Shown in pieces: positions 1-64,000 of a stretch of 64,000 bases of DNA. How positions within the stretch are numbered: the stretch's first letter is position 1; each line of letters opens with the position of its first letter. A program made the position numbers and the translations under genes. The notes beneath the pieces are model-generated. The model made no database searches and was not told the DNA's origin. It saw nothing but the letters and a program-made list of their open reading frames with translations. The stretch comes from Dehalococcoidia bacterium (GTDB lineage: Bacteria; Chloroflexota; Dehalococcoidia; Lucifugimonadales; UBA1123). The stretch is taken from contig DAOULF010000259.1 of assembly GCA_034420555.1 (NCBI GenBank), forward strand, positions 13,444-77,443. Reading direction: 5' to 3'.

Positions 1-2
1 TC

Positions 3-893
3 GTGGTCAAGAGGCCGCATCCGACGCTGGTTTCTCGGAATATGCACGGCGATGTCGAGAAGCGGACGCTGCTCCAGGCGGAGATTCGGACGCGGATCGA
101 GGATATGGCGAGTCTTGTAAAGCTGCATAGATTGACCGAACGGGATTCTTTCGGCTGGTACTTCGGCGACGACCTCGGCAACCCCTACTCAGTCCAGGTC
201 GAGGAACGGGCCAAGGGCGTCCCCCTGGTCGGGAGCGTGTCGGACATGATAAGAGGGCATCCGGCCGGCTTGCCGCTCAACCTGTTCGTTCTGCATCCGT
301 CAAGTGAACACATCGGTCGAGGGTATGCGAATCCCGCGCTCAGCGCGCTTGGGATCATAGAACGCTTCTATGAGGAAGGTTACCTGGCGCAGGACCTTGG
401 ACCGCAGAACGTGTTCTTCTCTCCCGCGTCCGGCACGAGCAGGGTGATTGACCTGGGAACGCTGCGAGAGCCGAGCGCAGCTACTCCACGCCGTCCCGCG
501 TTCGACCTGAACGACATTCTGTTCGACGTGTTCCGGCTATACACCACCCCGGAGAAGCCGCTGAGAGAGGCGGAGCAGTTCGCCCGGACACGGGAATTTC
601 GGCTGTCGGGGACGCTGGAACGAAAGGCCGAGTCGCTTTCCAAAGAGTACGCGGCAACGGACACAGGCCGGGCCGATTCCGCGCTGAAGATACTGTCCGC
701 GATTGGGCGGCGTGAGTACGACTCGCCCCTGCGTTTCGAGGCGGACTTCCAGAATTACCTTGCGGCAGCCGAGGCCGTCGAGAGAGACGGCGACGCCCAA
801 GAAGCCTGGCGCGCGGCGCTCCGGGAACTGAAGTCGCCGTACTGGAGGAAGTACCTGTTCGACGCCGGCGCCGAACTGCGCGGGCTGGTCTGA
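3..893 (+). CDS. protein-kinase-like fold protein, C-terminal part (5' end outside window)
   Basis: The ORF is open at the window edge. YLAQDLGPQNVFF resembles a kinase catalytic loop (D..N) and VIDLGTL resembles a DFG-type segment. No closer family is recognisable. Confidence 0.35.
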   Translation: MVKRPHPTLVSRNMHGDVEKRTLLQAEIRTRIEDMASLVKLHRLTERDSFGWYFGDDLGNPYSVQVEERAKGVPLVGSVSDMIRGHPAGLPLNLFVLHPSSEHIGRGYANPALSALGIIERFYEEGYLAQDLGPQNVFFSPASGTSRVIDLGTLREPSAATPRRPAFDLNDILFDVFRLYTTPEKPLREAEQFARTREFRLSGTLERKAESLSKEYAATDTGRADSALKILSAIGRREYDSPLRFEADFQNYLAAAEAVERDGDAQEAWRAALRELKSPYWRKYLFDAGAELRGLV

Positions 894-904
894 GATTCCT
901 GGGA

Positions 905-2014
905 CTATCCCGCGAATATGTCCTCCGGCAGGAACGCCGACACTGTTACGTTGGGCAGGTCAACTATGTTGCTGATTCGCAGGTCAACCGCCACCGAGCA
1001 GATCGCGTATGCCTGCTCCGCCGTGTATCCCCTCTCGCATAGAAGCTCTATCATGTCCAGCAGCGCGTTTCGCGCCGCGAGCGTCACATCCTCGCCCTCC
1101 TGGGTTCCATCCTCCCGTATCGGGTAGCCCATCGTGGCGGTGAAGTTCCTCGGGACTGAGTAATCGGGCGGCAGGAAGTATCCGGGGTGGGAGAACCTGG
1201 GAGTGCGGATATTCCTGCGCTCAGCCTCCCCCTTGTGGACTCTGAAACGCGCGCCCACCGTCGCGCCCATCTCTATGGCGGTTATGCATACCTCACCGTC
1301 TCCCTGGGCGAAATGGCCGTCCCCGACTGAGTAGAGCGCGCCCTCGACCGCCACCGGAACGTAGAGCCGGGAGCCGCGAGTTAGCTGTTTTATGTCCATA
1401 TTGCCCGCGTTCTCGCGCGGAGGGACGGTGCGAAGTCCTTCCTCGCCGATGCGACCGCCAGGAACGGCGTCCTGGATGTCGGGAGGCTGTACGATTCCAC
1501 CGCGTTCGAGCAGCTCCTGTTCCCGGCGAGTCCACGCCGCAAGCTGCTCATGGGAAGGCGCGACTCCAGCCGTTCCCATGAAAGACCCATCGGGTATTCG
1601 CACGCCCGGGATTTGTTCGGAGGTGGCGTAGCCGTGTTCTATATTCCAGTGCGCCACGAAAGGCTCGGTGAACACGTCCCTGAGAAAGCCCGCCCCGGGC
1701 CGGAAGCGTGTCCAGCCGTATGGCTCGGGGAATATGTCAACGTACTCGATTTCCAGGAGGTCTCCCGGTTCCGCCCCCTGCACGTAGATAGGACCGGTGA
1801 GCGGGTGGCTGACCTTCTGGTCCATCGCCTCCATGTCGGCAGCGACGGTGCCCGGGTTCATCTGGCCGTCGGAAGCGTCGCGGGTCTCGATTATGATGTT
1901 CTCGTTCTCGCCCACCTCGAGTATCGGGGGAATATCGGGATGCCAGCGGTTGTGCCCGGTTTCGGGCTGTTCTCTGAGTCTTTTGGTCCTGTCTATCTTC
2001 ACGAACTGAGTCAT
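905..2014 (-). CDS. acetamidase/formamidase family amidohydrolase
   Basis: The N-terminus MTQFVKIDRTKRLREQPETGHNRWHPDIPP and the overall sequence are typical of the FmdA/AmdA family. I preferred the ATG at 2014 over the longer start at 2053. Confidence 0.8.
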   Translation of the reverse strand: MTQFVKIDRTKRLREQPETGHNRWHPDIPPILEVGENENIIIETRDASDGQMNPGTVAADMEAMDQKVSHPLTGPIYVQGAEPGDLLEIEYVDIFPEPYGWTRFRPGAGFLRDVFTEPFVAHWNIEHGYATSEQIPGVRIPDGSFMGTAGVAPSHEQLAAWTRREQELLERGGIVQPPDIQDAVPGGRIGEEGLRTVPPRENAGNMDIKQLTRGSRLYVPVAVEGALYSVGDGHFAQGDGEVCITAIEMGATVGARFRVHKGEAERRNIRTPRFSHPGYFLPPDYSVPRNFTATMGYPIREDGTQEGEDVTLAARNALLDMIELLCERGYTAEQAYAICSVAVDLRISNIVDLPNVTVSAFLPEDIFAG

Positions 2015-2099
2015 GCGTGAACTCCACTCCCTCCGAATAACGCCCGCCCGCATTGTCCCGGTCGGCGTCGCCTCTGGCGCGAAAATTTCACCCGCAGCC

Positions 2100-2864
2100 T
2101 CACCCCGTAAACGGGTAGTCGTCCGCGGAGTCCTGGGGTTCCCAGCCCAGGACTTCCTTCGGGTGTGTGAGGTCCCTGTAGTTCCACTTGTTGTTCGAGA
2201 CCGCGAAGAAGATGTCGAACTTGAGGTCGTCCGGCGCGTCTATGCACGCCTTCAGATGTGTGGCGACGTCGCGCTGACTCAGATATATGGCATTCTCGCG
2301 CATAGTCCTGGGGCGGTCGCCCTGAGTTACCGATCCAATCCGAACGCAGATCATGCTCATGCCGTAATCATCCGAGAAGTGGCGGGACAGGGCCTCACCC
2401 CACACCTTTGCGGCTCCGTACAGCGCCTCCGGCCTGACGTCCTCGTGAGTGAGCCTGCGGAAATCGGGCGGCACTTTGTCGTAGTTGCCCGTCGCTATAT
2501 CTGAATACGGAGGAATACGTTCGAAACCGCGTATGGCGTTGCCGCTCGAGGCGAATATCACTCGCTTGGCTCCCGCACGTCTGGCGGCCTCGAATACATT
2601 GTACGTACCCAGAACATTGCTCGCGTGCTGACCTTCCCAGTCCTGCGAACCCAGGTAGGCGGCAAGATGTACGACGACATCCTGGCCCTCGAATGCAGGC
2701 GAGATGCTTTCCAGGTCGGAGATGTCGGCGCGAACCGTTCGCACTCCCTCCACCTCTCTCCTGTTGAGGGCGGTAAGCTCATAGCCACCCGCCTCCAGCA
2801 GGCTATCCTTCAGAACGCCTCCTATCAACCCGCTCATTCCCGTAATCAATACTTTCTTGGTCAC
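2100..2864 (-). CDS. NAD-dependent epimerase/dehydratase family SDR
   Basis: It has the Rossmann motif KKVLITGMSGLIGG and the catalytic YGAAK (YxxxK). The GTG at 2864 is preceded by GGAGAG. The longest ORF starts at a TTG at 2918. Confidence 0.75.
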   Translation of the reverse strand: MTKKVLITGMSGLIGGVLKDSLLEAGGYELTALNRREVEGVRTVRADISDLESISPAFEGQDVVVHLAAYLGSQDWEGQHASNVLGTYNVFEAARRAGAKRVIFASSGNAIRGFERIPPYSDIATGNYDKVPPDFRRLTHEDVRPEALYGAAKVWGEALSRHFSDDYGMSMICVRIGSVTQGDRPRTMRENAIYLSQRDVATHLKACIDAPDDLKFDIFFAVSNNKWNYRDLTHPKEVLGWEPQDSADDYPFTG

Positions 2865-3078
2865 GCTGCTCTCCTGGAATCTATGATGTACTCGATTAAG
2901 CCCCGCAAGATTATGCAATTAATTGTCGGCGTCAGACGCTGTTCTCCTATTTTGACATCCCGTAGCAAATAGTCAACGCTTGGGATTGTCGGGATAAGTA
3001 TCCAAACGCCACCTTACCCAGAGTTGGGGTATAATACATAATGTGGTAGAATACCGCCCCCTGAACTAAGAAAGTAAT

Positions 3079-4514
<1,436 letters not shown>

Positions 4515-4518
<4 letters not shown>

Positions 4519-4622
4519 CGCCGCGACAGCTTAGTTGTGATGGATATCCAGATTCCGACTTATCCCCTCTCCCTCTGGGTGAGGGTAGATAAGCCGCCAT
4601 TTCAAAGATGTTGAACCACTAG
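4515..4622. repeat. CTAG-bounded miniature repeat, family A-long, copy 1 (contains CCCTCTCCC..GGGTGAGGG hairpin)
   Basis: It is roughly 85 percent identical by eye to 18370..18483. Its left CTAG contains the rpoD TAG stop. Its right CTAG contains the stop (4619-4621, minus strand) of the deacetylase gene. Confidence 0.75.
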
Positions 4623-5317
4623 CGTCCTATGACGACGCGCTTGAACCCTTCGGCCAGCCCTCCTCCGATATGCTCCCCGGTCTCCGCGGATCGCTCTCGC
4701 AGCCAAGCCTCACGTTCCTCCCTTGGACTGCCCATCTGGCTGACGTGGCAGTACAGCGCGTCCACCTTTGTGACAAATGTCTCGGTTATGTCAACGAACA
4801 CATCCGGCTCCTGGGGCCTGAATAGCCACACTTCACGGACGTTGAACGGCTCCAATCCCTCTTCTATCAACTCAGGAAATGCCAGATGGTCCCGCGCGTA
4901 TGGAAAAACGGCGTCCAGGGTCACCCGACCCGTGTTGTAATGATCGCGGTGCCTGATATAGCGGTCGCTGCCGGGGTCTATCGTAACTACGAGGTCAGGA
5001 CGATGCTTCCTGATCTGGCGACTCAGCGCCAGCCTGAACTCGCGGCAGTCTTCCAGGTTCTGGTCCGGGAATCTCAGGAACACGACCTCTTCGACGCCCA
5101 GAACTTCGGCGGCGTCGAGTTGCTCCTTCTCTCGTATAGCCGCCAGCTTTTCGGGTTTGAGGTTCCTGTCGCTCGTTCCCTTGTCGCCATTGGTGCAAAC
5201 AACCAGAACGACTTTCTTGCCTTCTTTGGCGAACCTGGCGATTGTTCCTCCGGCTCCCCCTTCCGCGTCATCGGGGTGCGGCGTTACGACGAGAATTGTG
5301 TTACTTGGATTGGTCAT
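4619..5317 (-). CDS. PIG-L/LmbE family N-acetylglucosaminyl deacetylase
   Basis: ILVVTPHPDDAEGGAGGTIARF is the hallmark PIG-L motif (PHPDD). Confidence 0.8.
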   Translation of the reverse strand: MTNPSNTILVVTPHPDDAEGGAGGTIARFAKEGKKVVLVVCTNGDKGTSDRNLKPEKLAAIREKEQLDAAEVLGVEEVVFLRFPDQNLEDCREFRLALSRQIRKHRPDLVVTIDPGSDRYIRHRDHYNTGRVTLDAVFPYARDHLAFPELIEEGLEPFNVREVWLFRPQEPDVFVDITETFVTKVDALYCHVSQMGSPREEREAWLRERSAETGEHIGGGLAEGFKRVVIGR

Positions 5318-5444
5318 GCTATTGCCAGTCTCCTCTGTCCGATTTCATGTCCGGTATGATGTATCCTATATCCTGGATAGAACATACTAACATTGCAGGG
5401 GGGGTTATTTGTACACGACTTCACATAGGGGCAGGCGACAGTAG

Positions 5445-7919
5445 ATGAAGCGCGTTACTTCACCGCAGGAGTTTCTCGGCTTCAGGGTGGGAGACGACAG
5501 GAAACTGGCCGGTTGGGCTGACATGGTCGGCTATTTCGAACGCCTTGAGACGGAGAGCGACAGGCTCGTCGTAACTGAGATAGGTAGATCAACAGAGGAT
5601 CACCCCTTCAACCTATGCGTCATCAGTTCGGCGGATAACATCGAGCGGCTGGATGAGTATAAGGCGATTCAGCAGTCCTTATCCGACCCTGAGCCGCTCG
5701 GTTCACGAGAGGCCGAAGACTCTATTCGCCGCGCCCGGGCCGTTGTCGCCGTAACTTGCAGCATCCACGCGACCGAAGTGGGCGGCAGCCAGATGTCGCT
5801 CGAACTGGCTCACCTGCTTGCCTCCTCTGACGAGGAAAGAGTCCGCTCCATTCTGGAGAACGTGATTCTTCTCCTTGTCCCCACCATGAACCCCGATGGA
5901 CTGATTCGCGTCAAGGACTGGTATGACGCTTCGCTCGGAACTCACTTCGAGGGATCTATTCCGCCCTACTTGTATCACAAGTACACCGGGCACGATAACA
6001 ACCGCGACTGGTTCATGTTCACCCAGAAGGAGACCAGGCTGGTCGTGGAGCACATCCACAACGCCTGGCATCCGCACATTACCTACGACATCCATCAGAC
6101 TCGCGCCGACGGAATGAGGATGATTCTCCCTCCCCTGCTCGATCCCATCGGACCGAACGTGGATCCGGTCATACAGAGCGAGATGGCGGCGCTCGGAGCA
6201 CATATGGCAGCCCAACTAGTCTCCGAGGGCAAGGCCGGAGTCGCCATGAACATGGTCTATGACTCATACAGCCCCAGCCGCTCGTATCCTCACTACCACG
6301 GGGGCCTGAGAATACTTTCAGAGGCGGCCAGCGCAAAGATAGCCACCCCCATTGACATTCCCGCATCCGCCCTGCGCGAGGACAGAGGCGAAACGCCGAA
6401 AACCAAGTCCTGGAAGCACCCCCTTCCATGGAAAGGCGGCGTCTGGAAACTCCGCGACATCGTTGATTACAACCTCTCCGCTGCCATGGCCTGCCTCGAT
6501 CATGCCGCTCACAACCGGGGCTGGTGGGTCGGAAACAGCTATGATGTCCTCAAGAGAGCGTCAGCCAGCCAGTCCAATCCATACGCATACGTGATACCGA
6601 AGGCCCAGCACGACCCCAGCGCCGCCGACGAACTTCTGGAACTCATGGAGTTTGCCGAAGTCCGCATCCACCGCGCAGAGGAGTCTTTCAACCATGAAGG
6701 CTTCGAAGTCGAGGCGGGAGATAACCTGATCTTTACCCAACAGCCCTTCGGGTCTTTCGCGCAGACAATGCTTGAAACCCAATCGTACCCGGACATCCGC
6801 GAATATCCGGCCGGTCCGCCCAAGCAGCCTTATGATGCGACATCCCACAGCCTGCCGCTTTCGATGGGCGTGGAATGTTACGAGTTGAAGACACCCATAA
6901 GTGCCCGAACGAGTCCGCTAGGAAAGCCTGCTTCTGTAAACAGGCGTCAAGCGCGGCCCGTGATTGCCGAAGCGCCCGCCTACGCGCTGGAGGCGACATC
7001 CAACGCCTCGGTGTCAATAGTCAACCGGCTCTTGTTCAGTGGGCATCCCGTGCTGCGGGCATACTCCCCTACGCACTCTGGAAGTGAAGAGCTGGCCTCC
7101 GGAACCTGGTTGCTGCCCGCTTCCGACGCCTCTCGCGAAGTCCTCTCTTCGACGAACTTGAGGGTCGGCGTTCGACCGGTCGAGACCCGACCGGAAACAG
7201 GGATCAGACTACTGCGACCGCCAAGAATCGGCGTGTATGCGAGCTATGTTCCGAGTATTGAGGAAGGATGGACCCGGTATGTGTTCGACAGCTACGGCTT
7301 CGAGTACACGTCGCTCGTGGATAGCGACATAAAAGAACTCGCTCTGGAAAGCCGTTTCGACTGCATAATCATTCCACACCAGAGGGTCAGACAGCTGCGC
7401 CGCGGATTCAGCAGCGCCCACTACGCGCCACGCTTTTCCGGCGGGTTGGGAGACAGGGGCATCGCGGCGCTGCGAAGGTTCGCCGAGCGTGGGGGAACGA
7501 TCATCGGCTGGGACGATTCAAGCCGGCTGCTCTCTCATCATCTGAAACTGCCCGTCAGCAACCCGCTCGCCAGACTGCAAAGTTCGGACTTCTTCGCTCC
7601 CGGCAGCCTGCTGAGGATAGACGTTGATAACACTCATCCCATCGGGTTCGGAATGCCGGCTAACGCCGCAGCGCTGTACATGAACGGCCCGGCCTACCGG
7701 GTGGAAAAGGGCGATACGATAGCGCGCTTCTCGGAAGAGGAGACGTTGCTGAGCGGACTGCTCATCGGCCAGGAACATATAGCGGGCCTCTCAGCGCTGG
7801 TGTCGGTGCCGGTTGGACTCGGTAAGGTTATCCTGTTCGGGTTCAGACCCCACTTCAGAGCGCAGGCGAGAGGCGCTTATAAGCTCCTGTTCAACTCGGT
7901 GTACGATTCGGTCAAGTAA
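5445..7919 (+). CDS. M14 family zinc carboxypeptidase-like protein with large C-terminal extension
   Basis: HATEVGGSQMSLELAHLL (HxxE zinc site), NPDG and HDNNRDW are typical of peptidase M14. The C-terminal part resembles a GATase1-like domain. Confidence 0.75.
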   Translation: MKRVTSPQEFLGFRVGDDRKLAGWADMVGYFERLETESDRLVVTEIGRSTEDHPFNLCVISSADNIERLDEYKAIQQSLSDPEPLGSREAEDSIRRARAVVAVTCSIHATEVGGSQMSLELAHLLASSDEERVRSILENVILLLVPTMNPDGLIRVKDWYDASLGTHFEGSIPPYLYHKYTGHDNNRDWFMFTQKETRLVVEHIHNAWHPHITYDIHQTRADGMRMILPPLLDPIGPNVDPVIQSEMAALGAHMAAQLVSEGKAGVAMNMVYDSYSPSRSYPHYHGGLRILSEAASAKIATPIDIPASALREDRGETPKTKSWKHPLPWKGGVWKLRDIVDYNLSAAMACLDHAAHNRGWWVGNSYDVLKRASASQSNPYAYVIPKAQHDPSAADELLELMEFAEVRIHRAEESFNHEGFEVEAGDNLIFTQQPFGSFAQTMLETQSYPDIREYPAGPPKQPYDATSHSLPLSMGVECYELKTPISARTSPLGKPASVNRRQARPVIAEAPAYALEATSNASVSIVNRLLFSGHPVLRAYSPTHSGSEELASGTWLLPASDASREVLSSTNLRVGVRPVETRPETGIRLLRPPRIGVYASYVPSIEEGWTRYVFDSYGFEYTSLVDSDIKELALESRFDCIIIPHQRVRQLRRGFSSAHYAPRFSGGLGDRGIAALRRFAERGGTIIGWDDSSRLLSHHLKLPVSNPLARLQSSDFFAPGSLLRIDVDNTHPIGFGMPANAAALYMNGPAYRVEKGDTIARFSEEETLLSGLLIGQEHIAGLSALVSVPVGLGKVILFGFRPHFRAQARGAYKLLFNSVYDSVK

Positions 7920-7955
7920 AGCAGAGACCCTCACGGGCATCTAATCTCTGCTTTC
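7919..7955. terminator. stem-loop between convergent M14 and MFS genes
   Basis: AAAGCAGAG (7919-7927) pairs with CTCTGCTTT (7947-7955) across a 19-nt loop. It overlaps the last codons of the MFS gene. Confidence 0.3.
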
Positions 7956-9017
7956 CTCGGGCGCCTTGACCGACCTGAACATTGCGTACAGGGCCCCGTT
8001 GTAAACCAGCTTGATGAGACTGCCCACTATTATCGGAATGCCGAGCGTGGTCGCTTGCGCTACCACCCCCGCCAGCGCGGGACTGACCGCCTGTGCCATC
8101 GTCCTTCCCAGGTTGGTTACGCTTGCAGTCGCGGTCCGAGCTTCCGTCGGGACAATCGCCATGGAGTAGGACTGCCGCGTAGGAATATCCATGTCGTTTA
8201 TCAGCTCCCTTATCAGGAAGAACAGGACTGCCAGCAGCCAGTTTCCGGTAAGCGCCATGAGAATCATCACCGAGTTGGCGAGCCCCTGCGATGCGGCCAT
8301 CGTCGTTATCAGCCCGATGCGGCGGGCTATCGGAACGGCCAGCATTATGGACACGGCGTTGAGAATCTGTCCGGCGAAGAATATAGCCGCTATCGTCTCC
8401 AACGACATATTGAATCGGTTGGCGAAGAAGAACGACATGAAGCTCTGGACCATGAAACCGCCGCCGAGCGAGTCCAGGCTGAAGAGCGCGGCCAGTTGAA
8501 TCATGATAGTCCGCGCGCTGCGTGGCATATCGGGAGGGGGTTCGGATTCGGGAGACGTAGCGGGCAGCGACTCCGCGCTAGGCGTCAGTCTCCAGTATAT
8601 CGCTACGCCGGCGAAGGCGACGACGGAGTACACGAGAAACATTACCTTGTACGAAGCCACCTCTTCCATGCCAAGCCATGCCTGAAGCACGGCTGGCACG
8701 GCTATCATCAGCGAGCCAAGCGCCTTCGTCAGTCTGCCCACCAGGTTGTACCAGCTAAACAGCATCGTGCGCTGCGATGAAGACCCGGACTGGGCCAGTA
8801 TCGCCATGTCCAGCGACAGGAAGGCGGTTCTGTCGCCTCCGGTGGACGTGGTCATTGCCATGAGCGAGACTGCTACCAGAAGCGCAGCCTCCTCGGTCAG
8901 GGGAAAGAGAATGCCGCCCAGACCCATTAGCAAGGCCATGGCCACGAGCATCCGCCGTCTCCCAATCGTGTCCCCTCTCCAGCTTGCGACGATGTTGGAC
9001 AGGGTTCCTCCGGCCAT
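7941..9017 (-). CDS. MFS transporter (N-terminus probably extends to about 9170)
   Basis: It has many TM segments and the MFS motif A DTIGRRRM just after the annotated ATG. The in-frame upstream sequence encodes TM1/TM2 (KVVVIASAIRSLDYGFISVFLGVYL..) but contains no ATG, GTG or TTG. Confidence 0.7.
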   Translation of the reverse strand: MAGGTLSNIVASWRGDTIGRRRMLVAMALLMGLGGILFPLTEEAALLVAVSLMAMTTSTGGDRTAFLSLDMAILAQSGSSSQRTMLFSWYNLVGRLTKALGSLMIAVPAVLQAWLGMEEVASYKVMFLVYSVVAFAGVAIYWRLTPSAESLPATSPESEPPPDMPRSARTIMIQLAALFSLDSLGGGFMVQSFMSFFFANRFNMSLETIAAIFFAGQILNAVSIMLAVPIARRIGLITTMAASQGLANSVMILMALTGNWLLAVLFFLIRELINDMDIPTRQSYSMAIVPTEARTATASVTNLGRTMAQAVSPALAGVVAQATTLGIPIIVGSLIKLVYNGALYAMFRSVKAPEESRD

Positions 9018-9302
9018 GACCGCGCTGAGGACGATCCCTAGCTGGAGAGGCGTGAATTCGAGCAGGTCGAGATAGACGCCGAGAAAGACGCTGATGAAGC
9101 CGTAGTCCAGGGAGCGGATCGCGGACGCTATGACAACTACCTTCCCGTTTCGGTCAACAGTTGGGACCAGGGAGTTGCGAATCGTGTTGAGTGAATTCCG
9201 AATTTGAGTGCGTCCCTTGCGACAAGACTATCCTGGGTCGCGACCCAAGCGGCCATAAGCGCCGGCGACTAAGATATAGATTGCGCCGGTAACGACCTGC
9301 GC

Positions 9303-11987
9303 CTACCCTGCCAAGCGGTCGAGTATATCCGTGAGACGCGCTATTCTCTCCTGGGCGCTCGTCAGACGGTCGCGTTCCCGGTCAACTACCTCTTCGGGAG
9401 CGCGGCTGACGAAGTTCTCGTTGGACAGGTTGCGCGTGATGCGCTGCTCGTACTTGGTGAGTTCTCCAAGCTCCGACCTGATCCGGCGGGTTTCCTCGTC
9501 AAGGTCAACCAGACCGCCGAGCGAGACTGCAAGCGTACCCGACGCCAGGGCTTGAACAGCCATGTCTGATGATCCGGCTGCCTCGTTCTGAGCATTCGTT
9601 ACACTGAGGTCAATCATGGCCTGCGATCCGATGAAGTCCAGCGACTCCCGGAACACGACTGAATGCACGCCGGAGCCGGAGATCTCGGCCTCCAGCCGCT
9701 CGTTGTTCTGGATTCTGAATTCCGCTCGCAGGTTGCGGGCGGCGCGAACTAGCTCGATGATGGACTCGACCTCAGCCTCCGCCTCGGCATTGTACTGGGA
9801 GGCGTTGCTCTCAGGATACGGCGCTACGATCAGCGCTTCGGGACGGTCCGTGGCCTCGGGAAGGACATCCACCAGCCGCGTCCAGATCTCCTCCGTGACG
9901 AACGGCATGAAGGGATGGAGCATCCTCAGCATCTTTTCGAGAACGTGGGCCAGAACAGGCAAGGGAGAAGGCGTATCCTCCGTTCGTAGCCGCACCTTGC
10001 TCATCTCGATATACCAGTCGCAGAACTCGTTCCACAGGAAATCGTGTATGGCTCGCTGCGCCTCTCCGAACTGGTAGTCCCGCATACTCGCTTCCACCTG
10101 CTCGGCAACCCGGTTCAGGCGGCTGACTATCCAGCGGTCTTCACGATGTTCCACGTCATCCAGGTCGTGCCAGCCGTGCAGGTCGGAACTTGAGGCTCTC
10201 TCGAGATTGCTGATTACGAAGCGCGCGGCGTTCCAGACTTTATTGGCGAAGTTGCGGCTCGCCTCCAGTTTCTGCTCGTTCATTCTCATGTCGTTGCCGG
10301 CCGACGTGCCGGTCGTGAGCGCGAAGCGCACCGCGTCCGCCCCGTACTGGCGCACGAGTTCGAGCGGATCAACGACGTTGCCCTTCGTCTTGCTCATCTT
10401 CACGCCTTCAGGGTCTCGCACCAGGCCGTGCAGATAGACCGTGTGGAAGGGTATCTCGCCCATGTTCTCCATGCCGAAGAAGATCATCCTGGCAACCCAG
10501 AAGAACAGGATGTCGTGTCCCGTCTCCATGACCGACGTCGGGTAGAAGTAGTCCAGGTCCTCGGTATCGTCCGGCCAGCCGAGCGTGGAGTGAGTCCACA
10601 GGCCGGAGCTGAACCACGTGTCCAGAACGTCCGGGTCGCGCTCAAGTTCAGAGCTTCCGCACCTCGGACAATTGGACGGGTCTTCGAGTTCCACCATCTG
10701 CTCGCCGCAGTCGCAGTACCAGACCGGGATCCGATGTCCCCACCAGAGCTGTCGGCTTATAGGCCAGTCCCGGATGTTATCCATCCAGTTGAAATACACC
10801 CTGGCGAATCGCTCCGGCACCACCTTGATGCGACCATCTGCCACGGCGTCCCGTGCGGGCTTGGCGAGCGGAGCCATCTTCACGTACCACTGGTCACTGA
10901 CTATCGGCTCCACGATCTCGTCGCAGCGGTCGCAGTGCCCGACGGCATGGTGAAAGTCTTCGATCTTTTCCAGAACGCCGTCCTCTTCCAGTTGCCGGAC
11001 TACGTTGTCCCGGGAATCGGCGACGCTCTGCCCCTGGTATGCGCCCGCGTTTTCGTTCAACGAACCGTCCAGGTTCAGGATATTCACCGTATCCAGCGCG
11101 TGACGCTGCCCTATATCGAAGTCAACTGGGTCGTGGCCGGGAGTCACCTTGAGCGCGCCTGTGCCGAACTCGATCTCGACCGACTCGTCGCCGATTATGG
11201 GCAGGTGGCGGCCAACGATGGGAAGAATCGCGTTCTTGCCGATCAGGCCGGAGTACCGCCCGTCTTCAGGGTTCACCGCGACTGCCGTATCGCCGAGCAT
11301 CGTTTCAGGGCGTGTGGTGGCGATGACGACATGACCTGATCCATCTTCCAGTCCATACCTGATGTGGTACAGGTGGGCGCTTTCGTCCTGGTACTTGACT
11401 TCGAGGTCCGAGAGGGCTGTGCGGCAGCGCGGGCACCAGTTGGTGATTCGGTTGCCCTTGTATATGAGGCCCTTCTTGTACAGGTTGACGAACGTCGTTC
11501 GGACCGCCTTGGCCGGGCCCTCGTCCAGCGTGAAAGCGCGGCGAGTCCAGTCGCAGGACGCGCCCAGCCGCTCTGTCTGACGGTAGATCCGGTCGCCGTA
11601 GTCGTCCACCCAGGACCAGACGCGCTCGATGAACTTGTCTCGGCCCAGGTCGTGCCTGCTCAGGCCGTCGGAGGCAATCTGCCGCTCCACAACGACCTGC
11701 GTGGCGATGCCCGCGTGATCCGTTCCCGGAAGATAGAGCGTGGGTTCGCCCAGCATACGATGCCACCTGATCATCAGGTCTTCCAGTGCGATGGTGAGCG
11801 CGTGCCCCATGTGGAGTTCGCCGGTCACGTTCGGAGGCGGCATGATGATAGTGAACGGCTCTTTCGAGCGATCTATCTCGGGCGTGAAGTAGCCGTTGTC
11901 GTTCCAGAACTTGTAAATACGCTCCTCTACGGCCCCTGGCACGTAGGCGCGAGGCATATCTCCCTGTGGAACCAGCTTGTTCGCCAT
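9303..11987 (-). CDS. valS: valine--tRNA ligase
   Basis: It has the class I HIGH motif (PPPNVTGELHMGHAL), the KMSKS motif (KMSKTKGN) and a C-terminal coiled coil. Its 894 aa length is typical of ValRS. Confidence 0.97.
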   Translation of the reverse strand: MANKLVPQGDMPRAYVPGAVEERIYKFWNDNGYFTPEIDRSKEPFTIIMPPPNVTGELHMGHALTIALEDLMIRWHRMLGEPTLYLPGTDHAGIATQVVVERQIASDGLSRHDLGRDKFIERVWSWVDDYGDRIYRQTERLGASCDWTRRAFTLDEGPAKAVRTTFVNLYKKGLIYKGNRITNWCPRCRTALSDLEVKYQDESAHLYHIRYGLEDGSGHVVIATTRPETMLGDTAVAVNPEDGRYSGLIGKNAILPIVGRHLPIIGDESVEIEFGTGALKVTPGHDPVDFDIGQRHALDTVNILNLDGSLNENAGAYQGQSVADSRDNVVRQLEEDGVLEKIEDFHHAVGHCDRCDEIVEPIVSDQWYVKMAPLAKPARDAVADGRIKVVPERFARVYFNWMDNIRDWPISRQLWWGHRIPVWYCDCGEQMVELEDPSNCPRCGSSELERDPDVLDTWFSSGLWTHSTLGWPDDTEDLDYFYPTSVMETGHDILFFWVARMIFFGMENMGEIPFHTVYLHGLVRDPEGVKMSKTKGNVVDPLELVRQYGADAVRFALTTGTSAGNDMRMNEQKLEASRNFANKVWNAARFVISNLERASSSDLHGWHDLDDVEHREDRWIVSRLNRVAEQVEASMRDYQFGEAQRAIHDFLWNEFCDWYIEMSKVRLRTEDTPSPLPVLAHVLEKMLRMLHPFMPFVTEEIWTRLVDVLPEATDRPEALIVAPYPESNASQYNAEAEAEVESIIELVRAARNLRAEFRIQNNERLEAEISGSGVHSVVFRESLDFIGSQAMIDLSVTNAQNEAAGSSDMAVQALASGTLAVSLGGLVDLDEETRRIRSELGELTKYEQRITRNLSNENFVSRAPEEVVDRERDRLTSAQERIARLTDILDRLAG

Positions 11988-12018
11988 ACCGAATCTCCCG
12001 TGTGATTGAACTGCAACA

Positions 12019-12048
12019 ATTCTAGTTGCGCCGTAAAGCGAGCGTCAA
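12019..12048 (-). promoter_or_regulatory. candidate sigma-70 promoter of valS
   Basis: On the minus strand, TTGACG (12048-12043) is followed by an 18-nt spacer and TAGAAT (12024-12019). GGGAG lies upstream of the ATG at 11987. Confidence 0.35.
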
Positions 12049-12163
12049 ATGGGCCTGGTCATAATGAATCTATATCGGGTTAGACTGCTGTCTAATGTGT
12101 AGGGGCGTCCCTTGTGGGCGCCCATCCGCGCTGATACAGCTTCGGTCAAAGCTGTGGCGCTCC

Positions 12164-13516
12164 TCAGCCGGAGCGAGAGGTCATGCGAAGTATTGAGTAA
12201 CCCGCGAGACCCGCGAGGACCGAGGCGCACATGATCCCGAACTGCGCGTTCAGAATCAGGACGGGATCTGTGAAGGCGAGGTTGGATATGAATATGGCGA
12301 CAGTGAACCCGATGCCCGCCAGGAATCCGACGCCGATGACGCTGGTCCAGGACACGTAGGGCGGAAGTTCGACGATTCCGAACCTGGACGCCAGCCATGG
12401 GAATAGGGTGATCCCGATGACCTTGCCGAAGATCAGGCCGGCGATGACCCCGATTGTGACGTCGCTGGTTATCACGCTGCCCAACTCGACGTCGGAGAAG
12501 TTGAGGCCGGCGTTGGCGAGCGCGAACACAGGCAGGATGACGTAGCTCGTCCAGGGATGAACGAGGCGTTGGAGCCGCTCCATAGGGGACTCGGTGCCTT
12601 GTGAGAGTTCTTCCAGTTGTCCCAGAATCGCCTCCGAATGCTCCACGTCGCCATTAGCGAGCGCCTCGCGATATTCATCTATGAGGGACTCGGACTCTTC
12701 GGCGAAGCGTTCCTTGCTGTACTGGGGCTGCGCAGGAGTCAGGAGGGCGAACAGCACCCCCGCTATCGTGGCGTGTACGCCCGACTTGAGCATCGCCACC
12801 CATATCAGGAAACCGATTATGGAAGTGGCGGCGGCGTGGCTGAACCCGACTCGATTGGCGACTAGCACTATACCCACCAGGCCCGCGACCATCGCCAGAT
12901 GCGCGAAGGATATGGACTCGGTGTAGGCGACGGCTATGACCATTATCGCGCCGAGGTCGTCCACTACGGCCACTCCGAGCAGGAATATCCTCAGTTGCAT
13001 CGGGATCCTGCGCCCCAGAAGCGCCAGCACGCCTATGGCAAAGGCGATGTCGGTGGCCATTGGCACTCCCCATCCGCGCGCGCCTTCTCCGCCCAGGTTG
13101 AATATCAGGTATATGGCGGCGGGAACCGCCATGCCGCCCAGCGCGGCTATCACCGGAAGCGCGGCGCGGCGCGGCGTTGACAGGTGTCCCAGGCGCACCT
13201 CGCGCTTTATCTCCAGGCCGACCACGAAGAAGAACAGAGCCATCAGGCCGTCGTTTATCCAGTGGTGAAGTGAGAGGTCAACATCGAACAGGCCGACGTC
13301 AATGTTCAGGTGAGTTTCGAGAATGTTGTGGTAATTGTCGTACCAGGGGGAATTGGCCCAGATAAGGGCAGCGATGGTCGCGCCCAGCAGAACCAAGCCG
13401 CCGAGCGACTCGGTGTGAATATACTGCTGGACAGGCAGGCGGACCCTGCGCGTGAGATAGGAAGTCTCGGCCTGCGCTTCCAGAGCCCCTCTGCTTCGTG
13501 GAGGTATGTGAGCCAT
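12164..13516 (-). CDS. nhaA: Na+/H+ antiporter NhaA
   Basis: WINDGLMALFFFVVGLEIKRE and the multi-TM architecture are characteristic of NhaA. Confidence 0.9.
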   Translation of the reverse strand: MAHIPPRSRGALEAQAETSYLTRRVRLPVQQYIHTESLGGLVLLGATIAALIWANSPWYDNYHNILETHLNIDVGLFDVDLSLHHWINDGLMALFFFVVGLEIKREVRLGHLSTPRRAALPVIAALGGMAVPAAIYLIFNLGGEGARGWGVPMATDIAFAIGVLALLGRRIPMQLRIFLLGVAVVDDLGAIMVIAVAYTESISFAHLAMVAGLVGIVLVANRVGFSHAAATSIIGFLIWVAMLKSGVHATIAGVLFALLTPAQPQYSKERFAEESESLIDEYREALANGDVEHSEAILGQLEELSQGTESPMERLQRLVHPWTSYVILPVFALANAGLNFSDVELGSVITSDVTIGVIAGLIFGKVIGITLFPWLASRFGIVELPPYVSWTSVIGVGFLAGIGFTVAIFISNLAFTDPVLILNAQFGIMCASVLAGLAGYSILRMTSRSG

Positions 13517-13525
13517 GTTATCGCG

Positions 13526-14170
13526 TCAGGTCCTGCTCGCGGCCTGTGGCAAGAGAGCTTCCGAAACACCGATCATGCTGTCCCGCGTGACCAGCGTGGC
13601 CAGTTCCTCTTCCAACATCCCGTCCGTTCCCGCCGGTCTGCGAGGCAGGACGAGGTAACGCAGGTCCGCCGTGCTGTCCACGACCCTCACCTGCGTATCC
13701 TCATCGAGTTCCAGGCCGAATTCGCGCATGACCGAGCGAGGTCCAACAACCGCTCTCTGCCGGTAAGCGAAGCTCTTGTACCAGTCCGGCGGCGGCCCCA
13801 GGAGCGACGTCGGATAGCAGGAGCAGAGGGTACACACCACCAGGTGATGCAGGTCGTCGGTGTTCTCCACGACCGCAAGTTCCGCGTCGTGCGTGAGCGT
13901 GTAGCCGAGTTCGTAAACCGCCGCGCGAGCGTCGTCGAGCAGGCGCTGCTTGAACGCCGGGTCTCTCCACGCCTTCGCGACGACTCTTGCGCCGTCCGAG
14001 GGACTACGCGACCGGAACAATTCGGCACGCTCCCGGACCTCATCCTGCTCGATTATGCCCTTTTCGATGAGCAGTTCGTGAATTGCAAGCGCGCGCCTCG
14101 CAGGCAGGCTAAGCTTAGTATCGGGCTGCATTCCTTCGTGCTCGGACTCGTCGTGATGATTGTCGCTCAT
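13526..14170 (-). CDS. nthA: nitrile hydratase alpha subunit, Co-type metal site
   Basis: The metal-binding motif VVCTLCSCYP (C-T-L-C-S-C, with Thr/Tyr typical of Co-type) is followed by LLGPPPDWYKSFAYRQR. Confidence 0.88.
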   Translation of the reverse strand: MSDNHHDESEHEGMQPDTKLSLPARRALAIHELLIEKGIIEQDEVRERAELFRSRSPSDGARVVAKAWRDPAFKQRLLDDARAAVYELGYTLTHDAELAVVENTDDLHHLVVCTLCSCYPTSLLGPPPDWYKSFAYRQRAVVGPRSVMREFGLELDEDTQVRVVDSTADLRYLVLPRRPAGTDGMLEEELATLVTRDSMIGVSEALLPQAASRT

Positions 14171-14235
14171 TTTGAACTCTCAGTGCTTCAAGCCATCTCT
14201 TAAATGCCGGCTCCATACTTGGGAGCGCCTCTGTA

Positions 14236-14270
14236 ATTCCCTCTCCCTTGATGGGAGAGGGTTAGGGTGA
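14236..14270 (+). repeat. family A hairpin repeat (CCCTCTCCC-TTGAT-GGGAGAGGG + TTAGGGTG)
   Basis: It forms a perfect 9-bp stem. It lies in the 151-nt spacer between the nitrile hydratase beta-C and alpha genes. Confidence 0.7.
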
Positions 14271-14321
14271 AACACGCGATTCCTCCCAAGGTTCGATATC
14301 TATGACATAGCTTCTAAACTA

Positions 14322-14639
14322 TCAGCCCTCAGTTACGGGGCGCAACCACTGCTCGTACACGTCCACGATGAGCAGGTCGTTTTCGTCCTCAGCGTAAGAG
14401 TCGCCCCAAACGTGAGACTGCTCGAACTCGACCTGGTAGAGGAGGCGCTTGGGAACTCCCGTTCCTCCGTGCGCCCTGGTCTCCGGGTCGAAGAAGGGTC
14501 CGCTCACCGCGAGCACCCTGCCCTTCTTTCCTTTGATGAACCAGGGAGTGCGATGGTGGTGATCCACGATGTCGGACTTCACCAGTACATCGTCGCCTGG
14601 CCGGAATTCACCGGGCTCTGCCGAGAAGACTATCCCCAT
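14322..14639 (-). CDS. nitrile hydratase beta subunit, C-terminal-half protein
   Basis: FRPGDDVLVKSD..HHRTPWFIKGKKGRVLAV..LYQVEFEQSHVWG..VDVYEQWL matches the SH3-like C-terminal domain of NHase beta. Confidence 0.8.
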   Translation of the reverse strand: MGIVFSAEPGEFRPGDDVLVKSDIVDHHHRTPWFIKGKKGRVLAVSGPFFDPETRAHGGTGVPKRLLYQVEFEQSHVWGDSYAEDENDLLIVDVYEQWLRPVTEG

Positions 14640-14932
14640 CGGTCGTCCAACTCTTTCACTTTGGCGTCTATCTCTTCCGTAGTAAGGACTCCCTTCTCTA
14701 CGATCAGCGTCTCCAGCGATGCGGACCAGCGTTCATAGTAGCTGTACGACTCATACAACTCGCGCGGTATGGCCTCTATGCCACGCCTGAGTTCGTCAAC
14801 CGTCACCAGGTCGCGCGTCCTGAGCGCGCCGACCAGCGCGTTGGTCAGGTGCTCCCAGTCCGCCCATTCGTGTTCCGACCTGTCTATCGGTTCGTCCGAG
14901 GGGAGTCCTCCCCTGTCGTGTACTTCGGGCAT
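14630..14932 (-). CDS. nitrile hydratase beta subunit, N-terminal-half protein
   Basis: MPEVHDRGGLP..EHEWADWEHL..YYERWSASLETLIVEKG matches the N-terminal domain of NHase beta. Its stop overlaps the next ATG by 10 nt (ATGGGGATAG). Confidence 0.8.
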   Translation of the reverse strand: MPEVHDRGGLPSDEPIDRSEHEWADWEHLTNALVGALRTRDLVTVDELRRGIEAIPRELYESYSYYERWSASLETLIVEKGVLTTEEIDAKVKELDDRWG

Positions 14933-14936
14933 AGTC

Positions 14937-15254
14937 CTACTCGTGCCCGACCGAACTCAGAGGATTCACCGTAACGCGGCTCAGAGTAACCTCTCCCGTA
15001 TTGCGGAACTGGTGCTCCACGTCGGGCGGCACTAGAACGGCGTCCCCGGCCTTTATGGGATACTCCGTCCCTTCCACCCACAGGACACCCTCGCCCTCCA
15101 CGATGTAAGCCTGATGCTCCCAGGGGTGAACGTGCTGCGCGCTCGTTCCTCCCGGCGGATGCTGCACCCACAGCATCACATAATTCGGTACGCCGTCATC
15201 CGGACCGAGAACAGGGTTGCCCCTGCCTTCCACATTCTTTATCACTGGTTCCAT
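14937..15254 (-). CDS. cupin domain protein
   Basis: It has the cupin motifs HVHPWEHQAYIVEGEG and GDAVLVPPDVEHQFRN. The ATG at 15254 has an upstream GAGG. It ends 4 nt before the NHase beta-N start. Confidence 0.8.
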   Translation of the reverse strand: MEPVIKNVEGRGNPVLGPDDGVPNYVMLWVQHPPGGTSAQHVHPWEHQAYIVEGEGVLWVEGTEYPIKAGDAVLVPPDVEHQFRNTGEVTLSRVTVNPLSSVGHE

Positions 15255-15321
15255 GTTTACCTCATTTAGTTGTTTAAGTTTAGCAGTGATATTTCCTATA
15301 TTTCGCAACCGTAGGGGATAG

Positions 15322-15678
15322 TCACAACAGCCTGTACGGGACTCGAATCAGACGCTGCCTCGCAGGGTCAACGCCAAGTCCTAGAATCTCAAGTGTAACC
15401 GCTCCAAGTATGGGGTGCATTTCCGCATCCCCGAAAACCACAACCGAGCGCACTTCCTCACCCTCCACGCGAAGAACAGTCTCCCCTATTCGGTAGTCTC
15501 GAAAACTTCCGTCTGCAAGTTCGAAAGAGCCACTCCTCTGGGCTTCGACCCCAAGGCTGTCCAGAATGGGCGCCGGAACGATTGAGAAGGTCGCGCCCGT
15601 GTCCACCAGCGCTTCCGCCATCTGGAAGCGTTCGCCCTGCGGGTCGCCCACCCCTATCGGAACATTGAATAGTCCCAT
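15322..15678 (-). CDS. retropepsin-like (clan AA) aspartyl protease
   Basis: It has the ALVDTGATFSIVP catalytic D-T-G-A motif, the 118 aa single-domain size, and ILGAVTLE near the C-terminus. Confidence 0.7.
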   Translation of the reverse strand: MGLFNVPIGVGDPQGERFQMAEALVDTGATFSIVPAPILDSLGVEAQRSGSFELADGSFRDYRIGETVLRVEGEEVRSVVVFGDAEMHPILGAVTLEILGLGVDPARQRLIRVPYRLL

Positions 15679-15693
15679 AGCTGAAGTTTCTCC

Positions 15694-16389
15694 CTAGTAC
15701 CTCTGGGCCAGCATTTCCTTCAGGCCCTCGACGGTAAACTCCGGCGAGTTGGCATATCCGATCATTTCCTGCTCGTTGTTCTCGACCCGCTTCACGGCGT
15801 CGGGAATCTCGGCGGCAATGTCGCGCGGCACCTTGATTACGCCGTGCTGGTCGCCCTGGATTATGTCCCCCGAATTGACCTCCAGGCCGCCGATTTTCAC
15901 CGGGACGCCCACGTCGGTTATGTGAACGTAGGCGTGGGACACGAGTACGCATGACGCGAAGGCGAAGAATCCCGCTTCCTGCATCTCGTCCAGGTCGCGA
16001 ACTCCACCGTTCGTAACCGTGCCGACCGCGCCCAGCGCTCGGTGCAGATTCGCCTGCACCTCTCCCCAGAACGAACCTATCGGGTTGGGATAATCAATAT
16101 CTTCCAGGACCAGCACCCTCGGCCCAGGAACCTTCATGATCTCGTCCACCCACTCGGTCCTGGAGACATTCATGTGGGCGGAAGGTGGGGCGTCCGCGGC
16201 AATCTTGGCTGTAACCGCGTACCCGATCATGTGACCCATGTTCGGGAAGATGCTCTTGATCTCCGGCCCCATGAAGCCCACGTTTCGGGGCTGAACCGAG
16301 AACGTCTCAATCGCGTTTGCTATCGAGCAAGACGGTATCTGGCGCAGCGTTTCAAGAAGGTTGGCGTCTATTGGCTTGATGTCTGACAC
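15694..16389 (-). CDS. RraA family protein (RraA / HMG-CHA aldolase-like)
   Basis: It has GAVGTVTNGGVRDLDEM and GDIIQGDQHGVIKVP. The GTG at 16389 is preceded by GGAGG. The longest ORF starts at 16437. Confidence 0.8.
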   Translation of the reverse strand: MSDIKPIDANLLETLRQIPSCSIANAIETFSVQPRNVGFMGPEIKSIFPNMGHMIGYAVTAKIAADAPPSAHMNVSRTEWVDEIMKVPGPRVLVLEDIDYPNPIGSFWGEVQANLHRALGAVGTVTNGGVRDLDEMQEAGFFAFASCVLVSHAYVHITDVGVPVKIGGLEVNSGDIIQGDQHGVIKVPRDIAAEIPDAVKRVENNEQEMIGYANSPEFTVEGLKEMLAQRY

Positions 16390-16446
16390 TTGTTGGTCCT
16401 CCTGGGACGGTAATGTTAGTTTTGGCGGTGAACCCACCGCAGGTAT

Positions 16447-16896
16447 TCAAGTCTCTATTATCTCAAAATTGCTGGTGATTCGCGCGCGGCCTCCAACGGT
16501 CGCTCCGATAGAGCAGTATTTCTCCTCAGACAGGTAAATGGCGCGCCTCACAAGGTGTTCTTTCAGACCGGAGCCGCGAATCGTGTAGTGAATCTCGATG
16601 TCCTCATAAGCCCAGGGCGGTTCGGGGTTCTGATGCCCCTTCACGCTGATTTCGATTCCATCCACCTTCTGGCGCATCCGCTCCAGGATGTTCACCACGT
16701 CTATCCCGCTGCATCCCGCCAGGGCCGTGAGAAGCATGTCGCCGGGCATGAAGCCCTCGAATTTCGCGCCCTCGCTCTGCGGCGCGTCCAGGGTAAGTGT
16801 GTGTCCGTGCGTGTCGCGCGACTCGAACCTGAAGCCTTCCTCCCAGCTAAGGTTCACTGTGTTCGACGGTCTTTCAGCGTCAGTCAATCCGTTCAC
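16447..16896 (-). CDS. OsmC family peroxiredoxin-like protein
   Basis: LLTALAGCSGIDVVNILERMRQ and a C-terminal EKYCSIG are typical of OsmC/Ohr. The start is a GTG. Confidence 0.85.
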   Translation of the reverse strand: MNGLTDAERPSNTVNLSWEEGFRFESRDTHGHTLTLDAPQSEGAKFEGFMPGDMLLTALAGCSGIDVVNILERMRQKVDGIEISVKGHQNPEPPWAYEDIEIHYTIRGSGLKEHLVRRAIYLSEEKYCSIGATVGGRARITSNFEIIET

Positions 16897-16897
16897 C

Positions 16898-17218
16898 TCA
16901 CTCGGGCATTCCTGCGTCTATCCACCTGGAAATCTCATCAATCTCGTCCGGCTTGAGGAACGGACCGCCCATAGGCATCCGCGGTATGGATCCGAATCCT
17001 TTTCTGAGGGATATGATCAGCGCGGTCTCCTCTGCGGGCACTCCCGACTCGATGAACTTGCTCCCCATGGATTCGTCGTTCGCCAGTTCCTGCGGCGTAG
17101 CCCATGAGTAGGAATGGATTCCGGGAAGACCCTTGCGGCCTTCCTTGCGCTCCCATCTTGCCATGATGCCGTCCAGGAGTTCTTGGACTCTCGGCCAGGT
17201 CGCGATTTCTGTACTCAT
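16898..17218 (-). CDS. hypothetical protein (106 aa)
   Basis: The ORF is coding-like and its stop lies 1 nt before the OsmC start. The C-terminus LKPDEIDEISRWIDAGMPE resembles the tail of planctomycete-type cytochrome c domains, but there is no CxxCH. Confidence 0.45.
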   Translation of the reverse strand: MSTEIATWPRVQELLDGIMARWERKEGRKGLPGIHSYSWATPQELANDESMGSKFIESGVPAEETALIISLRKGFGSIPRMPMGGPFLKPDEIDEISRWIDAGMPE

Positions 17219-17274
17219 GAGCCATTCCTGCGCAAACTGCTGAATATAGAACCAAAGGCATAGGCATATTATCC

Positions 17275-17295
17275 ATTGCAATACACTTTTGCAAT
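17275..17295. promoter_or_regulatory. perfect palindrome ATTGCAA-N7-TTGCAAT in divergent intergenic region
   Basis: The inverted repeat is read directly from the sequence. It lies between the minus-strand operon (start 17218) and the plus-strand reductase gene (start 17477). Confidence 0.3.
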
Positions 17296-17476
17296 CGTCT
17301 CACGATCTCCCAAACCCGCGACTCAAACCGCTTCCCCACTTCGATAGTCACTTGACCCTGTCGCCCTGTCAGATTAACCTTGACGCGAGTTACTACTATG
17401 AGGAATAAACCCTCGTTAGGGCGCTCTCCGACGGGCATAATAAGCTCCGGTGACGCCCTTGAGAAAGGAGAGCAAG

Positions 17477-18373
17477 ATGCCAAGCGGAGAAGTAGGATTT
17501 GTTGGTCTGGGCATTATGGGGCGCCCGATGGCGCGAAACCTGATGAAGGCCGGATACTCGCTGACCGTCTATGACGTAGTGGGGTCCGCAATGGAAGAGG
17601 TGGTCGGAGACGGAGCCAAGCCCGCATCCTCAGCTGCCGAAGTCGCGGCGGCAACGCCCACGATAATCACTATGGTCCCGGATTCCGCCGACTCCGAAGC
17701 CGCGATCCTGGGCGACAACGGAGTTCTTGAGGGCGCGTCGTCGGGGTCGGTCGTGATAGACATGAGTTCCATAGCGCCCGCCAGTTCCCAGAAGATTGCT
17801 GCCGCCTGCGAGGCCCAGGGAGTCGCGTTCCTGGACGCCCCCGTGTCCGGAGGCGAGCCCGGCGCCATATCGGCCACGCTGGCTATCATGGTGGGCGGCA
17901 AGAAGGACGTCTTCGACGCCCACGTCGGCCTGCTCGAAGCAATGGGTTCCAGCATCGTCCTCTGCGGCGACTATGGAGCCGGAAACACCACCAAGCTGGC
18001 GAACCAGATAATGGTTGCGGCGAACATCGAAGCCGTAGGCGAAGCGCTGACCCTCGCCAGGAAAGCCGGCCTCGACCCGAATGTCGTCTTCAATGCAGTT
18101 AAAGGCGGCCTGGCGGGATCCAACGTCCTGAACGCCAAGGGCCCAATGATGATCGAAGGAAATTTCGATCCCGGCTTCCGAATCGTCCTTCACCACAAGG
18201 ACCTGAACAACGCCCTACTCACGGCCAAGGAACTCGGCGTGGGACTCCCCGTGACGTCCCTGGTACAGCAGATGATCGTCTCGCTGATGAACGAAGGCAA
18301 GGGCAACGCCGACCACTCCGCCATCGCAAACTTCATCGAGGACATGGCCGGCGTCACCATCAGCGGCGACTAA
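17477..18373 (+). CDS. NAD(P)-dependent beta-hydroxyacid dehydrogenase (2-hydroxy-3-oxopropionate / 3-hydroxyisobutyrate reductase family)
   Basis: It has VGFVGLGIMGRPMARNL, DAPVSGGEPGA and NTTKLANQ. AAGGAG lies upstream of the ATG at 17477. Confidence 0.85.
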   Translation: MPSGEVGFVGLGIMGRPMARNLMKAGYSLTVYDVVGSAMEEVVGDGAKPASSAAEVAAATPTIITMVPDSADSEAAILGDNGVLEGASSGSVVIDMSSIAPASSQKIAAACEAQGVAFLDAPVSGGEPGAISATLAIMVGGKKDVFDAHVGLLEAMGSSIVLCGDYGAGNTTKLANQIMVAANIEAVGEALTLARKAGLDPNVVFNAVKGGLAGSNVLNAKGPMMIEGNFDPGFRIVLHHKDLNNALLTAKELGVGLPVTSLVQQMIVSLMNEGKGNADHSAIANFIEDMAGVTISGD

Positions 18374-18483
18374 TAGTGCGACAACTTAGTTGTGATGGAT
18401 ATTCAAGTTCCTATTTATTCCCTCTCCCCTTGGGAGAGGGTTAGGGTAGATAAACCATCATTTCAATAATGTTGAACTACTAG
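18370..18483. repeat. CTAG-bounded miniature repeat, family A-long, copy 2
   Basis: It aligns with 4515..4622: GCGACA(G/A)CTTAGTTGTGATGGATAT ... hairpin ... GTAGATAA.CC..CATTTCAA..ATGTTGAAC.ACTAG. It starts at the stop codon of the reductase gene. Confidence 0.75.
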
Positions 18484-18527
18484 CCGAACACCGTCTCACA
18501 GAGTGGAAGCCCAAAAGGAGCGCAGGC

Positions 18528-20075
18528 ATGAAGTACGACTACATCATCATCGGCGCCGGTTCCGCCGGCGCGATCCTCGCCACACGGCTTACCGAAGACC
18601 CGTCCAAGTCCGTCCTGCTGCTGGAGGCGGGGCCCGATTATGCCGAGATGGAAGATCTGCCGGACGAGGTTCGCTACGGATACGCCACCGCGACGGACAT
18701 TATGACCAGCGACCACAACTGGCAGTTCACCGGGCGCGCAACCGATTCCGCAGAGCCGATGCTGGTCCCCAGGGGCAGGGTCACGGGCGGCTCGTCGGCC
18801 ATCAACGGGCAGATCTTCCTGCGCGGTGTGCCGGAGGACTACGACAACTGGGCCTCCTGGGGCAACGACGAATGGGGATTCGAGGACTGCCTGCCCTACT
18901 TCCGCAAGCTGGAGACGGATACTACCTACTCCGACGACTTCCACGGCACCGACGGGCCGATCATCTGCCACAGGTTCCAGCCCGAGACCTGGCAGGACGC
19001 CTCCAAGGCTTTCTACCAGGCGTGCCTGGATTACGGCTTCGAGGACTGCCCCGACCACAACGACCCCGACTCCACGGGCGTCGGCCCGCTCCCGCTCAAC
19101 AACCCCAACGGCATCAGGTGGAGCACCAACCTGGGCTACCTCAGCCTGTCCAGACATCGCCTAAACCTGACCATCCGCGCCAACTGCACTGTCCACAGGC
19201 TGGAGTTCGACGGCAGCAGGGCGACGGGAGTAGTCGTCGAAAGCGGCGGTGAGGTCTTCACCGTTCAGGGCGACGAGATAATCCTGAGCGCCGGTGCAGT
19301 CGGTTCTCCGCAGATACTCATGCTGTCCGGCGTCGGCCCGTCCGCACACCTGGAAGATATAGGGATTCCGCTCGTCCACGATCTGCCCGGCGTAGGACAA
19401 AACCTGCGCGACCACCCGCTGATCTATGTGACCTGGAGAGCCAAGCCTGAGCACGAATTCGATCTCGACGGCCCCAGGATGCAGTTCGGCCTGCGCTACA
19501 CCGCCACCGGATCCGACCTCCGCAACGACATGATCGTTTACATGAACACGTTCGCGACGGAGCGCGTCAATCGCGGCGGAAACCGCATGGAACCCATCGG
19601 CATAAGGATGATCGTCGCGCTGGATCTCGCGGTCGGCTCCGGCGAGTTGAAGCTGAACTCAGCCGACCCGTCCGATCAGCCAATTCTGGACTACAACTAC
19701 TTCACCGAGGAGTTCGACAGGGAGCGGATGCGCGAGGCCGTCCGAATATGCTCCAGGATGGGCGAACATGAAGCGTGGAGCGACATCATCGAAGAGCGAG
19801 TCGAGCCACCTGAAGAGGTCATGGACTCCGATGACGACCTCGATGAGTGGATGGCGCGCGAGGTGACCACCGGTCACCACATCTCATGCACTAACAAGAT
19901 GGGGCCAGCCGACGATCCCATGGCGGTGGTTGACCAGTACGGTAATGTCCACGGACTCGAAGGTCTGCGCGTGATTGACGCCTCGATAATGCCGGACTGC
20001 GTGAGGGCAAACATCAACGTGACTACCATGATGATCGGGGAGAAGATAGCCGACCTCATCAAGGAGGGCCGCTAA
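18528..20075 (+). CDS. GMC family FAD-dependent oxidoreductase (paralogue 1)
   Basis: It has [24 protein letters not shown] (the FAD ADP-binding fold), [16 protein letters not shown], and the C-terminal [10 protein letters not shown] with IDASIMP. Confidence 0.9.
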
Positions 20076-20076
20076 A

Positions 20077-21597
20077 TTGAAGTACGACTACGTAATCGTC
20101 GGGGCTGGTTCGGCGGGCGCGACGCTGGCCGCGCGGCTGTCGGAAGACCCCGGCCTCTCGGTTCTGCTCCTGGAAGCGGGCCCCGACTACCCGGACTTCG
20201 ACGCCATCCCTGAAGACCTCAAGTACGGCTGGGGAACAGGCGCCGACTTCGTAGTCGAGGATGAACATAACTGGGCGTTCACCGGACGGGCGACACTCAC
20301 AAGGACAGATATGGAAGTGCCTCGCGGAAAGGTCACCGGCGGGACCAGCGCCATCAATGGGCAGGTGTTTCTGAGGCCACTGGTCCACGACTTTGATTAC
20401 TGGACATCGCTCGGTAACGACGAATGGACTTACGAAGATACCCTGCCCTATATGCGCAAGATCGAGACCGACACCGACTTCTCCGACGACTACCACGGCA
20501 CGGACGGCCCGATCATAGTCCGCAGGCACGCGCTCGACTCTCTCCAACCCGAACAGTCCGCCTTCTACCGGGCCTGCCTGGACATGGGCTTCCCGGACGT
20601 GCAAGACCATAACCACCCCGGCGCGACCGGCGTGGGACCGTATCCCCTGAACAATCCCGGCGGCGTGCGCTGGAGTACCGCAATCGGCTACCTGGGCGAG
20701 GCGCGACATCGGCTCAACCTCACGATACGACCGAACTGCTTCACGCGGCGGGTCCTGTTCGATGGCGATACCGCCGTGGGCGTGGAAGTAGAGAGCGGAG
20801 ATGAGGTCTTTGAGGTTTACGGAGACCAGATCGTCCTGAGCGCCGGACCGATTGCGTCGCCCCAACTGCTGATGCTGTCGGGCGTTGGGCCTTCGGAGCA
20901 TCTATCACAGTTCGGCATCCCGACGGTTCACCACTCTCCGGGTGTCGGACAGGGACTCAGAGACCATCCTTGCGTCACCATGCTCTGGAAGGCCCAGGAC
21001 CACGTTCCCGCGCCGCCGCACGAGGTAGGCCCCCAGAAGGTCTCCCTGCGATACACCGCGCCCGGCTCCCACTTCCCTGACGACATGATTACCGTGATGC
21101 GCTTCGGCAAGTGGGACCATGTCCTCGTGATGAGCGTCGGTCTCTATCTGGCCGTTGGAAATGGAAGTTTGAGTCTCCAGTCTGCCGATCCCCACATTCA
21201 GCCGGTTCTGGACTACAACTACCTCGTAGAGGAGTTCGACAGGCAAAGGCTGAGAGACGGCGTCAGGCTGAGCCTGGACATAATCCAAAACCCCGCCTTC
21301 TCGGACATCGCGGGCGAGCTCATCGCGCCCGATCCCGCGGCGTTGCAGTCGGATGACGCCCTGGACGAATGGATGCTCGGCAACGTCAGCACCATGCACC
21401 ACATATCCTGCACCGCAAAGATGGGCCCGGACGACGACCCGATGGCGGTCGTTGACCAGCACGGGCGCGTGAGGGGTGTCAACAATCTCAGGGTGGTTGA
21501 CGGTTCCATACTGCCCGACTGCCCCCGCTCCAACACCAACGTGCCGATTATGATGCTGGCTGAGCGGATCGCGGGCTGGATATTGAGCGGAGAATGA
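20077..21597 (+). CDS. GMC family FAD-dependent oxidoreductase (paralogue 2, TTG start)
   Basis: It shares the motifs of paralogue 1. The TTG start lies 1 nt after the preceding stop and is preceded by AAGGAGGG. Confidence 0.9.
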   Translation: MKYDYVIVGAGSAGATLAARLSEDPGLSVLLLEAGPDYPDFDAIPEDLKYGWGTGADFVVEDEHNWAFTGRATLTRTDMEVPRGKVTGGTSAINGQVFLRPLVHDFDYWTSLGNDEWTYEDTLPYMRKIETDTDFSDDYHGTDGPIIVRRHALDSLQPEQSAFYRACLDMGFPDVQDHNHPGATGVGPYPLNNPGGVRWSTAIGYLGEARHRLNLTIRPNCFTRRVLFDGDTAVGVEVESGDEVFEVYGDQIVLSAGPIASPQLLMLSGVGPSEHLSQFGIPTVHHSPGVGQGLRDHPCVTMLWKAQDHVPAPPHEVGPQKVSLRYTAPGSHFPDDMITVMRFGKWDHVLVMSVGLYLAVGNGSLSLQSADPHIQPVLDYNYLVEEFDRQRLRDGVRLSLDIIQNPAFSDIAGELIAPDPAALQSDDALDEWMLGNVSTMHHISCTAKMGPDDDPMAVVDQHGRVRGVNNLRVVDGSILPDCPRSNTNVPIMMLAERIAGWILSGE

Positions 21598-21607
21598 CAG
21601 GACTACT

Positions 21608-23947
21608 TTGATGGGAGGGGCAGTTCGGTCAAAGGATCTCTGCGGGAAATCTGGGACGATTGTGACCGGGTATCTATGGTTTTGCGTATTCGCTGTCGTG
21701 GCGTTCCTGCTAATGGCTGGATGTGGAAGTGAGAGCGACCAGGACTCGAATGCTCCCGGCGTTTTCCAGCAAGAAGTTCAAGCCCTCAAGACGGAACTTG
21801 CTCAGAGCGAAAGGCGCAGAAGTGAGTCTTCGGAAGAGTTATACGCTCGCGTCGAGGACCTTTCAGAGAAACTCAGCGCTCTGAGCGAATCGAACGCCGC
21901 GCTGCGTCAGGAAGTTCGAGCGCTGAGTTCCGAAATCGAAACGGCGCGAATCCGGGAAGATGCGAGTCCAGGCGACACGGCGGAACCGGCATTCACGCTC
22001 CAACTCCTGCACGCCGCCGATATGGATAGCTCCGTCGGAGCGCTGGACAACGTCGAAAACTTCTCGGCCATACTGGACGGCTTCCGCGCGCAGTTCCCAC
22101 ACAATACGCTGGTCGTGAGTTCAGGCGACAACTACATCCCCGGACCGCGCTACTACGCCGCCGGAGACGACTCAACCGCGGAGGCGCTAGGCGTTTCGGC
22201 GAACGGCAGGGGCGACATCACTCTTCTTAACGCGATGGGATTTCAGGCGTCCGCCGTCGGCAATCACGAACTGGACCACGGCACGGGAAACTTTGCCAAT
22301 ATCATAGGCTCAGAGGTTGACGAAGGCAGAATGTACCCGGGAGCTGCGTTCCCATATCTGTCGAGCAACCTCGACTTCTCGGAAGACTCCGGTCTGAGCG
22401 GCCTTGTAGTTCCCGACGGGCAGGAAGCCATGCTGGTGGCCGGGAGCCTGGCCGGGAGCGCGGTCGTGACCGTCGGAGGAGAGCGCATCGGACTGGTCGG
22501 AGCGACGACCCCGACACTGACCAGCATCACCGCGATAGGCGACATCATCGTCCAACCGTCCGACCCTTTTGACACCGGCGAACTGGCAAGCATAATCCAG
22601 GCCGGCGTTGATGGTCTGTCAGGCCGGGGGATTGACAAGATAATCCTGCTTGCCCACATGCAGCATCTCGATGTCGAGCGAGAATTGGCGACGAAGCTGA
22701 ACGACGTGGACATAATAGTGGCGGGCGGGTCGAACACGCTTCTGGCCGATGAGACCGACAGATTGCGCGCTGGAGACGAGCGCATGGGCAACTATCCGCT
22801 CCACTATACGAGTCCGGGCGGCGACCCCGTGATGCTGGTCAACACGGACGGAGACTACAAGTACCTCGGTCGCCTGGTCGTGGATTTCGATTCTCAGGGG
22901 CGGATAATCGAGAATTCGGTCAATCCCTTCGTCAGCGGAGCCTATGCGACGGATCACCAGGGTGCGCAGGCATTCTCCGGCCGCCCCGTTCCTGGGGTGA
23001 CTCTCATAAGGGATTCTCTGCGAGCCGTGCTGCGAAGTCGCGACGGCAATATCATCGGCAAAACCGAGGTTTACCTGGCCGGAGCCAGGAATGACGTGCG
23101 GAGCCAGGAAACCAATCTTGGAAATTTGACGGCTGATGCCTGTCTGTGGTTGGCGCGGCAATTGGACCCATCCACCCAGGTCGCTCTCAAGAATGGCGGC
23201 GGCATCCGCGACGATATAGGCGAGGTCTTCCATCCCCCGGGAACGACCGACCCGGCAGACGTGATGCTTACGCCGCCCGCCGCAAATCCCTCCATCGGCA
23301 AGCAAGCGGGCGATATATCCCAGTTCGACGTGGAAGGCGCGCTCCGTTTCAACAACGGCCTGGTCATCATACCGCTGACCGCCGGGGAACTGGTGAATGT
23401 CATCGAACACGGCGTGGGCTTCGAGGGCGCCGGAGAGGTGAGCGCGGGAAAGTTCCCACAGGTGGGAGGAATGCGCTTCAGCTTCGACCCGGGCGGACCC
23501 ATTGGAAACCGCGTTCGCTCGCTGGCAATCGTAGATGACAGCGGTACGGTTACAGATAGGGTGGTCGAGAACGGCATCCTGGTCGGCGACCCCGACCGGC
23601 AGATCAAGATGGTCACCCTCAACTTCCTCGCGAACGGCGGCGACGGATACCCCTTCCCCGACGACCAGAGCGGCAGAATTGACCTTTCGGGTGAGGAAGG
23701 CCAGTACAACCCTCCCAATCCCGACTTCCCCGATACCAACGGCAACGGCAAGATTGACGGGCCTAGCTCTCCCGATCCGGGTCTGTCCAACTTCTCCAAC
23801 CCGGGCGGTGAACAGGACGCGCTGGCCGAATATCTGGCATACAGGTACGCTTCCGACCCGTTCGACAAAGCTGAGACACCACCGTCGGAGGACAGGCGCG
23901 TTCAGAACCTGGGCATCCCCGGCAAACGCGACACCGTGTTCGAGTAG
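21608..23947 (+). CDS. lipoprotein 5'-nucleotidase / metallophosphoesterase
   Basis: It has the lipobox LLMAGC, the metallophosphatase motifs LLHAADMDS, SGDNYIPG and GNHELD, and a C-terminal 5'-nucleotidase-type domain. A coiled-coil-like linker follows the lipobox. Confidence 0.8.
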   Translation: MMGGAVRSKDLCGKSGTIVTGYLWFCVFAVVAFLLMAGCGSESDQDSNAPGVFQQEVQALKTELAQSERRRSESSEELYARVEDLSEKLSALSESNAALRQEVRALSSEIETARIREDASPGDTAEPAFTLQLLHAADMDSSVGALDNVENFSAILDGFRAQFPHNTLVVSSGDNYIPGPRYYAAGDDSTAEALGVSANGRGDITLLNAMGFQASAVGNHELDHGTGNFANIIGSEVDEGRMYPGAAFPYLSSNLDFSEDSGLSGLVVPDGQEAMLVAGSLAGSAVVTVGGERIGLVGATTPTLTSITAIGDIIVQPSDPFDTGELASIIQAGVDGLSGRGIDKIILLAHMQHLDVERELATKLNDVDIIVAGGSNTLLADETDRLRAGDERMGNYPLHYTSPGGDPVMLVNTDGDYKYLGRLVVDFDSQGRIIENSVNPFVSGAYATDHQGAQAFSGRPVPGVTLIRDSLRAVLRSRDGNIIGKTEVYLAGARNDVRSQETNLGNLTADACLWLARQLDPSTQVALKNGGGIRDDIGEVFHPPGTTDPADVMLTPPAANPSIGKQAGDISQFDVEGALRFNNGLVIIPLTAGELVNVIEHGVGFEGAGEVSAGKFPQVGGMRFSFDPGGPIGNRVRSLAIVDDSGTVTDRVVENGILVGDPDRQIKMVTLNFLANGGDGYPFPDDQSGRIDLSGEEGQYNPPNPDFPDTNGNGKIDGPSSPDPGLSNFSNPGGEQDALAEYLAYRYASDPFDKAETPPSEDRRVQNLGIPGKRDTVFE

Positions 23948-24020
23948 CGAACTCACGACTACTCGATCCCTCCCCCGGAAGGACCTTTGCTAAATCGCTC
24001 TTAAACTCTGCACCGTCATT

Positions 24021-24134
24021 TGTATGTTGAAAATCCCCTCTCCCTCTGGGTGAGGGTGAACTGCAATTCAGTCATTCCCGCGAAAGCGGGAACCCCGAAG
24101 GGCTCGCCGCTCGGCAATCCAGGGGGAGGTGCGG
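24021..24134. repeat. composite repeat: family A hairpin followed by ATTCCC-N8-GGGAA hairpin module
   Basis: CCCCTCTCCCTCTGGGTGAGGGTG is followed by GTCATTCCCGCGAAAGCGGGAACCCCGAAGGGCTCGCCGCTCGGCAATCCAGGGG. The latter stretch of about 57 nt is identical to part of 59482..59538. Confidence 0.75.
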
Positions 24135-24345
24135 TCAAATCCCCGACAGTGAGGACTGTGAGAAAGACCCGCTACCCCCTGAGGTTCCAATCCGCTATCT
24201 CGTATTCTCTCGTAAGATATAGCATCCGAGAAAGGCGATAGCCGTATGCCGAGAAACCCACTATACATACCCTTGAGTTTAGTGGAAGCATCAACTACCT
24301 GGTTGGTGTCAATTAAACAATCCATCGCAATTGGTAGAGCGATAG

Positions 24346-24383
24346 TTCCCTCTCCCTTGAGGGAGAGGGCTAGGGTGAGGGTG
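24346..24383 (+). repeat. family A hairpin repeat
   Basis: The sequence is TTCCCTCTCCC-TTGA-GGGAGAGGG-CTAGGGTGAGGGTG. It overlaps the probable GTG start of the DUF3179 gene. Confidence 0.7.
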
Positions 24384-26003
24384 CCAATCACTCTTGTGTT
24401 GCTTCCAGGTTTAGTCGTCGGATTGACGGCCGCCACTCTTGGCTGTTTTGGAGGACCCTCACTGCCTCCGACGCCAGAGCCTACCCCCGCGCGGGTCTCG
24501 GCGAACGCGGACATGAGCGCAAAGACGACAGCCGCAGCGCCGTCCCCGACCCCAATTCCGACTTCCACACCTGTCCCGGAAGCCACCCAAGCTCCGGATG
24601 CTACTCCTACGGCAGCGACGCCTGATCCTACGCCTACTTCTACCGCTGTTCCGTATGAATCGGAAGCGGCGATGTACGATATGTTCCCAGGATTTACGAT
24701 GTCAATGTCGCAAACGCTCGAAGCGCTGGAACGGATCAAGCAATACGACGACTCTTCGATGATTCCGGTTCTGATAGAGGTTATGCGCTTCATGCCCACC
24801 CAGTCGTCCCGCGACAGCGTTGCGGACGCGCTGAGGGCGCTTACGGGTCAGCCCTTCGAGGGCAACGACTGGGATAAATGGATGGACTGGATGGGAGCGA
24901 ACCTGGACGAGATCGAACCGCCCGAAGGATACCCCGACTGGAAGGCCAGGCTGTATTCTGCCATAGACGAGAGGTTCGCGTACTTCCTGAGACCCGCGCG
25001 AGACTTTTCCAGGATCAGGCTGGAGGAGGTAGTCTGGGGCGGAGTCCGGCCCGACGGCATTCCCGACCTGCGAAGGCCCTCCTTCCTGGAAGCCTCGGAA
25101 GCCGAGTACATGGACCCGGACGACAGGGTATTCGGACTTGAGATAAACGGCGACATCAGGGCCTACCCGCTTAGGGTGGTCAACGCGCACGAGATGGTGA
25201 ATGACTCCGTGGGAGGCGAACCCATCTCGCTAATGTGGTGAACGCTCTGCGGAGCCGGAATCGTGTATTCCGCGAAGATAGACGGACAACCCACCACATT
25301 CGGCACGTCGGGGTTTCTGTATCGCTCCAACAAGCTGATGTACGACCGGAAGACCAACTCGCTTTGGAGTTCCCTGGTTGGGGAGCCTGTCATTGGAGAT
25401 CTGGCTGAGCGAGACGAAATCATCAAGCTCGACTTCTTCCCCGTCGCCCTTACAACCTGGGGGGAGTGGGTCGAGGAGAACCCGGACACCAAGGTGCTGT
25501 CCCTGGATAACGAGTTCTATCCTCCCTACTTCTATGAACCTGAGACCAGTGAAAGGTCCATCTACTACGACTATCGTGTAAGGGCCGACACCATGTTCCC
25601 CGTGTGGAATCGCGACCACACCCTGGAAGCCAAGGACGAGGTGCTCGGTCTGTCAATCGGAGACACCCACAGGGCCTACCCTGTTATGAAACTGCGCGAA
25701 CTGAGGGTTGTCAACGACACGCTGGGCGACAGGAACGTCGTCATCCTGTCATCCGAAATGTCCTCCGACGCAAGGGTATTCGAGCGTGGCGATGAGACCT
25801 TCGCTATCAAGAGTGGCGAAGACATCGAAGGGATTCCGACTTCACTTGTTGATTCCAACGGCGAGACATGGACGGTTGGTAAGACGGGACTCACGAAATC
25901 CGGCGACCAGAGCGCAACTCTGTCCAGGCTGCCCTCATTCGTAGCCTTCTGGTTCGGCTGGTATGCCTTCCACCCCGACACTACCCTGTTCGAGCCCGAA
26001 TAG
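24375..26003 (+). CDS. DUF3179 family lipoprotein with in-frame TGA (25239-25241), candidate selenocysteine codon
   Basis: The two track ORFs (24246..25241 and 25263..26003) share one frame and are separated only by the TGA. Read-through gives a continuous DUF3179 core. It has a lipoprotein signal (MRVPITLVLLPGLVVGLTAATLGC) and a Pro/Thr-rich linker. Confidence 0.6.
25242..25277 (+). promoter_or_regulatory. candidate bacterial SECIS-like hairpin downstream of TGA
   Basis: GGAAU (25257-25261) pairs with AUUCC (25267-25271), plus C25256:G25272, around the apical loop CGUGU. An alternative helix pairs 25248-25253 with 25269-25274. Confidence 0.4.
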
Positions 26004-26018
26004 ACGTCGCCCGCCGCG

Positions 26019-26124
26019 CTAGTACCAGAGAACTGCATGAATATGTCATACTCCGGTAGCTAACCGTCATTCCCGCTTTCGCGGGAATCCATGGGCGGGG
26101 CCAGGCTTATAACTGGGAAAACTG
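26019..26124. repeat. miniature repeat family C, copy 1 (contains ATTCCC-N8-GGGAAT hairpin)
   Basis: It aligns with 55675..55779: CTAGTACCAGA..CATGAATATGTCATACTCC.GTAGCTAACCGTCATTCCCGC....GCGGGAATCCA.GG..GGGG.CAGGCTTA.AAC.GG.AAAACT. Confidence 0.75.
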
Positions 26125-26138
26125 ACTGGATGCTGTAC

Positions 26139-26717
26139 TTAAGGTTCGCGTAGTTCTATCACTCCCGCCGATCCGAGCGCGTCCGGCTTGTCGTCGTCTG
26201 GGCCTGTGGGGGCGCCACGCCGCGCCTTTGCGTTCCACTCCTCTATCTTCACTTTGACGAGCGCTGTCACTCCCAGGTCCGGGGACGGCGGGGCGTTGTA
26301 GTCATGGCCTACCGTCCGGCCCGGAAAGTATCTCTGCACCATCTTGTCGAACAGATCGAACTTCTCATCTTCGTTCGTCACCTCGCGGGCGCTTCCAAAC
26401 AGAGTCACGCTGCGATAGTTGACAGAGTGGTTCATCGCCTTGCGGGAATAGACGAGGCCGTCGGTGAGGGTCACGGTTATGCAGACGGGCGCGCCCGTGG
26501 CGAGATGCTTGAGCGCGCGACTGCGTATCGAGCCGTGAAGGTAGATGAGGTCGGGCGCGTCCGGGTCGTAGTGATAGGTGAACGGGATGACGAAGGGGAC
26601 GTCGTCCTGGATGAAGCCCAGGTGGGCGACCAGGCCCTGGCAGAGTATGTCGGTCGCCTCTTCGGGGACGGCCCTTTCAGGATGATTTCTGATGCGGGTT
26701 CGTTCGGTAAGTTTCAT
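26139..26717 (-). CDS. pyridoxamine 5'-phosphate oxidase family (FMN-binding split barrel) protein
   Basis: MKLTERTRIRNHPERAV..GLVAHLGFIQDDVPFVIPFTYHYD is typical of the PNPOx-like / NimA-like family. Confidence 0.75.
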   Translation of the reverse strand: MKLTERTRIRNHPERAVPEEATDILCQGLVAHLGFIQDDVPFVIPFTYHYDPDAPDLIYLHGSIRSRALKHLATGAPVCITVTLTDGLVYSRKAMNHSVNYRSVTLFGSAREVTNEDEKFDLFDKMVQRYFPGRTVGHDYNAPPSPDLGVTALVKVKIEEWNAKARRGAPTGPDDDKPDALGSAGVIELREP

Positions 26718-26773
26718 CGGCGTATCCTGTGGAAAACAGACGGGATGAGGTTCTCCCCCACCCCGTCGAGTTC

Positions 26774-27847
26774 TTAGTCCGCGGTCACTGGAACTCTTGA
26801 CTTAGCCTTGTCGCCGGCCCACCGCAGCAGGTCTGCGGTCTCGTCCCAGCCCAGGCAGGCGTCGGTAACGGATACGCCATATTCCAGCGTATCGAGAGGC
26901 CCGTCCAGCTTCTGGGAGCCGGGATTGATGTTGGATTCCAGCATACACCCGATGATGTGATCATTGCCCTCGGCGCGCTGGGCCACCACGTCCCTGAAGG
27001 CGACGGGCTGAAGTCGGTGGTCCTTGTTCGAATTGCCGTGCGAGCAATCAACAAGCAAGTCCGTCCTTACGCCGGCATCCCTCAGAAGACCCTGCGCCTC
27101 GGAGACGAATTTCTCCGCGTAGTTCGGTCCTGAACGACCGCCGCGCAGCACCATGTGTCCATGCTCATTGCCACCGGTGTGAATGACCGAGGTCTGGCCA
27201 TAGTGGTCTATGCCCAGAAATGCGTGGGGAGACTCGGCGGCTAACATGGCGTCAACAGCGGTCTGCGGGTTGCCGTCCGTCCCGTTCTTGAAGCCGACTG
27301 GCATCGAAAGGCCGCTCGCCATCTGGCGGTGCGTCTGACTCTCGGTCGTCCGCGCGCCTATCGTCGCCCAGCAAACGAGGTCCGCGAGGTACTGCGGCAC
27401 TATCGGGTCCAGGAATTCGGTGCCTGTGTAAACGCCCATCTCCGTGATGGAGTGCATAAGGTGGCGCGCCACGCGAAGACCCTCGTCAATATCGAACGTG
27501 TCGTCAAGATTCGGGTCGTAGATGAGGCCCTTCCAGCCCACGGTAGTTCTGGGCTTTTCGAAGTACACCCTCATAACGATGAGGAGCTTGTCTTCGAGCT
27601 CCTTGCGCAGCTCCAGGATCCGGCCGGCATAGTCAACCGCGGCCTTCTGGTCGTGAATCGAGCAGGGGCCGACGACCATCATCATGCGGTCGTCCTCGCC
27701 GCTCAGAATTCGTCGAATCTGCTCCCGGCCTTCCAGGACGGTCCTCTCGGCTGCCTGGCTGATCGGTATCTGTCTTACTAACTCCATTGGACTGATAAGC
27801 TGTTCCGTACTCACGACATTGACATCCCTTACTGGCGACTCTTGCAT
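26774..27847 (-). CDS. aroG: 3-deoxy-7-phosphoheptulonate (DAHP) synthase, class I (AroG/F/H type)
   Basis: It has VVGPCSIHD, RVYFEKPRTTVGWKGL and VDCSHGNS. The ATG at 27847 is preceded by GAGGAGAGAAGG. The isozyme (Phe/Tyr/Trp) is not assignable. Confidence 0.9.
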   Translation of the reverse strand: MQESPVRDVNVVSTEQLISPMELVRQIPISQAAERTVLEGREQIRRILSGEDDRMMMVVGPCSIHDQKAAVDYAGRILELRKELEDKLLIVMRVYFEKPRTTVGWKGLIYDPNLDDTFDIDEGLRVARHLMHSITEMGVYTGTEFLDPIVPQYLADLVCWATIGARTTESQTHRQMASGLSMPVGFKNGTDGNPQTAVDAMLAAESPHAFLGIDHYGQTSVIHTGGNEHGHMVLRGGRSGPNYAEKFVSEAQGLLRDAGVRTDLLVDCSHGNSNKDHRLQPVAFRDVVAQRAEGNDHIIGCMLESNINPGSQKLDGPLDTLEYGVSVTDACLGWDETADLLRWAGDKAKSRVPVTAD

Positions 27848-27894
27848 CTGACCTTCTCTCCTCTGGGATTCGTAAAATCCTCTCTCTGACAATC

Positions 27895-27919
27895 AAAAAC
27901 CCCAGTCTGCCGACTGGGG
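27895..27919 (-). terminator. intrinsic terminator in the aroG leader (attenuator)
   Basis: On the minus strand, CCCCAGUC-GGCA-GACUGGGG (an 8-bp GC-rich stem with a 4-nt loop) is followed by UUUUU. It lies 48 nt upstream of the aroG ATG. Confidence 0.6.
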
Positions 27920-27966
27920 TCTGGTTTTCAGCGTCTCGCCTTATTCAGGACTTCGGACAAAACCTC

Positions 27967-28038
27967 TCAGCCGACAGCTTCACAGCCGGTGCGGTAAAAG
28001 TAATATCCAAAATACGTGTTGGCGGTGACTTCAATCAT
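27967..28038 (-). CDS. candidate Tyr/Phe-rich leader peptide (23 aa) of the aroG attenuator
   Basis: My own translation gives MIEVTANTYFGYYFYRTGCEAVG*. Six of seven consecutive codons are Tyr or Phe. The last codons and the stop lie within the antiterminator arm. Confidence 0.55.
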   Translation of the reverse strand: MIEVTANTYFGYYFYRTGCEAVG

Positions 28039-28047
28039 CTTGCGCCC

Positions 28048-28077
28048 AAGATAGCAGTACCAGACAAGCAGTGTCAA
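28048..28077 (-). promoter_or_regulatory. candidate sigma-70 promoter of the aroG leader
   Basis: On the minus strand, TTGACA (28077-28072) is followed by an 18-nt spacer and TATCTT (28053-28048). This implies a very short or absent 5' UTR before the leader ATG at 28038. Confidence 0.3.
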
Positions 28078-28133
28078 ATGTCGGATTGGGAACCCAGGGT
28101 CGTTTTCGTTTTCAAGAAATAGGTCAGTCAATA

Positions 28134-28294
28134 GCCCCCTCTCCCTGAGGGCTCACAAGGGTAGGCAAATGAGCAAATCGACTATGGATGTCAGCGAAAA
28201 GTCCCCTCTCCCCCTGGGCTAACAAGGGTAGGCAAACTTGCAGCCAGCTATGAACACCAATCAACAAACCCCCTCTCCCTGAGGGTGAGGGTGA
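28134..28294 (+). repeat. tandem cluster of three family A-like units (period about 67 bp)
   Basis: Units start at about 28134, 28201 and 28269. The first two share CCCCTCTCCC..GGGCT.ACAAGGGTAGGCAAA. The third reverts to CCCTCTCCCTGAGGGTGAGGGTG. Confidence 0.7.
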
Positions 28295-28379
28295 TTACGC
28301 TGTCTTGAATATACGAACATTGGATAATGAAAAGACCCTGGCGCCGACTAACCCTTCATGTACAACCGCTCCCCTGTCA

Positions 28380-28388
28380 TGCTATAAT
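28380..28388 (+). promoter_or_regulatory. extended -10 promoter-like element TGCTATAAT
   Basis: TGnTATAAT is read directly from the sequence. A weak -35 (TGTACA) lies 18 nt upstream. Its target is unclear. Confidence 0.25.
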
Positions 28389-28709
28389 CCGAACATACAA
28401 ACTAATGGTGGAGCGCAGACCACGATGACTCTGAACCTCGATATACATAAATGTGCAGTTATGCAACCGGAATCTGGGGGAGTGCGAAAAAATTCTCCAA
28501 AGCTAATGCAGGTGATTAACAGGTGGATTTCTGGTGTTCTAATCACCAGTCGCCCTCCTGTTCCCCACCAGTTAAGCTACCTGTTGCCACCTGTCGCTTT
28601 ATAAAACCCGATATATGACCCGATGAATTCATCCACCACCCGCCCGCTGGAAGCATCAAATATCTGGTGCGCGGCTATAAAACGACCGTCGGAATCGGTA
28701 GCGCAACAG

Positions 28710-28735
28710 TCCCCTCTCCCTCTGGGCGAGGGTGG
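28710..28735 (+). repeat. family A hairpin repeat
   Basis: The sequence is TCCCCTCTCCCTCTGGGCGAGGGTGG. Confidence 0.65.
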
Positions 28736-28878
28736 CGAACCACTTTTGTGATGCTACCCCGCCCGCGCCCCATCTGGATAAATATCACCAAATCTGTTAT
28801 TAGTTTAGACAATCGGTTAGCTCCCTCTATTGGGAAGACTCTGAAGATTCACCACTCCGATACGCAGGGAGAACATCT

Positions 28879-29451
28879 ATGCCCATGAATAGGACAATTT
28901 CTCTCAGACAGGTAACGCGCGAGGACGTCTCTCGCATACGCCAATGGCTGGATGACGACGAAGTCGCCGATAGCTGGTTCGGCAGATACTCTTATGGCGA
29001 ACCGGCCCATCTGGGATACCGGCCTCAGGAAATGGAAGAGGCAAGCGACGAAGAGTTCGCGCGAATTCTGGAAGACCCCGATCACCTGACTCTTTCGATA
29101 TACACGGAAGACGGCGATCACATTGGCGAGCTCCACATCACCCTTGAGGAAGCCCTGGGCGACGGTCAGCTGTCAATTCTGATAGGCCGCAAAGATCTGT
29201 GGCACAGGGGCTACGGACGCGCCAGCGTCCATGCCGCCCTGGACACCGCTTTCAACGAGTACGGCCTCTACCGCGTTTGGGTGGACGTTCCTGAGTACAA
29301 TATGCCCGCTCGCGCCCTGTTCGAGGGCGTCGGATTCGTACACGAAGGCACCCTTCGGAAGAGCAGGCCCCACGAGGGCTCCAGGTTTGACTCCGCCGTC
29401 ATGGGAATCCTCGCCGCGGAGTACCAGCAGCAGACAGCCTCGGCTGAGTAG
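28879..29451 (+). CDS. GNAT family N-acetyltransferase
   Basis: It has the GNAT core (LSILIGRKDLWHRGYGRASVHAALDTAF, YRVWVDVPEYNMPARALFEGVGF). AGGGAG lies upstream of the ATG. Confidence 0.8.
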   Translation: MPMNRTISLRQVTREDVSRIRQWLDDDEVADSWFGRYSYGEPAHLGYRPQEMEEASDEEFARILEDPDHLTLSIYTEDGDHIGELHITLEEALGDGQLSILIGRKDLWHRGYGRASVHAALDTAFNEYGLYRVWVDVPEYNMPARALFEGVGFVHEGTLRKSRPHEGSRFDSAVMGILAAEYQQQTASAE

Positions 29452-29471
29452 GCGGGAGGTCTGCACAAGAA

Positions 29472-30797
29472 ATGCTGTATGAGTCGGAATCCGGCAACCT
29501 GACGCTTGTCGCGAGCGGAGACACGATGATAACCCGGCGGCTTTCGGTCTTCCGAGAGCCTCGCTTTCTCTCTTTGGTCGAAATCTTCAGGAACGCCGAT
29601 GTCGGTTACACGAACCTCGAGATGCTCATGCACGACTTCGAGCATTCGCCCGGACTGGCCGGGGGCACCTTCACCGCATCCGAGCCGGCCAATCTGAAGG
29701 AGTTGCAGTGGGCCGGCATCAACCTAGTTTCCACCGCGAACAACCACAACTACGACTACGGCGAGCAGGGCGTTCTCACTAACATCAAGCACATCAGGGA
29801 GGCCGAACTCTCATTCGCCGGAACGGGCAGAAACCTGAGCGAAGCGAGAGGCCCCGGCTACCTCGACACTCCGGCAGGCAGGGTCGCCTTGATTTCAGCA
29901 TCCTCCACGTTTCACGATGCGGGCCGCGCAATGGACCAGCGCCCGGACATAAGCGGAAGACCCGGCCTGAATGCCCTGCGACACACGACCGCACACACCG
30001 TTGACAAGCGCGCCTTCGACGCGATGCGAAGGGTCAGCCGCGAACTTGGATTCGAGGCGCGCAACGCCGCCCAGCGCCGGTTCAGGCCCAAGGGCGCCGT
30101 CATGGAGGACAATGACACTCAGATCAACTTCCTGGGGAGGAAGTTCCTGAGGGGAGAAGAATTCTCCACCTCGACGACCCCGAATCGGCGCGACATGGAA
30201 GAGAACCTGAAGTGGATCGAGGACGCCAGGCGGATGGCGGACTGGGTTTTCGTATCCTTCCACTGCCACGAGAACGGCCAAAGCATGGACGACCCCCCTG
30301 AGTTTCTTCAGACTTTCTCGCGCGCCTGTATAGATGCGGGCGCGGACGGCTTCCTGGGACACGGACCGCACGTCACAAGAGGGATTGAAATACACCGCGG
30401 ACGCCCTATCTTCTACAGCCTCGGCAACTTCATCTTCCAGAACGACACGGTGCGCTGGCAGCCCGCCCTGAACTACGAGAGCGTCGGCCTTGGACCGGAC
30501 GCGACCCCGGCGGACTTCTACGACAAGCGCAGCGAGAACGACACCAGGGGATTCGCGGGCGACTCCGTGTACTGGCAGAGCGTGGTCGCCGAATGCAGGT
30601 TCGAAGACCGCAAACTGGACCAGATCACCCTTCATCCCATAGACATGGGGCACGGCAAGCCACGCTCTCAGCGCGGTCGTCCGGTCATCGCCAAGGGTCC
30701 GGTGATGCGAGTCGCGCTCGACAGGACGAGACGTCTTTCCAAGCGCTTCGGCACCGAAGTAGAGATCAAGAACGGCGTAGGCGTAATCAGGGCGTAG
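29472..30797 (+). CDS. CapA family (PGA_cap metallophosphatase-like) protein
   Basis: SGDTMITRR, NLE, NLVSTANNHNYDYGEQG and HCHENG are typical of the CapA/PGA_cap family. Confidence 0.75.
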   Translation: MLYESESGNLTLVASGDTMITRRLSVFREPRFLSLVEIFRNADVGYTNLEMLMHDFEHSPGLAGGTFTASEPANLKELQWAGINLVSTANNHNYDYGEQGVLTNIKHIREAELSFAGTGRNLSEARGPGYLDTPAGRVALISASSTFHDAGRAMDQRPDISGRPGLNALRHTTAHTVDKRAFDAMRRVSRELGFEARNAAQRRFRPKGAVMEDNDTQINFLGRKFLRGEEFSTSTTPNRRDMEENLKWIEDARRMADWVFVSFHCHENGQSMDDPPEFLQTFSRACIDAGADGFLGHGPHVTRGIEIHRGRPIFYSLGNFIFQNDTVRWQPALNYESVGLGPDATPADFYDKRSENDTRGFAGDSVYWQSVVAECRFEDRKLDQITLHPIDMGHGKPRSQRGRPVIAKGPVMRVALDRTRRLSKRFGTEVEIKNGVGVIRA

Positions 30798-30798
30798 A

Positions 30799-32172
30799 AT
30801 GTCCACTGCCCCGCTATCGTCAAGTCCCGACACGATACGAGCCTGTATGCTCCTACTCGATCCGGATGGCCGGAGGATGCTTACCCGTGAGCCAGGCGGC
30901 TCGCTTCCGGCGTTCGATGTGCCTCCCGTCTTCTACCCGGAGGTGGAAGACTTCGTAAGAACCGTGCGAGAAGAGTGCGGGCTGGACATCGCAATCCTTC
31001 GCTGCCTGGAAGCCGGAGACGCCAACGAGGATCTGCCCCGGTTATACTCCGCCATCTGCACCTCTGAGGATGTCGAAACAAGCCCGGGTTTCAAGTGGGT
31101 CGCGTTAGACGAACCAAATTTTGACCGGAGCGACAAAGTCGCCCTGGGAAACATTACCCAACTGGAAGTCGAAAGACTCTCATCACCTGCCCTGGCGGAT
31201 TCTCCAGTACCCTGGGACTCACCCACAGGCTGGCATCGGGCCGCGCTGAACTGGCTCGAAGCGAATCTTCCGCCCAGTCACGACGGACAGCCCTGGCAGG
31301 CGTCTCAGATCAGGTCCTGGTCTATATCCTCCGTATGGCGCGTAACTTCTGCCGGAGCGCGCCTCTACTTCAAGGCGTCGCCTCGCTACTTCGCGTCTGA
31401 AGTCGCGGTTACGCTGGACGTAGCCGACAGGTTCCCCAGTATCAGCCCGTCAATCGTCGCTGCCCATCCCGAGAGTGGATGGATGCTCATGCACGACCTC
31501 GGCGACGTAACCCTGAGCGCGATTGACACTGCCAAAATGTGGCACGACACGATGAAGACGATTGCAACGGTGCAGCACGGCTATATGGGGAAGTTCCGCG
31601 AAATGGAGCGAATGGGCATCGAAAGAAGGACTACCGAAGCCATAGTAGAGACTTTGGTGAACTGGACAGACGACCCGGCAGGGGTCGAGATACGGATGTT
31701 TGGGGAAGAAAATGAAGCCGCGCTGAGACGACTGCTGCCAAGTGTCGCCAGGATCGAATCCATAGCGACCAAGCTGCGAGGGCTCGGAATACCGCCAACC
31801 CTCGAACACGGCGACCTGGACGCGACCAACATCTTCATCCGAAATGGATCTCCGGTTCTCATGGACTGGTCTGACGCCTGCGTCTCTCATCCATTCTTCA
31901 CTCCGCTCACTCCCGCTCAGGCGCGGCGGCATCCGGGATTTGTGGACACTTACTTGCGCGAGTGGACGAGCTACGCGCCCCTGGAGAGTCTCCGCAGGGG
32001 ATTCGGGTTCGCCAAGCCACTGGCCGCGCTCGAATCCGCGTTCCACTACCATCGAAACATGGTGCCCTACCTGCCCTACCCGTATCCTGACTTCAGGACC
32101 CTGGAGCGATATATCCCCGCGCTGCTGAATATGTCGGCGGACGCCCTTGAGTATCTCCCAGAGGACGAATGA
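30799..32172 (+). CDS. phosphotransferase (APH/choline-kinase-like) family protein with N-terminal extra domain
   Basis: It has LEHGDLDATNIFIRNGSPVLMDWSDACVSHPFF (the Brenner motif HxDxxxxN plus the D of DxSD). It starts 1 nt after the CapA stop. Confidence 0.7.
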   Translation: MSTAPLSSSPDTIRACMLLLDPDGRRMLTREPGGSLPAFDVPPVFYPEVEDFVRTVREECGLDIAILRCLEAGDANEDLPRLYSAICTSEDVETSPGFKWVALDEPNFDRSDKVALGNITQLEVERLSSPALADSPVPWDSPTGWHRAALNWLEANLPPSHDGQPWQASQIRSWSISSVWRVTSAGARLYFKASPRYFASEVAVTLDVADRFPSISPSIVAAHPESGWMLMHDLGDVTLSAIDTAKMWHDTMKTIATVQHGYMGKFREMERMGIERRTTEAIVETLVNWTDDPAGVEIRMFGEENEAALRRLLPSVARIESIATKLRGLGIPPTLEHGDLDATNIFIRNGSPVLMDWSDACVSHPFFTPLTPAQARRHPGFVDTYLREWTSYAPLESLRRGFGFAKPLAALESAFHYHRNMVPYLPYPYPDFRTLERYIPALLNMSADALEYLPEDE

Positions 32173-32331
32173 GTTCGGACAGGCGAACCGGCTCTGCTCT
32201 GTGGGAGAAGAGTAGCGTGCGGTATAATAGAAGAAGGATATTCTATGGAATCATCCGAGTCTAAGAGTCTATACTCACCGTTGAGCATTACTAGGGAACT
32301 ATGACCTTGGTGTCTATGGGCAATCTGTCTG

Positions 32332-32709
32332 TTGACGGTCACATGGACGGTGCTCATAACGTGGAGTGAAGTATCGAATCAGAATCACCCGGGTATCCTG
32401 GAAACTTCAATCGCTGTCGGGTCGAAAGCGTCGACTGGAGTGCCGATAATCGTAGTATATTCGATACTCGGCGTAATGATCGGGAACTTCATACTTGGAG
32501 GCGGAATAATGGTTATGGCGCGCGCTACGAAGGAATATCTATACGACAAGATAGAGCGCCAGCGTGAAAGACTAAGGCAAGAGGGACGCGAGCAAGGGAT
32601 AGAGCAGGGACGCGCAAGCCTGGCTGCTGAGGTGGCGAACTGGAATGCGCGGCGTCTGGAGGCCGAGAAGCGCGGAGAGTCGTTCAATGAGCCTCCCCCT
32701 GACGCTTGA
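32332..32709 (+). CDS. hypothetical small membrane-anchored coiled-coil protein (start uncertain)
   Basis: One hydrophobic segment (VPIIVVYSILGVMIGNFILGGGIMVM) is followed by a charged helical tail. No family is recognised. Confidence 0.35.
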   Translation: MTVTWTVLITWSEVSNQNHPGILETSIAVGSKASTGVPIIVVYSILGVMIGNFILGGGIMVMARATKEYLYDKIERQRERLRQEGREQGIEQGRASLAAEVANWNARRLEAEKRGESFNEPPPDA

Positions 32710-32778
32710 TCGCATCTTAGCGTTGAGTATCCAGAAAATAGACTATCCGAGTCCGCGACTCGAAAGAAATTGCGGGTT

Positions 32779-34173
32779 ATGACGAACGATAACTACTCAG
32801 ACTTGACATACGACCAGGCCGTGGATCTGGCGATGAGCCTGGCCGACTTCGAACGAGCGACGAATTGGCCGGGGCACTCCTTCTTCCACCTGGAGAGAGT
32901 ACAGATGCTCGCCGAACGTCTGGGCGACGTTGATAAGGCGGTGCCAGCCGTTCACGTCGCTGGGACCAAGGGCAAAGGCAGTACGTGCGCCCTGATAACC
33001 TCGATCCTGACGTGCGCCGGGTACAAAGTGGGCCTGTTTACCTCCCCTCATCTACACAGCGTGTGCGAGCGCATCCGCGTCGGGCTTGAACCGATTTCCA
33101 CGACCGACTACGCCGCGCTCATCGGACAGATTTGGCCCGCCGTCAAGTCTGTAGAGAGCGATGGAAAGTACGGTGGCGTTTCATTCTTCGAGATGCTGAC
33201 CGGGCTGGCGATGGCCCACTTCAGAAACATCGGCGCCGACTTCCAGGTTCTAGAAGTCGGAATGGGTGGTCGTCTGGACTCGACGAACATCGTGACCCCT
33301 GAAGTCTCGGTAATCACCTCGATCAGTCTCGATCACGTCAATGTCCTTGGCGACACCATTGAGAAGATAGCTTTGGCAAAGGCGGGCATCATAAAGGACG
33401 AAGTGCCTTGCGTGGTGGGACCGCAGGCCGAAAGCGATGCTATGCGGGTGTTCGAGAGAGTAACCGACGAACATAACGCCAGGCTGATCTCCGCGGCCGA
33501 CAGGTTCAAATGGGATGTGGGGCGCTCGGACATACACGGTCAGGAGATTACGCTGACCGGCAGCGATAAGATGTACAGCCTCTGGACGCCACTGCTCGGA
33601 GACTATCAGGCTGAAAACGTCGCTACCGCAGTCGCGACCGCCGAGGTCCTGATCGAAAAAGGGTATGACATTCCTGACGATGCGATCTCGGCCGGCGTGA
33701 GTGATGTTTCATGGCCTGGCCGGTTCGAGGTCTTCAATATTGATGGCAAGACAGTCGTCGCCGACGGCGCCCACAACCCATACTCAGTAGGTCGTCTTGT
33801 CGAGAATCTACAGGATTACGTGCAGTTCGATGGAGTAATTCTGGTGTACGGCGCGCTGGGCGGACACAGCGCCAGAGATATGCTCGCTGAACTTGCCGCG
33901 CTCGACCCCCGCATCGTAGCGGTCCATTCCAGGCATCCCAGGTCATCCCATTCCAAGGTAGTCGCCGAAACGGTATGCGACCTTGGGATGAATCTGGTTT
34001 CGCGGTTCGAGTCGGTGGCGGAAGGATTTCGGAAGGCCGTTGAAATCGCCGGACCGGGCGATCTCGTTCTCTGTACGGGTTCTCTCGCGGTTGTCGCGGA
34101 GGTTCTCGAGGAGATTCATGGCATCGAACCTGAGATATATGAGAATCTGAAAGGGCCGCGCCCCCGTAGCTAA
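32779..34173 (+). CDS. folC: bifunctional folylpolyglutamate synthase / dihydrofolate synthase
   Basis: It has the P-loop VHVAGTKGKGST and the Mur-ligase-like architecture, with SPHLHSVCERI and DGAHNP. Confidence 0.9.
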   Translation: MTNDNYSDLTYDQAVDLAMSLADFERATNWPGHSFFHLERVQMLAERLGDVDKAVPAVHVAGTKGKGSTCALITSILTCAGYKVGLFTSPHLHSVCERIRVGLEPISTTDYAALIGQIWPAVKSVESDGKYGGVSFFEMLTGLAMAHFRNIGADFQVLEVGMGGRLDSTNIVTPEVSVITSISLDHVNVLGDTIEKIALAKAGIIKDEVPCVVGPQAESDAMRVFERVTDEHNARLISAADRFKWDVGRSDIHGQEITLTGSDKMYSLWTPLLGDYQAENVATAVATAEVLIEKGYDIPDDAISAGVSDVSWPGRFEVFNIDGKTVVADGAHNPYSVGRLVENLQDYVQFDGVILVYGALGGHSARDMLAELAALDPRIVAVHSRHPRSSHSKVVAETVCDLGMNLVSRFESVAEGFRKAVEIAGPGDLVLCTGSLAVVAEVLEEIHGIEPEIYENLKGPRPRS

Positions 34174-34204
34174 CATGGCGCATGGTCACAACAGGAGCAA
34201 CGAT

Positions 34205-35455
34205 ATGAAAGGCAGTGACACGAGGGTAGTCATAACCGGAATGGGAGCGGTGACCCCGCTCGGCGAGACGGTAGAAGAATACTGGGACAACCTTGTGAAT
34301 GGCGTGTCCGGCATAGGGCCAATGACCTTGTGCGATCCCTCGCAGTATCCGTCCAGAATATCAGCCGAGGTTAGCGGCTTCGATCCGGACACGTACATAG
34401 ATCGCAGAGAGCATCGCCGGATGGCTAGATTCTCGCAGATGTCCGTGGCTGCCGCCGGACTGGCCATCGAGGACGCCGGACTCGACCTGTCTAAGGAAGA
34501 CTGCGACCGGATCGGAGTCGTCATGGGCAACGGAAACGGCGGTTTCCCGACAACCGAGGACAACGCGCGCATTCTGGTCAGGCGCGGCGGCATGAGGATG
34601 TCCCCTTTCTTCATTCCAATGATTCTTCCGAACATGGCGGCGGCCAACGTCAGCAGGATATACGGCCTCAAAGGTTATACCTCTACCGTGATCACCGCCT
34701 GCGCGGCGGGAACGCAGGGAATAGGCGAGGCGGCCGTAGCCATCAAGCGTGGCGTCTCGGACATCGTGCTGGGTGGTGGCTGTGAGGCTGGCATCAGCCA
34801 GTTGGGGCTCGGCGGCTTTAATGTCATCAAGGCCCTGAGCAGGCAGAACGAAGAGCCCGAAAAAGCCAGCAGGCCGTTCGACCTGAAGAGGGACGGCTTC
34901 GTGCCCGGCGAGGGCGCCGCGATTCTGATAATGGAGAGCCTCGAACACGCGATTGACAGGGGCGCCGACATACTGGCTGAAGTTATAGGGTATGGGGTAT
35001 CGTCCGATGCTTTCCATGCGGTTCAGCCTGACGAGGACGGTTCCGGTGCCGCTAGGGCGATTAGCTGGGCGCTCGAGGACGCGGACCTCAAACCCTCTGA
35101 GGTCAGCTATATCAACGCGCACGGCACGTCAACGCCCAAGAACGACCACGTCGAAACGCTCGCAATCAAGAAGGTCTTCGGCGACGCCGCCTATAAGACT
35201 CCCATAAGCTCTACGAAGTCCATGATAGGACACGTGCTGGGTGGGGCTGGCGCAATCGAGGCCGTAGCGTGTGTCAAGAGCATCGAGCAGGGTGTCATTC
35301 ACCCGACTGTCAACTACGAATACCCCGATCCCGAATGCGACCTCGACTATGTTCCAAACGAAGCGAGGCAGGCCGATGTCGCGACCGTCCTGTCCAACAG
35401 CTTTGGATTCGGCGGCCAGAATGCCTGCGTAGTTTTCGGCAGGTTCGATGACTGA
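34205..35455 (+). CDS. fabF: beta-ketoacyl-ACP synthase II
   Basis: It has VVITGMGAVTPLG, the active-site Cys in TVITACAAGT, and INAHGTSTP and GHVLGGAG (the Cys-His-His triad). AGGAG lies upstream of the ATG at 34205. Confidence 0.92.
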   Translation: MKGSDTRVVITGMGAVTPLGETVEEYWDNLVNGVSGIGPMTLCDPSQYPSRISAEVSGFDPDTYIDRREHRRMARFSQMSVAAAGLAIEDAGLDLSKEDCDRIGVVMGNGNGGFPTTEDNARILVRRGGMRMSPFFIPMILPNMAAANVSRIYGLKGYTSTVITACAAGTQGIGEAAVAIKRGVSDIVLGGGCEAGISQLGLGGFNVIKALSRQNEEPEKASRPFDLKRDGFVPGEGAAILIMESLEHAIDRGADILAEVIGYGVSSDAFHAVQPDEDGSGAARAISWALEDADLKPSEVSYINAHGTSTPKNDHVETLAIKKVFGDAAYKTPISSTKSMIGHVLGGAGAIEAVACVKSIEQGVIHPTVNYEYPDPECDLDYVPNEARQADVATVLSNSFGFGGQNACVVFGRFDD

Positions 35456-35496
35456 CACCTGTCGCGAGTGAATCGCGCGAAGGCCGGGAAAAGACA

Positions 35497-35524
35497 GAAG
35501 GCCATCCCTTTGGGGATGGCCTTC
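35497..35524. terminator. bidirectional stem-loop terminator between fabF and SWIM gene
   Basis: GAAGGCCATCCC-TTTG-GGGATGGCCTTC forms a perfect 12-bp stem. Confidence 0.6.
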
Positions 35525-35547
35525 CTCGATTGACGAAAAATGCAGGG

Positions 35548-35802
35548 CTAGGAAGCCACGGGAACGGATCCCACGAGATCTTCGAGCATCATCTGCATCG
35601 CCATGACATGAGTGCAGGTATCGCGCCCTATATGATAATCGCAGTCGCAATGCCAACTGCCAGCTTCATAAGTTATCTTGTGGTCGCCGTTGTCGCCCTG
35701 GAAAAGCACTGTACAATCGGTGAGGTTGACTCTCTCTTTCTGAAGAGCGTAATCCTTGGCCTTCTCGACCTTCCTTATAAAGCTTGAGTTCATAGACTGC
35801 AC
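35548..35802 (-). CDS. small SWIM zinc-finger protein
   Basis: WHCDCDYHIGRDTCTHV fits the SWIM pattern CxCx(n)CxH. The protein is 84 aa or slightly shorter. Confidence 0.6.
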   Translation of the reverse strand: MQSMNSSFIRKVEKAKDYALQKERVNLTDCTVLFQGDNGDHKITYEAGSWHCDCDYHIGRDTCTHVMAMQMMLEDLVGSVPVAS

Positions 35803-35998
35803 TCCTCCTTTACCTGAGTGGTTGCGAGGAAAGATGTCCTCCCTACTCTTGAAATTTTAGCGAGGTCTGCGTTTGCCAGTCAATTGGATTCCAGAGATTT
35901 CAGGCGCCCGGGCGACGCTTCTTCCACCGCTTTTTCAGATAATCTCCAAGCACCCATTCCCATTGTGGAACCTGTATCAACATAGTTGTTCACCTCAT

Positions 35999-36048
35999 CG
36001 TCATACCCGCCTTCGCGGGTATCCAGGGGTGAGGTGGCGCAGGTCTTG
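35999..36048 (+). repeat. variant of the ATTCCC-N8-GGGAAT hairpin module (ATACCC..GGGTAT)
   Basis: GTCATACCCGCCTTCGCGGGTATCCAGGGGTGAGGTGGCGCAGG aligns to the family C core with a compensatory T:A to A:T change in the stem. Confidence 0.65.
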
Positions 36049-36234
36049 ATGTAGTCCACCGACCAAACTGGTACAGCATCCCCGTTGCGGTATGGATTTG
36101 CCACCATAGCGGTTAAGTGGTAAATTCTGTGCCATGAAACCCACCGGAAGATTAAATCTGCCCGCACACCCCTCATGAAGGTGGAGGGACAGAGTCGAAA
36201 GTCCTGTGTTGACATGGAAGTGAGGAATACAAGT

Positions 36235-37167
36235 ATGGCGGATGATTTGAGAATCGCTGTAATCGGCCAGGCTGCCTTTGGCAAAGATGTGCTGGCCGCT
36301 CTCGCAGATAACTCGGAGAACATTGTAGGCGTGTTCTGTCCTCCCGACCGTGAGGGAAGGCCCGCCGACCCCATAAAGCAGGAAGCCGAGGAGCGAGGCA
36401 TCCCGGTCTTCCAGTTTCGGCGTATGAGACGCAAGCGCGCCATAGACGCCTTCCTCGAACTGAACGCGGACCTGTGTGTGATGGCGTTCGTAACGGACAT
36501 AGTGCCGGACGAGATTCTCGAAGCCCCCACCCGCGGAACGATCCAGTACCACCCTTCCCTGCTTCCCAAGCATCGTGGCCCAAGTTCGATGAACTGGCCT
36601 ATCATCTGGGGTGAGACCAGGACGGGATTGACCGTCTTCTGGCCCGACAAGGGTCTGGATACCGGCCCTGTCCTCCTTCAGAAGGAGGTCGAGATAACGC
36701 CGGACGATACTCTCGGATCACTCTATTTCGGCAAGCTCTATCAGATGGGTGTGGACGCGATGGTCGAGTCGGTGGCGATGGTCAGAGATGGGACCGCTCC
36801 CAGGATACCCCAGGATCATTCCCAGGCAACCTATGAGGGCTGGTGCAATCCGGCGGACGTGGTCATAGACTGGGAAAAGAGTGTGGACGAAATCTACAAT
36901 ATGGTGAGGGGTGGCGACCCCAGTCCCGGAGCGAACACTACACTCAATGGTTCAAGCGTGGCGTTTTTCAGGGCGGCGAAGATAGATGGCGACACAGGCA
37001 AGGCCGCTGGCGAAGTTGTAGAGGTGGATGAGGATGGCTTCACAGTCGCGGCGGCCGGTGGCGCTATCCGCGTCGGTCGTGTTCAGGCGGCGGGACAGCG
37101 CAAGGTAATGGCTCCGGAGTGGACTGAGCAAATCGGCCTGAATCCCGGAGACAGGTTCGGTACGTAA
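36235..37167 (+). CDS. formyltransferase family protein resembling the N-terminal hydrolase domain of 10-formyl-THF dehydrogenase
   Basis: LRIAVIGQAAFGKDV, YHPSLLPKHRGPSSMNWPIIWGE, GLTVFWPDKGLDTGPVLLQKE and ATYEG closely parallel the ALDH1L1 N-terminal / Fmt-like fold. Confidence 0.8.
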   Translation: MADDLRIAVIGQAAFGKDVLAALADNSENIVGVFCPPDREGRPADPIKQEAEERGIPVFQFRRMRRKRAIDAFLELNADLCVMAFVTDIVPDEILEAPTRGTIQYHPSLLPKHRGPSSMNWPIIWGETRTGLTVFWPDKGLDTGPVLLQKEVEITPDDTLGSLYFGKLYQMGVDAMVESVAMVRDGTAPRIPQDHSQATYEGWCNPADVVIDWEKSVDEIYNMVRGGDPSPGANTTLNGSSVAFFRAAKIDGDTGKAAGEVVEVDEDGFTVAAAGGAIRVGRVQAAGQRKVMAPEWTEQIGLNPGDRFGT

Positions 37168-37204
37168 GCCAATCTGAAATAACATTCGTGCCGAGGTTGG
37201 GATA

Positions 37205-38842
37205 ATGCGAAGTCGTGAGAATCACATAGCCGGAATAGTCAGGCGACTAACCGGTGTAGGCCAGGCCTCTGAGGAACAGATTCAGGAAGACGCTGAAATT
37301 CTCGCCAATAGGCTTGCGTCTTTTCCCGAACACAATCCGAACCCCGTAGTGGAAGTTGATTTGGACGGGAACGTCACCTTCATGAATCCCGCCGCCCAAG
37401 TCTATGTTTCCGGCAGGGATGCGTCTCCCGGGCATCCTCTCGCGCAGGATATCGGTCCGCTTCTGGGCAGGCTTCTTGGGACTGGCGGAGGCTTTGCCAC
37501 ACGCGAGATTACAGTTGAAGAGTCAACTTTCGAGCAGAAGATCGTCTATATTCCCGAGGATTTGGCCATACGCATCTACTCCAGCGACATTTCTCGGCTG
37601 AGAGCCGCGCATGAATCGCTGCGGTCTGCCGGAGATGAGGCCCGCACCCTGGCCCGCGAAAACCAGATACTTGGCGAAATCGGGCGGATCATAAGCTCCA
37701 GCCTGGACATAAACGAAGTTTACTCCGGCTTCGCCGATCAGGTGAGGAGACTGATTGATTTCGACAGGCTTTCGATCAGCCTGGTGAACCTCGATGACTA
37801 CACTTTCACAAACGCCTACATTCTGGGCGAGGATGTGGAAGGCCGCCAAGTCGGAGACGTCGTCTCTCTGGAAGGTACTGTGACCAGCGAGGCGGTTCGC
37901 TCAAGGAGGGCCATGATCATACAGGGAGACCCTATGGACCTCAGGGAACAGTATCCCAACCTGTTGGGCTTCCCTTCCATAATCCTGGCGCCTCTCATCT
38001 ATCGTCGCCAGCTCTTTGGAGTGCTCAACGCGCGGTCAACCAAGGTAAACGCCTACACAGAAGAGGACGCGGAAATCTTGTCACGTGTCGCGTCGCAGAT
38101 AACGCCTGCCATAGCCAACTCCCTTCTCTATGCCGACATTGTGCGTACACAGGGCGATCTCGCTCGCTCCAACTCGGACCTGGAACAGTTCGCCTACGCC
38201 GCTTCGCACGACCTTCAGGAGCCTCTTCGGACCATCACCGCCTATCTCGGACTGGTCAAGGATCGGTATGCCGGCGACCTGGACGATACTGCCCAGGAAT
38301 TCATTGATTTTGCGGTTGACGGCGCCGAACGCATGGGGACGCTCATCAACGACCTCCTCGAATACTCCCGTGTCAACGTCCAGGAAAGGCCACTGGAATC
38401 GGTGAGTTGTGACGACGCTCTGAACACCGCGCTCAGAAGCCTCAACCAGGCAATCGAGCGAAATGGAGCCGTCGTAAAGACCTCGCCTCTTCCGGTGATT
38501 ACGGGCGACGAGTCGCAGCTTCACAGGCTGTTCCAGAATCTTCTGAGCAATGCGCTGAAATTCCGGGGAGACAGGAACCCCGTCATTCAAGTATGGGCGG
38601 AACTGCAAGGCGAGGAATGGGTATTCTCCGTACAGGACAATGGGATTGGCATAGCACCGGAGTTTCAGGAAAAAGTGTTCGGTATGTTTTCGAGACTTCA
38701 CTCCAGAGCGCAGTATGAAGGTACTGGTGTAGGTCTCGCCTTGTGTAGTAAGATTGCACAACGCCACGGAGGGCGTATCTGGGTTGAATCGGATGTCGGC
38801 AAGGGAGCGACTTTCCGCTTCAACATCCCGGTAGTTGGATAA
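37205..38842 (+). CDS. PAS/GAF sensor histidine kinase
   Basis: It has a PAS-like segment (NPNPVVEVDLDGNVTFMNPAA), a GAF-like middle, the H-box FAYAASHDLQEPLRTI, the N-box LLSNALKF and the G-box GTGVGLALC. Confidence 0.85.
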   Translation: MRSRENHIAGIVRRLTGVGQASEEQIQEDAEILANRLASFPEHNPNPVVEVDLDGNVTFMNPAAQVYVSGRDASPGHPLAQDIGPLLGRLLGTGGGFATREITVEESTFEQKIVYIPEDLAIRIYSSDISRLRAAHESLRSAGDEARTLARENQILGEIGRIISSSLDINEVYSGFADQVRRLIDFDRLSISLVNLDDYTFTNAYILGEDVEGRQVGDVVSLEGTVTSEAVRSRRAMIIQGDPMDLREQYPNLLGFPSIILAPLIYRRQLFGVLNARSTKVNAYTEEDAEILSRVASQITPAIANSLLYADIVRTQGDLARSNSDLEQFAYAASHDLQEPLRTITAYLGLVKDRYAGDLDDTAQEFIDFAVDGAERMGTLINDLLEYSRVNVQERPLESVSCDDALNTALRSLNQAIERNGAVVKTSPLPVITGDESQLHRLFQNLLSNALKFRGDRNPVIQVWAELQGEEWVFSVQDNGIGIAPEFQEKVFGMFSRLHSRAQYEGTGVGLALCSKIAQRHGGRIWVESDVGKGATFRFNIPVVG

Positions 38843-38869
38843 TAATTCCCACCGTAGGAGGTGATGCCA

Positions 38870-39376
38870 ATGGTTACCCAGATTGAAGATAGACCTGTTG
38901 AAGTCCTGCTAGTGGAGGACAATCCGGCGGATGCTCGGCTCGCCCAGGACACCATAGAGCAGTCGAGCCAGGAGGCGAACATCACACACGCCGAGGACGG
39001 TGAAATAGCTCTCGCCATCCTTAGAAAAGAGGGCGAATACGCATCTGCCCCCCGACCCGACCTTATACTTCTCGATCTCCGAATGCCTCGAAAGGACGGC
39101 ACTGAGGTGCTGGCTGAGTTAAACGCGGACGAAGACCTGGTCTCCATACCTGTCATGCTTCTTACCGGCACAGAGGCTGAGGCAAGCCTGCTGGAGTCCT
39201 ATTCGATTCCTCCCAGCCGCTATGCGCGAAAGCCACTCCAGTTGGAGCAATTCAACCGGGTCCTGGGCGCGCTCGGTCTGTTCAGCCGTCAGCCCATCCA
39301 GATACCTACCGAATCTGAGGCGCGCCAGGCAACGGCGCCCGAAAGCCGACGCCGATGGTGGTGGCCCTTCGGATAA
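38870..39376 (+). CDS. response regulator, receiver domain only
   Basis: It has VLLVEDNPADA and DLILLDLRMPRKDG. GGAGG lies 8 nt upstream of the ATG at 38870. The longest ORF starts at 38861. Confidence 0.85.
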   Translation: MVTQIEDRPVEVLLVEDNPADARLAQDTIEQSSQEANITHAEDGEIALAILRKEGEYASAPRPDLILLDLRMPRKDGTEVLAELNADEDLVSIPVMLLTGTEAEASLLESYSIPPSRYARKPLQLEQFNRVLGALGLFSRQPIQIPTESEARQATAPESRRRWWWPFG

Positions 39377-39479
39377 ACTTGCGGCATTTGCCCAACATCC
39401 ACAACCCAGATACTCCGTGGAACACTCGCACCCGATAGTAAAGCTTACCCAGGACTCAACCCAGTCGTAGCATAAATCA

Positions 39480-39527
39480 CAGGAACCCGCCGCAGAGTAA
39501 CGACTTTGCGGCGGGTTCCTGTTTTCT
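39480..39527. terminator. bidirectional intrinsic terminator
   Basis: CAGGAACCCGCCGCA ... TGCGGCGGGTTCCTG forms a 15-bp stem and is followed by TTTTCT. It lies between the convergent response regulator and VWA genes. Confidence 0.7.
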
Positions 39528-39558
39528 GCGCTGAATCGTGGAGCAGAGGGGCGTGAGG

Positions 39559-41589
39559 CTACGCTATCCGCTTCTTTCTCGCCCGCATATAGTCCACCAT
39601 CACATATTGCCCAAGCTGGTTCGGCGATGTGTAGAACGCCCTGCCCTTGTTGACCTTCGTCACCTGGTCAATGAAGTCCATCAGGTAGTAGTTCGCCTCC
39701 AGCATGAAGGTATTGATCGTTATCCCGTCCTGCGTGCAGCGCTTGACCTCTTTCAGAGTCTCGTCAATCGTCTGGTAGCTGGGCGGGTAGCTGAAGTAGG
39801 CGTGGCCGTTCTCAAGGTGGGAAGTCGGCTCGCCGTCGGTGACCATGATGATGTGCTTGTTCGCCACCTTCTGCCGGGAGAGCAGCTTGCGGGCCAGCAT
39901 AAGTCCGTGCTGCATATTCGTGCCTGAGTTCCAGTAGTTCCAGGTAATCTCCGGCAACTCTTCTTCCTTGAACTCCATAGCGTAGTCGGAGAAGCCGACT
40001 AAGTAGAAGTAGTCGCGCGGGAACTGGGAGTGAATGAGCCAGTACAGGGCCATCGCCACCTTCTTTGCCGGGCCCCAGTAGCCGAACATCCCCATTGACT
40101 TGCTCTGGTCCAGGAGCAGCACCGTGGCGGTCTGAGTCAGATGCTCGGTATGATGCACTTCCAAGTCTTCGGGCGTCAGTCTCAGAGGCACGTTCGGTCC
40201 GTTCCGCAGTACCGAGTTGAACAGAGTGCGGTGCATGTCAATGTCGAACGGATCTCCAAACTGGTACTGCCGCGTCTCGCCCGTGTACTCGCCGCCATCG
40301 CCGCGGGTGAATACCTCGTGCCTGCCCATGCGCTCCTTCTTCATCTCCGAAAAGACTTCGCGAAGCGCGCTCTGCGCCAGCTTTCGCATCCCTCTCGCGG
40401 TCAGTTCGAGCCTATCCCCCTTACGGCGCAGATACCCGGCCTCTTCGAGCTGCTGGATTAGCTGCTGAAGCTGTTCGAGTTCACGGCGCGCGTCCTCTCC
40501 CATCAGCTCCTCGACCTTATCGGGATCAACGTTCTCAACTCCGCCCTGTCGCGTCACGGACTCGAGTTGATCGTCCAGCCGGTCCATGTCCTGGAGTTGC
40601 TCCATGAGCTGCATTGCCTGGTCCAGGGTCACGGACTCGTCGCCCATGAATGGGTACTCTGAAGCCATGTCGTCGAACGGGAACATTTCGTACATCGTCG
40701 AAGCAAGTTCGGCCATGTCCTGCATCATCTCCGACGGCATCGAAGACTGGAGCATATCCTCAAGTTCGTCGCGCATCTGCGACGACATAGAATCCATCAA
40801 TGACTGCATGGACGCCATCTGCTGCTGAAGCTGTTCTATAAGCTCGTCCAGGCTCGCGGGACGGTCCGGGTCGAAGTAGTGACCGTACTGTTCCATGAAG
40901 CCCTCGAAGTCCGGGTCATCGCCCATCGCCCTGTCCCTGAGCATCTGGTTCAGGGCCTGTATCATCTCCTGTATGCCGCGCATATCTTCCGGCGACATAT
41001 TCTGAATCGCGTCCTTCATCCCCTGGAAGAAGTTCTGCATCATCTGTTGACGCAGCATCTCCATCAGTTCCTGGAACTTCTCCTGCGCTTCGGGATCCAT
41101 GAAGTCGTAGTCCGACAGGGAACGGACCTGGCCTGCGGCGCTCTCAGGCAGAAGGTCCAACTTCTCCGTGTTCTGCTGGGCGCGCTGTTCCAGTACGTCC
41201 ATCGCGTTGCCGAGAATATCGTTGAGATCGGAATCCTCACCCGCGCTCTCAAGCTGCTGTCTCGCGTCATCCAGGCGTCGCTCGATGCCGCTTCTCTCCG
41301 TGGAGATTATGTCCTCAAGACGCTCGGCAATGTCGTCCATGGCCGACTCGAGATTATAGCGTTCCATCTGCTGCTGCTGGAGGCGGCTGAGACGCTCCCG
41401 GAGTTCACGAATCCCCGTAATCTTCTGACCCTGGTCGCCGCTCATCCCCTGCCGCATGAGATTGCGCATCGCCCGGTTCACGTCGCCGTGATTCATGATG
41501 TCTTCGGACAGCGCTTCCAAAACATCGTCCTCGTCGAGATCGAACGGGTTCTGGGTTCCGTCCCAATAGGAGTAGCGATAGCTGACCAT
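39559..41589 (-). CDS. VWA domain-containing protein with long Met/Gln/acidic-rich helical N-terminal region
   Basis: The C-terminal VWA domain has a MIDAS-like VLLLDQSKSMG and HIIMVTDGEPT. The N-terminus is MVSYRYSYWDGTQNPFDLDEDD. Confidence 0.75.
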   Translation of the reverse strand: MVSYRYSYWDGTQNPFDLDEDDVLEALSEDIMNHGDVNRAMRNLMRQGMSGDQGQKITGIRELRERLSRLQQQQMERYNLESAMDDIAERLEDIISTERSGIERRLDDARQQLESAGEDSDLNDILGNAMDVLEQRAQQNTEKLDLLPESAAGQVRSLSDYDFMDPEAQEKFQELMEMLRQQMMQNFFQGMKDAIQNMSPEDMRGIQEMIQALNQMLRDRAMGDDPDFEGFMEQYGHYFDPDRPASLDELIEQLQQQMASMQSLMDSMSSQMRDELEDMLQSSMPSEMMQDMAELASTMYEMFPFDDMASEYPFMGDESVTLDQAMQLMEQLQDMDRLDDQLESVTRQGGVENVDPDKVEELMGEDARRELEQLQQLIQQLEEAGYLRRKGDRLELTARGMRKLAQSALREVFSEMKKERMGRHEVFTRGDGGEYTGETRQYQFGDPFDIDMHRTLFNSVLRNGPNVPLRLTPEDLEVHHTEHLTQTATVLLLDQSKSMGMFGYWGPAKKVAMALYWLIHSQFPRDYFYLVGFSDYAMEFKEEELPEITWNYWNSGTNMQHGLMLARKLLSRQKVANKHIIMVTDGEPTSHLENGHAYFSYPPSYQTIDETLKEVKRCTQDGITINTFMLEANYYLMDFIDQVTKVNKGRAFYTSPNQLGQYVMVDYMRARKKRIA

Positions 41590-41782
41590 AGAATGCCTCT
41601 CAGACGGCCGATCAGTCGGCCAGGTAAGGCTGAGCCTTCACCCTTGTTTAGATGGGACTGTTACACGGTCCAGCCATGGCCGCGCTCACCCTGACTTCTA
41701 ACTCATAGGAACTGGGCCAATGATATGTATGCCGCGCGAGTGTGTCAATCACCGACACTGGCGCCAGCGCGCCATGCGCAGA

Positions 41783-44620
41783 TTACTGGCTCGGAATAGC
41801 TATATGCTGGTCGGCCGGCACGTTGGTCAGTACGCTGGTCTCGCCATTGACCCACTCGACGCGAATTTCGTCCACGGTCCCGGCGCTTCCCAGGCCGAAG
41901 TGAGCGATCCTTCCCGGTCCCTGGGTAACGAAGTTGGTCGAAGCGTGCAGTTCGCGCATCTGCGTCAGTCCGTTTGCGGTCACATAGACCCTCGACCCAA
42001 TGCCGTGACTGTGTAGCGGCGGAGACCCGTCCAGTGTAACCTTCAGCCAGTGATTCCCAACCTGCGTATCGTTTCTGAGCAGGGTTGGCTGGGCCGGACG
42101 TCGGACTGGCTCCGCGCCGTCCATCGTGTATTCGTGGTTGTTGGTGATGAATATGTCCAGGTCGCCATCATTATCGAAATCGAACAGGATCACGCCCCTG
42201 CCCTGCCCCCTATCGGCGGCGCCCGCCTGCTCGCCCACCTCGTGGAAGCCCAGATAGCCGCCATTCTCGAATAGGCGCGCGGTCTGGTTGTTGAATTCCT
42301 CGGGGCTGCCCTCTTCAGCCCGTTGGACCCAGCCGTTTACATGGTACAGGTCAAGGTCACCGTCATTGTCAAGGTCGCCGAAACTGGCCGCCCAGCCCCA
42401 GCCTCCGTCACGGATGCCCGCTTCGGCGCTCAGGTCCGCGAATCTCATTTCTGACTCGTTCCGGTAGAATCGGTTCCCTGTGCCTCCAGACACTCCCTTG
42501 TCAGGGTTGTTCTGTCCGAATATGCTGGACACGAACCAGTCCAGGTCACCGTCGTTGTCATAGTCCCCGATTGCCGACCCCATCCCGTTCTCGTCCGTGA
42601 ATGTCGGCGACGCGCTTCTCTCCACCTGGAACTTACCGTCGCCCACGTTCCTGTATATCCGCGACAACCCATAGTCCGACACGACCGCCAGGTCCGTCAG
42701 GCCGTCACCGTCCAGGTCCGCGAACCTCGGCGCGAAGACCCACAGATCAATCCCTGGAGCCGCTCGGAACTCATACGGTTCCAGCCTTCCCTGCCCATCA
42801 TTGCCGTAAACGAACAGGGGCGACAGGTCATCTCTCCCGATCAAAGGATTCTCATTTGCAATCGCAGGGATATCGTTATCGGCTTTCGTCGCGGCGTCAT
42901 AATTCTTCGCCGTTTCCGGATTCCACTCACCCAGGGCCAGTTCGAGGTCTCCATCATTATCCACGTCTCCCCAACTCGGACTGGTGGCGAACATCTCTGG
43001 CTGCGTAAGCGCCGTATTATTCACGCCGAACCGTCCCGACCCATCATTGACAAGCAAATAGTGAGGCGCTTGCTGCGCCGTGACCACTATGTCTATGTCG
43101 CCATCGTTATCATAGTCGGCGGCAGCGGCGGCTACTCCATGCTTTGTCGGAAGGTCCGCTCCTCTCAGCGCGGCCTCCTCCGAGAACGTGCCATCTCCCC
43201 TGTTCATGTACAGTACACTGGGCGCTTCGCCGCCGCGCAGGACAAATAGGTCTATCCAACCATCGCCGTCGAAGTCTTCCGCTGCCGCGCCCCCTACCAT
43301 GTCTTTAGGTTCTATCTTGCCCAACAGGGGTTCCGGCGCCGTGTGAGTATGAGTAACGCCCGACGAGAGGGTAACGTCCGTGAACCGCATCGAGCTTACC
43401 CACTCTGTCCCGTTCCCCGGCGCCACGACTGAAACTGGTGGCGTGAAGCGGGACGATGTTCCATAGTCGGCGCGCAGACCAAAGTCCGGCCCGTTCCCGA
43501 GTGATACGAACAGCAGCGCCGCCAAGCCCCCGACAACTCCCAACAGCCACGTACTTCCGCCAAACGCTGCAATCGCTCTCCTCGGCATGACCTTGGACAG
43601 TCCCCAGAAGGTTATCGGCCCTGCCGCGGCTGCGGTGAACAGTAAGGCCGCCGCCGGCGCGGTTCCCATGCCCGCCATCAACAGAACGGCCACCAGGGGT
43701 ATCTCAAACAGCAGCGGGACATTGATGGCGATTCCGATTGTCGCCGCTATCACCACGCCAAGAATGTCGTCACCCAGCCAGGTGGTCACAGTCTCAGGGC
43801 TGAGCCATTGGATCGCGAATCCGCTTGCGAATCCCGCCAGTATCATCACGGGGGCCAGGCGTATCACGTGCCCGGCTGTGATCTTCGCCCACTCTCTGAA
43901 GCTCTCCCCTATCGTCTCCCGCCACCCGGTCATGTCCGGCGCGGTCGGACTGTAAGGCAGGTCTAAGAGACCGCCGTCATCCTGTTTCAGAATCTTCGCG
44001 ACCAGAGGGCCTATCAACAGAACGCCCACAAGACTCACCGCGATGCGAGTCCCCCCAATCAACGGCGCGAAAACCATCGCCGCCATGACCAGAGAGGGCA
44101 CGTTGAATGTGGAGGAGCTTTGCGTAATGGCCAAAGTGGTCTCTATACCCGAGCCGCGTCTGCGGAAAGCCGAGGCCACCGGCACGATGCACGCCGAGCA
44201 TAGATTCACAGCCGGTCCTATGAGCAGACCCTTCAGAGCCCCCTTGATACCCGTGCCCGACAAACTCCACCCGGCGGATTTAGGGAAGATGAACGCCTCG
44301 GTCGCTCCCGCTACGAGGAATGCGAAGATCATGCCCACCGTAACGAGTTGAAGATAGGTGAGTGAGAATTCCCACCATCGAGACATGAAAGACTTCTCGG
44401 GCTGCTCTTCGATGCAGAAGCCCTGGAAACACTCCGCGACTGGTGACGTCGCCACAGCGAGATCGGCCTGCACCGTGTCCAGCTTGGGAACCCGGTTGAA
44501 CGCCAGGAACAGCGCCAGCATGATGCCAATAAGAAGCAGCCCTATGACGCGGCGCTTCTTCAGCCCGCTGTCATAGAGCGAGTTCGGGAAGTTGCTGGTT
44601 CCGGCGCGGATTCTAAGCAT
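41783..44620 (-). CDS. fusion protein: N-terminal UPF0718/ArsP-like permease + C-terminal FG-GAP (VCBS) propeller and ASPIC/UnbV domain (CRTAC1 family)
   Basis: The N-terminal ~380 aa are multi-TM and contain NLCSACIVPVASAF. Seven DxDxDG-type repeats follow (DFDGDGWIDLFV ... DFDNDGDLDIFI). The UnbV-like tail reads NHWLKVTLDG..GIGSRVYVTANG..HFGLG..VDEIRVEW. Confidence 0.75.
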   Translation of the reverse strand: MLRIRAGTSNFPNSLYDSGLKKRRVIGLLLIGIMLALFLAFNRVPKLDTVQADLAVATSPVAECFQGFCIEEQPEKSFMSRWWEFSLTYLQLVTVGMIFAFLVAGATEAFIFPKSAGWSLSGTGIKGALKGLLIGPAVNLCSACIVPVASAFRRRGSGIETTLAITQSSSTFNVPSLVMAAMVFAPLIGGTRIAVSLVGVLLIGPLVAKILKQDDGGLLDLPYSPTAPDMTGWRETIGESFREWAKITAGHVIRLAPVMILAGFASGFAIQWLSPETVTTWLGDDILGVVIAATIGIAINVPLLFEIPLVAVLLMAGMGTAPAAALLFTAAAAGPITFWGLSKVMPRRAIAAFGGSTWLLGVVGGLAALLFVSLGNGPDFGLRADYGTSSRFTPPVSVVAPGNGTEWVSSMRFTDVTLSSGVTHTHTAPEPLLGKIEPKDMVGGAAAEDFDGDGWIDLFVLRGGEAPSVLYMNRGDGTFSEEAALRGADLPTKHGVAAAAADYDNDGDIDIVVTAQQAPHYLLVNDGSGRFGVNNTALTQPEMFATSPSWGDVDNDGDLELALGEWNPETAKNYDAATKADNDIPAIANENPLIGRDDLSPLFVYGNDGQGRLEPYEFRAAPGIDLWVFAPRFADLDGDGLTDLAVVSDYGLSRIYRNVGDGKFQVERSASPTFTDENGMGSAIGDYDNDGDLDWFVSSIFGQNNPDKGVSGGTGNRFYRNESEMRFADLSAEAGIRDGGWGWAASFGDLDNDGDLDLYHVNGWVQRAEEGSPEEFNNQTARLFENGGYLGFHEVGEQAGAADRGQGRGVILFDFDNDGDLDIFITNNHEYTMDGAEPVRRPAQPTLLRNDTQVGNHWLKVTLDGSPPLHSHGIGSRVYVTANGLTQMRELHASTNFVTQGPGRIAHFGLGSAGTVDEIRVEWVNGETSVLTNVPADQHIAIPSQ

Positions 44621-44650
44621 GAGCAGATGTCATAAAGTCTTCGGAATCGC

Positions 44651-44687
44651 AAACGGGGTGTGGAGACATAATCGCCACACCCCGTTT
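44651..44687 (-). terminator. stem-loop terminator after the ABC substrate-binding protein gene
   Basis: AAACGGGGTGTGG ... CCACACCCCGTTT forms a 13-bp stem with an 11-nt loop. Confidence 0.55.
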
Positions 44688-44725
44688 CACTAATCGTCCT
44701 ATTTGCTAGACGTAGGATCTATCGC

Positions 44726-46723
44726 CTATCGGAATCCGGTCCTGGACTCTCTCAGGTCGCGGTCTAGCCAGATGTAGGCCCACTTCGTGGAGTAGTCCAC
44801 GAAGGCCAGGATTCTCTCGCCATTGTGGTTCTGGACCCATGGCTGCCAGTAGTCGCCACCGAAGCCGGCGGGAATCTGAATAAGCGGAGCCAGTTCTAGG
44901 AAGCCGGTGTTCGCGGCCTTGATCCGGGCAATCTGCTCGTTAGACTCGGTCGCGGCCAGTACGTCCTCCCACATGGCGTGCCATTCGGGGTCGTTCAGGT
45001 TGGACCTGTTCCACTGGTGTCCGGCTCTGAAGTCGTTCAGCGCGTTCGGCCTTGCGACCAGTGCGTTGAACATGAAGTCATACTGCTTCTCGAACAGACG
45101 GCTCTGAATGACAGGGCTGTCCACGAGGTCCAGTGTGACCTTCACGCCGATGTCGTCCCAGAAGTCCACCGCTATCTGCGCTGACTCAAGCTCCAGCTCG
45201 ATGGTATTCCTGATCATCAGATCAATCTCGAAGCGTGTTCCGTCGGAGTCCAACGGGTATCCCGCCGCGTCCAGAAGCTCGCCCGCCTTCTCAGGATTGT
45301 ACTCGAAGTATTCCTGCACCGACTCCGGCTGGTCCTCCAGCGGTACGTAGTGGAGCGGCCACTCAGGAGACGACGGGAAGGCGAACAGGACCGCATCGCC
45401 CTCGTACAGGTTGTCCGCGAAGACCTGCCTGTCTATCGCCATGTTCATCGCGCGACGCACCTGGAGGTCGTCGAACGGAGGCTTGTTCATCGGCATCCAG
45501 AATATGTGCGCGCCCTGGAGGGGCTTGACCTTTCCAAGGTCAGGGTTCGACTCTTCGATGCTGGCCCAGTCGGAGGTCCGCACGTCTCTGAGTTTGTCAA
45601 TCTTGCCGGTCCTCAGGGCAGCCAGCCTGGCGGCTTCCTGCGGAATGATGATCTCTACTATCCCATCTATGAAGGGCAGCGCGTATTCACTGCCTTCGTA
45701 GTTATAAGTGGCCCACCAGTCCGGGTTCTTCTCGAACTCGGTCTTGCTGCCAGCCACGTATCCGCCCTCGACCGTCATCCACGGCCCGGTGCCGGACTGG
45801 TTCCAGGGATCGTCGGTGCCAAGCTCGATGGTCTCAGGAGGAGCGGCTATGAGGTAGGGACCCCAAGCGAACTCGTAACCCCAGAAAGAGACCGGCTTGT
45901 TGGTGTGGTAGGTAACCGTGTCGCTGACGCCATCACCGTCCGTATCGTCGCCGGTGACCTTATCCAGGAAGTCATGCCTGGGCCAGCGGCAGTCCTTGAT
46001 GCGTTCCATTTCGGCGACCAGTTCGTCAACTTCTACCGGCCTGCCGAATGTGGGATGCTTGTCCTGCCATCTGACTCCCGGCCTCACGTGGAAGCTGTAT
46101 GTCAGAGGGTCCGGCACTTCCCAACTGTCGGCCAGGGCTCCGGTGGCGAGCTTGTCCGTTCCGAATCCGAGTACCGGAAGGTACGTGGTCTCGCCGCTGC
46201 CGGATGGACCCTTATCATAGTCGCCCATCAGGAAGTTCTCGACCGAATAGGTGAGCATATGCTGGTTCTTGAACTCGCACATGTCCCACTTGGAGCCTGG
46301 ATCGCTCGCTGCCGCAATTCTCAGCTGCCCTCCGTAGGACGGGCCTGTCCTTATCTCGACAGCCTTCACGTCTTCGGGCCTCAGCTGCGTCATCGCGACC
46401 GGCGCGGCCTCGACCGCGGCCTCAGCCGCCTTCTTCGCGGCCTCTTCGACGGACTTCGCTATCTGCGCCTCTTGGGCCTTCAGGGCTTCCTGAACGGCCT
46501 TGGCCACTTCTTCAGAAGTAGCGCCCTGCTGCATCGCAGGGGCCGGGGCCGGTTGCGCCGCCTGCGCCTGCTGGACTGCTTGCTGGGCTGCTTGCGCCGC
46601 TATCGCGGCCACGTCCGGTGTCGGCGCTGCCGGAGCCGCCGGCGTATCACTTGCACACGCCATCAATGCCACTAACGCTATCGCAAGCGTCATGATGACT
46701 GCTACTGATTTCAGTTTACTCAA
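44726..46723 (-). CDS. ABC transporter substrate-binding lipoprotein, family 5 (peptide/nickel type)
   Basis: It has the lipobox ALMACAS, a linker of roughly 100 aa rich in Ala/Gln/Glu, and an SBP_bac_5-like body. Confidence 0.8.
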   Translation of the reverse strand: MSKLKSVAVIMTLAIALVALMACASDTPAAPAAPTPDVAAIAAQAAQQAVQQAQAAQPAPAPAMQQGATSEEVAKAVQEALKAQEAQIAKSVEEAAKKAAEAAVEAAPVAMTQLRPEDVKAVEIRTGPSYGGQLRIAAASDPGSKWDMCEFKNQHMLTYSVENFLMGDYDKGPSGSGETTYLPVLGFGTDKLATGALADSWEVPDPLTYSFHVRPGVRWQDKHPTFGRPVEVDELVAEMERIKDCRWPRHDFLDKVTGDDTDGDGVSDTVTYHTNKPVSFWGYEFAWGPYLIAAPPETIELGTDDPWNQSGTGPWMTVEGGYVAGSKTEFEKNPDWWATYNYEGSEYALPFIDGIVEIIIPQEAARLAALRTGKIDKLRDVRTSDWASIEESNPDLGKVKPLQGAHIFWMPMNKPPFDDLQVRRAMNMAIDRQVFADNLYEGDAVLFAFPSSPEWPLHYVPLEDQPESVQEYFEYNPEKAGELLDAAGYPLDSDGTRFEIDLMIRNTIELELESAQIAVDFWDDIGVKVTLDLVDSPVIQSRLFEKQYDFMFNALVARPNALNDFRAGHQWNRSNLNDPEWHAMWEDVLAATESNEQIARIKAANTGFLELAPLIQIPAGFGGDYWQPWVQNHNGERILAFVDYSTKWAYIWLDRDLRESRTGFR

Positions 46724-46854
46724 TTTCGATACCCCATCCTTTCCTATACCTTAAGCAACGTCCCTGAACGCTACCAAATCTGAGCTAGTCAATGATAGTG
46801 AATTTTGCTCTATGTCACAAGATGTCTCCCTAAAAGCCGTCACACCTGTACGTC

Positions 46855-47787
46855 CTAGTACCGACCACCCGCGGCGCCCCTGAGCCTTGGGTCGAGGAGG
46901 TCTCTGAGTGCGTCTCCGAACATATTCGTGCTGTACACTACAACGCTAAGCGCAAGGCCGGGCCACACTGCGAGCAATGGCGCTCTCAGCATATAAGACA
47001 TTGCAGCGCTGCTGAGCATACCGCCCCAACTCGGAGCCGGCGGAGGAACGCCGAGACCGAGGAAGCTGAGACCCGACTCGGCCAGCATCATGCCGGGCAT
47101 TCGAGTGGTGACCAGCACCAGCAGGAATGGCGCGACGTTCGGAAGAACGTGTCTCAAGAGGATCCTGGGAGTCGATACTCCGACAGCCTGCGAAGCCTCT
47201 ATGTAGGCGTTCTGCCTGATTCCTATGACGGCTCCCCTTACCGACCTTGATCCACCCAGCCCGTATTGTAAGCCCAGGATGAATACTATATTCCAAAGGC
47301 TGGGACCAACCAGGGCCACCAGCAATATCAAAAGTATCAAGTCGGGAAACACAAGCCATGCGTCAATGAACCTTTGCACGACAAGATCGAACTTCCCTCC
47401 AAAGTATCCTGAAGGAATACCAATCAGGCACGATACGATGAGCGAAGTGATACTTCCGATTACACCCACCAGCATGGAGATACGCGCGCCGTAGATGATG
47501 CGACTGAACATATCCCGACCTATGCTGTCGGTGCCGAGAAAGTGATCGAACGAGGGCGAGGAGAGACGCTCGAAGCGCGTAGTCGTCCCGTCTTCGTTCC
47601 TGATTTTCTGCTCGTTGAAGCCGTAAGGCGCGATGAAGTTCGCGAATACGCCGACAAAGAAGAATACCAGCACGATGACCGCGGAGACCGTGCCTAGCGG
47701 TTTCGTCCTGACCAGCCGCGTGGCGAAGTCGGCAAATTGATTGCGTCTCTCTCGGACTGGCGCGGCGCCTATAGTTGCTTGTGCCAT
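46855..47787 (-). CDS. ABC transporter permease (DppC/OppC type)
   Basis: It has an EAA-type loop (YIEASQAVGVSTPRILLRHVLPN) and six TM segments. Confidence 0.9.
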   Translation of the reverse strand: MAQATIGAAPVRERRNQFADFATRLVRTKPLGTVSAVIVLVFFFVGVFANFIAPYGFNEQKIRNEDGTTTRFERLSSPSFDHFLGTDSIGRDMFSRIIYGARISMLVGVIGSITSLIVSCLIGIPSGYFGGKFDLVVQRFIDAWLVFPDLILLILLVALVGPSLWNIVFILGLQYGLGGSRSVRGAVIGIRQNAYIEASQAVGVSTPRILLRHVLPNVAPFLLVLVTTRMPGMMLAESGLSFLGLGVPPPAPSWGGMLSSAAMSYMLRAPLLAVWPGLALSVVVYSTNMFGDALRDLLDPRLRGAAGGRY

Positions 47788-47802
47788 TCTTCCCGCGTAC
47801 CT

Positions 47803-48768
47803 CTAACTGTAACGAATCCTGGGGTCTAGCCAGGCGTAGCTTAAGTCGGTTATCAGAATGATGAGCAGCACGAACATGCTGAACACGAGCGTTACCCCTA
47901 TTATCACCGGGAAGTCTCTGAGGAAAGCCGCCTCTACGGCCAGCCGACCCATTCCCGGAAGACCGAAGATCTGCTCGATTATTACGGAGCCGCCTATTAC
48001 GACTGGCACACCGAGCGCAAGAACCGTAATCACCGGTATCAACGCGTTCTTGACCGCGTGCCTGAAGATGACGACTTTTTCTGTCAGCCCCTTCGAATAG
48101 GCGGTCCTGATGTAGTCCTCTCTCACGACCTCCAGCATCATCGTTCGCATCAATCTCATGTTGACGCCGTTGATGGCCATGCCCATGATGACTGCCGGGA
48201 GCAGGATCATCTTCAGATTCTCCCACGGATCTTCCCAGATATGGACGTAGATGATGGGCGGCGACCAGTTCCACCATAGCGATGGGAAGACAATCACCAT
48301 GATTCCTACCCAGAATGAAGGAAGGCTGATGAACAGAATGGCAAGACTGCGGAATACGTAGTCCACCCATGAGTCCTGTCGCACAGCCGAAAGTATCGCC
48401 ACAGGAAATGAGATCAAGATGGCGATCAATATCGCCAGAATTCCAAGCTCGAAGGTGACGGGCAACCTCTGTATTATCTGGTCCTTGACGTCAAAACCCA
48501 TGATCACCGCGTCGCCCAGGTCCTGGTGAAGTATCAGGTCTCTCCACCATCTGAAATACTGGATGTAGATGGGAACGTCAATTCCGAGTTGCTTTTCGAG
48601 TTCGGCGCGCAGCAGTCCCCGGTCTTCTTTGCCGGAGAGGTCCATCTGGCCGATCAGGACATCAATCGCGTCGCCCGGGATTACTCGCAGCGCGGCGGTG
48701 GTCAGAAGTGTGACGATTAGAAGGGTCGGTATAGTAAGAAGCAGCCTTCTTATTATGTAAGTGGTCAT
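47803..48768 (-). CDS. ABC transporter permease (DppB/OppB type)
   Basis: It has MTTYIIRRLLLTIPTLLIV and DYIRTAYSKGLTEKVVIFRHAVKNALIP. Confidence 0.9.
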   Translation of the reverse strand: MTTYIIRRLLLTIPTLLIVTLLTTAALRVIPGDAIDVLIGQMDLSGKEDRGLLRAELEKQLGIDVPIYIQYFRWWRDLILHQDLGDAVIMGFDVKDQIIQRLPVTFELGILAILIAILISFPVAILSAVRQDSWVDYVFRSLAILFISLPSFWVGIMVIVFPSLWWNWSPPIIYVHIWEDPWENLKMILLPAVIMGMAINGVNMRLMRTMMLEVVREDYIRTAYSKGLTEKVVIFRHAVKNALIPVITVLALGVPVVIGGSVIIEQIFGLPGMGRLAVEAAFLRDFPVIIGVTLVFSMFVLLIILITDLSYAWLDPRIRYS

Positions 48769-48783
48769 CTGACTATATCACCC

Positions 48784-49686
48784 TCATTTATCTACTCTGA
48801 CGCCCTTTTCTTCCAGAGCTGGAATCACGACGTTCACGGAATTGTCATCCAGACTCAGACCCCAAAGCCTGACCGTATCGCCTTCACCCAGACCTGACTC
48901 CAGCAGGGGTGAGATGTCCGTTACCTCATTTCGGGTGAGTTCTAGGTGGTTCAGACTGGAAAGCGAAGCCAGAGGCGAGATGTCGCTGATCTGATTCTTA
49001 GTCAGATTGAGAGTCTCCAGATTGGTCAGGCTGGCAAGGGGAGAGATATCCGTTATCTGGTTCTCCCAGAGATCCAGTTCAGTCAGGTTGGTGAGTCCGC
49101 TCAGAGGGGTCAAATCGCTTACGAGGTTGTCCTTCAATCGGAGATAAGTCAGGTTGGTGAGTCCGGCCACCGGTGTAACGTCGCTTATGGCGTTTTGGGC
49201 CATATCCAGACTTGTCAGTTTGGTCAGCCCAGCCACCGGAGATATATCGCTTATGGTGTTCTGGGACATATCGAACTTTACGAGATTAGTCATGTGTTCT
49301 GTCCCGGATATGTCCGCTATATACCACCGCTGATTCAGTTGAAATTCGGTGAATTCCGTCACATCCGCGATCATTATAGGCCCTTCGTCCTGTTTGAGAG
49401 TCGCCCTGACAGCATTCTCTACCTCCGGATCCGGGAAGATGACCTCTCCCTCAGCCGCGACTCGCTGCGGCCTTTCTTCCGTGACTGTCTTCTGGCCCGA
49501 CCTCTGCGCTCGCCGCGCGTCTTCCGCCACTTCTACCGCCAATGCCTGTTCCGCCACTTGCTGGGCCGACTCCTCCGCTTCTCCGCCTCCACCGCCACCG
49601 CAAGCTATAACGACAGCCGTAGTGGCGAAAACTACAACTGTGAGAAACCACAGACGAACCAACATTACCCTCCATAAGCCCTGCAT
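48784..49686 (-). CDS. leucine-rich repeat (internalin-like, 22-aa repeats) lipoprotein
   Basis: It has the lipobox VVIACGG and at least six LTNLTxLxLxxNxISDISPLAx repeats. Confidence 0.8.
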   Translation of the reverse strand: MQGLWRVMLVRLWFLTVVVFATTAVVIACGGGGGGEAEESAQQVAEQALAVEVAEDARRAQRSGQKTVTEERPQRVAAEGEVIFPDPEVENAVRATLKQDEGPIMIADVTEFTEFQLNQRWYIADISGTEHMTNLVKFDMSQNTISDISPVAGLTKLTSLDMAQNAISDVTPVAGLTNLTYLRLKDNLVSDLTPLSGLTNLTELDLWENQITDISPLASLTNLETLNLTKNQISDISPLASLSSLNHLELTRNEVTDISPLLESGLGEGDTVRLWGLSLDDNSVNVVIPALEEKGVRVDK

Positions 49687-49868
49687 TGCCGGGCAGTATC
49701 CTGATAACTGATTTTTTCGGGATAGCGTTCAGTGTTCCGCAATATATCCAATCTGCGGACGGGACAGACTATATGACAGACTATCTATGTTGTCAACCAC
49801 CATGACACTCGCCTCACTCATCGTATGATATGATTTCTGCCAACCATGATAGAAAAGGACCGACATCC

Positions 49869-50966
49869 ATGAAGATCACAAGCCTCACGATGGAAACCTA
49901 CCGCTGGAAGCGGGCCACTCCTATACGCAACGGTATGTACGTGTACCCCACCGCCGGTTTGAACGTAGTCAAGGTGGAGACCGATGAAGGCGCCACCGGA
50001 ATAGGTCTGGCGGGCGGAATCCAGGGGGCAGAGGAAATCGGAGCCGCCATTCTGGAGCACTTCGCTCAGGTTGTCGTCGGACAGGACCCCTTCGACACCG
50101 AGCGTATCTGGGATAACATGTGGCAGCCCAAGCTGGTCGGGCGGCGCGGGATTACCACCCGCGTAATCAGCGGCATAGACATCGCGCTCTGGGACCTCAA
50201 GGGCAAGATCACCGGCCTGCCCGTCTATAAACTGCTCGGCGGCTACACCAACAAAATGCCCGTGTACATCGCCGGCGGCTACTACGAAGAGGGCAAGGGC
50301 CTTGGCGAACTGGCTGAGGAGATGGTGACCGCCGTCGGCCTCGGAGCCCGTGCTGTGAAGATGAAGATCGGCGGCGCGCCAATCAACGAGGACGTCGAGC
50401 GCGTGCGGGTCGTCAGGGAGGCCATTGGCCCCGACGCCAGGCTCATGGTGGACGCCAACTGCGCCTATCGCCACTTCGAGGCGCAGGAAATTGCCCGCAA
50501 GATGGAGCCTTACGACGTGTTCTGGTTCGAAGAGCCGGTGAACCCTGACGACTATGAAGGACACAGGCTGGTCAGCCAGTCAACCACCATTCCCGTAGCC
50601 ACCGGCGAGAACGAGTACACGCGCTACGGGTTCAGGGAATTGATCGAGGGCCGCTGCTGCGACATTCTCCAGCCCGACGGCCTCATAATGGGCGGCGTGA
50701 CCGAGTTCATGAAAGTCGCCGCGCTCGCCCAGGCGCACGACCTTCTCATCGCCCCGCACGGCAACCAGGACGTCCATGTCCACCTCGTGTCCGCAATCCC
50801 CAACGGACTGACCGTCGAGTATTACAGCAACTCAACCGACCCTATGTGGGGACATATGTTCAACGAGACGCTGATGGTCGAAGATGGCCACGTCAGCCCG
50901 CCGGACCGCCCCGGCTTCGGTATCAGCCTGAACGAAGAGGCCCTGGCCCCACACAGAATAAGATGA
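49869..50966 (+). CDS. enolase superfamily enzyme (mandelate racemase / muconate lactonizing / acid-sugar dehydratase family)
   Basis: It has the N-terminal capping domain, KMKIG, the metal-ligand context MVDANCAY, FEEP, and ATGENE. Confidence 0.85.
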   Translation: MKITSLTMETYRWKRATPIRNGMYVYPTAGLNVVKVETDEGATGIGLAGGIQGAEEIGAAILEHFAQVVVGQDPFDTERIWDNMWQPKLVGRRGITTRVISGIDIALWDLKGKITGLPVYKLLGGYTNKMPVYIAGGYYEEGKGLGELAEEMVTAVGLGARAVKMKIGGAPINEDVERVRVVREAIGPDARLMVDANCAYRHFEAQEIARKMEPYDVFWFEEPVNPDDYEGHRLVSQSTTIPVATGENEYTRYGFRELIEGRCCDILQPDGLIMGGVTEFMKVAALAQAHDLLIAPHGNQDVHVHLVSAIPNGLTVEYYSNSTDPMWGHMFNETLMVEDGHVSPPDRPGFGISLNEEALAPHRIR

Positions 50967-51712
50967 GAATATCCATCGTCACACCCGTGTTCAACGATCC
51001 TCGTGTCGCTCGCGCCCTGGACTCCATCCTCTCGCAGCGACACGAGCATGAGTTGGAACTAATCGTCGTGGACGCAGGTTCCACCGACAACACAATGGAA
51101 ATCCTGGAGGGATACCGAGACAGTATCACCACCCTCATTAGCGAGCCGGATGATGGCATATACGACGGCATGAACAAGGGCGTCCGCCTTGCGACCGGAG
51201 ATATTGTCGGCATACTCAATGCAGACGACCGTTACGCCGACGAACTCGTGCTGCGCGATGTCCTGGAAACATTCTCGGACGGCGATACTGACGCCTGCTA
51301 CGGCAACCTCGTTTACGTTAACGACAACGACGAGATAGTCCGCTACTGGAAATCCGGCGGACATTCGGCAGGCAAATGGCGCTGGGGCTGGATGCCGCCC
51401 CATCCCACGTTCTTCGTGCGCAGAGGTATATACGAACGGTACGGAGTCTTCGACCTGGGATTCCCCATAGCCGCTGACTACGAACTCATGCTGCGCCTCT
51501 TATTCAAGGAGCGCGTCCGGGTAGAATACCTGGACCGGGTACTCGTAAGAATGGCCCTCGGAGGCGCGTCCAACGGCTCCGTATCGAATATAATCAAGGC
51601 AAATCAGGAAGTCGCCCGCGCCTGGCGCCGCAACGACTTGGGCGGTGGGTTCTTAGTCCCATTCCTGAAGCCTGCAAGCAAAGTGTTGCAGTTCGTCGGA
51701 AAACCACATTGA
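50963..51712 (+). CDS. glycosyltransferase family 2
   Basis: It has ISIVTPVFND, VVDAGSTDNT and NADDRY. Its ATG overlaps the preceding stop (ATGA). Confidence 0.85.
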   Translation: MRISIVTPVFNDPRVARALDSILSQRHEHELELIVVDAGSTDNTMEILEGYRDSITTLISEPDDGIYDGMNKGVRLATGDIVGILNADDRYADELVLRDVLETFSDGDTDACYGNLVYVNDNDEIVRYWKSGGHSAGKWRWGWMPPHPTFFVRRGIYERYGVFDLGFPIAADYELMLRLLFKERVRVEYLDRVLVRMALGGASNGSVSNIIKANQEVARAWRRNDLGGGFLVPFLKPASKVLQFVGKPH

Positions 51713-51736
51713 TCATGATTCATCAAGGATAAGTTC

Positions 51737-52696
51737 ATGAAAGTAGTCGTCACCGGAGCAGGCGGTTTTATCGGGCATCACCTTGTGAAGCGGCTCAAGT
51801 CCGAAGGCCACTGGGTAAGGGCCGTTGACGTCAAGTACCCTGATTTCGAAGAGAGCGCCGCGGACGACTTCATGCTCGCCGACCTGCGCCATTTCGAGAG
51901 TTGCCTCCAGGCAACCGACGGCATGGACGACGTATATCAGCTTGCGGCGGACATGGGCGGGATTGGCTACATAACCGCCAATCATGCCTTTCTCACGCGG
52001 AACAACACCCTCATCAACAGCCACATGCTGGAAGCCGCCAGGGTCTCGAAGGTGGGCAGGTATCTCTACACAAGTTCGGCCTGCGTGTACCCCAGCTTCC
52101 TTCAGGAGAGCGAGGACGTAACTCCACTGAGAGAGGAGGAGGCCGTCCCCGCCGACCCAGAAAAGGGATACGGCTGGGAGAAACTGTTCGCTGAGCAACT
52201 CGCAACCTACTACCACGAAGAAGTCGGTCTCGACGTCCGCATCATTCGCTTCCACAACATATACGGACCGCTTGGCACCTACGACGGGGGTAAAGAAAAG
52301 GCTCCCGCAGCCATCTGCCGGAAAGTGGCCGTGGCCCCCGACGGTGGAAGCATCGAGGTGTGGGGTGACGGCGAGCAGACCCGAAGTTTCTGCTACATAG
52401 CCGACTGCGTAGAGGGCCTCCGCCGCATCATGGAGTCGGGCTATACCAGGCCCGTCAACCTCGGCACGGAGGAGTTGATTACCGTGAACGAACTGGTTGA
52501 CGCGGTCTGCTCCGCCGCGGGCAAGACCCTAACCAAGCAACACGACCTCACCAAGCCCCAGGGCGTCCGTGGGCGCAACAGCGACAACACCATCCTGGCC
52601 GAGGTCATAGGCTGGCAGCCCGAAATCCGGGTCGCGGAGGGAATCAAGTACACCTACGACTGGATAGCCGGCGAAGTCTCCCGGAATGGGGCCTGA
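51737..52696 (+). CDS. NAD-dependent epimerase, GDP-mannose 3,5-epimerase-like
   Basis: It has VVVTGAGGFIGHHL, AADMGGIGYI..NH, SSACVYP, YGWEKL and FHNIYGPLGTYDGGKEKAPAAICRK. These closely parallel plant and bacterial GME as I recall it. Confidence 0.75.
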   Translation: MKVVVTGAGGFIGHHLVKRLKSEGHWVRAVDVKYPDFEESAADDFMLADLRHFESCLQATDGMDDVYQLAADMGGIGYITANHAFLTRNNTLINSHMLEAARVSKVGRYLYTSSACVYPSFLQESEDVTPLREEEAVPADPEKGYGWEKLFAEQLATYYHEEVGLDVRIIRFHNIYGPLGTYDGGKEKAPAAICRKVAVAPDGGSIEVWGDGEQTRSFCYIADCVEGLRRIMESGYTRPVNLGTEELITVNELVDAVCSAAGKTLTKQHDLTKPQGVRGRNSDNTILAEVIGWQPEIRVAEGIKYTYDWIAGEVSRNGA

Positions 52697-52707
52697 GTTG
52701 ATACTGC

Positions 52708-54261
52708 ATGAAATACGACACAGTCATAATTGGCGCGGGTTCCGCCGGATGCGTGCTCGCCTCTCGCCTTAGCGAAGACCGCAACCGTTCGGTCCTGCTC
52801 CTGGAAGCGGGCCCCGACTACCCGGACTTCGATACTCTGCCCGGCCAGATCAAGTATGGCGTGCGTGCCTGGTATGAGTCCTACGACCCCATGGCGCACA
52901 CCTGGGAATACGAAGCCCGCGCCTCGGATGACAGGGAACCCTTCAACCTGCCGCGAGGCAAGGTGACCGGCGGATCGAGCGCCATCAACGGCCAGATATG
53001 GTTCCGGGGAATCCCCGAGGACTTCGACGAGTGGGCGAGCCTGGGCAATGACGAATGGGACTTCCTCGGCGTCCTCCCCTACTTCCGCAAGTCCGAAACC
53101 GACCTGGACTTTCCGGGCGACGATTTCCACGGCTCGGATGGCCCCATTCCCGTCCGTCGCTACACTGACGACGAACTTCTGCCCAGCCCCAGGGCGTTCC
53201 TCGATGCGTGCGTCGCGGCGGGCTTTCCTCAAACCCATGACATGAACCATCCCGAATCCACAGGCGTAGGATTCTACGCGCTCAACCGCATAGACAACAT
53301 TCGGATGAGCACCGCCCTTACCTATCTGAGAATGGCGAGAAACCGGCTCAACCTGACATTGAGGTCCGATGTCCTGGTGCATCGGATTCTGTTCGAGGGC
53401 AATCGCGCAATCGGCGTCGAGGCGGAGTCCGGTGGAGAGGTTTTCAGAGTCGAAGCGGATCAGGTGATCCTGAGCGGCGGCGCGATCAACTCGCCTCAAC
53501 TCCTCATGCTCTCAGGAGTCGGCCCCGCCGGGCATCTTTCAGAGGTCGGCATTCCCGTCGTGGCCGATGTTCCCGGTGTCGGACAGAATCTGCGCGACCA
53601 TCCCGCTGTCTTCATGCACTACGAGAGTGAAGTCGAACTCCCTGAACGCCCTCCGCCTCTTCAGATTGGTATGCGTTACACAACTCCAGGCTCGCCCTTC
53701 CGCAACGACATGCAGATGCGTCCACTCCAGATACGGACTGAACACATACCGGTTGACTTCCATATCAGCGACGGGCATATTCCCACCGGATTCAGCATCG
53801 CCATGCAGAAGGCGACGTCCCAGGGCGAAATAAGACTGGCAAGCGCCGACCCGAGAAAGCAGCCGATTCTGGACTACCGCTACCTCACCGACCCATTCGA
53901 CCTGGAGAGGATGCGAGGCGCGGTCCGCCTGTGCGCCCGGATTTCCGCCATGCCCGAATACGCGCCCGCTCGCATGAATCGCCTCTCACCCTCGGATGAA
54001 GTCCTCGCGGACGACGATGCCCTGGACGCCTGGTTAAAGGCCAATGTGCTCACCCAGCACCACTCCTCCGGCACCTGCAAGATGGGCCCGGCTTCCGATC
54101 CGATGGCCGTCGTTGACCAACGCTGTCTGGTGCGTGGCTTCGACAACCTCATGGTGGTGGACGCCTCGATAATGCCCGACGTGATACGCGCCAACACCAA
54201 CGCAACCACCATAATGATTGCTGAGAAGGCCGCCGACCTCATCAGGGGACTCGCGCCCTGA
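52708..54261 (+). CDS. GMC family FAD-dependent oxidoreductase (paralogue 3)
   Basis: It has [50 protein letters not shown] and VDASIMP. Confidence 0.9.
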   Translation: MKYDTVIIGAGSAGCVLASRLSEDRNRSVLLLEAGPDYPDFDTLPGQIKYGVRAWYESYDPMAHTWEYEARASDDREPFNLPRGKVTGGSSAINGQIWFRGIPEDFDEWASLGNDEWDFLGVLPYFRKSETDLDFPGDDFHGSDGPIPVRRYTDDELLPSPRAFLDACVAAGFPQTHDMNHPESTGVGFYALNRIDNIRMSTALTYLRMARNRLNLTLRSDVLVHRILFEGNRAIGVEAESGGEVFRVEADQVILSGGAINSPQLLMLSGVGPAGHLSEVGIPVVADVPGVGQNLRDHPAVFMHYESEVELPERPPPLQIGMRYTTPGSPFRNDMQMRPLQIRTEHIPVDFHISDGHIPTGFSIAMQKATSQGEIRLASADPRKQPILDYRYLTDPFDLERMRGAVRLCARISAMPEYAPARMNRLSPSDEVLADDDALDAWLKANVLTQHHSSGTCKMGPASDPMAVVDQRCLVRGFDNLMVVDASIMPDVIRANTNATTIMIAEKAADLIRGLAP

Positions 54262-54307
54262 TTGGAAACCGCTCGCGCTCTTCATTTACTATTAACCTCA
54301 ATCCGGC

Positions 54308-55678
54308 ATGAATCGTGCCCTTGAAGAGGTAATCGTGGTTACTAAAGAAGACTCCCGCGTGGATCTGGACAAGCTGGCTTCCCTGTGCAAGCGCAGAGGC
54401 TTCATATTCCAGAGCAGCGAGATATATGGCGGACTCGCAAGCACCTGGGACTACGGTCCCCTGGGAGTAGAACTCAAGAATAATGTCAAGAACTCCTGGT
54501 GGCGGACTTTCGTCTGGAGCCGCGACGACATCGTGGGCCTGGACGCCTCTATCCTCATGCACCCGGACGTATGGCGCGCCAGCGGACACGTCGGCAGCTT
54601 CACCGACCCCCTCGTGGAATGTCTGGAATGTCATCGGCGCTTCAGGGAAGACCATCTGGAAGGCCCGAATTGCCCCGACTGCGGCGGCGAATTCACCGAA
54701 GCGCGGCAGTTCAACCTCATGTTCAAGACCTTCATAGGCCCGGTGGAAGACCAGGCCTCCGAGGCGTTTCTGCGCCCGGAGACTGCCCAGGGAATCTTCG
54801 TGAATTTCGAGAACGTTCTGAATGCGACCCGCAAGCGTCTGCCGTTCGGCATCGCCCAGATTGGCAAGGCATTCAGAAACGAGATTACGACCGGCAACTT
54901 CATCTTCCGCACCCGCGAGTTCGAGGCCATGGAGATAGAGTATTTCGTAATGCCCGGCGAGGATGAAGAGGCCCATGAAAGGTGGATAGAAGACTGCGTG
55001 GGCTGGTACACGGATCTTGGAGTAAACCCGGACCGGATTCGTGTAAGGCCGCACGACGCCGACGAGCTTTCACACTACTCCAAGGCGACTCACGACCTGG
55101 AGTACCTCTACCCCTGGGGCTGGGGAGAAATACAGGGTGTCGCCAACCGGACGGACTACGACCTGAAGGCGCACGCCGAGGCCAGCGGCCAGAACCTTAC
55201 CTACTTCGACCAGGAAAGCGGCCAGCGCATCGTGCCATACGTCATAGAGCCTGCCGCCGGTGTTGACCGCTCCGTAATGACCTTCCTCGTGGACGCCTAC
55301 ACCGAAGAGGAGGTCTCCACGCCATCGGGCAAGACCGAGACCCGCGTTCTGCTCAAGCTGCACCCTGAACTCGCGCCCGTGAAGGTCGCCATCCTGCCGC
55401 TGTCCAGAAACGCGCGCCTCGCTCCGACCGCCCGCGAAGTATTCGAGACTGTCCAGAGGTCCGGCCTGATTCCCGGATTCGTCCAGTACGACGACACCCA
55501 GAGCATCGGCAGGCGATACCGTCGCCAGGACGAGATCGGAACGCCCCTGTGCGTAACCGTGGATTTCGATACGCTGGACGACAACGCCGTAACCATCCGG
55601 TATCGCGATACAATGGAACAGATACGTGTGCCAATCTCGGAACTCGTGCAGCGCCTTGCTCAGGACTTGGGCGCCTAG
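54308..55678 (+). CDS. glyQS: glycine--tRNA ligase (dimeric class II type)
   Basis: It has RRGFIFQSSEIYGGLASTWDYGPLGVELKNN, FRNEITTGNFIFRTREFEAMEIEYF and a C-terminal anticodon-binding domain. Confidence 0.95.
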   Translation: MNRALEEVIVVTKEDSRVDLDKLASLCKRRGFIFQSSEIYGGLASTWDYGPLGVELKNNVKNSWWRTFVWSRDDIVGLDASILMHPDVWRASGHVGSFTDPLVECLECHRRFREDHLEGPNCPDCGGEFTEARQFNLMFKTFIGPVEDQASEAFLRPETAQGIFVNFENVLNATRKRLPFGIAQIGKAFRNEITTGNFIFRTREFEAMEIEYFVMPGEDEEAHERWIEDCVGWYTDLGVNPDRIRVRPHDADELSHYSKATHDLEYLYPWGWGEIQGVANRTDYDLKAHAEASGQNLTYFDQESGQRIVPYVIEPAAGVDRSVMTFLVDAYTEEEVSTPSGKTETRVLLKLHPELAPVKVAILPLSRNARLAPTAREVFETVQRSGLIPGFVQYDDTQSIGRRYRRQDEIGTPLCVTVDFDTLDDNAVTIRYRDTMEQIRVPISELVQRLAQDLGA

Positions 55679-55779
55679 TACCAGAACCACATGAATATGT
55701 CATACTCCAGTAGCTAACCGTCATTCCCGCGAAAGCGGGAATCCAGGGGTGGGGTCAGGCTTACAACCGGCAAAACTAG
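55675..55779. repeat. miniature repeat family C, copy 2, CTAG-bounded
   Basis: It aligns with 26019..26124. Its left CTAG contains the glyQS TAG stop. The hairpin loop is GAAA here and TTTC in copy 1. Confidence 0.75.
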
Positions 55780-55839
55780 CGGGACGCCATACTAGCTCAA
55801 TATTGTATATCCCCCAATCACACAAATCACAGTTCGGAC

Positions 55840-57075
55840 ATGAAGATACTGCATTATGCCGACGTTCATATCGGCGTGGAAAACTACTCTCGAACGGACC
55901 CGGATACCGGCCTCTCCACCAGGCTTCAGGACTTCCTGGAGACGTTCGACGAGCTTGTGGACTACGCGATAGGCTCGGACATACACCTGGCGCTGTTCTG
56001 CGGCGACGCCTACAAGAGCCGCGACCCCTCCCAGACCCAACAGCGCGAATTCGCAAAGCGCATAGTCCGCCTCTCGGACGCCGGCATCCCCTCCTTCCTG
56101 CTGATCGGAAACCACGACACTCCCCACGTACAGGGGCGCGCCACTTCGCTGGACATCTACCGAACTCTGCCCACGCCCAGGGTGACCATAGGGGACAATG
56201 CTGCGACCTATATCATCGAGACTGCCGTCGGCCCTGTTCAGATAGTCGCCGCGCCATGGATCCGTCGGAGCCAGTTTCTAGCAAGAGAGGAAATGCGCGG
56301 TCTCTCGACCTTCGAGATCAACGAGAAGATCAGCGACACTCTCACCAACATAATCCAGGTTCAGGCGGAGAAACTGGACCCCGATGTACCAGCCATTCTC
56401 TCGGGACACGTAACCGTCAACGACGCAAGAACAAGCTCCGAACAGTCCATGATGCTGGGCAGCGACCACGTTCTGCTGAGAAGTTCGGTCGCCCTGCCCC
56501 AGTTCGACTACGTGGCGCTAGGCCACATACACAAGCACCAGGTCATCGGACAGAACCCGCACGTAGTTTACTCCGGGAGTCTTCAGCGGATTGACTTCGG
56601 GGAGGAAAATGACGATAAGGGCTTCTGCGTCATAGAACTGGACTCGGCCAGGCCGCAGGGTAGTCGAATGTCCGACTTCCACTTCCAGACTGTCAATGCC
56701 CGGCGGTTTCTCACGATTGACGTAAAGCTCGGCGCAGACGACCCATCACCGAACCAGACTGTCGCCGACCGCGTAGGTCGCCACGCCACGAGGGACGCCA
56801 TCGTCAAGCTCAACATCGAGATGCCCGCAAACATCGAACCCCTGCTGTCCGACTCAGAGATTCGGGCCTCCCTGTCGGACGCGCACTACGTGGCTTCCAT
56901 ATCGAGACAGATTACCGAGCGTCCCCGCACCAGGCTGGACGGGACATACTCCGAGGGACTAACCTCGTCGCAGCTTCTCGAACGCTACCTCGACTCCCGC
57001 GACACTCCGCCCGACCGCTCCAAAGAACTGATGGAACGAGGAGCCCAGCTAATTGCGGAGCGCAACGCCGACTGA
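55840..57075 (+). CDS. sbcD: SbcD/Mre11-type DNA repair exonuclease
   Basis: It has the calcineurin-like motifs MKILHYADVHIG, CGDAYK and IGNHD, plus GHVT. Confidence 0.85.
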   Translation: MKILHYADVHIGVENYSRTDPDTGLSTRLQDFLETFDELVDYAIGSDIHLALFCGDAYKSRDPSQTQQREFAKRIVRLSDAGIPSFLLIGNHDTPHVQGRATSLDIYRTLPTPRVTIGDNAATYIIETAVGPVQIVAAPWIRRSQFLAREEMRGLSTFEINEKISDTLTNIIQVQAEKLDPDVPAILSGHVTVNDARTSSEQSMMLGSDHVLLRSSVALPQFDYVALGHIHKHQVIGQNPHVVYSGSLQRIDFGEENDDKGFCVIELDSARPQGSRMSDFHFQTVNARRFLTIDVKLGADDPSPNQTVADRVGRHATRDAIVKLNIEMPANIEPLLSDSEIRASLSDAHYVASISRQITERPRTRLDGTYSEGLTSSQLLERYLDSRDTPPDRSKELMERGAQLIAERNAD

Positions 57076-57126
57076 ATCTATCCAACACTCTGATTCATCT
57101 AATAGGCTGACCGGGAAACGCCACAA

Positions 57127-57154
57127 TCCTGTAAATCCTGATTCAGATAGAGTG
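57127..57154 (+). promoter_or_regulatory. conserved 28-nt upstream motif, copy 1 (TCCTGTAAATCCTGATTCAGATAGAGTG)
   Basis: It matches 57915..57943 at 24 of 28 positions. It ends 4 nt before the thioredoxin-like gene ATG. Confidence 0.3.
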
Positions 57155-57158
57155 AAAC

Positions 57159-57716
57159 ATGAAGCTACCATCTTGCACATCCACCCGCTCATTCCTGATA
57201 CTGGGTCTTCTTGCGGCCCTGGCTCTGATTGTTATAGCCTGCGGCAGCGACGCTGATGACGGCGGTAGCAACGCCAACCGCGCCGCCGACTTCGAGCTCA
57301 CCCTCTACGCCAACGCCGAACACGAAGCCGGGGACACGATCAAGCTGTCCCAGTTCGACGGCGAGCCCGTCGTGCTGAATTTCTGGTTCCCCTCATGTCC
57401 TCCCTGTGTCGCCGAGATGCCCGACTTCGAGCAGGCGTACCAGAAGTACAAGGGCGACGGTCTGAGAATGATCGGCGTGCAACTCCTGGGCCTGGATACT
57501 GCCGAAGACGGTCAGAAATTCGTGCAGGACCTGAACGTGAACTATATGCTGGGTCCCGACCGCCAGGGCGACAGTTCCGGCGAGATTCTCAAGAACTACC
57601 AGATCCAGGGCTTCCCTACCACGATATTCATAGACAAAGACCAGAACATCGTCAGGACATGGTCCGGCGCCCTGAACCTGGAAAAGCTCGAAGAACTGAT
57701 CCAGGAAATACTCTAG
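57159..57716 (+). CDS. TlpA/ResA-like thiol-disulfide oxidoreductase lipoprotein
   Basis: It has the lipobox LIVIACGS and the thioredoxin fold motif WFPSCPPC. Confidence 0.85.
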   Translation: MKLPSCTSTRSFLILGLLAALALIVIACGSDADDGGSNANRAADFELTLYANAEHEAGDTIKLSQFDGEPVVLNFWFPSCPPCVAEMPDFEQAYQKYKGDGLRMIGVQLLGLDTAEDGQKFVQDLNVNYMLGPDRQGDSSGEILKNYQIQGFPTTIFIDKDQNIVRTWSGALNLEKLEELIQEIL

Positions 57717-57842
57717 GCCGTGTTGACATTTCTCGTCATTCCCGTGAAAACGGGAATCTAGGGGTGCGGGGTGTAGCTATCTTCCCTACCTACCGCAATA
57801 CCTTGAAGGCAGGGAGAACCATAGAATGTCAACAGAACCTAG
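57713..57842. repeat. MITE-like repeat family B, copy 1, with terminal inverted repeats
   Basis: The left end is CTAGGCCGTGTTGACATT. The reverse complement of the right end is CTAGGTTCTGTTGACATT (15 of 18 match). It contains the hairpin CATTCCCGTGAAAACGGGAATC. Its left CTAG holds the TAG stop of the upstream gene. Confidence 0.75.
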
Positions 57843-57914
57843 CTTCGCCGGTCTGCGTGAAGGCCAATCACCGAATCATCTCCGGCGCGGGATTGCATCC
57901 TGTTTATCCTCAAG

Positions 57915-57943
57915 TCCTGTGAATCCTGATTCCGACAGTGGTG
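57915..57943 (+). promoter_or_regulatory. conserved upstream motif, copy 2 (TCCTGTGAATCCTGATTCCGACAGTGGTG)
   Basis: See 57127..57154. It lies 33 nt upstream of the membrane protein ATG. Confidence 0.3.
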
Positions 57944-57976
57944 TACAATAGCCTCGTAAATTCTCGGAGACCCTGA

Positions 57977-58474
57977 ATGACCGGCGGCGACCTCTTTCTG
58001 GTGGTAGTCAGATGGATTCACGTCGTCGCGGCGGCGGCGTGGGTGGGCGGAAGCATTTTCTATCTCTTCGTTCTCAGGCCCGCGCTGCGCCGTTCTCCTG
58101 AAGCCGGACGCAGGATCAACGAAGCGACCGCCGCCGAGTTCGGAACGCTTGTGGACACCTGTATCTTCATGATACTGGCCACCGGCGTCATCCTCACCTT
58201 CAACCGTCTGACCGTCGGAGTAACCGGCCCGTCCTACGGGTTAGTTCTGGTCGCCAAGATCGCGCTCAGTGTGTGGATGTTCATTCTCGCCCGCGGCAGA
58301 CGACGGCGCACGGCCCTTCTGGATATGTACCGACAGAATCCTGACCCACCGTCGGGCAGGTTCAGGAAGTTTTTCAGCGCCCTGTCAGGCTACAATACGA
58401 TAGCCATTCTGGGCGTGATAGTATTACTGCTGGCCGACCTGCTCAACACTCTTTACGAGGTCGCCATCCGCTGA
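57977..58474 (+). CDS. integral membrane protein (4 TM, CopD-like topology)
   Basis: It has four hydrophobic segments and the N-terminus VVVRWIHVVAAAAWVGGSIFYLFVLRP, reminiscent of CopD/DUF4149-type proteins. The assignment is weak. Confidence 0.45.
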   Translation: MTGGDLFLVVVRWIHVVAAAAWVGGSIFYLFVLRPALRRSPEAGRRINEATAAEFGTLVDTCIFMILATGVILTFNRLTVGVTGPSYGLVLVAKIALSVWMFILARGRRRRTALLDMYRQNPDPPSGRFRKFFSALSGYNTIAILGVIVLLLADLLNTLYEVAIR

Positions 58475-58530
58475 GCGGTTGCGTCGCTGACACATCCCGA
58501 CACACTTGCTGAGAGGTGAGTATCTTGAAG

Positions 58531-58707
58531 ATGGAACTTATGGAGATCCTGGTCTGCCCTATGTGCAGGAGCGAACTCGATCTCAGTATCACGGAGCAGA
58601 AAGGGGACGAGATCGTGGAGGGCGTCCTCACCTGCGCCGCGTGCGACGAAATCTACCCTATTACGAATACCATACCCAATATGCTGCCCCCTTCACTAAG
58701 GGACTAA
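58531..58707 (+). CDS. Trm112 family (UPF0434) zinc-ribbon protein
   Basis: It has LVCPMCRSEL ... LTCAACDEIYPITNTIPNML. GAGAGGTGAG lies upstream of the ATG at 58531. Confidence 0.75.
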   Translation: MELMEILVCPMCRSELDLSITEQKGDEIVEGVLTCAACDEIYPITNTIPNMLPPSLRD

Positions 58708-58728
58708 TAGGCATCCAGAGAGGCTGAT

Positions 58729-59418
58729 TTGATACACAAAGATTTCAGATGCGAATTCTACTTCATACGACATGGCGAGTCGGAATCGAACGCCACGCCC
58801 GGTTTCGCGGCGGGGAAGAACTATGACTCCGCGCTCACCGACGAGGGTGTCCGGCAAGCCAAACTGCTCGGACAGCGCTTCAAGCGAGAAGGCGTAAGGT
58901 TCGACCGTGTTTACAGTTCGAGCCTGGAGCGGGCGAAGAAGACCGCGCGGTATATGCTCGATGAGATGGGCGAGCATGACCGCTCAGTTCCGGCTGTGGA
59001 CGATCTGGTGGAGCAGAAAGCGATGGGCTGGCGCGGAGTCCCGGTGGAGGAGGTGTTCACTCCCGAGAACATTGCCTACATCATGAGCAAGGGTCCCGAC
59101 TTCATACCCCCACAGGGAGAGTCTCTGAGGATGGTGAGGCGGCGCGTGTCGGGCTGGGTGGAGTCGGAGATCATCTACAACAAGGAAGTCGTATCCAATC
59201 ACAAGGAACTGACTATCGCGGTCGTCGGGCACGGGACGGCGTCGCGCTGCCTGTTCCAGTACATAATGGGCTTCAACGACACCCTGCTATGGAGAGTCGC
59301 GCTGGACAACACCTCCATCTCGCGGTTCGTATTCGACCGGAATGGCTGGTCAGTCGTGCGGCTCAATGATGCCTCCCATCTGACCGAAGAAGCCGTGAGT
59401 TTCGATGCCCGCGCCTAG
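58729..59418 (+). CDS. histidine phosphatase (phosphoglycerate mutase-like) family protein
   Basis: It has the FYFIRHGESESN catalytic RHG motif and VVGHG. The start is a TTG. Confidence 0.85.
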   Translation: MIHKDFRCEFYFIRHGESESNATPGFAAGKNYDSALTDEGVRQAKLLGQRFKREGVRFDRVYSSSLERAKKTARYMLDEMGEHDRSVPAVDDLVEQKAMGWRGVPVEEVFTPENIAYIMSKGPDFIPPQGESLRMVRRRVSGWVESEIIYNKEVVSNHKELTIAVVGHGTASRCLFQYIMGFNDTLLWRVALDNTSISRFVFDRNGWSVVRLNDASHLTEEAVSFDARA

Positions 59419-59459
59419 ACCTGAATCCGCGCGTCGCTATCGGTAGAGAGAACTACTGT

Positions 59460-59609
59460 CTAGGCCGTGTTGACATTTATCGTCATTCCCGCGAAAGCGG
59501 GAACCCCGAAGGGCTCGCCGCTCGGCAATCCAGGGGTGGACGGGTAGCCGATTTTGTTGCTACGACGACCATCTGTATTGCTGAAACATCAAATGTCAAC
59601 AGAACCTAG
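59460..59609. repeat. MITE-like repeat family B, copy 2
   Basis: It has the same terminal inverted repeats as 57713..57842. Its internal part shares about 57 nt with 24071..24127. Its right CTAG contains the stop (59606-59608, minus strand) of the PspAA-like gene. Confidence 0.75.
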
Positions 59610-59884
59610 TCCGGCACCAGGCCCTCGCCCACAAACAGTTCCTCCGCCTCTTTCAGCGTGATGTCCGGCTCGGGCAGCACCAGGTCGGACTCGACCAGTT
59701 CGTCCAGCGGAACCGGCGTCCCTTTTTCTCGCACGAGATCGAGGAGCGCCGCCAGCGCCGGACCAAAATTCTCCTGGTCGTCCCGCTCCACCACTTCGAC
59801 AAGTTTGTTGTCCAGTTCGTTCAATTCGTCAATGAATGCGCCGGGTAGGTTGAACTGGCCTTCGGTCAGTATTCTTACTATCAT
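59606..59884 (-). CDS. PspA-associated small acidic protein (PspAA-like)
   Basis: It lies immediately downstream of pspA. MIVRILTEGQFNLP..LNELDNKLVE is as I recall for PspAA. The longest ORF starts at 59905. Confidence 0.5.
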   Translation of the reverse strand: MIVRILTEGQFNLPGAFIDELNELDNKLVEVVERDDQENFGPALAALLDLVREKGTPVPLDELVESDLVLPEPDITLKEAEELFVGEGLVPD

Positions 59885-59914
59885 CGGATTTATCTCATTC
59901 TCCAAGGACGCGCT

Positions 59915-60649
59915 TCAGCTGCCCGGAAGCGCCCTCTTTTGACTTGAAGCGGGCAAGCTGGTCCTGAGCGCCGCCAGTTCGTCTTCGACATTCTGCTCGG
60001 CGGTCAACTGCGCCAGCTCCCGGCTCAGTACGTCGCCCCCGCCCGGAGTCAGCTGATCGTCCAGGACGCCGGATTCGGCCAGTTCGTCAATCGCGCCGGC
60101 CTTGGCGCGCAGGTTTTCGGTCTTGTCCTCGGCGCGTTCCACCGCGAGTTGAACGTCTCCCATCTCCTCAGATATGCCCGAGAGAGCGGAGCCAATCCTC
60201 ACCTGCGCCTGCGCCGCGCTGTACTGCGCCTTGATTATCTCCTTGCGGGAGCGGAAGGACTCCACCTTAGCAGTCAGACGCTGCTCTGCGCGAGTCAGCT
60301 TCTCCTGTTCCAGTTCGAGCTGGGCTACCTGTTCGTCCAGCCCTTCCAGTTCGATTAAGGCAGTCTGTTTTCTCTGGAGCGCCACGCGAGCCAGGTCTTC
60401 CCTGCCCGCCGCCATAGCCTGGCGCGCCTGATTCTCCACGTTCACGATGCTCGCCCTGACCTTCTCGGCCTGGAGCTGGAGCCTGCGCTTGGTGGTGACC
60501 ATCTCGACTATGCCGCGCTTGACGTTCTGAAGCATCTCGCGCTGTTTCTCGTATGCGTAGTCCAGGTTCTCGGCGGGATTCTCCGCGTCATCCACCAGCC
60601 TGTTGATCTTGGCTTTGACTACCGTTGATATTCGGGACATGAGGCCCAT
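59915..60649 (-). CDS. pspA: PspA/IM30 family protein
   Basis: It has MGLMSRISTVVKAKINRLVDDAENPAENLDYAYEKQREMLQ and a long coiled coil. Confidence 0.9.
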   Translation of the reverse strand: MGLMSRISTVVKAKINRLVDDAENPAENLDYAYEKQREMLQNVKRGIVEMVTTKRRLQLQAEKVRASIVNVENQARQAMAAGREDLARVALQRKQTALIELEGLDEQVAQLELEQEKLTRAEQRLTAKVESFRSRKEIIKAQYSAAQAQVRIGSALSGISEEMGDVQLAVERAEDKTENLRAKAGAIDELAESGVLDDQLTPGGGDVLSRELAQLTAEQNVEDELAALRTSLPASSQKRALPGS

Positions 60650-60703
60650 TTTCCCAACTCCCTAATAGTTCATTCTGATCCGTCATTCAATCTGGAATGT
60701 ATT

Positions 60704-60895
60704 TCAGAAATCGGAGGACTTCCTGCCGGTGAATATCGAGATGATCCCGACGACCACAATCACGATTCCGAGAATAATCAGGATTAGTCCAGTGATGTCT
60801 ATCAGCCACTGTATGATGCCCAATCTGAAGACGAGGCCCAGTAGCACCAGGACGGCCCCGAGCACCAGCAGGCCAAAACCGCTCAGCTTAGTCAT
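60704..60895 (-). CDS. small two-TM membrane protein upstream of pspA
   Basis: It is 63 aa with two hydrophobic helices and lies in the same orientation, 54 nt from pspA. Confidence 0.5.
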   Translation of the reverse strand: MTKLSGFGLLVLGAVLVLLGLVFRLGIIQWLIDITGLILIILGIVIVVVGIISIFTGRKSSDF

Positions 60896-61327
60896 TGTTT
60901 GTACCTTCCATTTTGCTGCGCGCCGAAGCGGGCTTTCCCTGCCTCGACGATACTCGTCTCAATCTTAACCCAATATGGACGGCGATAAAAGTCAAACGAT
61001 TGCCTCTACCAAGACCTTTTCCAAATCGGTGGCCGAATTGGTAGTGAACAATATACATATATTCCGGTTTATGAATACGTTGGGTTGAACAAGGCGCTTA
61101 ACTGGAGTTGAACAGGGTCCGGCTGGGGCAATTTTCGTCCTGTGTTGCCCAGAGTTTTCCCAGCGTTGAAGCTACGGGAAGAGAAACTCCGTGTCCTCCA
61201 TGCCTACGTCATAAATTCCTGCTTATATATATGTTCTGATTTCATGCGGTCATTGTAGCATAGAGTGGAGTGGTAGTGTAGTCGCGGTAGAAACCCGAAC
61301 CTGTATCAGCTTGGTCGGTAGGGGAGT

Positions 61328-61368
61328 CACCCCCATCCTAACCTTCCCCCATCAAGGGGGAAGGGAAT
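61328..61368 (-). repeat. family A hairpin repeat, inverted orientation, with compensatory stem changes
   Basis: CACCCCCATCCTAACCTTCCCCC-ATCAA-GGGGGAAGGGAAT aligns with the reverse complement of 14236..14270 (CCCTCTCCC/GGGAGAGGG becomes CCTTCCCCC/GGGGGAAGG). Confidence 0.65.
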
Positions 61369-61549
61369 TTTCTCGCCACTGGCAGAGCCGACTAAATTGG
61401 TACAGTATCTATAAACCCTTTGAGAAGGCACTCCTGCCTCCACAGGACAATCTCATCCAGATTTCAGCGGATTCCGTGACCATACTGACAACCCACGGCC
61501 AAACACTATAAACTAACCTCCAGGAATCAAAGGGGAACGGAGCGCCGAC

Positions 61550-62377
61550 ATGACCACGCTGCACACCCAGACAGATAGACCGCCGACCCCCAACGACGGC
61601 GTATATTATCCCGAATCAGACGGTGAACCAGTGGCTGAAACCCCATCTCACTATTTCCCGGCAACCTATGCTACTTGGGCGCTATTCGCGCACTTCGAGG
61701 AGCGTCCCGACGTCTATGTCGGCGGAGATATGTTCATCTACTTCCGGGAGGGAGACCCTTCCGGCAGCGTCGCTCCGGACGTGTTCGCCATACCCAACCT
61801 GGACAAGCGGCTTCGCTCTTCCTACTTCATGTGGCTGGAGGGAGAAGCTCCAATGTTCATAATGGAGGTGACCTCCAACGGCACGTGGCGAGAGGATGTC
61901 GGACGCAAGCGCAATCTCTACGAGAGTTGGGGCGTTGAGGAATACTGGATGTACGACCCAACCCAGGAAACCCGGCTCGACCCGCTGCTTCAGGGCTTTC
62001 GACTGGTTGACGGGGCATACGAGCCAATCGAGATCGAGGTTGACCCGGACAGCGGCGTATGCAGGGGGTTCAGTTCGGTACTGAACCTCGAACTGCACGG
62101 CAGGAAGGACTGGTTCAGATTCTTCAACCCCTCCACCGGCGAGTACATAGACAATCTCAGCGAGTCCCTAGCCGCCCGCAGGAAGGCACAGGCAGAACGA
62201 GTGAGAGCCGAGGAGGAGCGCGACAGCGAGTTCGTCGCCAGAATAGCCGCTGAGCAAGAGCGCGACAGCCAACGCGAAGCGCGGGTCAGGGCGGGGCGGG
62301 AGAGAGACGACGAGCGCGCCAGGCTCCGAGAGATGGAGCGCTTGCTGCGCGAACACGGCATCGAGCCGCCGAGCTAA
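61550..62377 (+). CDS. Uma2 family (DUF820) endonuclease with charged C-terminal tail
   Basis: It has YYPESDGEPVAET, DVFA and FIMEVTSNGTWREDVGRKRNLYESWGVEEYWMYDP (a PD-(D/E)xK-like core). The tail is rich in ERD repeats. Confidence 0.85.
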   Translation: MTTLHTQTDRPPTPNDGVYYPESDGEPVAETPSHYFPATYATWALFAHFEERPDVYVGGDMFIYFREGDPSGSVAPDVFAIPNLDKRLRSSYFMWLEGEAPMFIMEVTSNGTWREDVGRKRNLYESWGVEEYWMYDPTQETRLDPLLQGFRLVDGAYEPIEIEVDPDSGVCRGFSSVLNLELHGRKDWFRFFNPSTGEYIDNLSESLAARRKAQAERVRAEEERDSEFVARIAAEQERDSQREARVRAGRERDDERARLREMERLLREHGIEPPS

Positions 62378-62426
62378 CATCGGCCCGGAACGATTTGCAG
62401 ACACAAAGCAATTTGAGGAGAGAACT

Positions 62427-64000
62427 ATGACTCTTTCGGCATCGGCACTGGAACAGGGCAACATCGGGCAGCAGGCCACAGGCCGGCCGGTGGTGTATGG
62501 AACGCAGGGCGTCATATCCAGCGGACACTATCTCACCTCCATGGCGGGGATGCGGATGCTGCTTTCCGGCGGAAACGCCTTCGACGCTGTGGTGGCCGCC
62601 GGGTTCGCCGCCGCGGTCACTGAGCCAATCGCGTCCTACTCGCTGGCCGCCGAGGGCGTGTTCATGCTGTATCACGCCGAGAGCGGCGACCTGCTTTCCC
62701 TCAGCGGTCAGGGGACGGCCCCCAGGCTGGCAACCGTTGACTGGTATCGTTCGCAGGGCCAGGAAGAGATCCCGACAGGGCCGGGGCCACTGGCGCATCT
62801 GAGCTTCACGGTGCCGGGCGTCGTGGCCGCGTACCTTTCCCTGCTGGAGAAGTATGGGACCAAGACCGTCGGCGAAGTGTTAGAGCCGTCCATCCACTAC
62901 GCCGAACGCGGCATTCCGAACTATGAGTATATGCTGGAGAGAATAGACGGACCCGGAACGCGAAGCCAGTGGGACGAGTACCCGCCGGGCGGGACGGACG
63001 TGTTCTACGACGACGGCAGGGTGCCCGAACCGGGATCCATTCTCGTGCAGAAGTCTCTCGGCCTGATACTGCGCAAGCTGGTAGAGGCCGAAAGCGCCGC
63101 CCCCGGCCATCGCGTTGACGGCGTTCGCGCCGCGCGAGACTGCTTCTACACCGGAGAGATAGCCCAGATAATCCACGACTGCGCCCACCGGGTCGGCGGT
63201 ATTCTCGGCCTCAAGTCTCTCGCCTCTTATGAGGCCAAGTACGAGACGCCGCTCAAGACGTCCTACATGGGACACGAGGTACACGGACAGCAAACCTGGA
63301 CGCAGGGCGCGGTCCTGATGCAGGCGCTCAACATCCTGGAGAACTTCGACCTGCGCGGCATGGGACACAACTCCACAGCCTACGTCCACACCGTCAGCCA
63401 GGCAGTCAATCTGGCCTTCGCCGACCGTGAAGCCTACTACGGCGACCCCGACTTCGTGGATGTGCCGGTGGACGGGCTGCTGTCCAAGGAATACGCTAAA
63501 GAGCGCGCCGCGATGATAGACCCGAACAGGGCGATGCCCGAACTGCCGCCTCCGGGCGATCCGTACAAGTATTCCGCAATGTCCGGCACAGCGGCTCGGC
63601 CGCGCGCGGAAATCCCCACCGCGGCAGCCGACGGCGGAGGCGCGGACAGCGGCACGACGCACATATCCGCGATTGACCGCGACGGCAACATGGTTTGCGC
63701 CACCCCGTCAGGCGGTTCGTTCGGCAAGTCGGTGTACTTCCCCGAACTCGGCTGCGCTCTCAGCACCCGGATCGAGATGTTCAACTTCGAGGACGGCCAC
63801 CCGAACCGCCTGGAGCCGTTCAAGCGTCCCAGGACGACGCTGGTCAACTACATGGTCACCAAAGACGGCGTTCCGATAATGACTATCGGCTGCCCGGGCG
63901 GCGACCACCAGGCGCAGGCTAATATGCAGCTTGTCCTCAACTCGGTGCTGTGGGGCATGAATCCACAGGAGGCGGTCGAGGCTCCGAGGTTCGCCAGCCA
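62427..64000 (+). CDS. gamma-glutamyltransferase family protein (3' end outside window)
   Basis: This ORF is not in the track because it is open-ended. My own translation gives MTLSASALEQGNIGQQATGRPVVYGTQGVISSGHYLTSMAGMRMLLSGGNAFDAVVAAG... and the nucleophile context GTTHISAIDRDGNMV. GAGGAG lies upstream of the ATG. Confidence 0.85.
   Translation, partial: MTLSASALEQGNIGQQATGRPVVYGTQGVISSGHYLTSMAGMRMLLSGGNAFDAVVAAGFAAAVTEPIASYSLAAEGVFMLYHAESGDLLSLSGQGTAPRLATVDWYRSQGQEEIPTGPGPLAHLSFTVPGVVAAYLSLLEKYGTKTVGEVLEPSIHYAERGIPNYEYMLERIDGPGTRSQWDEYPPGGTDVFYDDGRVPEPGSILVQKSLGLILRKLVEAESAAPGHRVDGVRAARDCFYTGEIAQIIHDCAHRVGGILGLKSLASYEAKYETPLKTSYMGHEVHGQQTWTQGAVLMQALNILENFDLRGMGHNSTAYVHTVSQAVNLAFADREAYYGDPDFVDVPVDGLLSKEYAKERAAMIDPNRAMPELPPPGDPYKYSAMSGTAARPRAEIPTAAADGGGADSGTTHISAIDRDGNMVCATPSGGSFGKSVYFPELGCALSTRIEMFNFEDGHPNRLEPFKRPRTTLVNYMVTKDGVPIMTIGCPGGDHQAQANMQLVLNSVLWGMNPQEAVEAPRFAS

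Follow-up and report, generated by a model that had tools for sequence, protein, structure and literature searches.

An ArsP-type permease joined to an extracytoplasmic CRTAC1-like propeller in SAR202-type Chloroflexota and other bacteria

Why would a bacterium make a membrane permease and a β-propeller as one polypeptide, and what might the two halves do for each other? The question is raised by a gene in a 64,000-nucleotide stretch of contig DAOULF010000259.1 (hereafter the window; coordinates refer to it, and all features lie on the minus strand). The source of the gene is a marine SAR202-type Chloroflexota bacterium; the SAR202 lineage is abundant in the deep ocean and known for its breakdown of recalcitrant organic matter. 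Both halves come from large, poorly understood families. To our knowledge, characterised members of the ArsP/UPF0718 permeases are few, and we know of no function for the bacterial CRTAC1-like propellers, which are abundant in marine bacteria.

The gene is a single open reading frame (ORF) at 41783..44620 that encodes 945 amino acids and ends in a stop codon, with no internal stop in the ORF listing or the translation. Together with Pfam and full-length homologues, these define a permease-propeller fusion over the whole ORF, built in the order ArsP_1/UPF0718 permease (1 + 4 + 4 helices), disordered linker of ~35 residues, seven-blade FG-GAP propeller and UnbV_ASPIC sandwich. In Pfam, ArsP_1 matches residues 96–366 with 63.2 bits against a gathering cut-off of 32.3 (model positions 19–290 of 294), FG-GAP_3 (six stretches, 149.4 bits) and FG-GAP (54.1 bits) both exceed their gathering cut-offs, and UnbV_ASPIC (PF07593) matches residues 873–939 with 55.4 bits against 23.4. 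A first-pass annotation made from the letters alone had described a permease of ~380 residues with a Cys pair, a seven-repeat FG-GAP propeller and a UnbV/ASPIC tail; translation and Pfam agree, and its NLCSACIVPV motif and all seven repeat motifs were recovered in the translated ORF. AF2 modelled the permease alone with pLDDT 81.5 and pTM 0.81, and the whole fusion protein with pLDDT 80.7; docking of the propeller on the permease was not confidently predicted in the whole-protein model (pTM 0.61; linker disordered).

The permease half belongs to the ArsP family (TC 2.A.119, PF03773, UPF0718/YraQ/YcgR), whose topology is two homologous 4-TMS repeats with an optional extra N-terminal TMS (PMC7176098). 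Its ArsP_1 (PF03773) core, a 271-residue Pfam match (residues 96–366; 43523..44335), is predicted to comprise two four-helix repeats. In the AF2 models the helical segments number 1 + 4 + 4, and the broken helices of the two halves correspond; when the two halves were compared by BLAST, the match was not significant (E 1.9). The extra N-terminal helix, TM0 (residues 19–43; 44492..44566), is an AF2 helix (H19-43) preceded by KKRR. The N-terminus has a net charge of +3.9 among 55 homologues and is predicted to be cytoplasmic.

Both family motifs are present, the Cys motif G-x-P-x-x-x-C-x-x-C-x-x-P in repeat 1 and the Pro/acidic motif P-x-x-x-[ED]-[IV]-P in repeat 2. In repeat 1, NLCSACIVPV (residues 139–148; 44177..44206) places C141-x-x-C144 at the break between helices 124–138 and 142–154, and C141, S142, A143, C144 and P147 are invariant in the SAR202 alignment A2 (59 sequences). 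The second-repeat motif NVPLLFEIP (residues 300–308; 43697..43723), invariant in alignments A1 and A2, has E306 at the break between helices 286–299 and 306–315. Across the 59 sequences ~70 permease columns are invariant, polar and Cys residues among them, as are P302, E306 and P308. The same architecture is found in a distant clade spanning Alpha- and Gammaproteobacteria, Bdellovibrionales and Bacteroidota, in which the permease is 25–30% identical and the equivalent residues C126/C129 and D297 are invariant (alignment A3). Because the CxxC and acidic motifs are thus invariant in SAR202 and the distant clade alike, the carrier site appears to be kept wherever a propeller is attached. The same Cys and Pro/acidic motifs also occur in the short stand-alone relatives P0199, P0237 and P0211.

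Set against ordinary ArsP family members, to which its permease is ~25–30% identical, the fusion protein adds a 570-aa extracytoplasmic domain and an outer loop with the motif C64-F-Q-G-F-C69 (44414..44431), and its locus lies outside an ars operon: no ars gene was found near the fusion in the window or at 80 related loci, which separates it from ArsP sensu stricto. The CFQGFC loop, a β-hairpin in the model by DSSP, occupies alignment columns that are invariant within the SAR202 subfamily; the distant clade lacks it. A PDB fold search with the permease-alone model gave no significant match (best E 0.08); its weak matches, suggestive at most, were hairpin or broken-helix carriers (VcINDY, NaCT, NaS1, ASBT/NTCP, GltPh, CitS and YeeE).

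The linker that leads from the last TM helix to the propeller (residues 376–412; 43385..43495) is disordered and poorly conserved, with pLDDT below 50 at residues 376–405, a consensus that is mostly 'x' and a net charge of -2.4. The seven-blade propeller (residues 413–856; 42053..43384), found by Pfam and modelled as 7 x 4 strands, carries seven DxDxDG Ca-loop motifs: DFDGDGWIDLFV (residues 449–460), DYDNDGDIDIVV (502–513), DVDNDGDLELAL (552–563), DLDGDGLTDLAV (635–646), DYDNDGDLDWFV (686–697), DLDNDGDLDLYHV (749–761) and DFDNDGDLDIFI (814–825). The UnbV_ASPIC β-sandwich that follows (residues 857–945; 41786..42052) is supported by Pfam (873–939), AF2 and phmmer. This order of seven FG-GAP blades with DxDxDG loops followed by UnbV_ASPIC is that of murine CRTAC1 (9etn) and the bacterial CRTAC1 family; Foldseek aligned 585 columns with 9etn_A (E 1.8e-21, TM-score 0.70 on the target) and phmmer matched 9etn with E 1.4e-15. 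Unlike CRTAC1, to which it is 18% identical, the fusion propeller has no signal peptide of its own and sits at the C-terminus of a polytopic membrane protein; it also lacks the C-terminal EGF-like part of vertebrate CRTAC1. The invariant propeller residues in the homologue alignment are mostly structural FG-GAP and Ca-loop positions; they reveal no ligand site, no conserved Cys and no His/Met cluster beyond family-wide structural motifs.

On which side of the membrane does this domain lie? With the N-terminus inside, nine membrane passes would put the C-terminus outside, and the loop charge bias places the linker outside under both helix-counting models (nine full spans or two re-entrant hairpins). 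Close free-standing counterparts of the propeller point the same way. The fusion propeller follows nine TM helices; its 58–60% identical relatives P0103 and P0120, which have signal peptides, are lipoproteins, each with its lipobox, and have a tether rich in P, T and A. Eight contigs from different metagenome organisms (67–91% pairwise identity) carry a split system, a permease gene and a propeller gene 0–3 nt apart on one strand, and all eight split propellers have their own signal-peptide-like N-terminus. Since loop charges, lipoprotein relatives and split propellers agree, we conclude from sequence features that the propeller is located outside the cell. The newly found split pairs are also independent evidence that the modules work together.

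The modules have remained linked, fused or abutting, over long evolutionary times, and both halves are under strong constraint. The first-pass annotation had suggested that the propeller might feed or gate the permease. That the covalent link reflects functional coupling is plausible and finds real support in these comparisons, because the fusion persists at 25–30% permease identity across phyla, because eight abutting gene pairs exist, and because the fusion is also found in diderm phyla, in which no anchor is required for a domain in the periplasm. Coupling is nonetheless not obligatory, since each module also occurs alone at 55–60% identity. The source genome has three stand-alone CRTAC1-like copies, which, together with the lipoprotein relatives, bears out the earlier statement that CRTAC1 proteins normally stand alone. 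No permease gene was found in the neighbourhoods of the P0103 and P0120 relatives, and no propeller gene near the stand-alone permeases of the same subfamily in G263 and G287. The propeller also seems to be replaceable: in L044 and L049 the permease is 76–77% identical to that of the window and the propeller 30% identical, with the breakpoint at the last TM helix and linker, and we conclude from this pattern that one lineage apparently exchanged propellers on an almost unchanged permease.

On balance, we favour the reading that a single polypeptide combines the two modules of a cell-surface transport system, the propeller being the carrier's dedicated extracytoplasmic partner. Residues 1–375 would form a functional secondary carrier of the ArsP/UPF0718 family, with the extra N-terminal helix and two four-helix repeats, and its intramembrane site would consist of C141-x-x-C144 and E306, each at a helix break. 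The flexible tether of ~35 residues would hold the Ca2+-stabilised, seven-blade CRTAC1-type propeller and its UnbV sandwich outside, where the propeller may bind the transported compound, or that compound's surface target molecule, beside the carrier mouth. It could thus act as a capture module in uptake or as an acceptor or processing module in export. We infer that the propeller binds a ligand and communicates with the carrier.

A first alternative reading is that the permease merely holds a surface propeller (an adhesin, a glycan binder or an enzyme) on a monoderm membrane, as an alternative to the lipid anchor of the sister proteins, the two activities being unrelated. The long-tethered lipoprotein relatives without an adjacent permease would suit such an arrangement, as would the flexible, poorly conserved linker and the existence of a stand-alone permease of the same subfamily. 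A nine-helix carrier with ~70 invariant positions, a CxxC and a buried Glu is nevertheless far beyond what an anchor needs, and in most comparisons between paralog clades the permease is the better conserved half. Nor would an anchor be required for periplasmic proteins of the diderm Proteobacteria and Bacteroidota that also have the fusion, and the split propeller, although secreted by its own signal peptide, is still encoded by a gene abutting that of the permease in eight organisms. We therefore consider a mere anchoring role unlikely. A stricter rule, that the permease is always better conserved than the propeller, was ruled out by the reverse pattern among paralogs in G003 and JAPOWW.

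No single partner or substrate of the two-module system emerges from the gene neighbourhoods. Upstream of the fusion gene, a block at 44726..49686 encodes an LRR protein, two Opp/Dpp-type permeases and an SBP_5 binding protein (Pfam), with no ATPase gene; ~19 species with a 56–90% identical fusion retain this block on the same strand. SBP_5 ABC importer modules lie directly beside the fusion gene at 26 of 80 loci, in several deep clades and in differing orientations, with at least seven state changes of this adjacency on the tree, and SBP_5 genes make up only ~1–2% of genes. This recurrence speaks in favour of the two-module system. Against it, an 18-member paralog clade has no ABC neighbour (its genome has only four SBP_5 genes). 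A GC-rich stem-loop with GTTT after it (44652..44686) separates the stop codon of SBP_5 from the start codon of the fusion; it is kept in 14/14 orthologous loci, three of its 14 pairs showing compensatory double changes. A consensus terminator scan made no call at this position; the element is probably a terminator or a 3' stabiliser of the upstream ABC transcript. The SBP_5 ABC module was rejected as an obligatory partner, being absent from the 18-member clade and separated from the fusion by the conserved hairpin.

Could the protein instead export a thiophilic species (an organoarsenical, Cu, Zn or another organometallic) in the manner of ArsP or SO_0444, the propeller serving outside as its acceptor or sink? 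ArsP itself is an efflux permease for methylarsenite and roxarsone(III) (PMC6205960), SaoE and SO_0444, its only relatives with a name, are efflux families, the invariant intramembrane CxxC with an acidic residue suits soft metals, and the stand-alone permease of G263 lies ~2 kb from a CopC-CopD-cytochrome c gene. The scores against those two families, however, are far below equivalog level (NCBIfam SaoE, NF040736, 36.4 bits against a cut-off of 325; SO_0444 Cu/Zn efflux, NF033936, 35.2 bits against 300), and no ars, cop, mer or metal-regulator gene was found beside 80 SAR202 or ~76 distant-clade loci. A resistance pump would not typically have as many as five paralogs in one genome, with propellers that diverge, and the propeller, family-wide structural motifs aside, shows neither a conserved Cys nor a His/Met cluster. 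Metal or metalloid efflux is, in our judgement, distinctly unlikely.

A third possibility is modification of surface glycans: a small donor or precursor would cross the membrane by way of the carrier and be used by the propeller on a polymer of the cell surface. The model is the AT3-SGNH proteins OafA/OatA and the split PatA/PatB, in which a membrane domain moves a small group and a linker leads to an outside domain; the present family appears to mirror them in its fused, split and stand-alone forms and, in part of the distant clade, in its surface-polysaccharide clusters, without any relationship in sequence or fold. Neighbours in the distant clade include glycosyltransferases, an MBOAT, Sel1/TPR proteins and sulfotransferases, the split permease/propeller pairs have GT4 genes after them, and the propeller's fold neighbours in Foldseek include Bap1 and the PL11 lyase YesX. 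These associations nevertheless involve a minority of loci (the +1 gene encodes Sel1 at 6/58 loci, TPR at 4/58 and sulfotransferase at 3/58), no catalytic residues were identified, and the likeness to AT3-SGNH systems belongs mainly to the proteobacterial and Bacteroidota clade, unsupported by the SAR202 contexts, which are uptake or catabolic. We regard glycan modification as quite improbable. As for sulfotransferases, their genes overlap the stop codon of the fusion in Nitratireductor and Reichenbachiella and neighboured three of the first five distant loci. They were dropped as a general partner at ~10% of a larger sample, with none near the 80 SAR202 loci or anywhere in the source genome.

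For the two-module system in SAR202, export with hand-off and uptake with capture have roughly equal odds. Precedent in the family points to export; the expansion of paralogs and the importer or catabolic genes nearby point to uptake.

How common is the architecture? In SAR202/Dehalococcoidia the fusion occurs in more than 100 protein clusters and at 389 loci of GTDB species genomes, with up to five paralogs per genome. It is uninterrupted at 80/80 of the best GTDB loci, closed long-read chromosomes included, and more than 100 independent assemblies, among them single-contig chromosomes of 3–4.5 Mb, contain this full-length ORF. That the long ORF arose from a chimeric assembly, or from a stop or frameshift missed at the junction (near 43385-43495), is hence excluded as far as this is possible without reads and has a vanishingly small probability, the GC content also running smoothly across the junction (0.57–0.62) and the junction residues aligning among homologues. 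We conclude that the fusion gene is real and intact and joins an ArsP-type transporter to an outside Ca-binding CRTAC1-like propeller, and that this pairing of permease and propeller is common and old in bacteria. The first-pass annotation was wrong to call the fusion unusual: the architecture is abundant in RefSeq, UniRef and IMG. That annotation had also allowed that databases might prove the fusion both common and already annotated; common it is, although the names given there are only generic ('FG-GAP-like repeat-containing protein', 'VCBS repeat-containing protein', 'uncharacterized membrane protein YraQ (UPF0718 family)'). Our literature search for a permease-propeller fusion found no paper describing the architecture.

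Transporters with fused or lipid-anchored substrate-binding domains are represented by OpuA and GlnPQ of Gram-positives, and TRAP and TTT systems are binding-protein-dependent secondary carriers. The present proteins may follow the same logic, with an outside module that, depending on the lineage, is secreted and free (split pairs), lipid-anchored (P0103, P0120) or fused. They share no homology with these systems: a β-propeller takes the place of the Venus-flytrap binding protein, the carrier has an ArsP fold, and no DctP/TctC or DctQM/TctAB Pfam family, as in TRAP/TTT, occurs in the fusion protein. We know of no β-propeller that acts as receptor for a secondary carrier. A bolder and rather doubtful extension is that carrier and propeller form an unrecognised class of partner-dependent secondary transporter, in which a Ca2+-loaded propeller would be the obligatory receptor (in uptake) or acceptor (in export) and would dock on a carrier that contains hairpins and is possibly of the elevator type. 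Specificity would then lie with the propeller, which could be exchanged between paralogs, as in L044 and L049, and the class would have fused, split and lipid-anchored versions in at least four phyla.

The persistent linkage across Chloroflexota, Proteobacteria, Bdellovibrionales and Bacteroidota offers a handle on both protein families, as whatever the carrier moves, the propeller probably touches. The fusion is present in cultured bacteria (Breoghania sp. L-A4, Nitratireductor sp. XY-223), which opens the hypothesis to ordinary genetics, and it might hint at an ancestral role for vertebrate CRTAC1. In SAR202, the presence of up to five paralogs in a genome suggests a role in the interaction of the cell with dissolved compounds.

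The fusion at 41783–44620 (−) is a single ORF: the ORF listing and translation show 945 codons uninterrupted by a stop, and GC content runs on without a break through the permease/propeller junction. Pfam matches, all well over the curated cut-offs, place ArsP_1 (PF03773) at residues 96–366, six FG-GAP_3 stretches and an FG-GAP in the propeller half, and UnbV_ASPIC at residues 873–939. The motif NLCSACIVPV occupies residues 139–148 of the translation and seven DxDxDG-type repeats all fall within residues 449–825, which confirms the Cys motif, repeats and UnbV/ASPIC tail read in the first-pass annotation. Among 5.8 billion proteins searched, over 100 clusters match the query from end to end (39–93% identical, same four Pfam families), and one genome per GTDB species yielded 389 stretches coding for relatives, the best 80 of which are all full length. 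Because such full-length homologues are abundant, some of them on single contigs of 3–4.5 Mb, the chimeric assembly or missed stop raised in the same annotation is excluded to the limit of the comparative data, and an artefact has a negligible probability.

We modelled the whole protein with AlphaFold2 from a 55-sequence alignment (mean pLDDT 80.7), and the permease by itself (pLDDT 81.5, pTM 0.81). In the models, an extra N-terminal helix (19–43) precedes a first helix set (78–111, 124–138/142–154, 159–171/174–183 and 186–212, where slashes mark breaks), a disordered loop (214–228) and a second set (233–272, 286–299/306–315, 320–332/335–342 and 347–374). This predicted layout corresponds to the ‘1+4+4’ variant on record for the ArsP family TC 2.A.119 (PMC7176098). 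The invariant motifs N139-L-C141-S-A-C144 and N300-V-P-L-L-F-E306-I-P308 fall at helix breaks, and we conclude that this half is an ArsP-type carrier under constraint, with an intramembrane CxxC/Glu site. The last helix leads into a disordered, weakly conserved linker (376–412), followed by a propeller of seven four-stranded blades (413–856) and an eight-stranded sandwich (857–945). The C-terminal half matches the murine CRTAC1 crystal structure 9etn by both Foldseek (E 1.8e-21, TM-score 0.70 on target) and phmmer (E 1.4e-15). Searched against the PDB, the permease model matched no fold significantly (best E 0.08, TM-score ≤ 0.34), and its weak matches are all carriers whose architecture centres on re-entrant hairpins or broken helices (VcINDY, NaCT, NaS1, ASBT/NTCP, GltPh, CitS and YeeE). 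As far as the library searched shows, the predicted ArsP fold is without a solved relative.

The fusion had been regarded as unusual, a view that does not survive its occurrence in the protein clusters, the GTDB stretches and distant phyla. All but one of the best 80 GTDB loci are labelled Dehalococcoidia, Chloroflexota or SAR202. The sole Spirochaetia label (OZ242313.1, 5.0 Mb, match 8001–10742) belongs to a fusion of odd composition on a long branch within Chloroflexota clades, which could reflect horizontal transfer or a mislabelled MAG. Distribution in Chloroflexota is patchy (5/301 evenly sampled genomes), and carrier genomes are often multi-copy, some holding four to five copies; that of the window has one fusion and three unrelated stand-alone CRTAC1-like genes. 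Two of five or six paralogs in one genome (CBDFIE010000003.1) appear degraded, one with an in-frame TGA in the permease (open frame 927 aa) and another with an open frame of ~600 aa, which suggests copy turnover. At another locus, crude ORF calling gave a fusion of 1482 aa, ~500 aa beyond its relatives; the excess may come from an N-terminal extension or from reading through an upstream ORF, or may be an artefact of the start codon chosen. Searching 1.84 billion representatives with the permease part alone (phmmer) gave 767 relatives, and nine long ones, just 25–30% identical, all carry ArsP_1, FG-GAP and UnbV_ASPIC. One such distant fusion, P0256, used as seed, retrieved 423 proteins; of the top 120, almost every one shares this architecture, at 1000–1320 aa. 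Those with a named source come from Alphaproteobacteria (three Breoghania strains, Nitratireductor sp. XY-223, Tateyamaria, Hyphomicrobiales, Afifellaceae), a gammaproteobacterial MAG, Bdellovibrionales and the Bacteroidota Reichenbachiella and Cryomorphaceae. Their own alignment keeps C126 and C129 (the intramembrane CxxC) and D297 (the repeat-2 acidic residue) invariant; a CFQGFC outer loop is confined to the SAR202 subfamily. Our literature searches found no paper on a permease–propeller fusion, and the labels of the distant members are all generic (‘FG-GAP-like repeat-containing protein’, ‘VCBS repeat-containing protein’, ‘uncharacterized membrane protein YraQ (UPF0718 family)’). We conclude that the fusion is an old, widespread, unnamed and uncharacterised two-module family.

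A metagenome scan with the distant-clade alignment found 549 relatives, and in 8 of the 80 best contigs (L137–L141, L143, L145 and L148) the two modules are separate genes. The permease ORF (372–376 aa, ArsP_1 only) and the propeller ORF (654–671 aa, FG-GAP and UnbV_ASPIC only) lie on the same strand, 0 or 3 nt apart (TAGATG, TAAATG), and every propeller ORF has a signal-peptide-like start, e.g. MPTLLTLPFALAILAVLFPFAAEA. The pairs are 67–91% (permease) and 68–85% (propeller) identical among themselves and thus come from different organisms. In L140 (1111–7383), one permease gene is followed by two propeller genes in tandem (662 and 674 aa) and a GT4 glycosyltransferase gene; in L143, a GT4 gene lies directly downstream of the pair. 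Carrier and propeller are therefore linked long-term, as a fusion or as abutting genes, and with moderate confidence we read them as a coupled carrier and partner. The alternative that the permease is a mere tether for a surface propeller is unlikely: the split genes, together with fusions in diderm bacteria, where no such anchor is needed, argue that the link is functional. Coupling is not obligatory, since a stand-alone permease of the same subfamily in two genomes (G263 and G287; 55% identical, all motifs kept, ending just past the last helix) has no propeller gene nearby, and no permease gene adjoins those of lipoprotein propellers.

Charges of the loops in 55 homologues were strongly positive at the N-terminus (+3.9), positive in loops 113–127 and 343–356, and negative in the first loop (43–87) and the linker (376–412; −2.4 each). 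Nine spans counted from a cytoplasmic N-terminus would put the C-terminal domain outside, as would an alternative with the two motif-bearing segments as re-entrant hairpins; the hairpin model accords better with the charges of loops 151–162 and 273–285. Two independent lines agree with this location, namely the signal peptides of the split propellers and two lipoproteins related to the propeller (P0103 and P0120, 58–60% identical), which carry a lipobox Cys and are tethered by a long Pro/Thr/Ala stretch. The C-terminal half is thus an extracytoplasmic, Ca-loop CRTAC1-type propeller on a flexible tether.

The propeller is also exchangeable. Measured against the window’s protein, both halves are equally diverged in close orthologues; most paralog clades retain 52–60% identity in the permease, with the propeller down to 30–40%. 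At the extremes, L044 and L049, permeases of 76–77% are joined to propellers of 30–31%, with a sharp fall at residues 360–400. The L049 permease is 89–95% identical to three paralogs of its own genome, and the nearest non-sister relatives of its propeller (52–55%) are from deep clades; as judged from these identities, a module swap or gene conversion limited to the permease is indicated. Both fusions lie at about 8001–11100 of their loci, with the breakpoint in the last TM helix and a long, acidic linker. A permease always better conserved than its propeller is ruled out by paralogs in G003 and JAPOWW, with propellers at 61–66%, slightly above permeases at 53–61%.

In the window, genes for an LRR protein, two Opp/Dpp-type permeases and an SBP_5 binding protein (44726–49686 (−)) precede the fusion on the same strand; this block contains no ATPase gene. 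Its gene order is kept in ~19 species with a fusion 56–90% identical, and a downstream VWA gene is retained only where the fusion is at least 75% identical. The VWA gene (39559–41589 (−)) encodes 676 aa, with a C-terminal VWA/CoxE-like domain and N-terminal two thirds that are low-complexity, acidic and very Glu/Asp/Met/Gln-rich. A GC-rich stem-loop of 12–14 bp followed by GTTT (44652–44686 (−)) separates the SBP_5 stop from the fusion start. It is retained at 14/14 orthologous loci, three of its pairs showing compensatory changes, and was passed over by a consensus terminator scan for its short T-run. The stem-loop probably terminates or stabilises the ABC transcript, so co-transcription with the fusion gene should not be assumed. 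In a tree built from 80 fusion proteins, 26 loci have an SBP_5 gene as direct neighbour of the fusion, in several deep clades and varied orientations with at least seven state changes; SBP_5 genes make up about 1–2% of genes in these genomes. The adjacency is missing from an 18-member clade, and one genome with four fusion paralogs has just four SBP_5 genes. We conclude that it is above chance yet not general. Other SAR202 paralogs neighbour SBP_bac_1 ABC, asparaginase, amidohydrolase, SDR, GFO/IDH/MocA and other propeller genes. In one 6.5-Mb MAG (L106, 4097–16458), a second, stand-alone CRTAC1-like gene (933 aa) precedes the fusion and a lasso-peptide-like cluster follows (Asn-synthase-like, PqqD, HPr-kinase/ScmC-like, DUF455).

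Two special cases overlap the coupled reading, and we give each a slightly lower probability than a mere anchor. In the first, the fusion would serve metal or metalloid efflux, as in characterised relatives: ArsP exports trivalent organoarsenicals (PMC6205960), and SO_0444 and SaoE relatives are exporters by annotation. Against this, NCBIfam scores for SO_0444 and SaoE are ~1/10 of the cut-offs and gene contexts are not resistance-like, with no ars, cop or mer genes seen near fusion loci. In G263 (C1:477000–495000, genes at 3602–9626), a DUF3105 gene and a gene for a CopC–CopD–cytochrome c fusion lie ~2 kb upstream of the stand-alone permease, which may connect the permease subfamily with copper. 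The second, equally improbable case is surface-glycan modification. Distant-clade neighbours include glycosyltransferase, MBOAT, Sel1/TPR and sulfotransferase genes, and in Nitratireductor and Reichenbachiella a sulfotransferase gene overlaps the fusion stop codon. At position +1 in a larger sample of that clade, sulfotransferases account for only 3/58, Sel1 for 6/58 and TPR for 4/58; sulfotransferase genes are absent from the surroundings of SAR202 loci and from the whole of the window’s genome.

By profile and motifs the fusion belongs to the ArsP_1/UPF0718 family but lies outside ArsP proper and all named equivalogs; profile and fold place its C-terminal half in the CRTAC1/ASPIC-UnbV family, whose members, unlike this one, are usually secreted proteins that stand alone. 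OpuA/GlnPQ and TRAP/TTT transporters may have their binding module fused, anchored by a lipid or free. The fusion may be likened to these, and to AT3-SGNH acyltransferases, in working logic and not by homology. The split-gene form, the module swap and a permease fold without a solved relative are the substantive additions of the present analysis. In the coupled reading, the propeller would be the carrier’s dedicated outside partner, and its ligand would be the transported compound or that compound’s target. Characterised relatives are exporters, but the multiplication of paralogs next to importer and catabolic genes would fit uptake or capture at the surface.

Follow-up and report, generated by a model that had tools for sequence, protein, structure and literature searches.

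Two short non-coding repeats in the window, i.e., the whole 64,000-nt stretch of Dehalococcoidia bacterium DNA analyzed here, are in our reading genuine MITEs (probability of about 90%) that have the ends of an IS5-family insertion sequence (IS), are flanked by a duplicated TA, and carry as cargo the hairpin of the Neisseria Transformation Sequence (NTS). A MITE as such is ordinary and a matter of routine annotation, and it is the NTS cargo that makes the wider point. NTS/dRS3 repeats are found from Neisseria to candidate phyla, a study from 2025 established them as targets of a new nuclease class that acts on single-stranded DNA (ssDNA; PMC11893778), and the family described here (“family B”) provides a concrete and testable case for the multiplication of NTS repeats via a conventional DDE transposase.

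The family was recognized from its ends. The sequence CTAGGCCGTGTTGACATT occurs exactly at positions 57713 and 59460 of the window (+ strand), and its inverted partner, with three mismatches, at 57825-57842 and 59592-59609 (− strand). These four end matches compare with none expected from 100 shuffles, and direct reading likewise confirmed two stretches with common ends and an inverted match at 15 of 18 positions, as given in a preliminary description of this DNA. Across the metagenome-assembled genome (MAG) to which the window belongs (G000; 3.38 Mb in 285 contigs, 94% complete), we recovered 15 exact pairs of core ends and, with a relaxed pattern, 19 full copies plus fragments. None of these elements holds an ORF, so that the family is short, non-coding, and multi-copy, as is typical of MITEs; without the flanking TA, members measure 120 bp, or 145 bp when they include an optional 25-nt module. 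Their terminal inverted repeats (TIRs) are 15 bp long, complementary at 12 of 15 positions, and of the form GG[C/T][C/T][G/C]TGTTGACATT.

A TA was found at both flanks of 17 of the 19 copies, set in Y-TA-G and corresponding to the target-site duplication (TSD) of a MITE: the left TA is preceded by C (13 copies) or T (5 copies), and the right TA is followed by G (16 copies) or by C or T (2 copies). Because these outer bases are uncorrelated, with combinations such as TTA...TAG and CTA...TAC, TA alone is duplicated and the element proper extends from GG to CC, which makes the terminal CTAG half target and half element. The preliminary description had assigned the repeats to 57713..57842 and 59460..59609, with 18-bp TIRs that included the CTAG. 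Its repeats and inverted ends hold, but the boundaries do not: the 18 bp resolve into a C, the TA target, and a 15-bp TIR, and the outer C and G are target sequence. Specifically, copy 1 (subfamily B3, 124 bp, + strand) spans 57716-57839, with TIRs at 57716-57730 (GGCCGTGTTGACATT) and 57825-57839 (AATGTCAACAGAACC) and the duplicated TA at 57714-57715 and 57840-57841, and copy 2 (subfamily B2 with the 25-nt module, 144 bp, + strand) spans 59463-59606, with TIRs at 59463-59477 and 59592-59606 and the duplicated TA at 59461-59462 and 59607-59608. A sigma-70 promoter within the TIRs, which contain TTGACA facing inward at both ends, was considered and rejected, since by eye no acceptable −10 element lies 17 nt downstream.

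Comparison with congeners revealed the corresponding empty sites. Orthologous loci were present in 29 of the 30 genus genomes searched (the genome of the window included). For copy 1, the window reads ...GAAATACTC-TA-[GGCCG...GAACC-TA]-GCTTCGCC, and the site is empty in G010 and G011, which read ...GAAATACTC-TA-GCCTCTCC, i.e., an exact junction with a single TA; close to this junction, ...ATACTC-TA[GG..CC-TA]GCTTCG in the window corresponds to ...ATACTC-TA-GCCTCT in G010 and G011. For copy 2, the filled site ...CTGTC-TA-[GG...CC-TA]-GTCCGGCACC corresponds to ...GTTCGTC-TA-GTCCGGCACC in the closest relative, G024 (90–94% identity), and the site is also empty in G010, G012, and G014. Both window copies thus show the presence/absence polymorphism at orthologous sites that characterizes MITEs. 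In G021, the same TA as that of copy 2 is filled by an element of subfamily B3, with an interior like that of window copy 1, and this is an independent insertion. Another copy is found in G011, in the intergenic region that also houses copy 2, where it occupies the TAG stop of the histidine-phosphatase-like gene upstream. Overall, the distribution within the genus is patchy, with at least six TIR half-sites in 10 of 30 genomes (again including that of the window), and no half-site was detected in 31 genomes outside the genus, except for one each in two genomes of the same family.

These data also bear on a reading of the repeats as fixed, non-mobile regulatory or terminator sequence at gene 3′ ends. 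Such a role would suit their location at gene 3′ ends, the compensatory changes in their hairpin, and the single-strand folding of family B, which is better than that of shuffled sequences (z about −3). However, both window copies are missing from the closest congeners at exact single-TA empty sites, a different subfamily entered the same site independently in G021, the hairpins are not followed by a T-run, and no Rfam match was obtained at E ≤ 1. The preliminary description had itself named a lack of further copies and of empty-site polymorphism as the outcome that would argue for conserved regulatory sequence; instead, the proposed count yielded 19 full copies along with fragments, and the proposed comparison with unoccupied orthologous sites yielded a single TA in congeners. 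We therefore regard the probability of a fixed regulatory sequence as negligible.

The MITE reading also gained a full-length partner. At G015:C8:1385784-1386595, two TIR ends lying 812 bp apart delimit an 808-bp element flanked by TA, which contains two overlapping minus-strand ORFs. A −1 shift at their overlap, GTGAAAAAGGGGG, would fuse ORF A and ORF B into a continuous 253-aa protein; this fusion matches DUF4096 (PF13340) and DDE_Tnp_1 (PF01609) and scores 265 bits against NF033580, IS5 family transposase (cut-off 110). Two identical copies of a related IS, likewise of 808 bp, were found in G003 (82% and 75% amino acid identity to G015 over the two ORFs), and further relatives in G009, G016, G022, and G046, the last being a member of another family in the same order and holding 15 copies. 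All of these are 808–815 bp long, start with GG, and have TA flanks (cTA-GG...CC-TAg or TAa). The right end in G003, ...ATGGCTGAAATGAAATGTCAACAGAACC, matches the right end of the MITE, ...ATGCCTGAAATATCAAATGTCAACAGAACC, over ~33 nt, and the left ends of IS and MITE agree over 16 nt, the left TIR of the MITE differing from the left end of the G003/G015 IS at 2 of 15 positions. The longer element with the same TIRs and a transposase that the preliminary description had suggested searching for is thus found in G015 and G003 and not in the genome of the window, and its interpretation of the repeats as non-autonomous MITEs fits the copy number, the empty sites, and the partner IS in congeners alike.

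In the genome of the window (94% complete, 285 contigs), neither a homologue nor a fragment of the partner IS was found; multi-copy ISs are often missing from assemblies. The partner IS is also missing from several other MITE-rich genomes (G010, G012, G014, and G024), a situation that is usual for MITEs. At G014:C1:1438000-1441000, two family B ends enclose 2.1 kb, but this interval was discarded as a candidate, as it comprises ordinary genes and no transposase. The nearest IS5-family transposases in the plasmid collection have <50% identity to the partner IS. With respect to classification, the traits of the IS427 group in ISfinder, which we take to be a length of ~800–1000 bp, two ORFs with a −1 frameshift, a 2–4 bp repeat, and GG/GA ends, are matched by the 808 bp, two ORFs, TA repeat, and GG ends observed here, and the partner IS, with its predicted frameshift, fits the IS427 group of the IS5 family. 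The two-CDS trait of this group is confirmed in PMC9241763, and on its target preference only an indirect statement was found in the literature.

Mechanistically, an IS5-type DDE transposase acting in trans would bind the 15-bp TIRs and direct the element into a TA, with C/T-TA-G as the preferred context, and this TA would then be duplicated; both the transposition and the frameshift are predictions from sequence. Since IS630/Tc1-mariner elements classically duplicate TA within CTAG, as family B does, and two DDE_3 remnants are found in the genome of the window, we also considered MITEs of the IS630/Tc1-mariner type. The two alternatives share the TA-in-CTAG target and differ in the transposase (DDE_3 versus DDE_Tnp_1/IS5). 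Both DDE_3 matches, however, are sub-cut-off, short C-terminal remnants without family B ends nearby, and the IS5-family DDE_Tnp_1 transposase is the only one encoded by a full-length element bearing these TIRs, so that an IS630 origin appears highly improbable.

Both window copies of family B lie in stop codons. The ORF at 57159..57716 (+), TlpA/thioredoxin-like, ends in a TAG at 57714-57716, formed by the left TA of copy 1 and the first G of the element, and the ORF at 59606..59905 (−), PspAA-like, ends at the CTA at 59606-59608, formed by the last C of copy 2 and its right TA and read as a stop on the minus strand. Both positions had been recognized in the preliminary description, which placed the thioredoxin-like stop in the left CTAG of copy 1 and the PspAA-like stop in the right CTAG of copy 2. 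With G as the first and C as the last base of the element, each insertion yields a TAG at the left junction and a CTA at the right one, and insertion into a TAG stop hence leaves the protein unchanged. Since the TAG stops are present in the empty sites as well, the elements rebuilt these stops and supplied none.

Genome-wide, CTAG is the lowest of all tetranucleotides (observed/expected ratio of 0.47, 2,685 sites). Of the 19 family B copies, 12 lie next to an open frame of ≥90 codons that is closed by one of their terminal TAGs, versus 30% of all CTAG sites (binomial p = 0.003), an enrichment that is based on open-frame length instead of gene calls and includes at least one spurious frame (at the right end of copy 1). 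With CTAG being the rarest tetranucleotide and in-gene insertions presumably lost, stop codons would be the main tolerated sites. Given a Y-TA-G target, most intergenic CTAGs in a compact genome would be stop codons following a C, and an insertion there would be protein-silent and survive; we infer that selection underlies the use of stop-codon sites. This accounts for the many genes of this lineage that seem to end within a repeat, and calls for caution in gene calling with regard to spurious ORFs at repeats.

The hairpin carried by these elements is a known one. The family B sequence CGTCATTCCCGCGAAAGCGGGAATCCAG matches at every position the NTS consensus CGTCATTCCCGCGMAVGCGGGAATCYRG, which contains the dRS3 motif ATTCCC-N8-GGGAAT (PMC11893778). 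The preliminary description had correctly noted a conserved ATTCCC-N8-GGGAA(T) hairpin and had missed its identity as NTS/dRS3. In copy 1, the hairpin lies at 57734..57761 (+; CGTCATTCCCGTGAAAACGGGAATCTAG), and a compensatory change replaces one C-G stem pair of the consensus with T-A. The genome of the window holds 223 loci with TTCCC-N8-GGGAA, 206 of them with a GTCA tag. Among 202 oriented NTS loci, 136 have the GCGAAAGC core, and TCCAG is the commonest tail. Stem variants are compensatory, i.e., GTGAAAAC (n = 21), ACGAAAGT (n = 4), and TCGAAAGA (n = 2), and the loop is flipped to TTTC in nine loci. On a wider scale, 35 of 201 sampled genomes of the class contain a 21-mer NTS pattern with four degenerate positions, and the exact 28-mer was detected in >120 contigs from Proteobacteria, Nitrospirota, CPR, Poribacteria, Bacteroidota, and others, where it mostly forms head-to-head pairs. 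Chloroflexi are not listed among the hosts in a survey of CGTC REPs (PMC3733652), and the text of the Ssn paper names neither Chloroflexi nor Dehalococcoidia (PMC11893778).

Di Nocera et al. (2013) classed the NTS unit as a CGTC-1 REP, reported no dedicated transposase for CGTC REPs, and found these without RAYT genes at their flanks (PMC3733652). This is relevant to whether the repeats could be REPIN-type elements moved by a RAYT (Y1) transposase, to which palindromic repeats with a tagged hairpin bear a superficial, REP-like resemblance. No match to Y1_Tnp (PF01797) was obtained in the genome of the window, however, and the tag is CGTC, not GTAG, the former being that of the REPs reported without flanking RAYT genes (PMC3733652). 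We thus give a REPIN origin next to no weight.

SsnA, a 94-aa GIY-YIG nuclease, binds and cuts the NTS exclusively in its ssDNA form, with a C in the NTS being the most important base for binding, and in different phyla Ssn genes typically have NTS copies on either side (PMC11893778). The genome of the window contains a 96-aa, single-domain GIY-YIG gene (G000:C7:3944-4231; Pfam, 59 bits), with one NTS upstream at ~3581 (+) and inverted ones downstream at 4255/4388 (−). A gammaproteobacterial MAG has a gene in this NTS-gene-NTS arrangement too, and the two share 69% identity (E = 1e-48). Searches of PDB and NCBIfam returned no informative match for the 96-aa protein, which we consider a putative NTS nuclease. 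Only 6 of the 19 NTS-rich genomes in the genus encode a close homologue, as do some genomes without this NTS, and the co-occurrence of Ssn and NTS is not significant (Fisher p = 0.21). The number of NTS copies in the genus is untied to Ssn, and the link between the two is weak at this level.

Turning to the interiors of family B, the preliminary description had proposed a modular make-up in which the hairpin is the sole shared interior sequence, the rest has diverged, and interiors are swapped. This view was not sustained: with the 25-nt module removed, an alignment of the 19 copies displayed homologous positions from end to end, consistent with one element, and the apparent mosaic reflects subfamily divergence plus a 25-nt indel, with no exchange of modules. 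The copies group into B1 (n = 8), B2 (n = 5, including copy 2), B3 (n = 2, including copy 1), and four singletons, and the most similar pairs in the genome share 99.2% and 98.3% identity, indicating recent amplification. The interior comprises ~16 nt from the left end of the IS, the 28-nt NTS hairpin, the optional module, a second hairpin (GTAGC...GCTAC), and ~33 nt from the right end of the IS; as judged by eye, differences between subfamilies preserve the stem of the second hairpin.

The module, CCCCGAAGGGCTCGCCGCTCGGCAA, is always located between GGGAA and TCCAG of the NTS, and hence parts the NTS stem from the C noted for Ssn binding. Some B1, B2, and singleton copies contain it whereas close relatives of these copies do not, a patchiness that points to gain or loss independent of subfamily. 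In copy 2, the split NTS hairpin covers 59481..59533 (+), with CGTCATTCCCGCGAAAGCGGGAA at 59481-59503, the module CCCCGAAGGGCTCGCCGCTCGGCAA at 59504-59528, and TCCAG at 59529-59533. The 25-nt insertion makes up most of the size difference between copies 1 and 2. The same combination of NTS and module is found in another repeat family (U0) at 24071..24125 (+), and the similarity of the copy 2 interior to this composite repeat, previously put at about 57 identical nt, is real and amounts to 55 exact nt (59482-59536 versus 24071-24125). Next to the NTS in 120 contigs from other phyla, no 25-nt module was detected.

The prominence of the NTS raises the possibility that the hairpin itself drives movement, i.e., that an Ssn-type nick of ssDNA initiates homing-like or peel-and-paste copying and that the TIRs are mere stem extensions. 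Several observations would agree with this: the NTS is the sole block common to all repeat families, the genome of the window includes an NTS-flanked GIY-YIG gene, small insertions into the NTS, the 25-nt module among them, occupy fixed positions, and the Ssn paper speculates on NTS-ssnA-NTS as a mobile unit (PMC11893778). However, family B insertions are bounded by the TIR ends and the duplicated TA, at a distance of 18 nt from the NTS, an IS without NTS has the same ends and the same TSD, and most NTS-rich congeners are without the GIY-YIG gene. Hairpin-directed movement consequently seems quite improbable to us, and we retain TIR-based transposition as the preferred reading.

Transposition of this kind probably extends beyond family B. 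Clustering of NTS flanks yielded at least eight families besides family B, at least seven of them with TIRs of their own. Two types of ends are bounded by CTAG (CTAGTGC.AGAACC...GTACTAG and CTAGTACCAAG...TGGTACTAG; “family C” of the preliminary description), and the others are CAGGGCCTTTGCAAAG...CTTTTCATAGTC-type ends, GATTGCATAAGT...ACTTATGCAA, GGGCCTTTCGATTATTGC...GGATAACCGAAAGACCC, ATACCATTTC...TTGGTAT, and CAGGGCTTGTGCAA...TTGCACA.GCCCTG. For a family C copy at 55675-55779, the element is missing from relatives, which retain the TAG of glyS, a pattern consistent with TA insertion into a stop codon; divergence of the downstream flank precludes an exact junction, and the empty-site support for family C is partial. 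Since none of the seven partner IS copies examined includes the NTS hairpin, the hairpin was gained by the MITE lineage. On this comparative evidence, MITE transposition is a route by which the NTS multiplied within family B, and it is likely to be one for the other NTS families as well, most of them bounded by TIRs of their own. NTS repeats carried in MITEs are described neither in PMC11893778 nor in PMC3733652, nor in other literature that could be searched.

Why the same hairpin should recur in so many families invites a more speculative proposal. The NTS may have been acquired repeatedly, or by recombination, in at least eight families for a benefit to the element or to the host, which we hold to be a tentative and rather unlikely explanation. 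Under this proposal, Ssn would nick the extruded ssDNA hairpin, and such nicking could either lead to copying or repair or serve as a bar to incoming DNA; any role of the NTS hairpin is one that we infer. If a benefit does exist, DDE-mobilized MITEs would represent the long-sought vehicle of CGTC-REP/NTS repeats, even in genomes without ssn, and the 25-nt module at its fixed site and the other NTS insertions would be traces of a second, hairpin-directed insertion activity.

Compared to known systems, family B resembles IS5/IS427-derived and other bacterial MITEs (Correia/NEMIS, RUP, Nezha; PMC3733652) in being short, multi-copy, and intergenic with TIRs and a TSD, as well as in its polymorphism among close relatives, its long hairpin fold, and the sharing of TIRs with a full-length IS. 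It stands apart from known MITEs through the combination of G...C termini and a TA duplication that rebuilds TAG stops, and, unlike deletion-derived MITEs, its interior holds a foreign, REP-type hairpin. This hairpin has the features of the NTS/CGTC-1 REP, i.e., the CGTC tag, an 8-bp stem starting with AT, a 4-nt loop, and a CCA-type tail, and the genome of the window further resembles NTS-bearing genomes in its hundreds of copies and in the NTS-ssn-NTS gene layout. In Proteobacteria, however, the NTS is mostly free-standing or arranged in head-to-head dimers or clusters (PMC3733652), whereas here single NTS units are located within TIR-bounded, TA-flanked elements of several families. A similar relationship holds for Neisserial intergenic mosaic elements (NIMEs) and the BIMEs of E. 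coli, which are likewise mosaic intergenic repeats built around a dRS3/REP hairpin and modular across the genome: NIMEs consist of RS units with dRS3 flanks, while in the genome studied here the hairpin is the internal cargo of TIR elements.

The NTS, the 28-nt REP hairpin that is the published single-stranded DNA target of Ssn GIY-YIG nucleases, occurs in this genome (G000) in several structural forms. One insert, a 25-nt module (CCCCGAAGGGCTCGCCGCTCGGCAA), was present in 42 of the 202 oriented NTS loci, with window examples at 59504-59528 and 24094-24118. Its position is constant, with GGGAA of the NTS on one side and TCCAG on the other, and it was found in nearly all repeat families. None was seen beside the NTS in 120 contigs of other phyla. 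A second insert, the family U0 repeat (window 24014-24125; ~20 copies genome-wide), is ~56-76 bp long, reads TGTATGTT.AAAATCCCCTCTCCCTC.GGGAGAGGGCTAGGGTGAGGGTGAACT.CAATTCA and lies in the 5' tag of the NTS. GTCATT stands on either side of it (CGTCATT to the left, GTCATTCCCGCG to the right), and the repeat looks like a small element inserting into the NTS itself.

Other variants affect the hairpin. When two loci with near-identical flanks were compared (G000:C22:72-191 and G000:C122:3150-3269), the sole difference was an inversion of the hairpin loop, GCTTTCGC vs GCGAAAGC; flipped loops were detected genome-wide in 9 of the 202 oriented loci. The pattern looks like the product of a template switch at the perfect stem, or else of a mixture of strains within the MAG.

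CTAG is the most strongly under-represented tetranucleotide in the whole genome (observed/expected 0.47), followed by GATC (0.63). The CTAG-bounded, NTS-carrying family C element of the window (55675-55779) lies within the TAG stop of glyS, and is missing from three congeneric genomes (G010, G011, and G024). In another congeneric genome, two ends of family B MITEs form an inverted pair separated by 2.1 kb (G014:C1:1438454-1440562, L018). Between them lie an ORF of alpha/beta-hydrolase-like type and one for a small membrane protein, and the arrangement may represent either a single composite unit or a pair of separate insertions. A degenerate remnant of an IS630-type transposase (DDE_3) was identified at G000:C137:5992-6126, 3' of a tRNA gene at a distance of a few hundred bases.

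In family U2, the left NTS half is doubled around a 17-19-nt spacer (ACCGTCATTCCCGCGAAAG-GAGACCTTTGCACAACT-ACCGTCATTCCCG...). Copies were found at G000:C7:4255-4560 and at 13 loci genome-wide, the unit forming 4-5 tandem repeats 3' of the GIY-YIG gene on contig C7. This Ssn-like gene (G000:C7:3944-4231) encodes a 96-aa protein with 69% identity to its counterpart in a gammaproteobacterial MAG (L097). The NTS flanks the gene in both genomes, suggesting that the cassette has moved across phyla.
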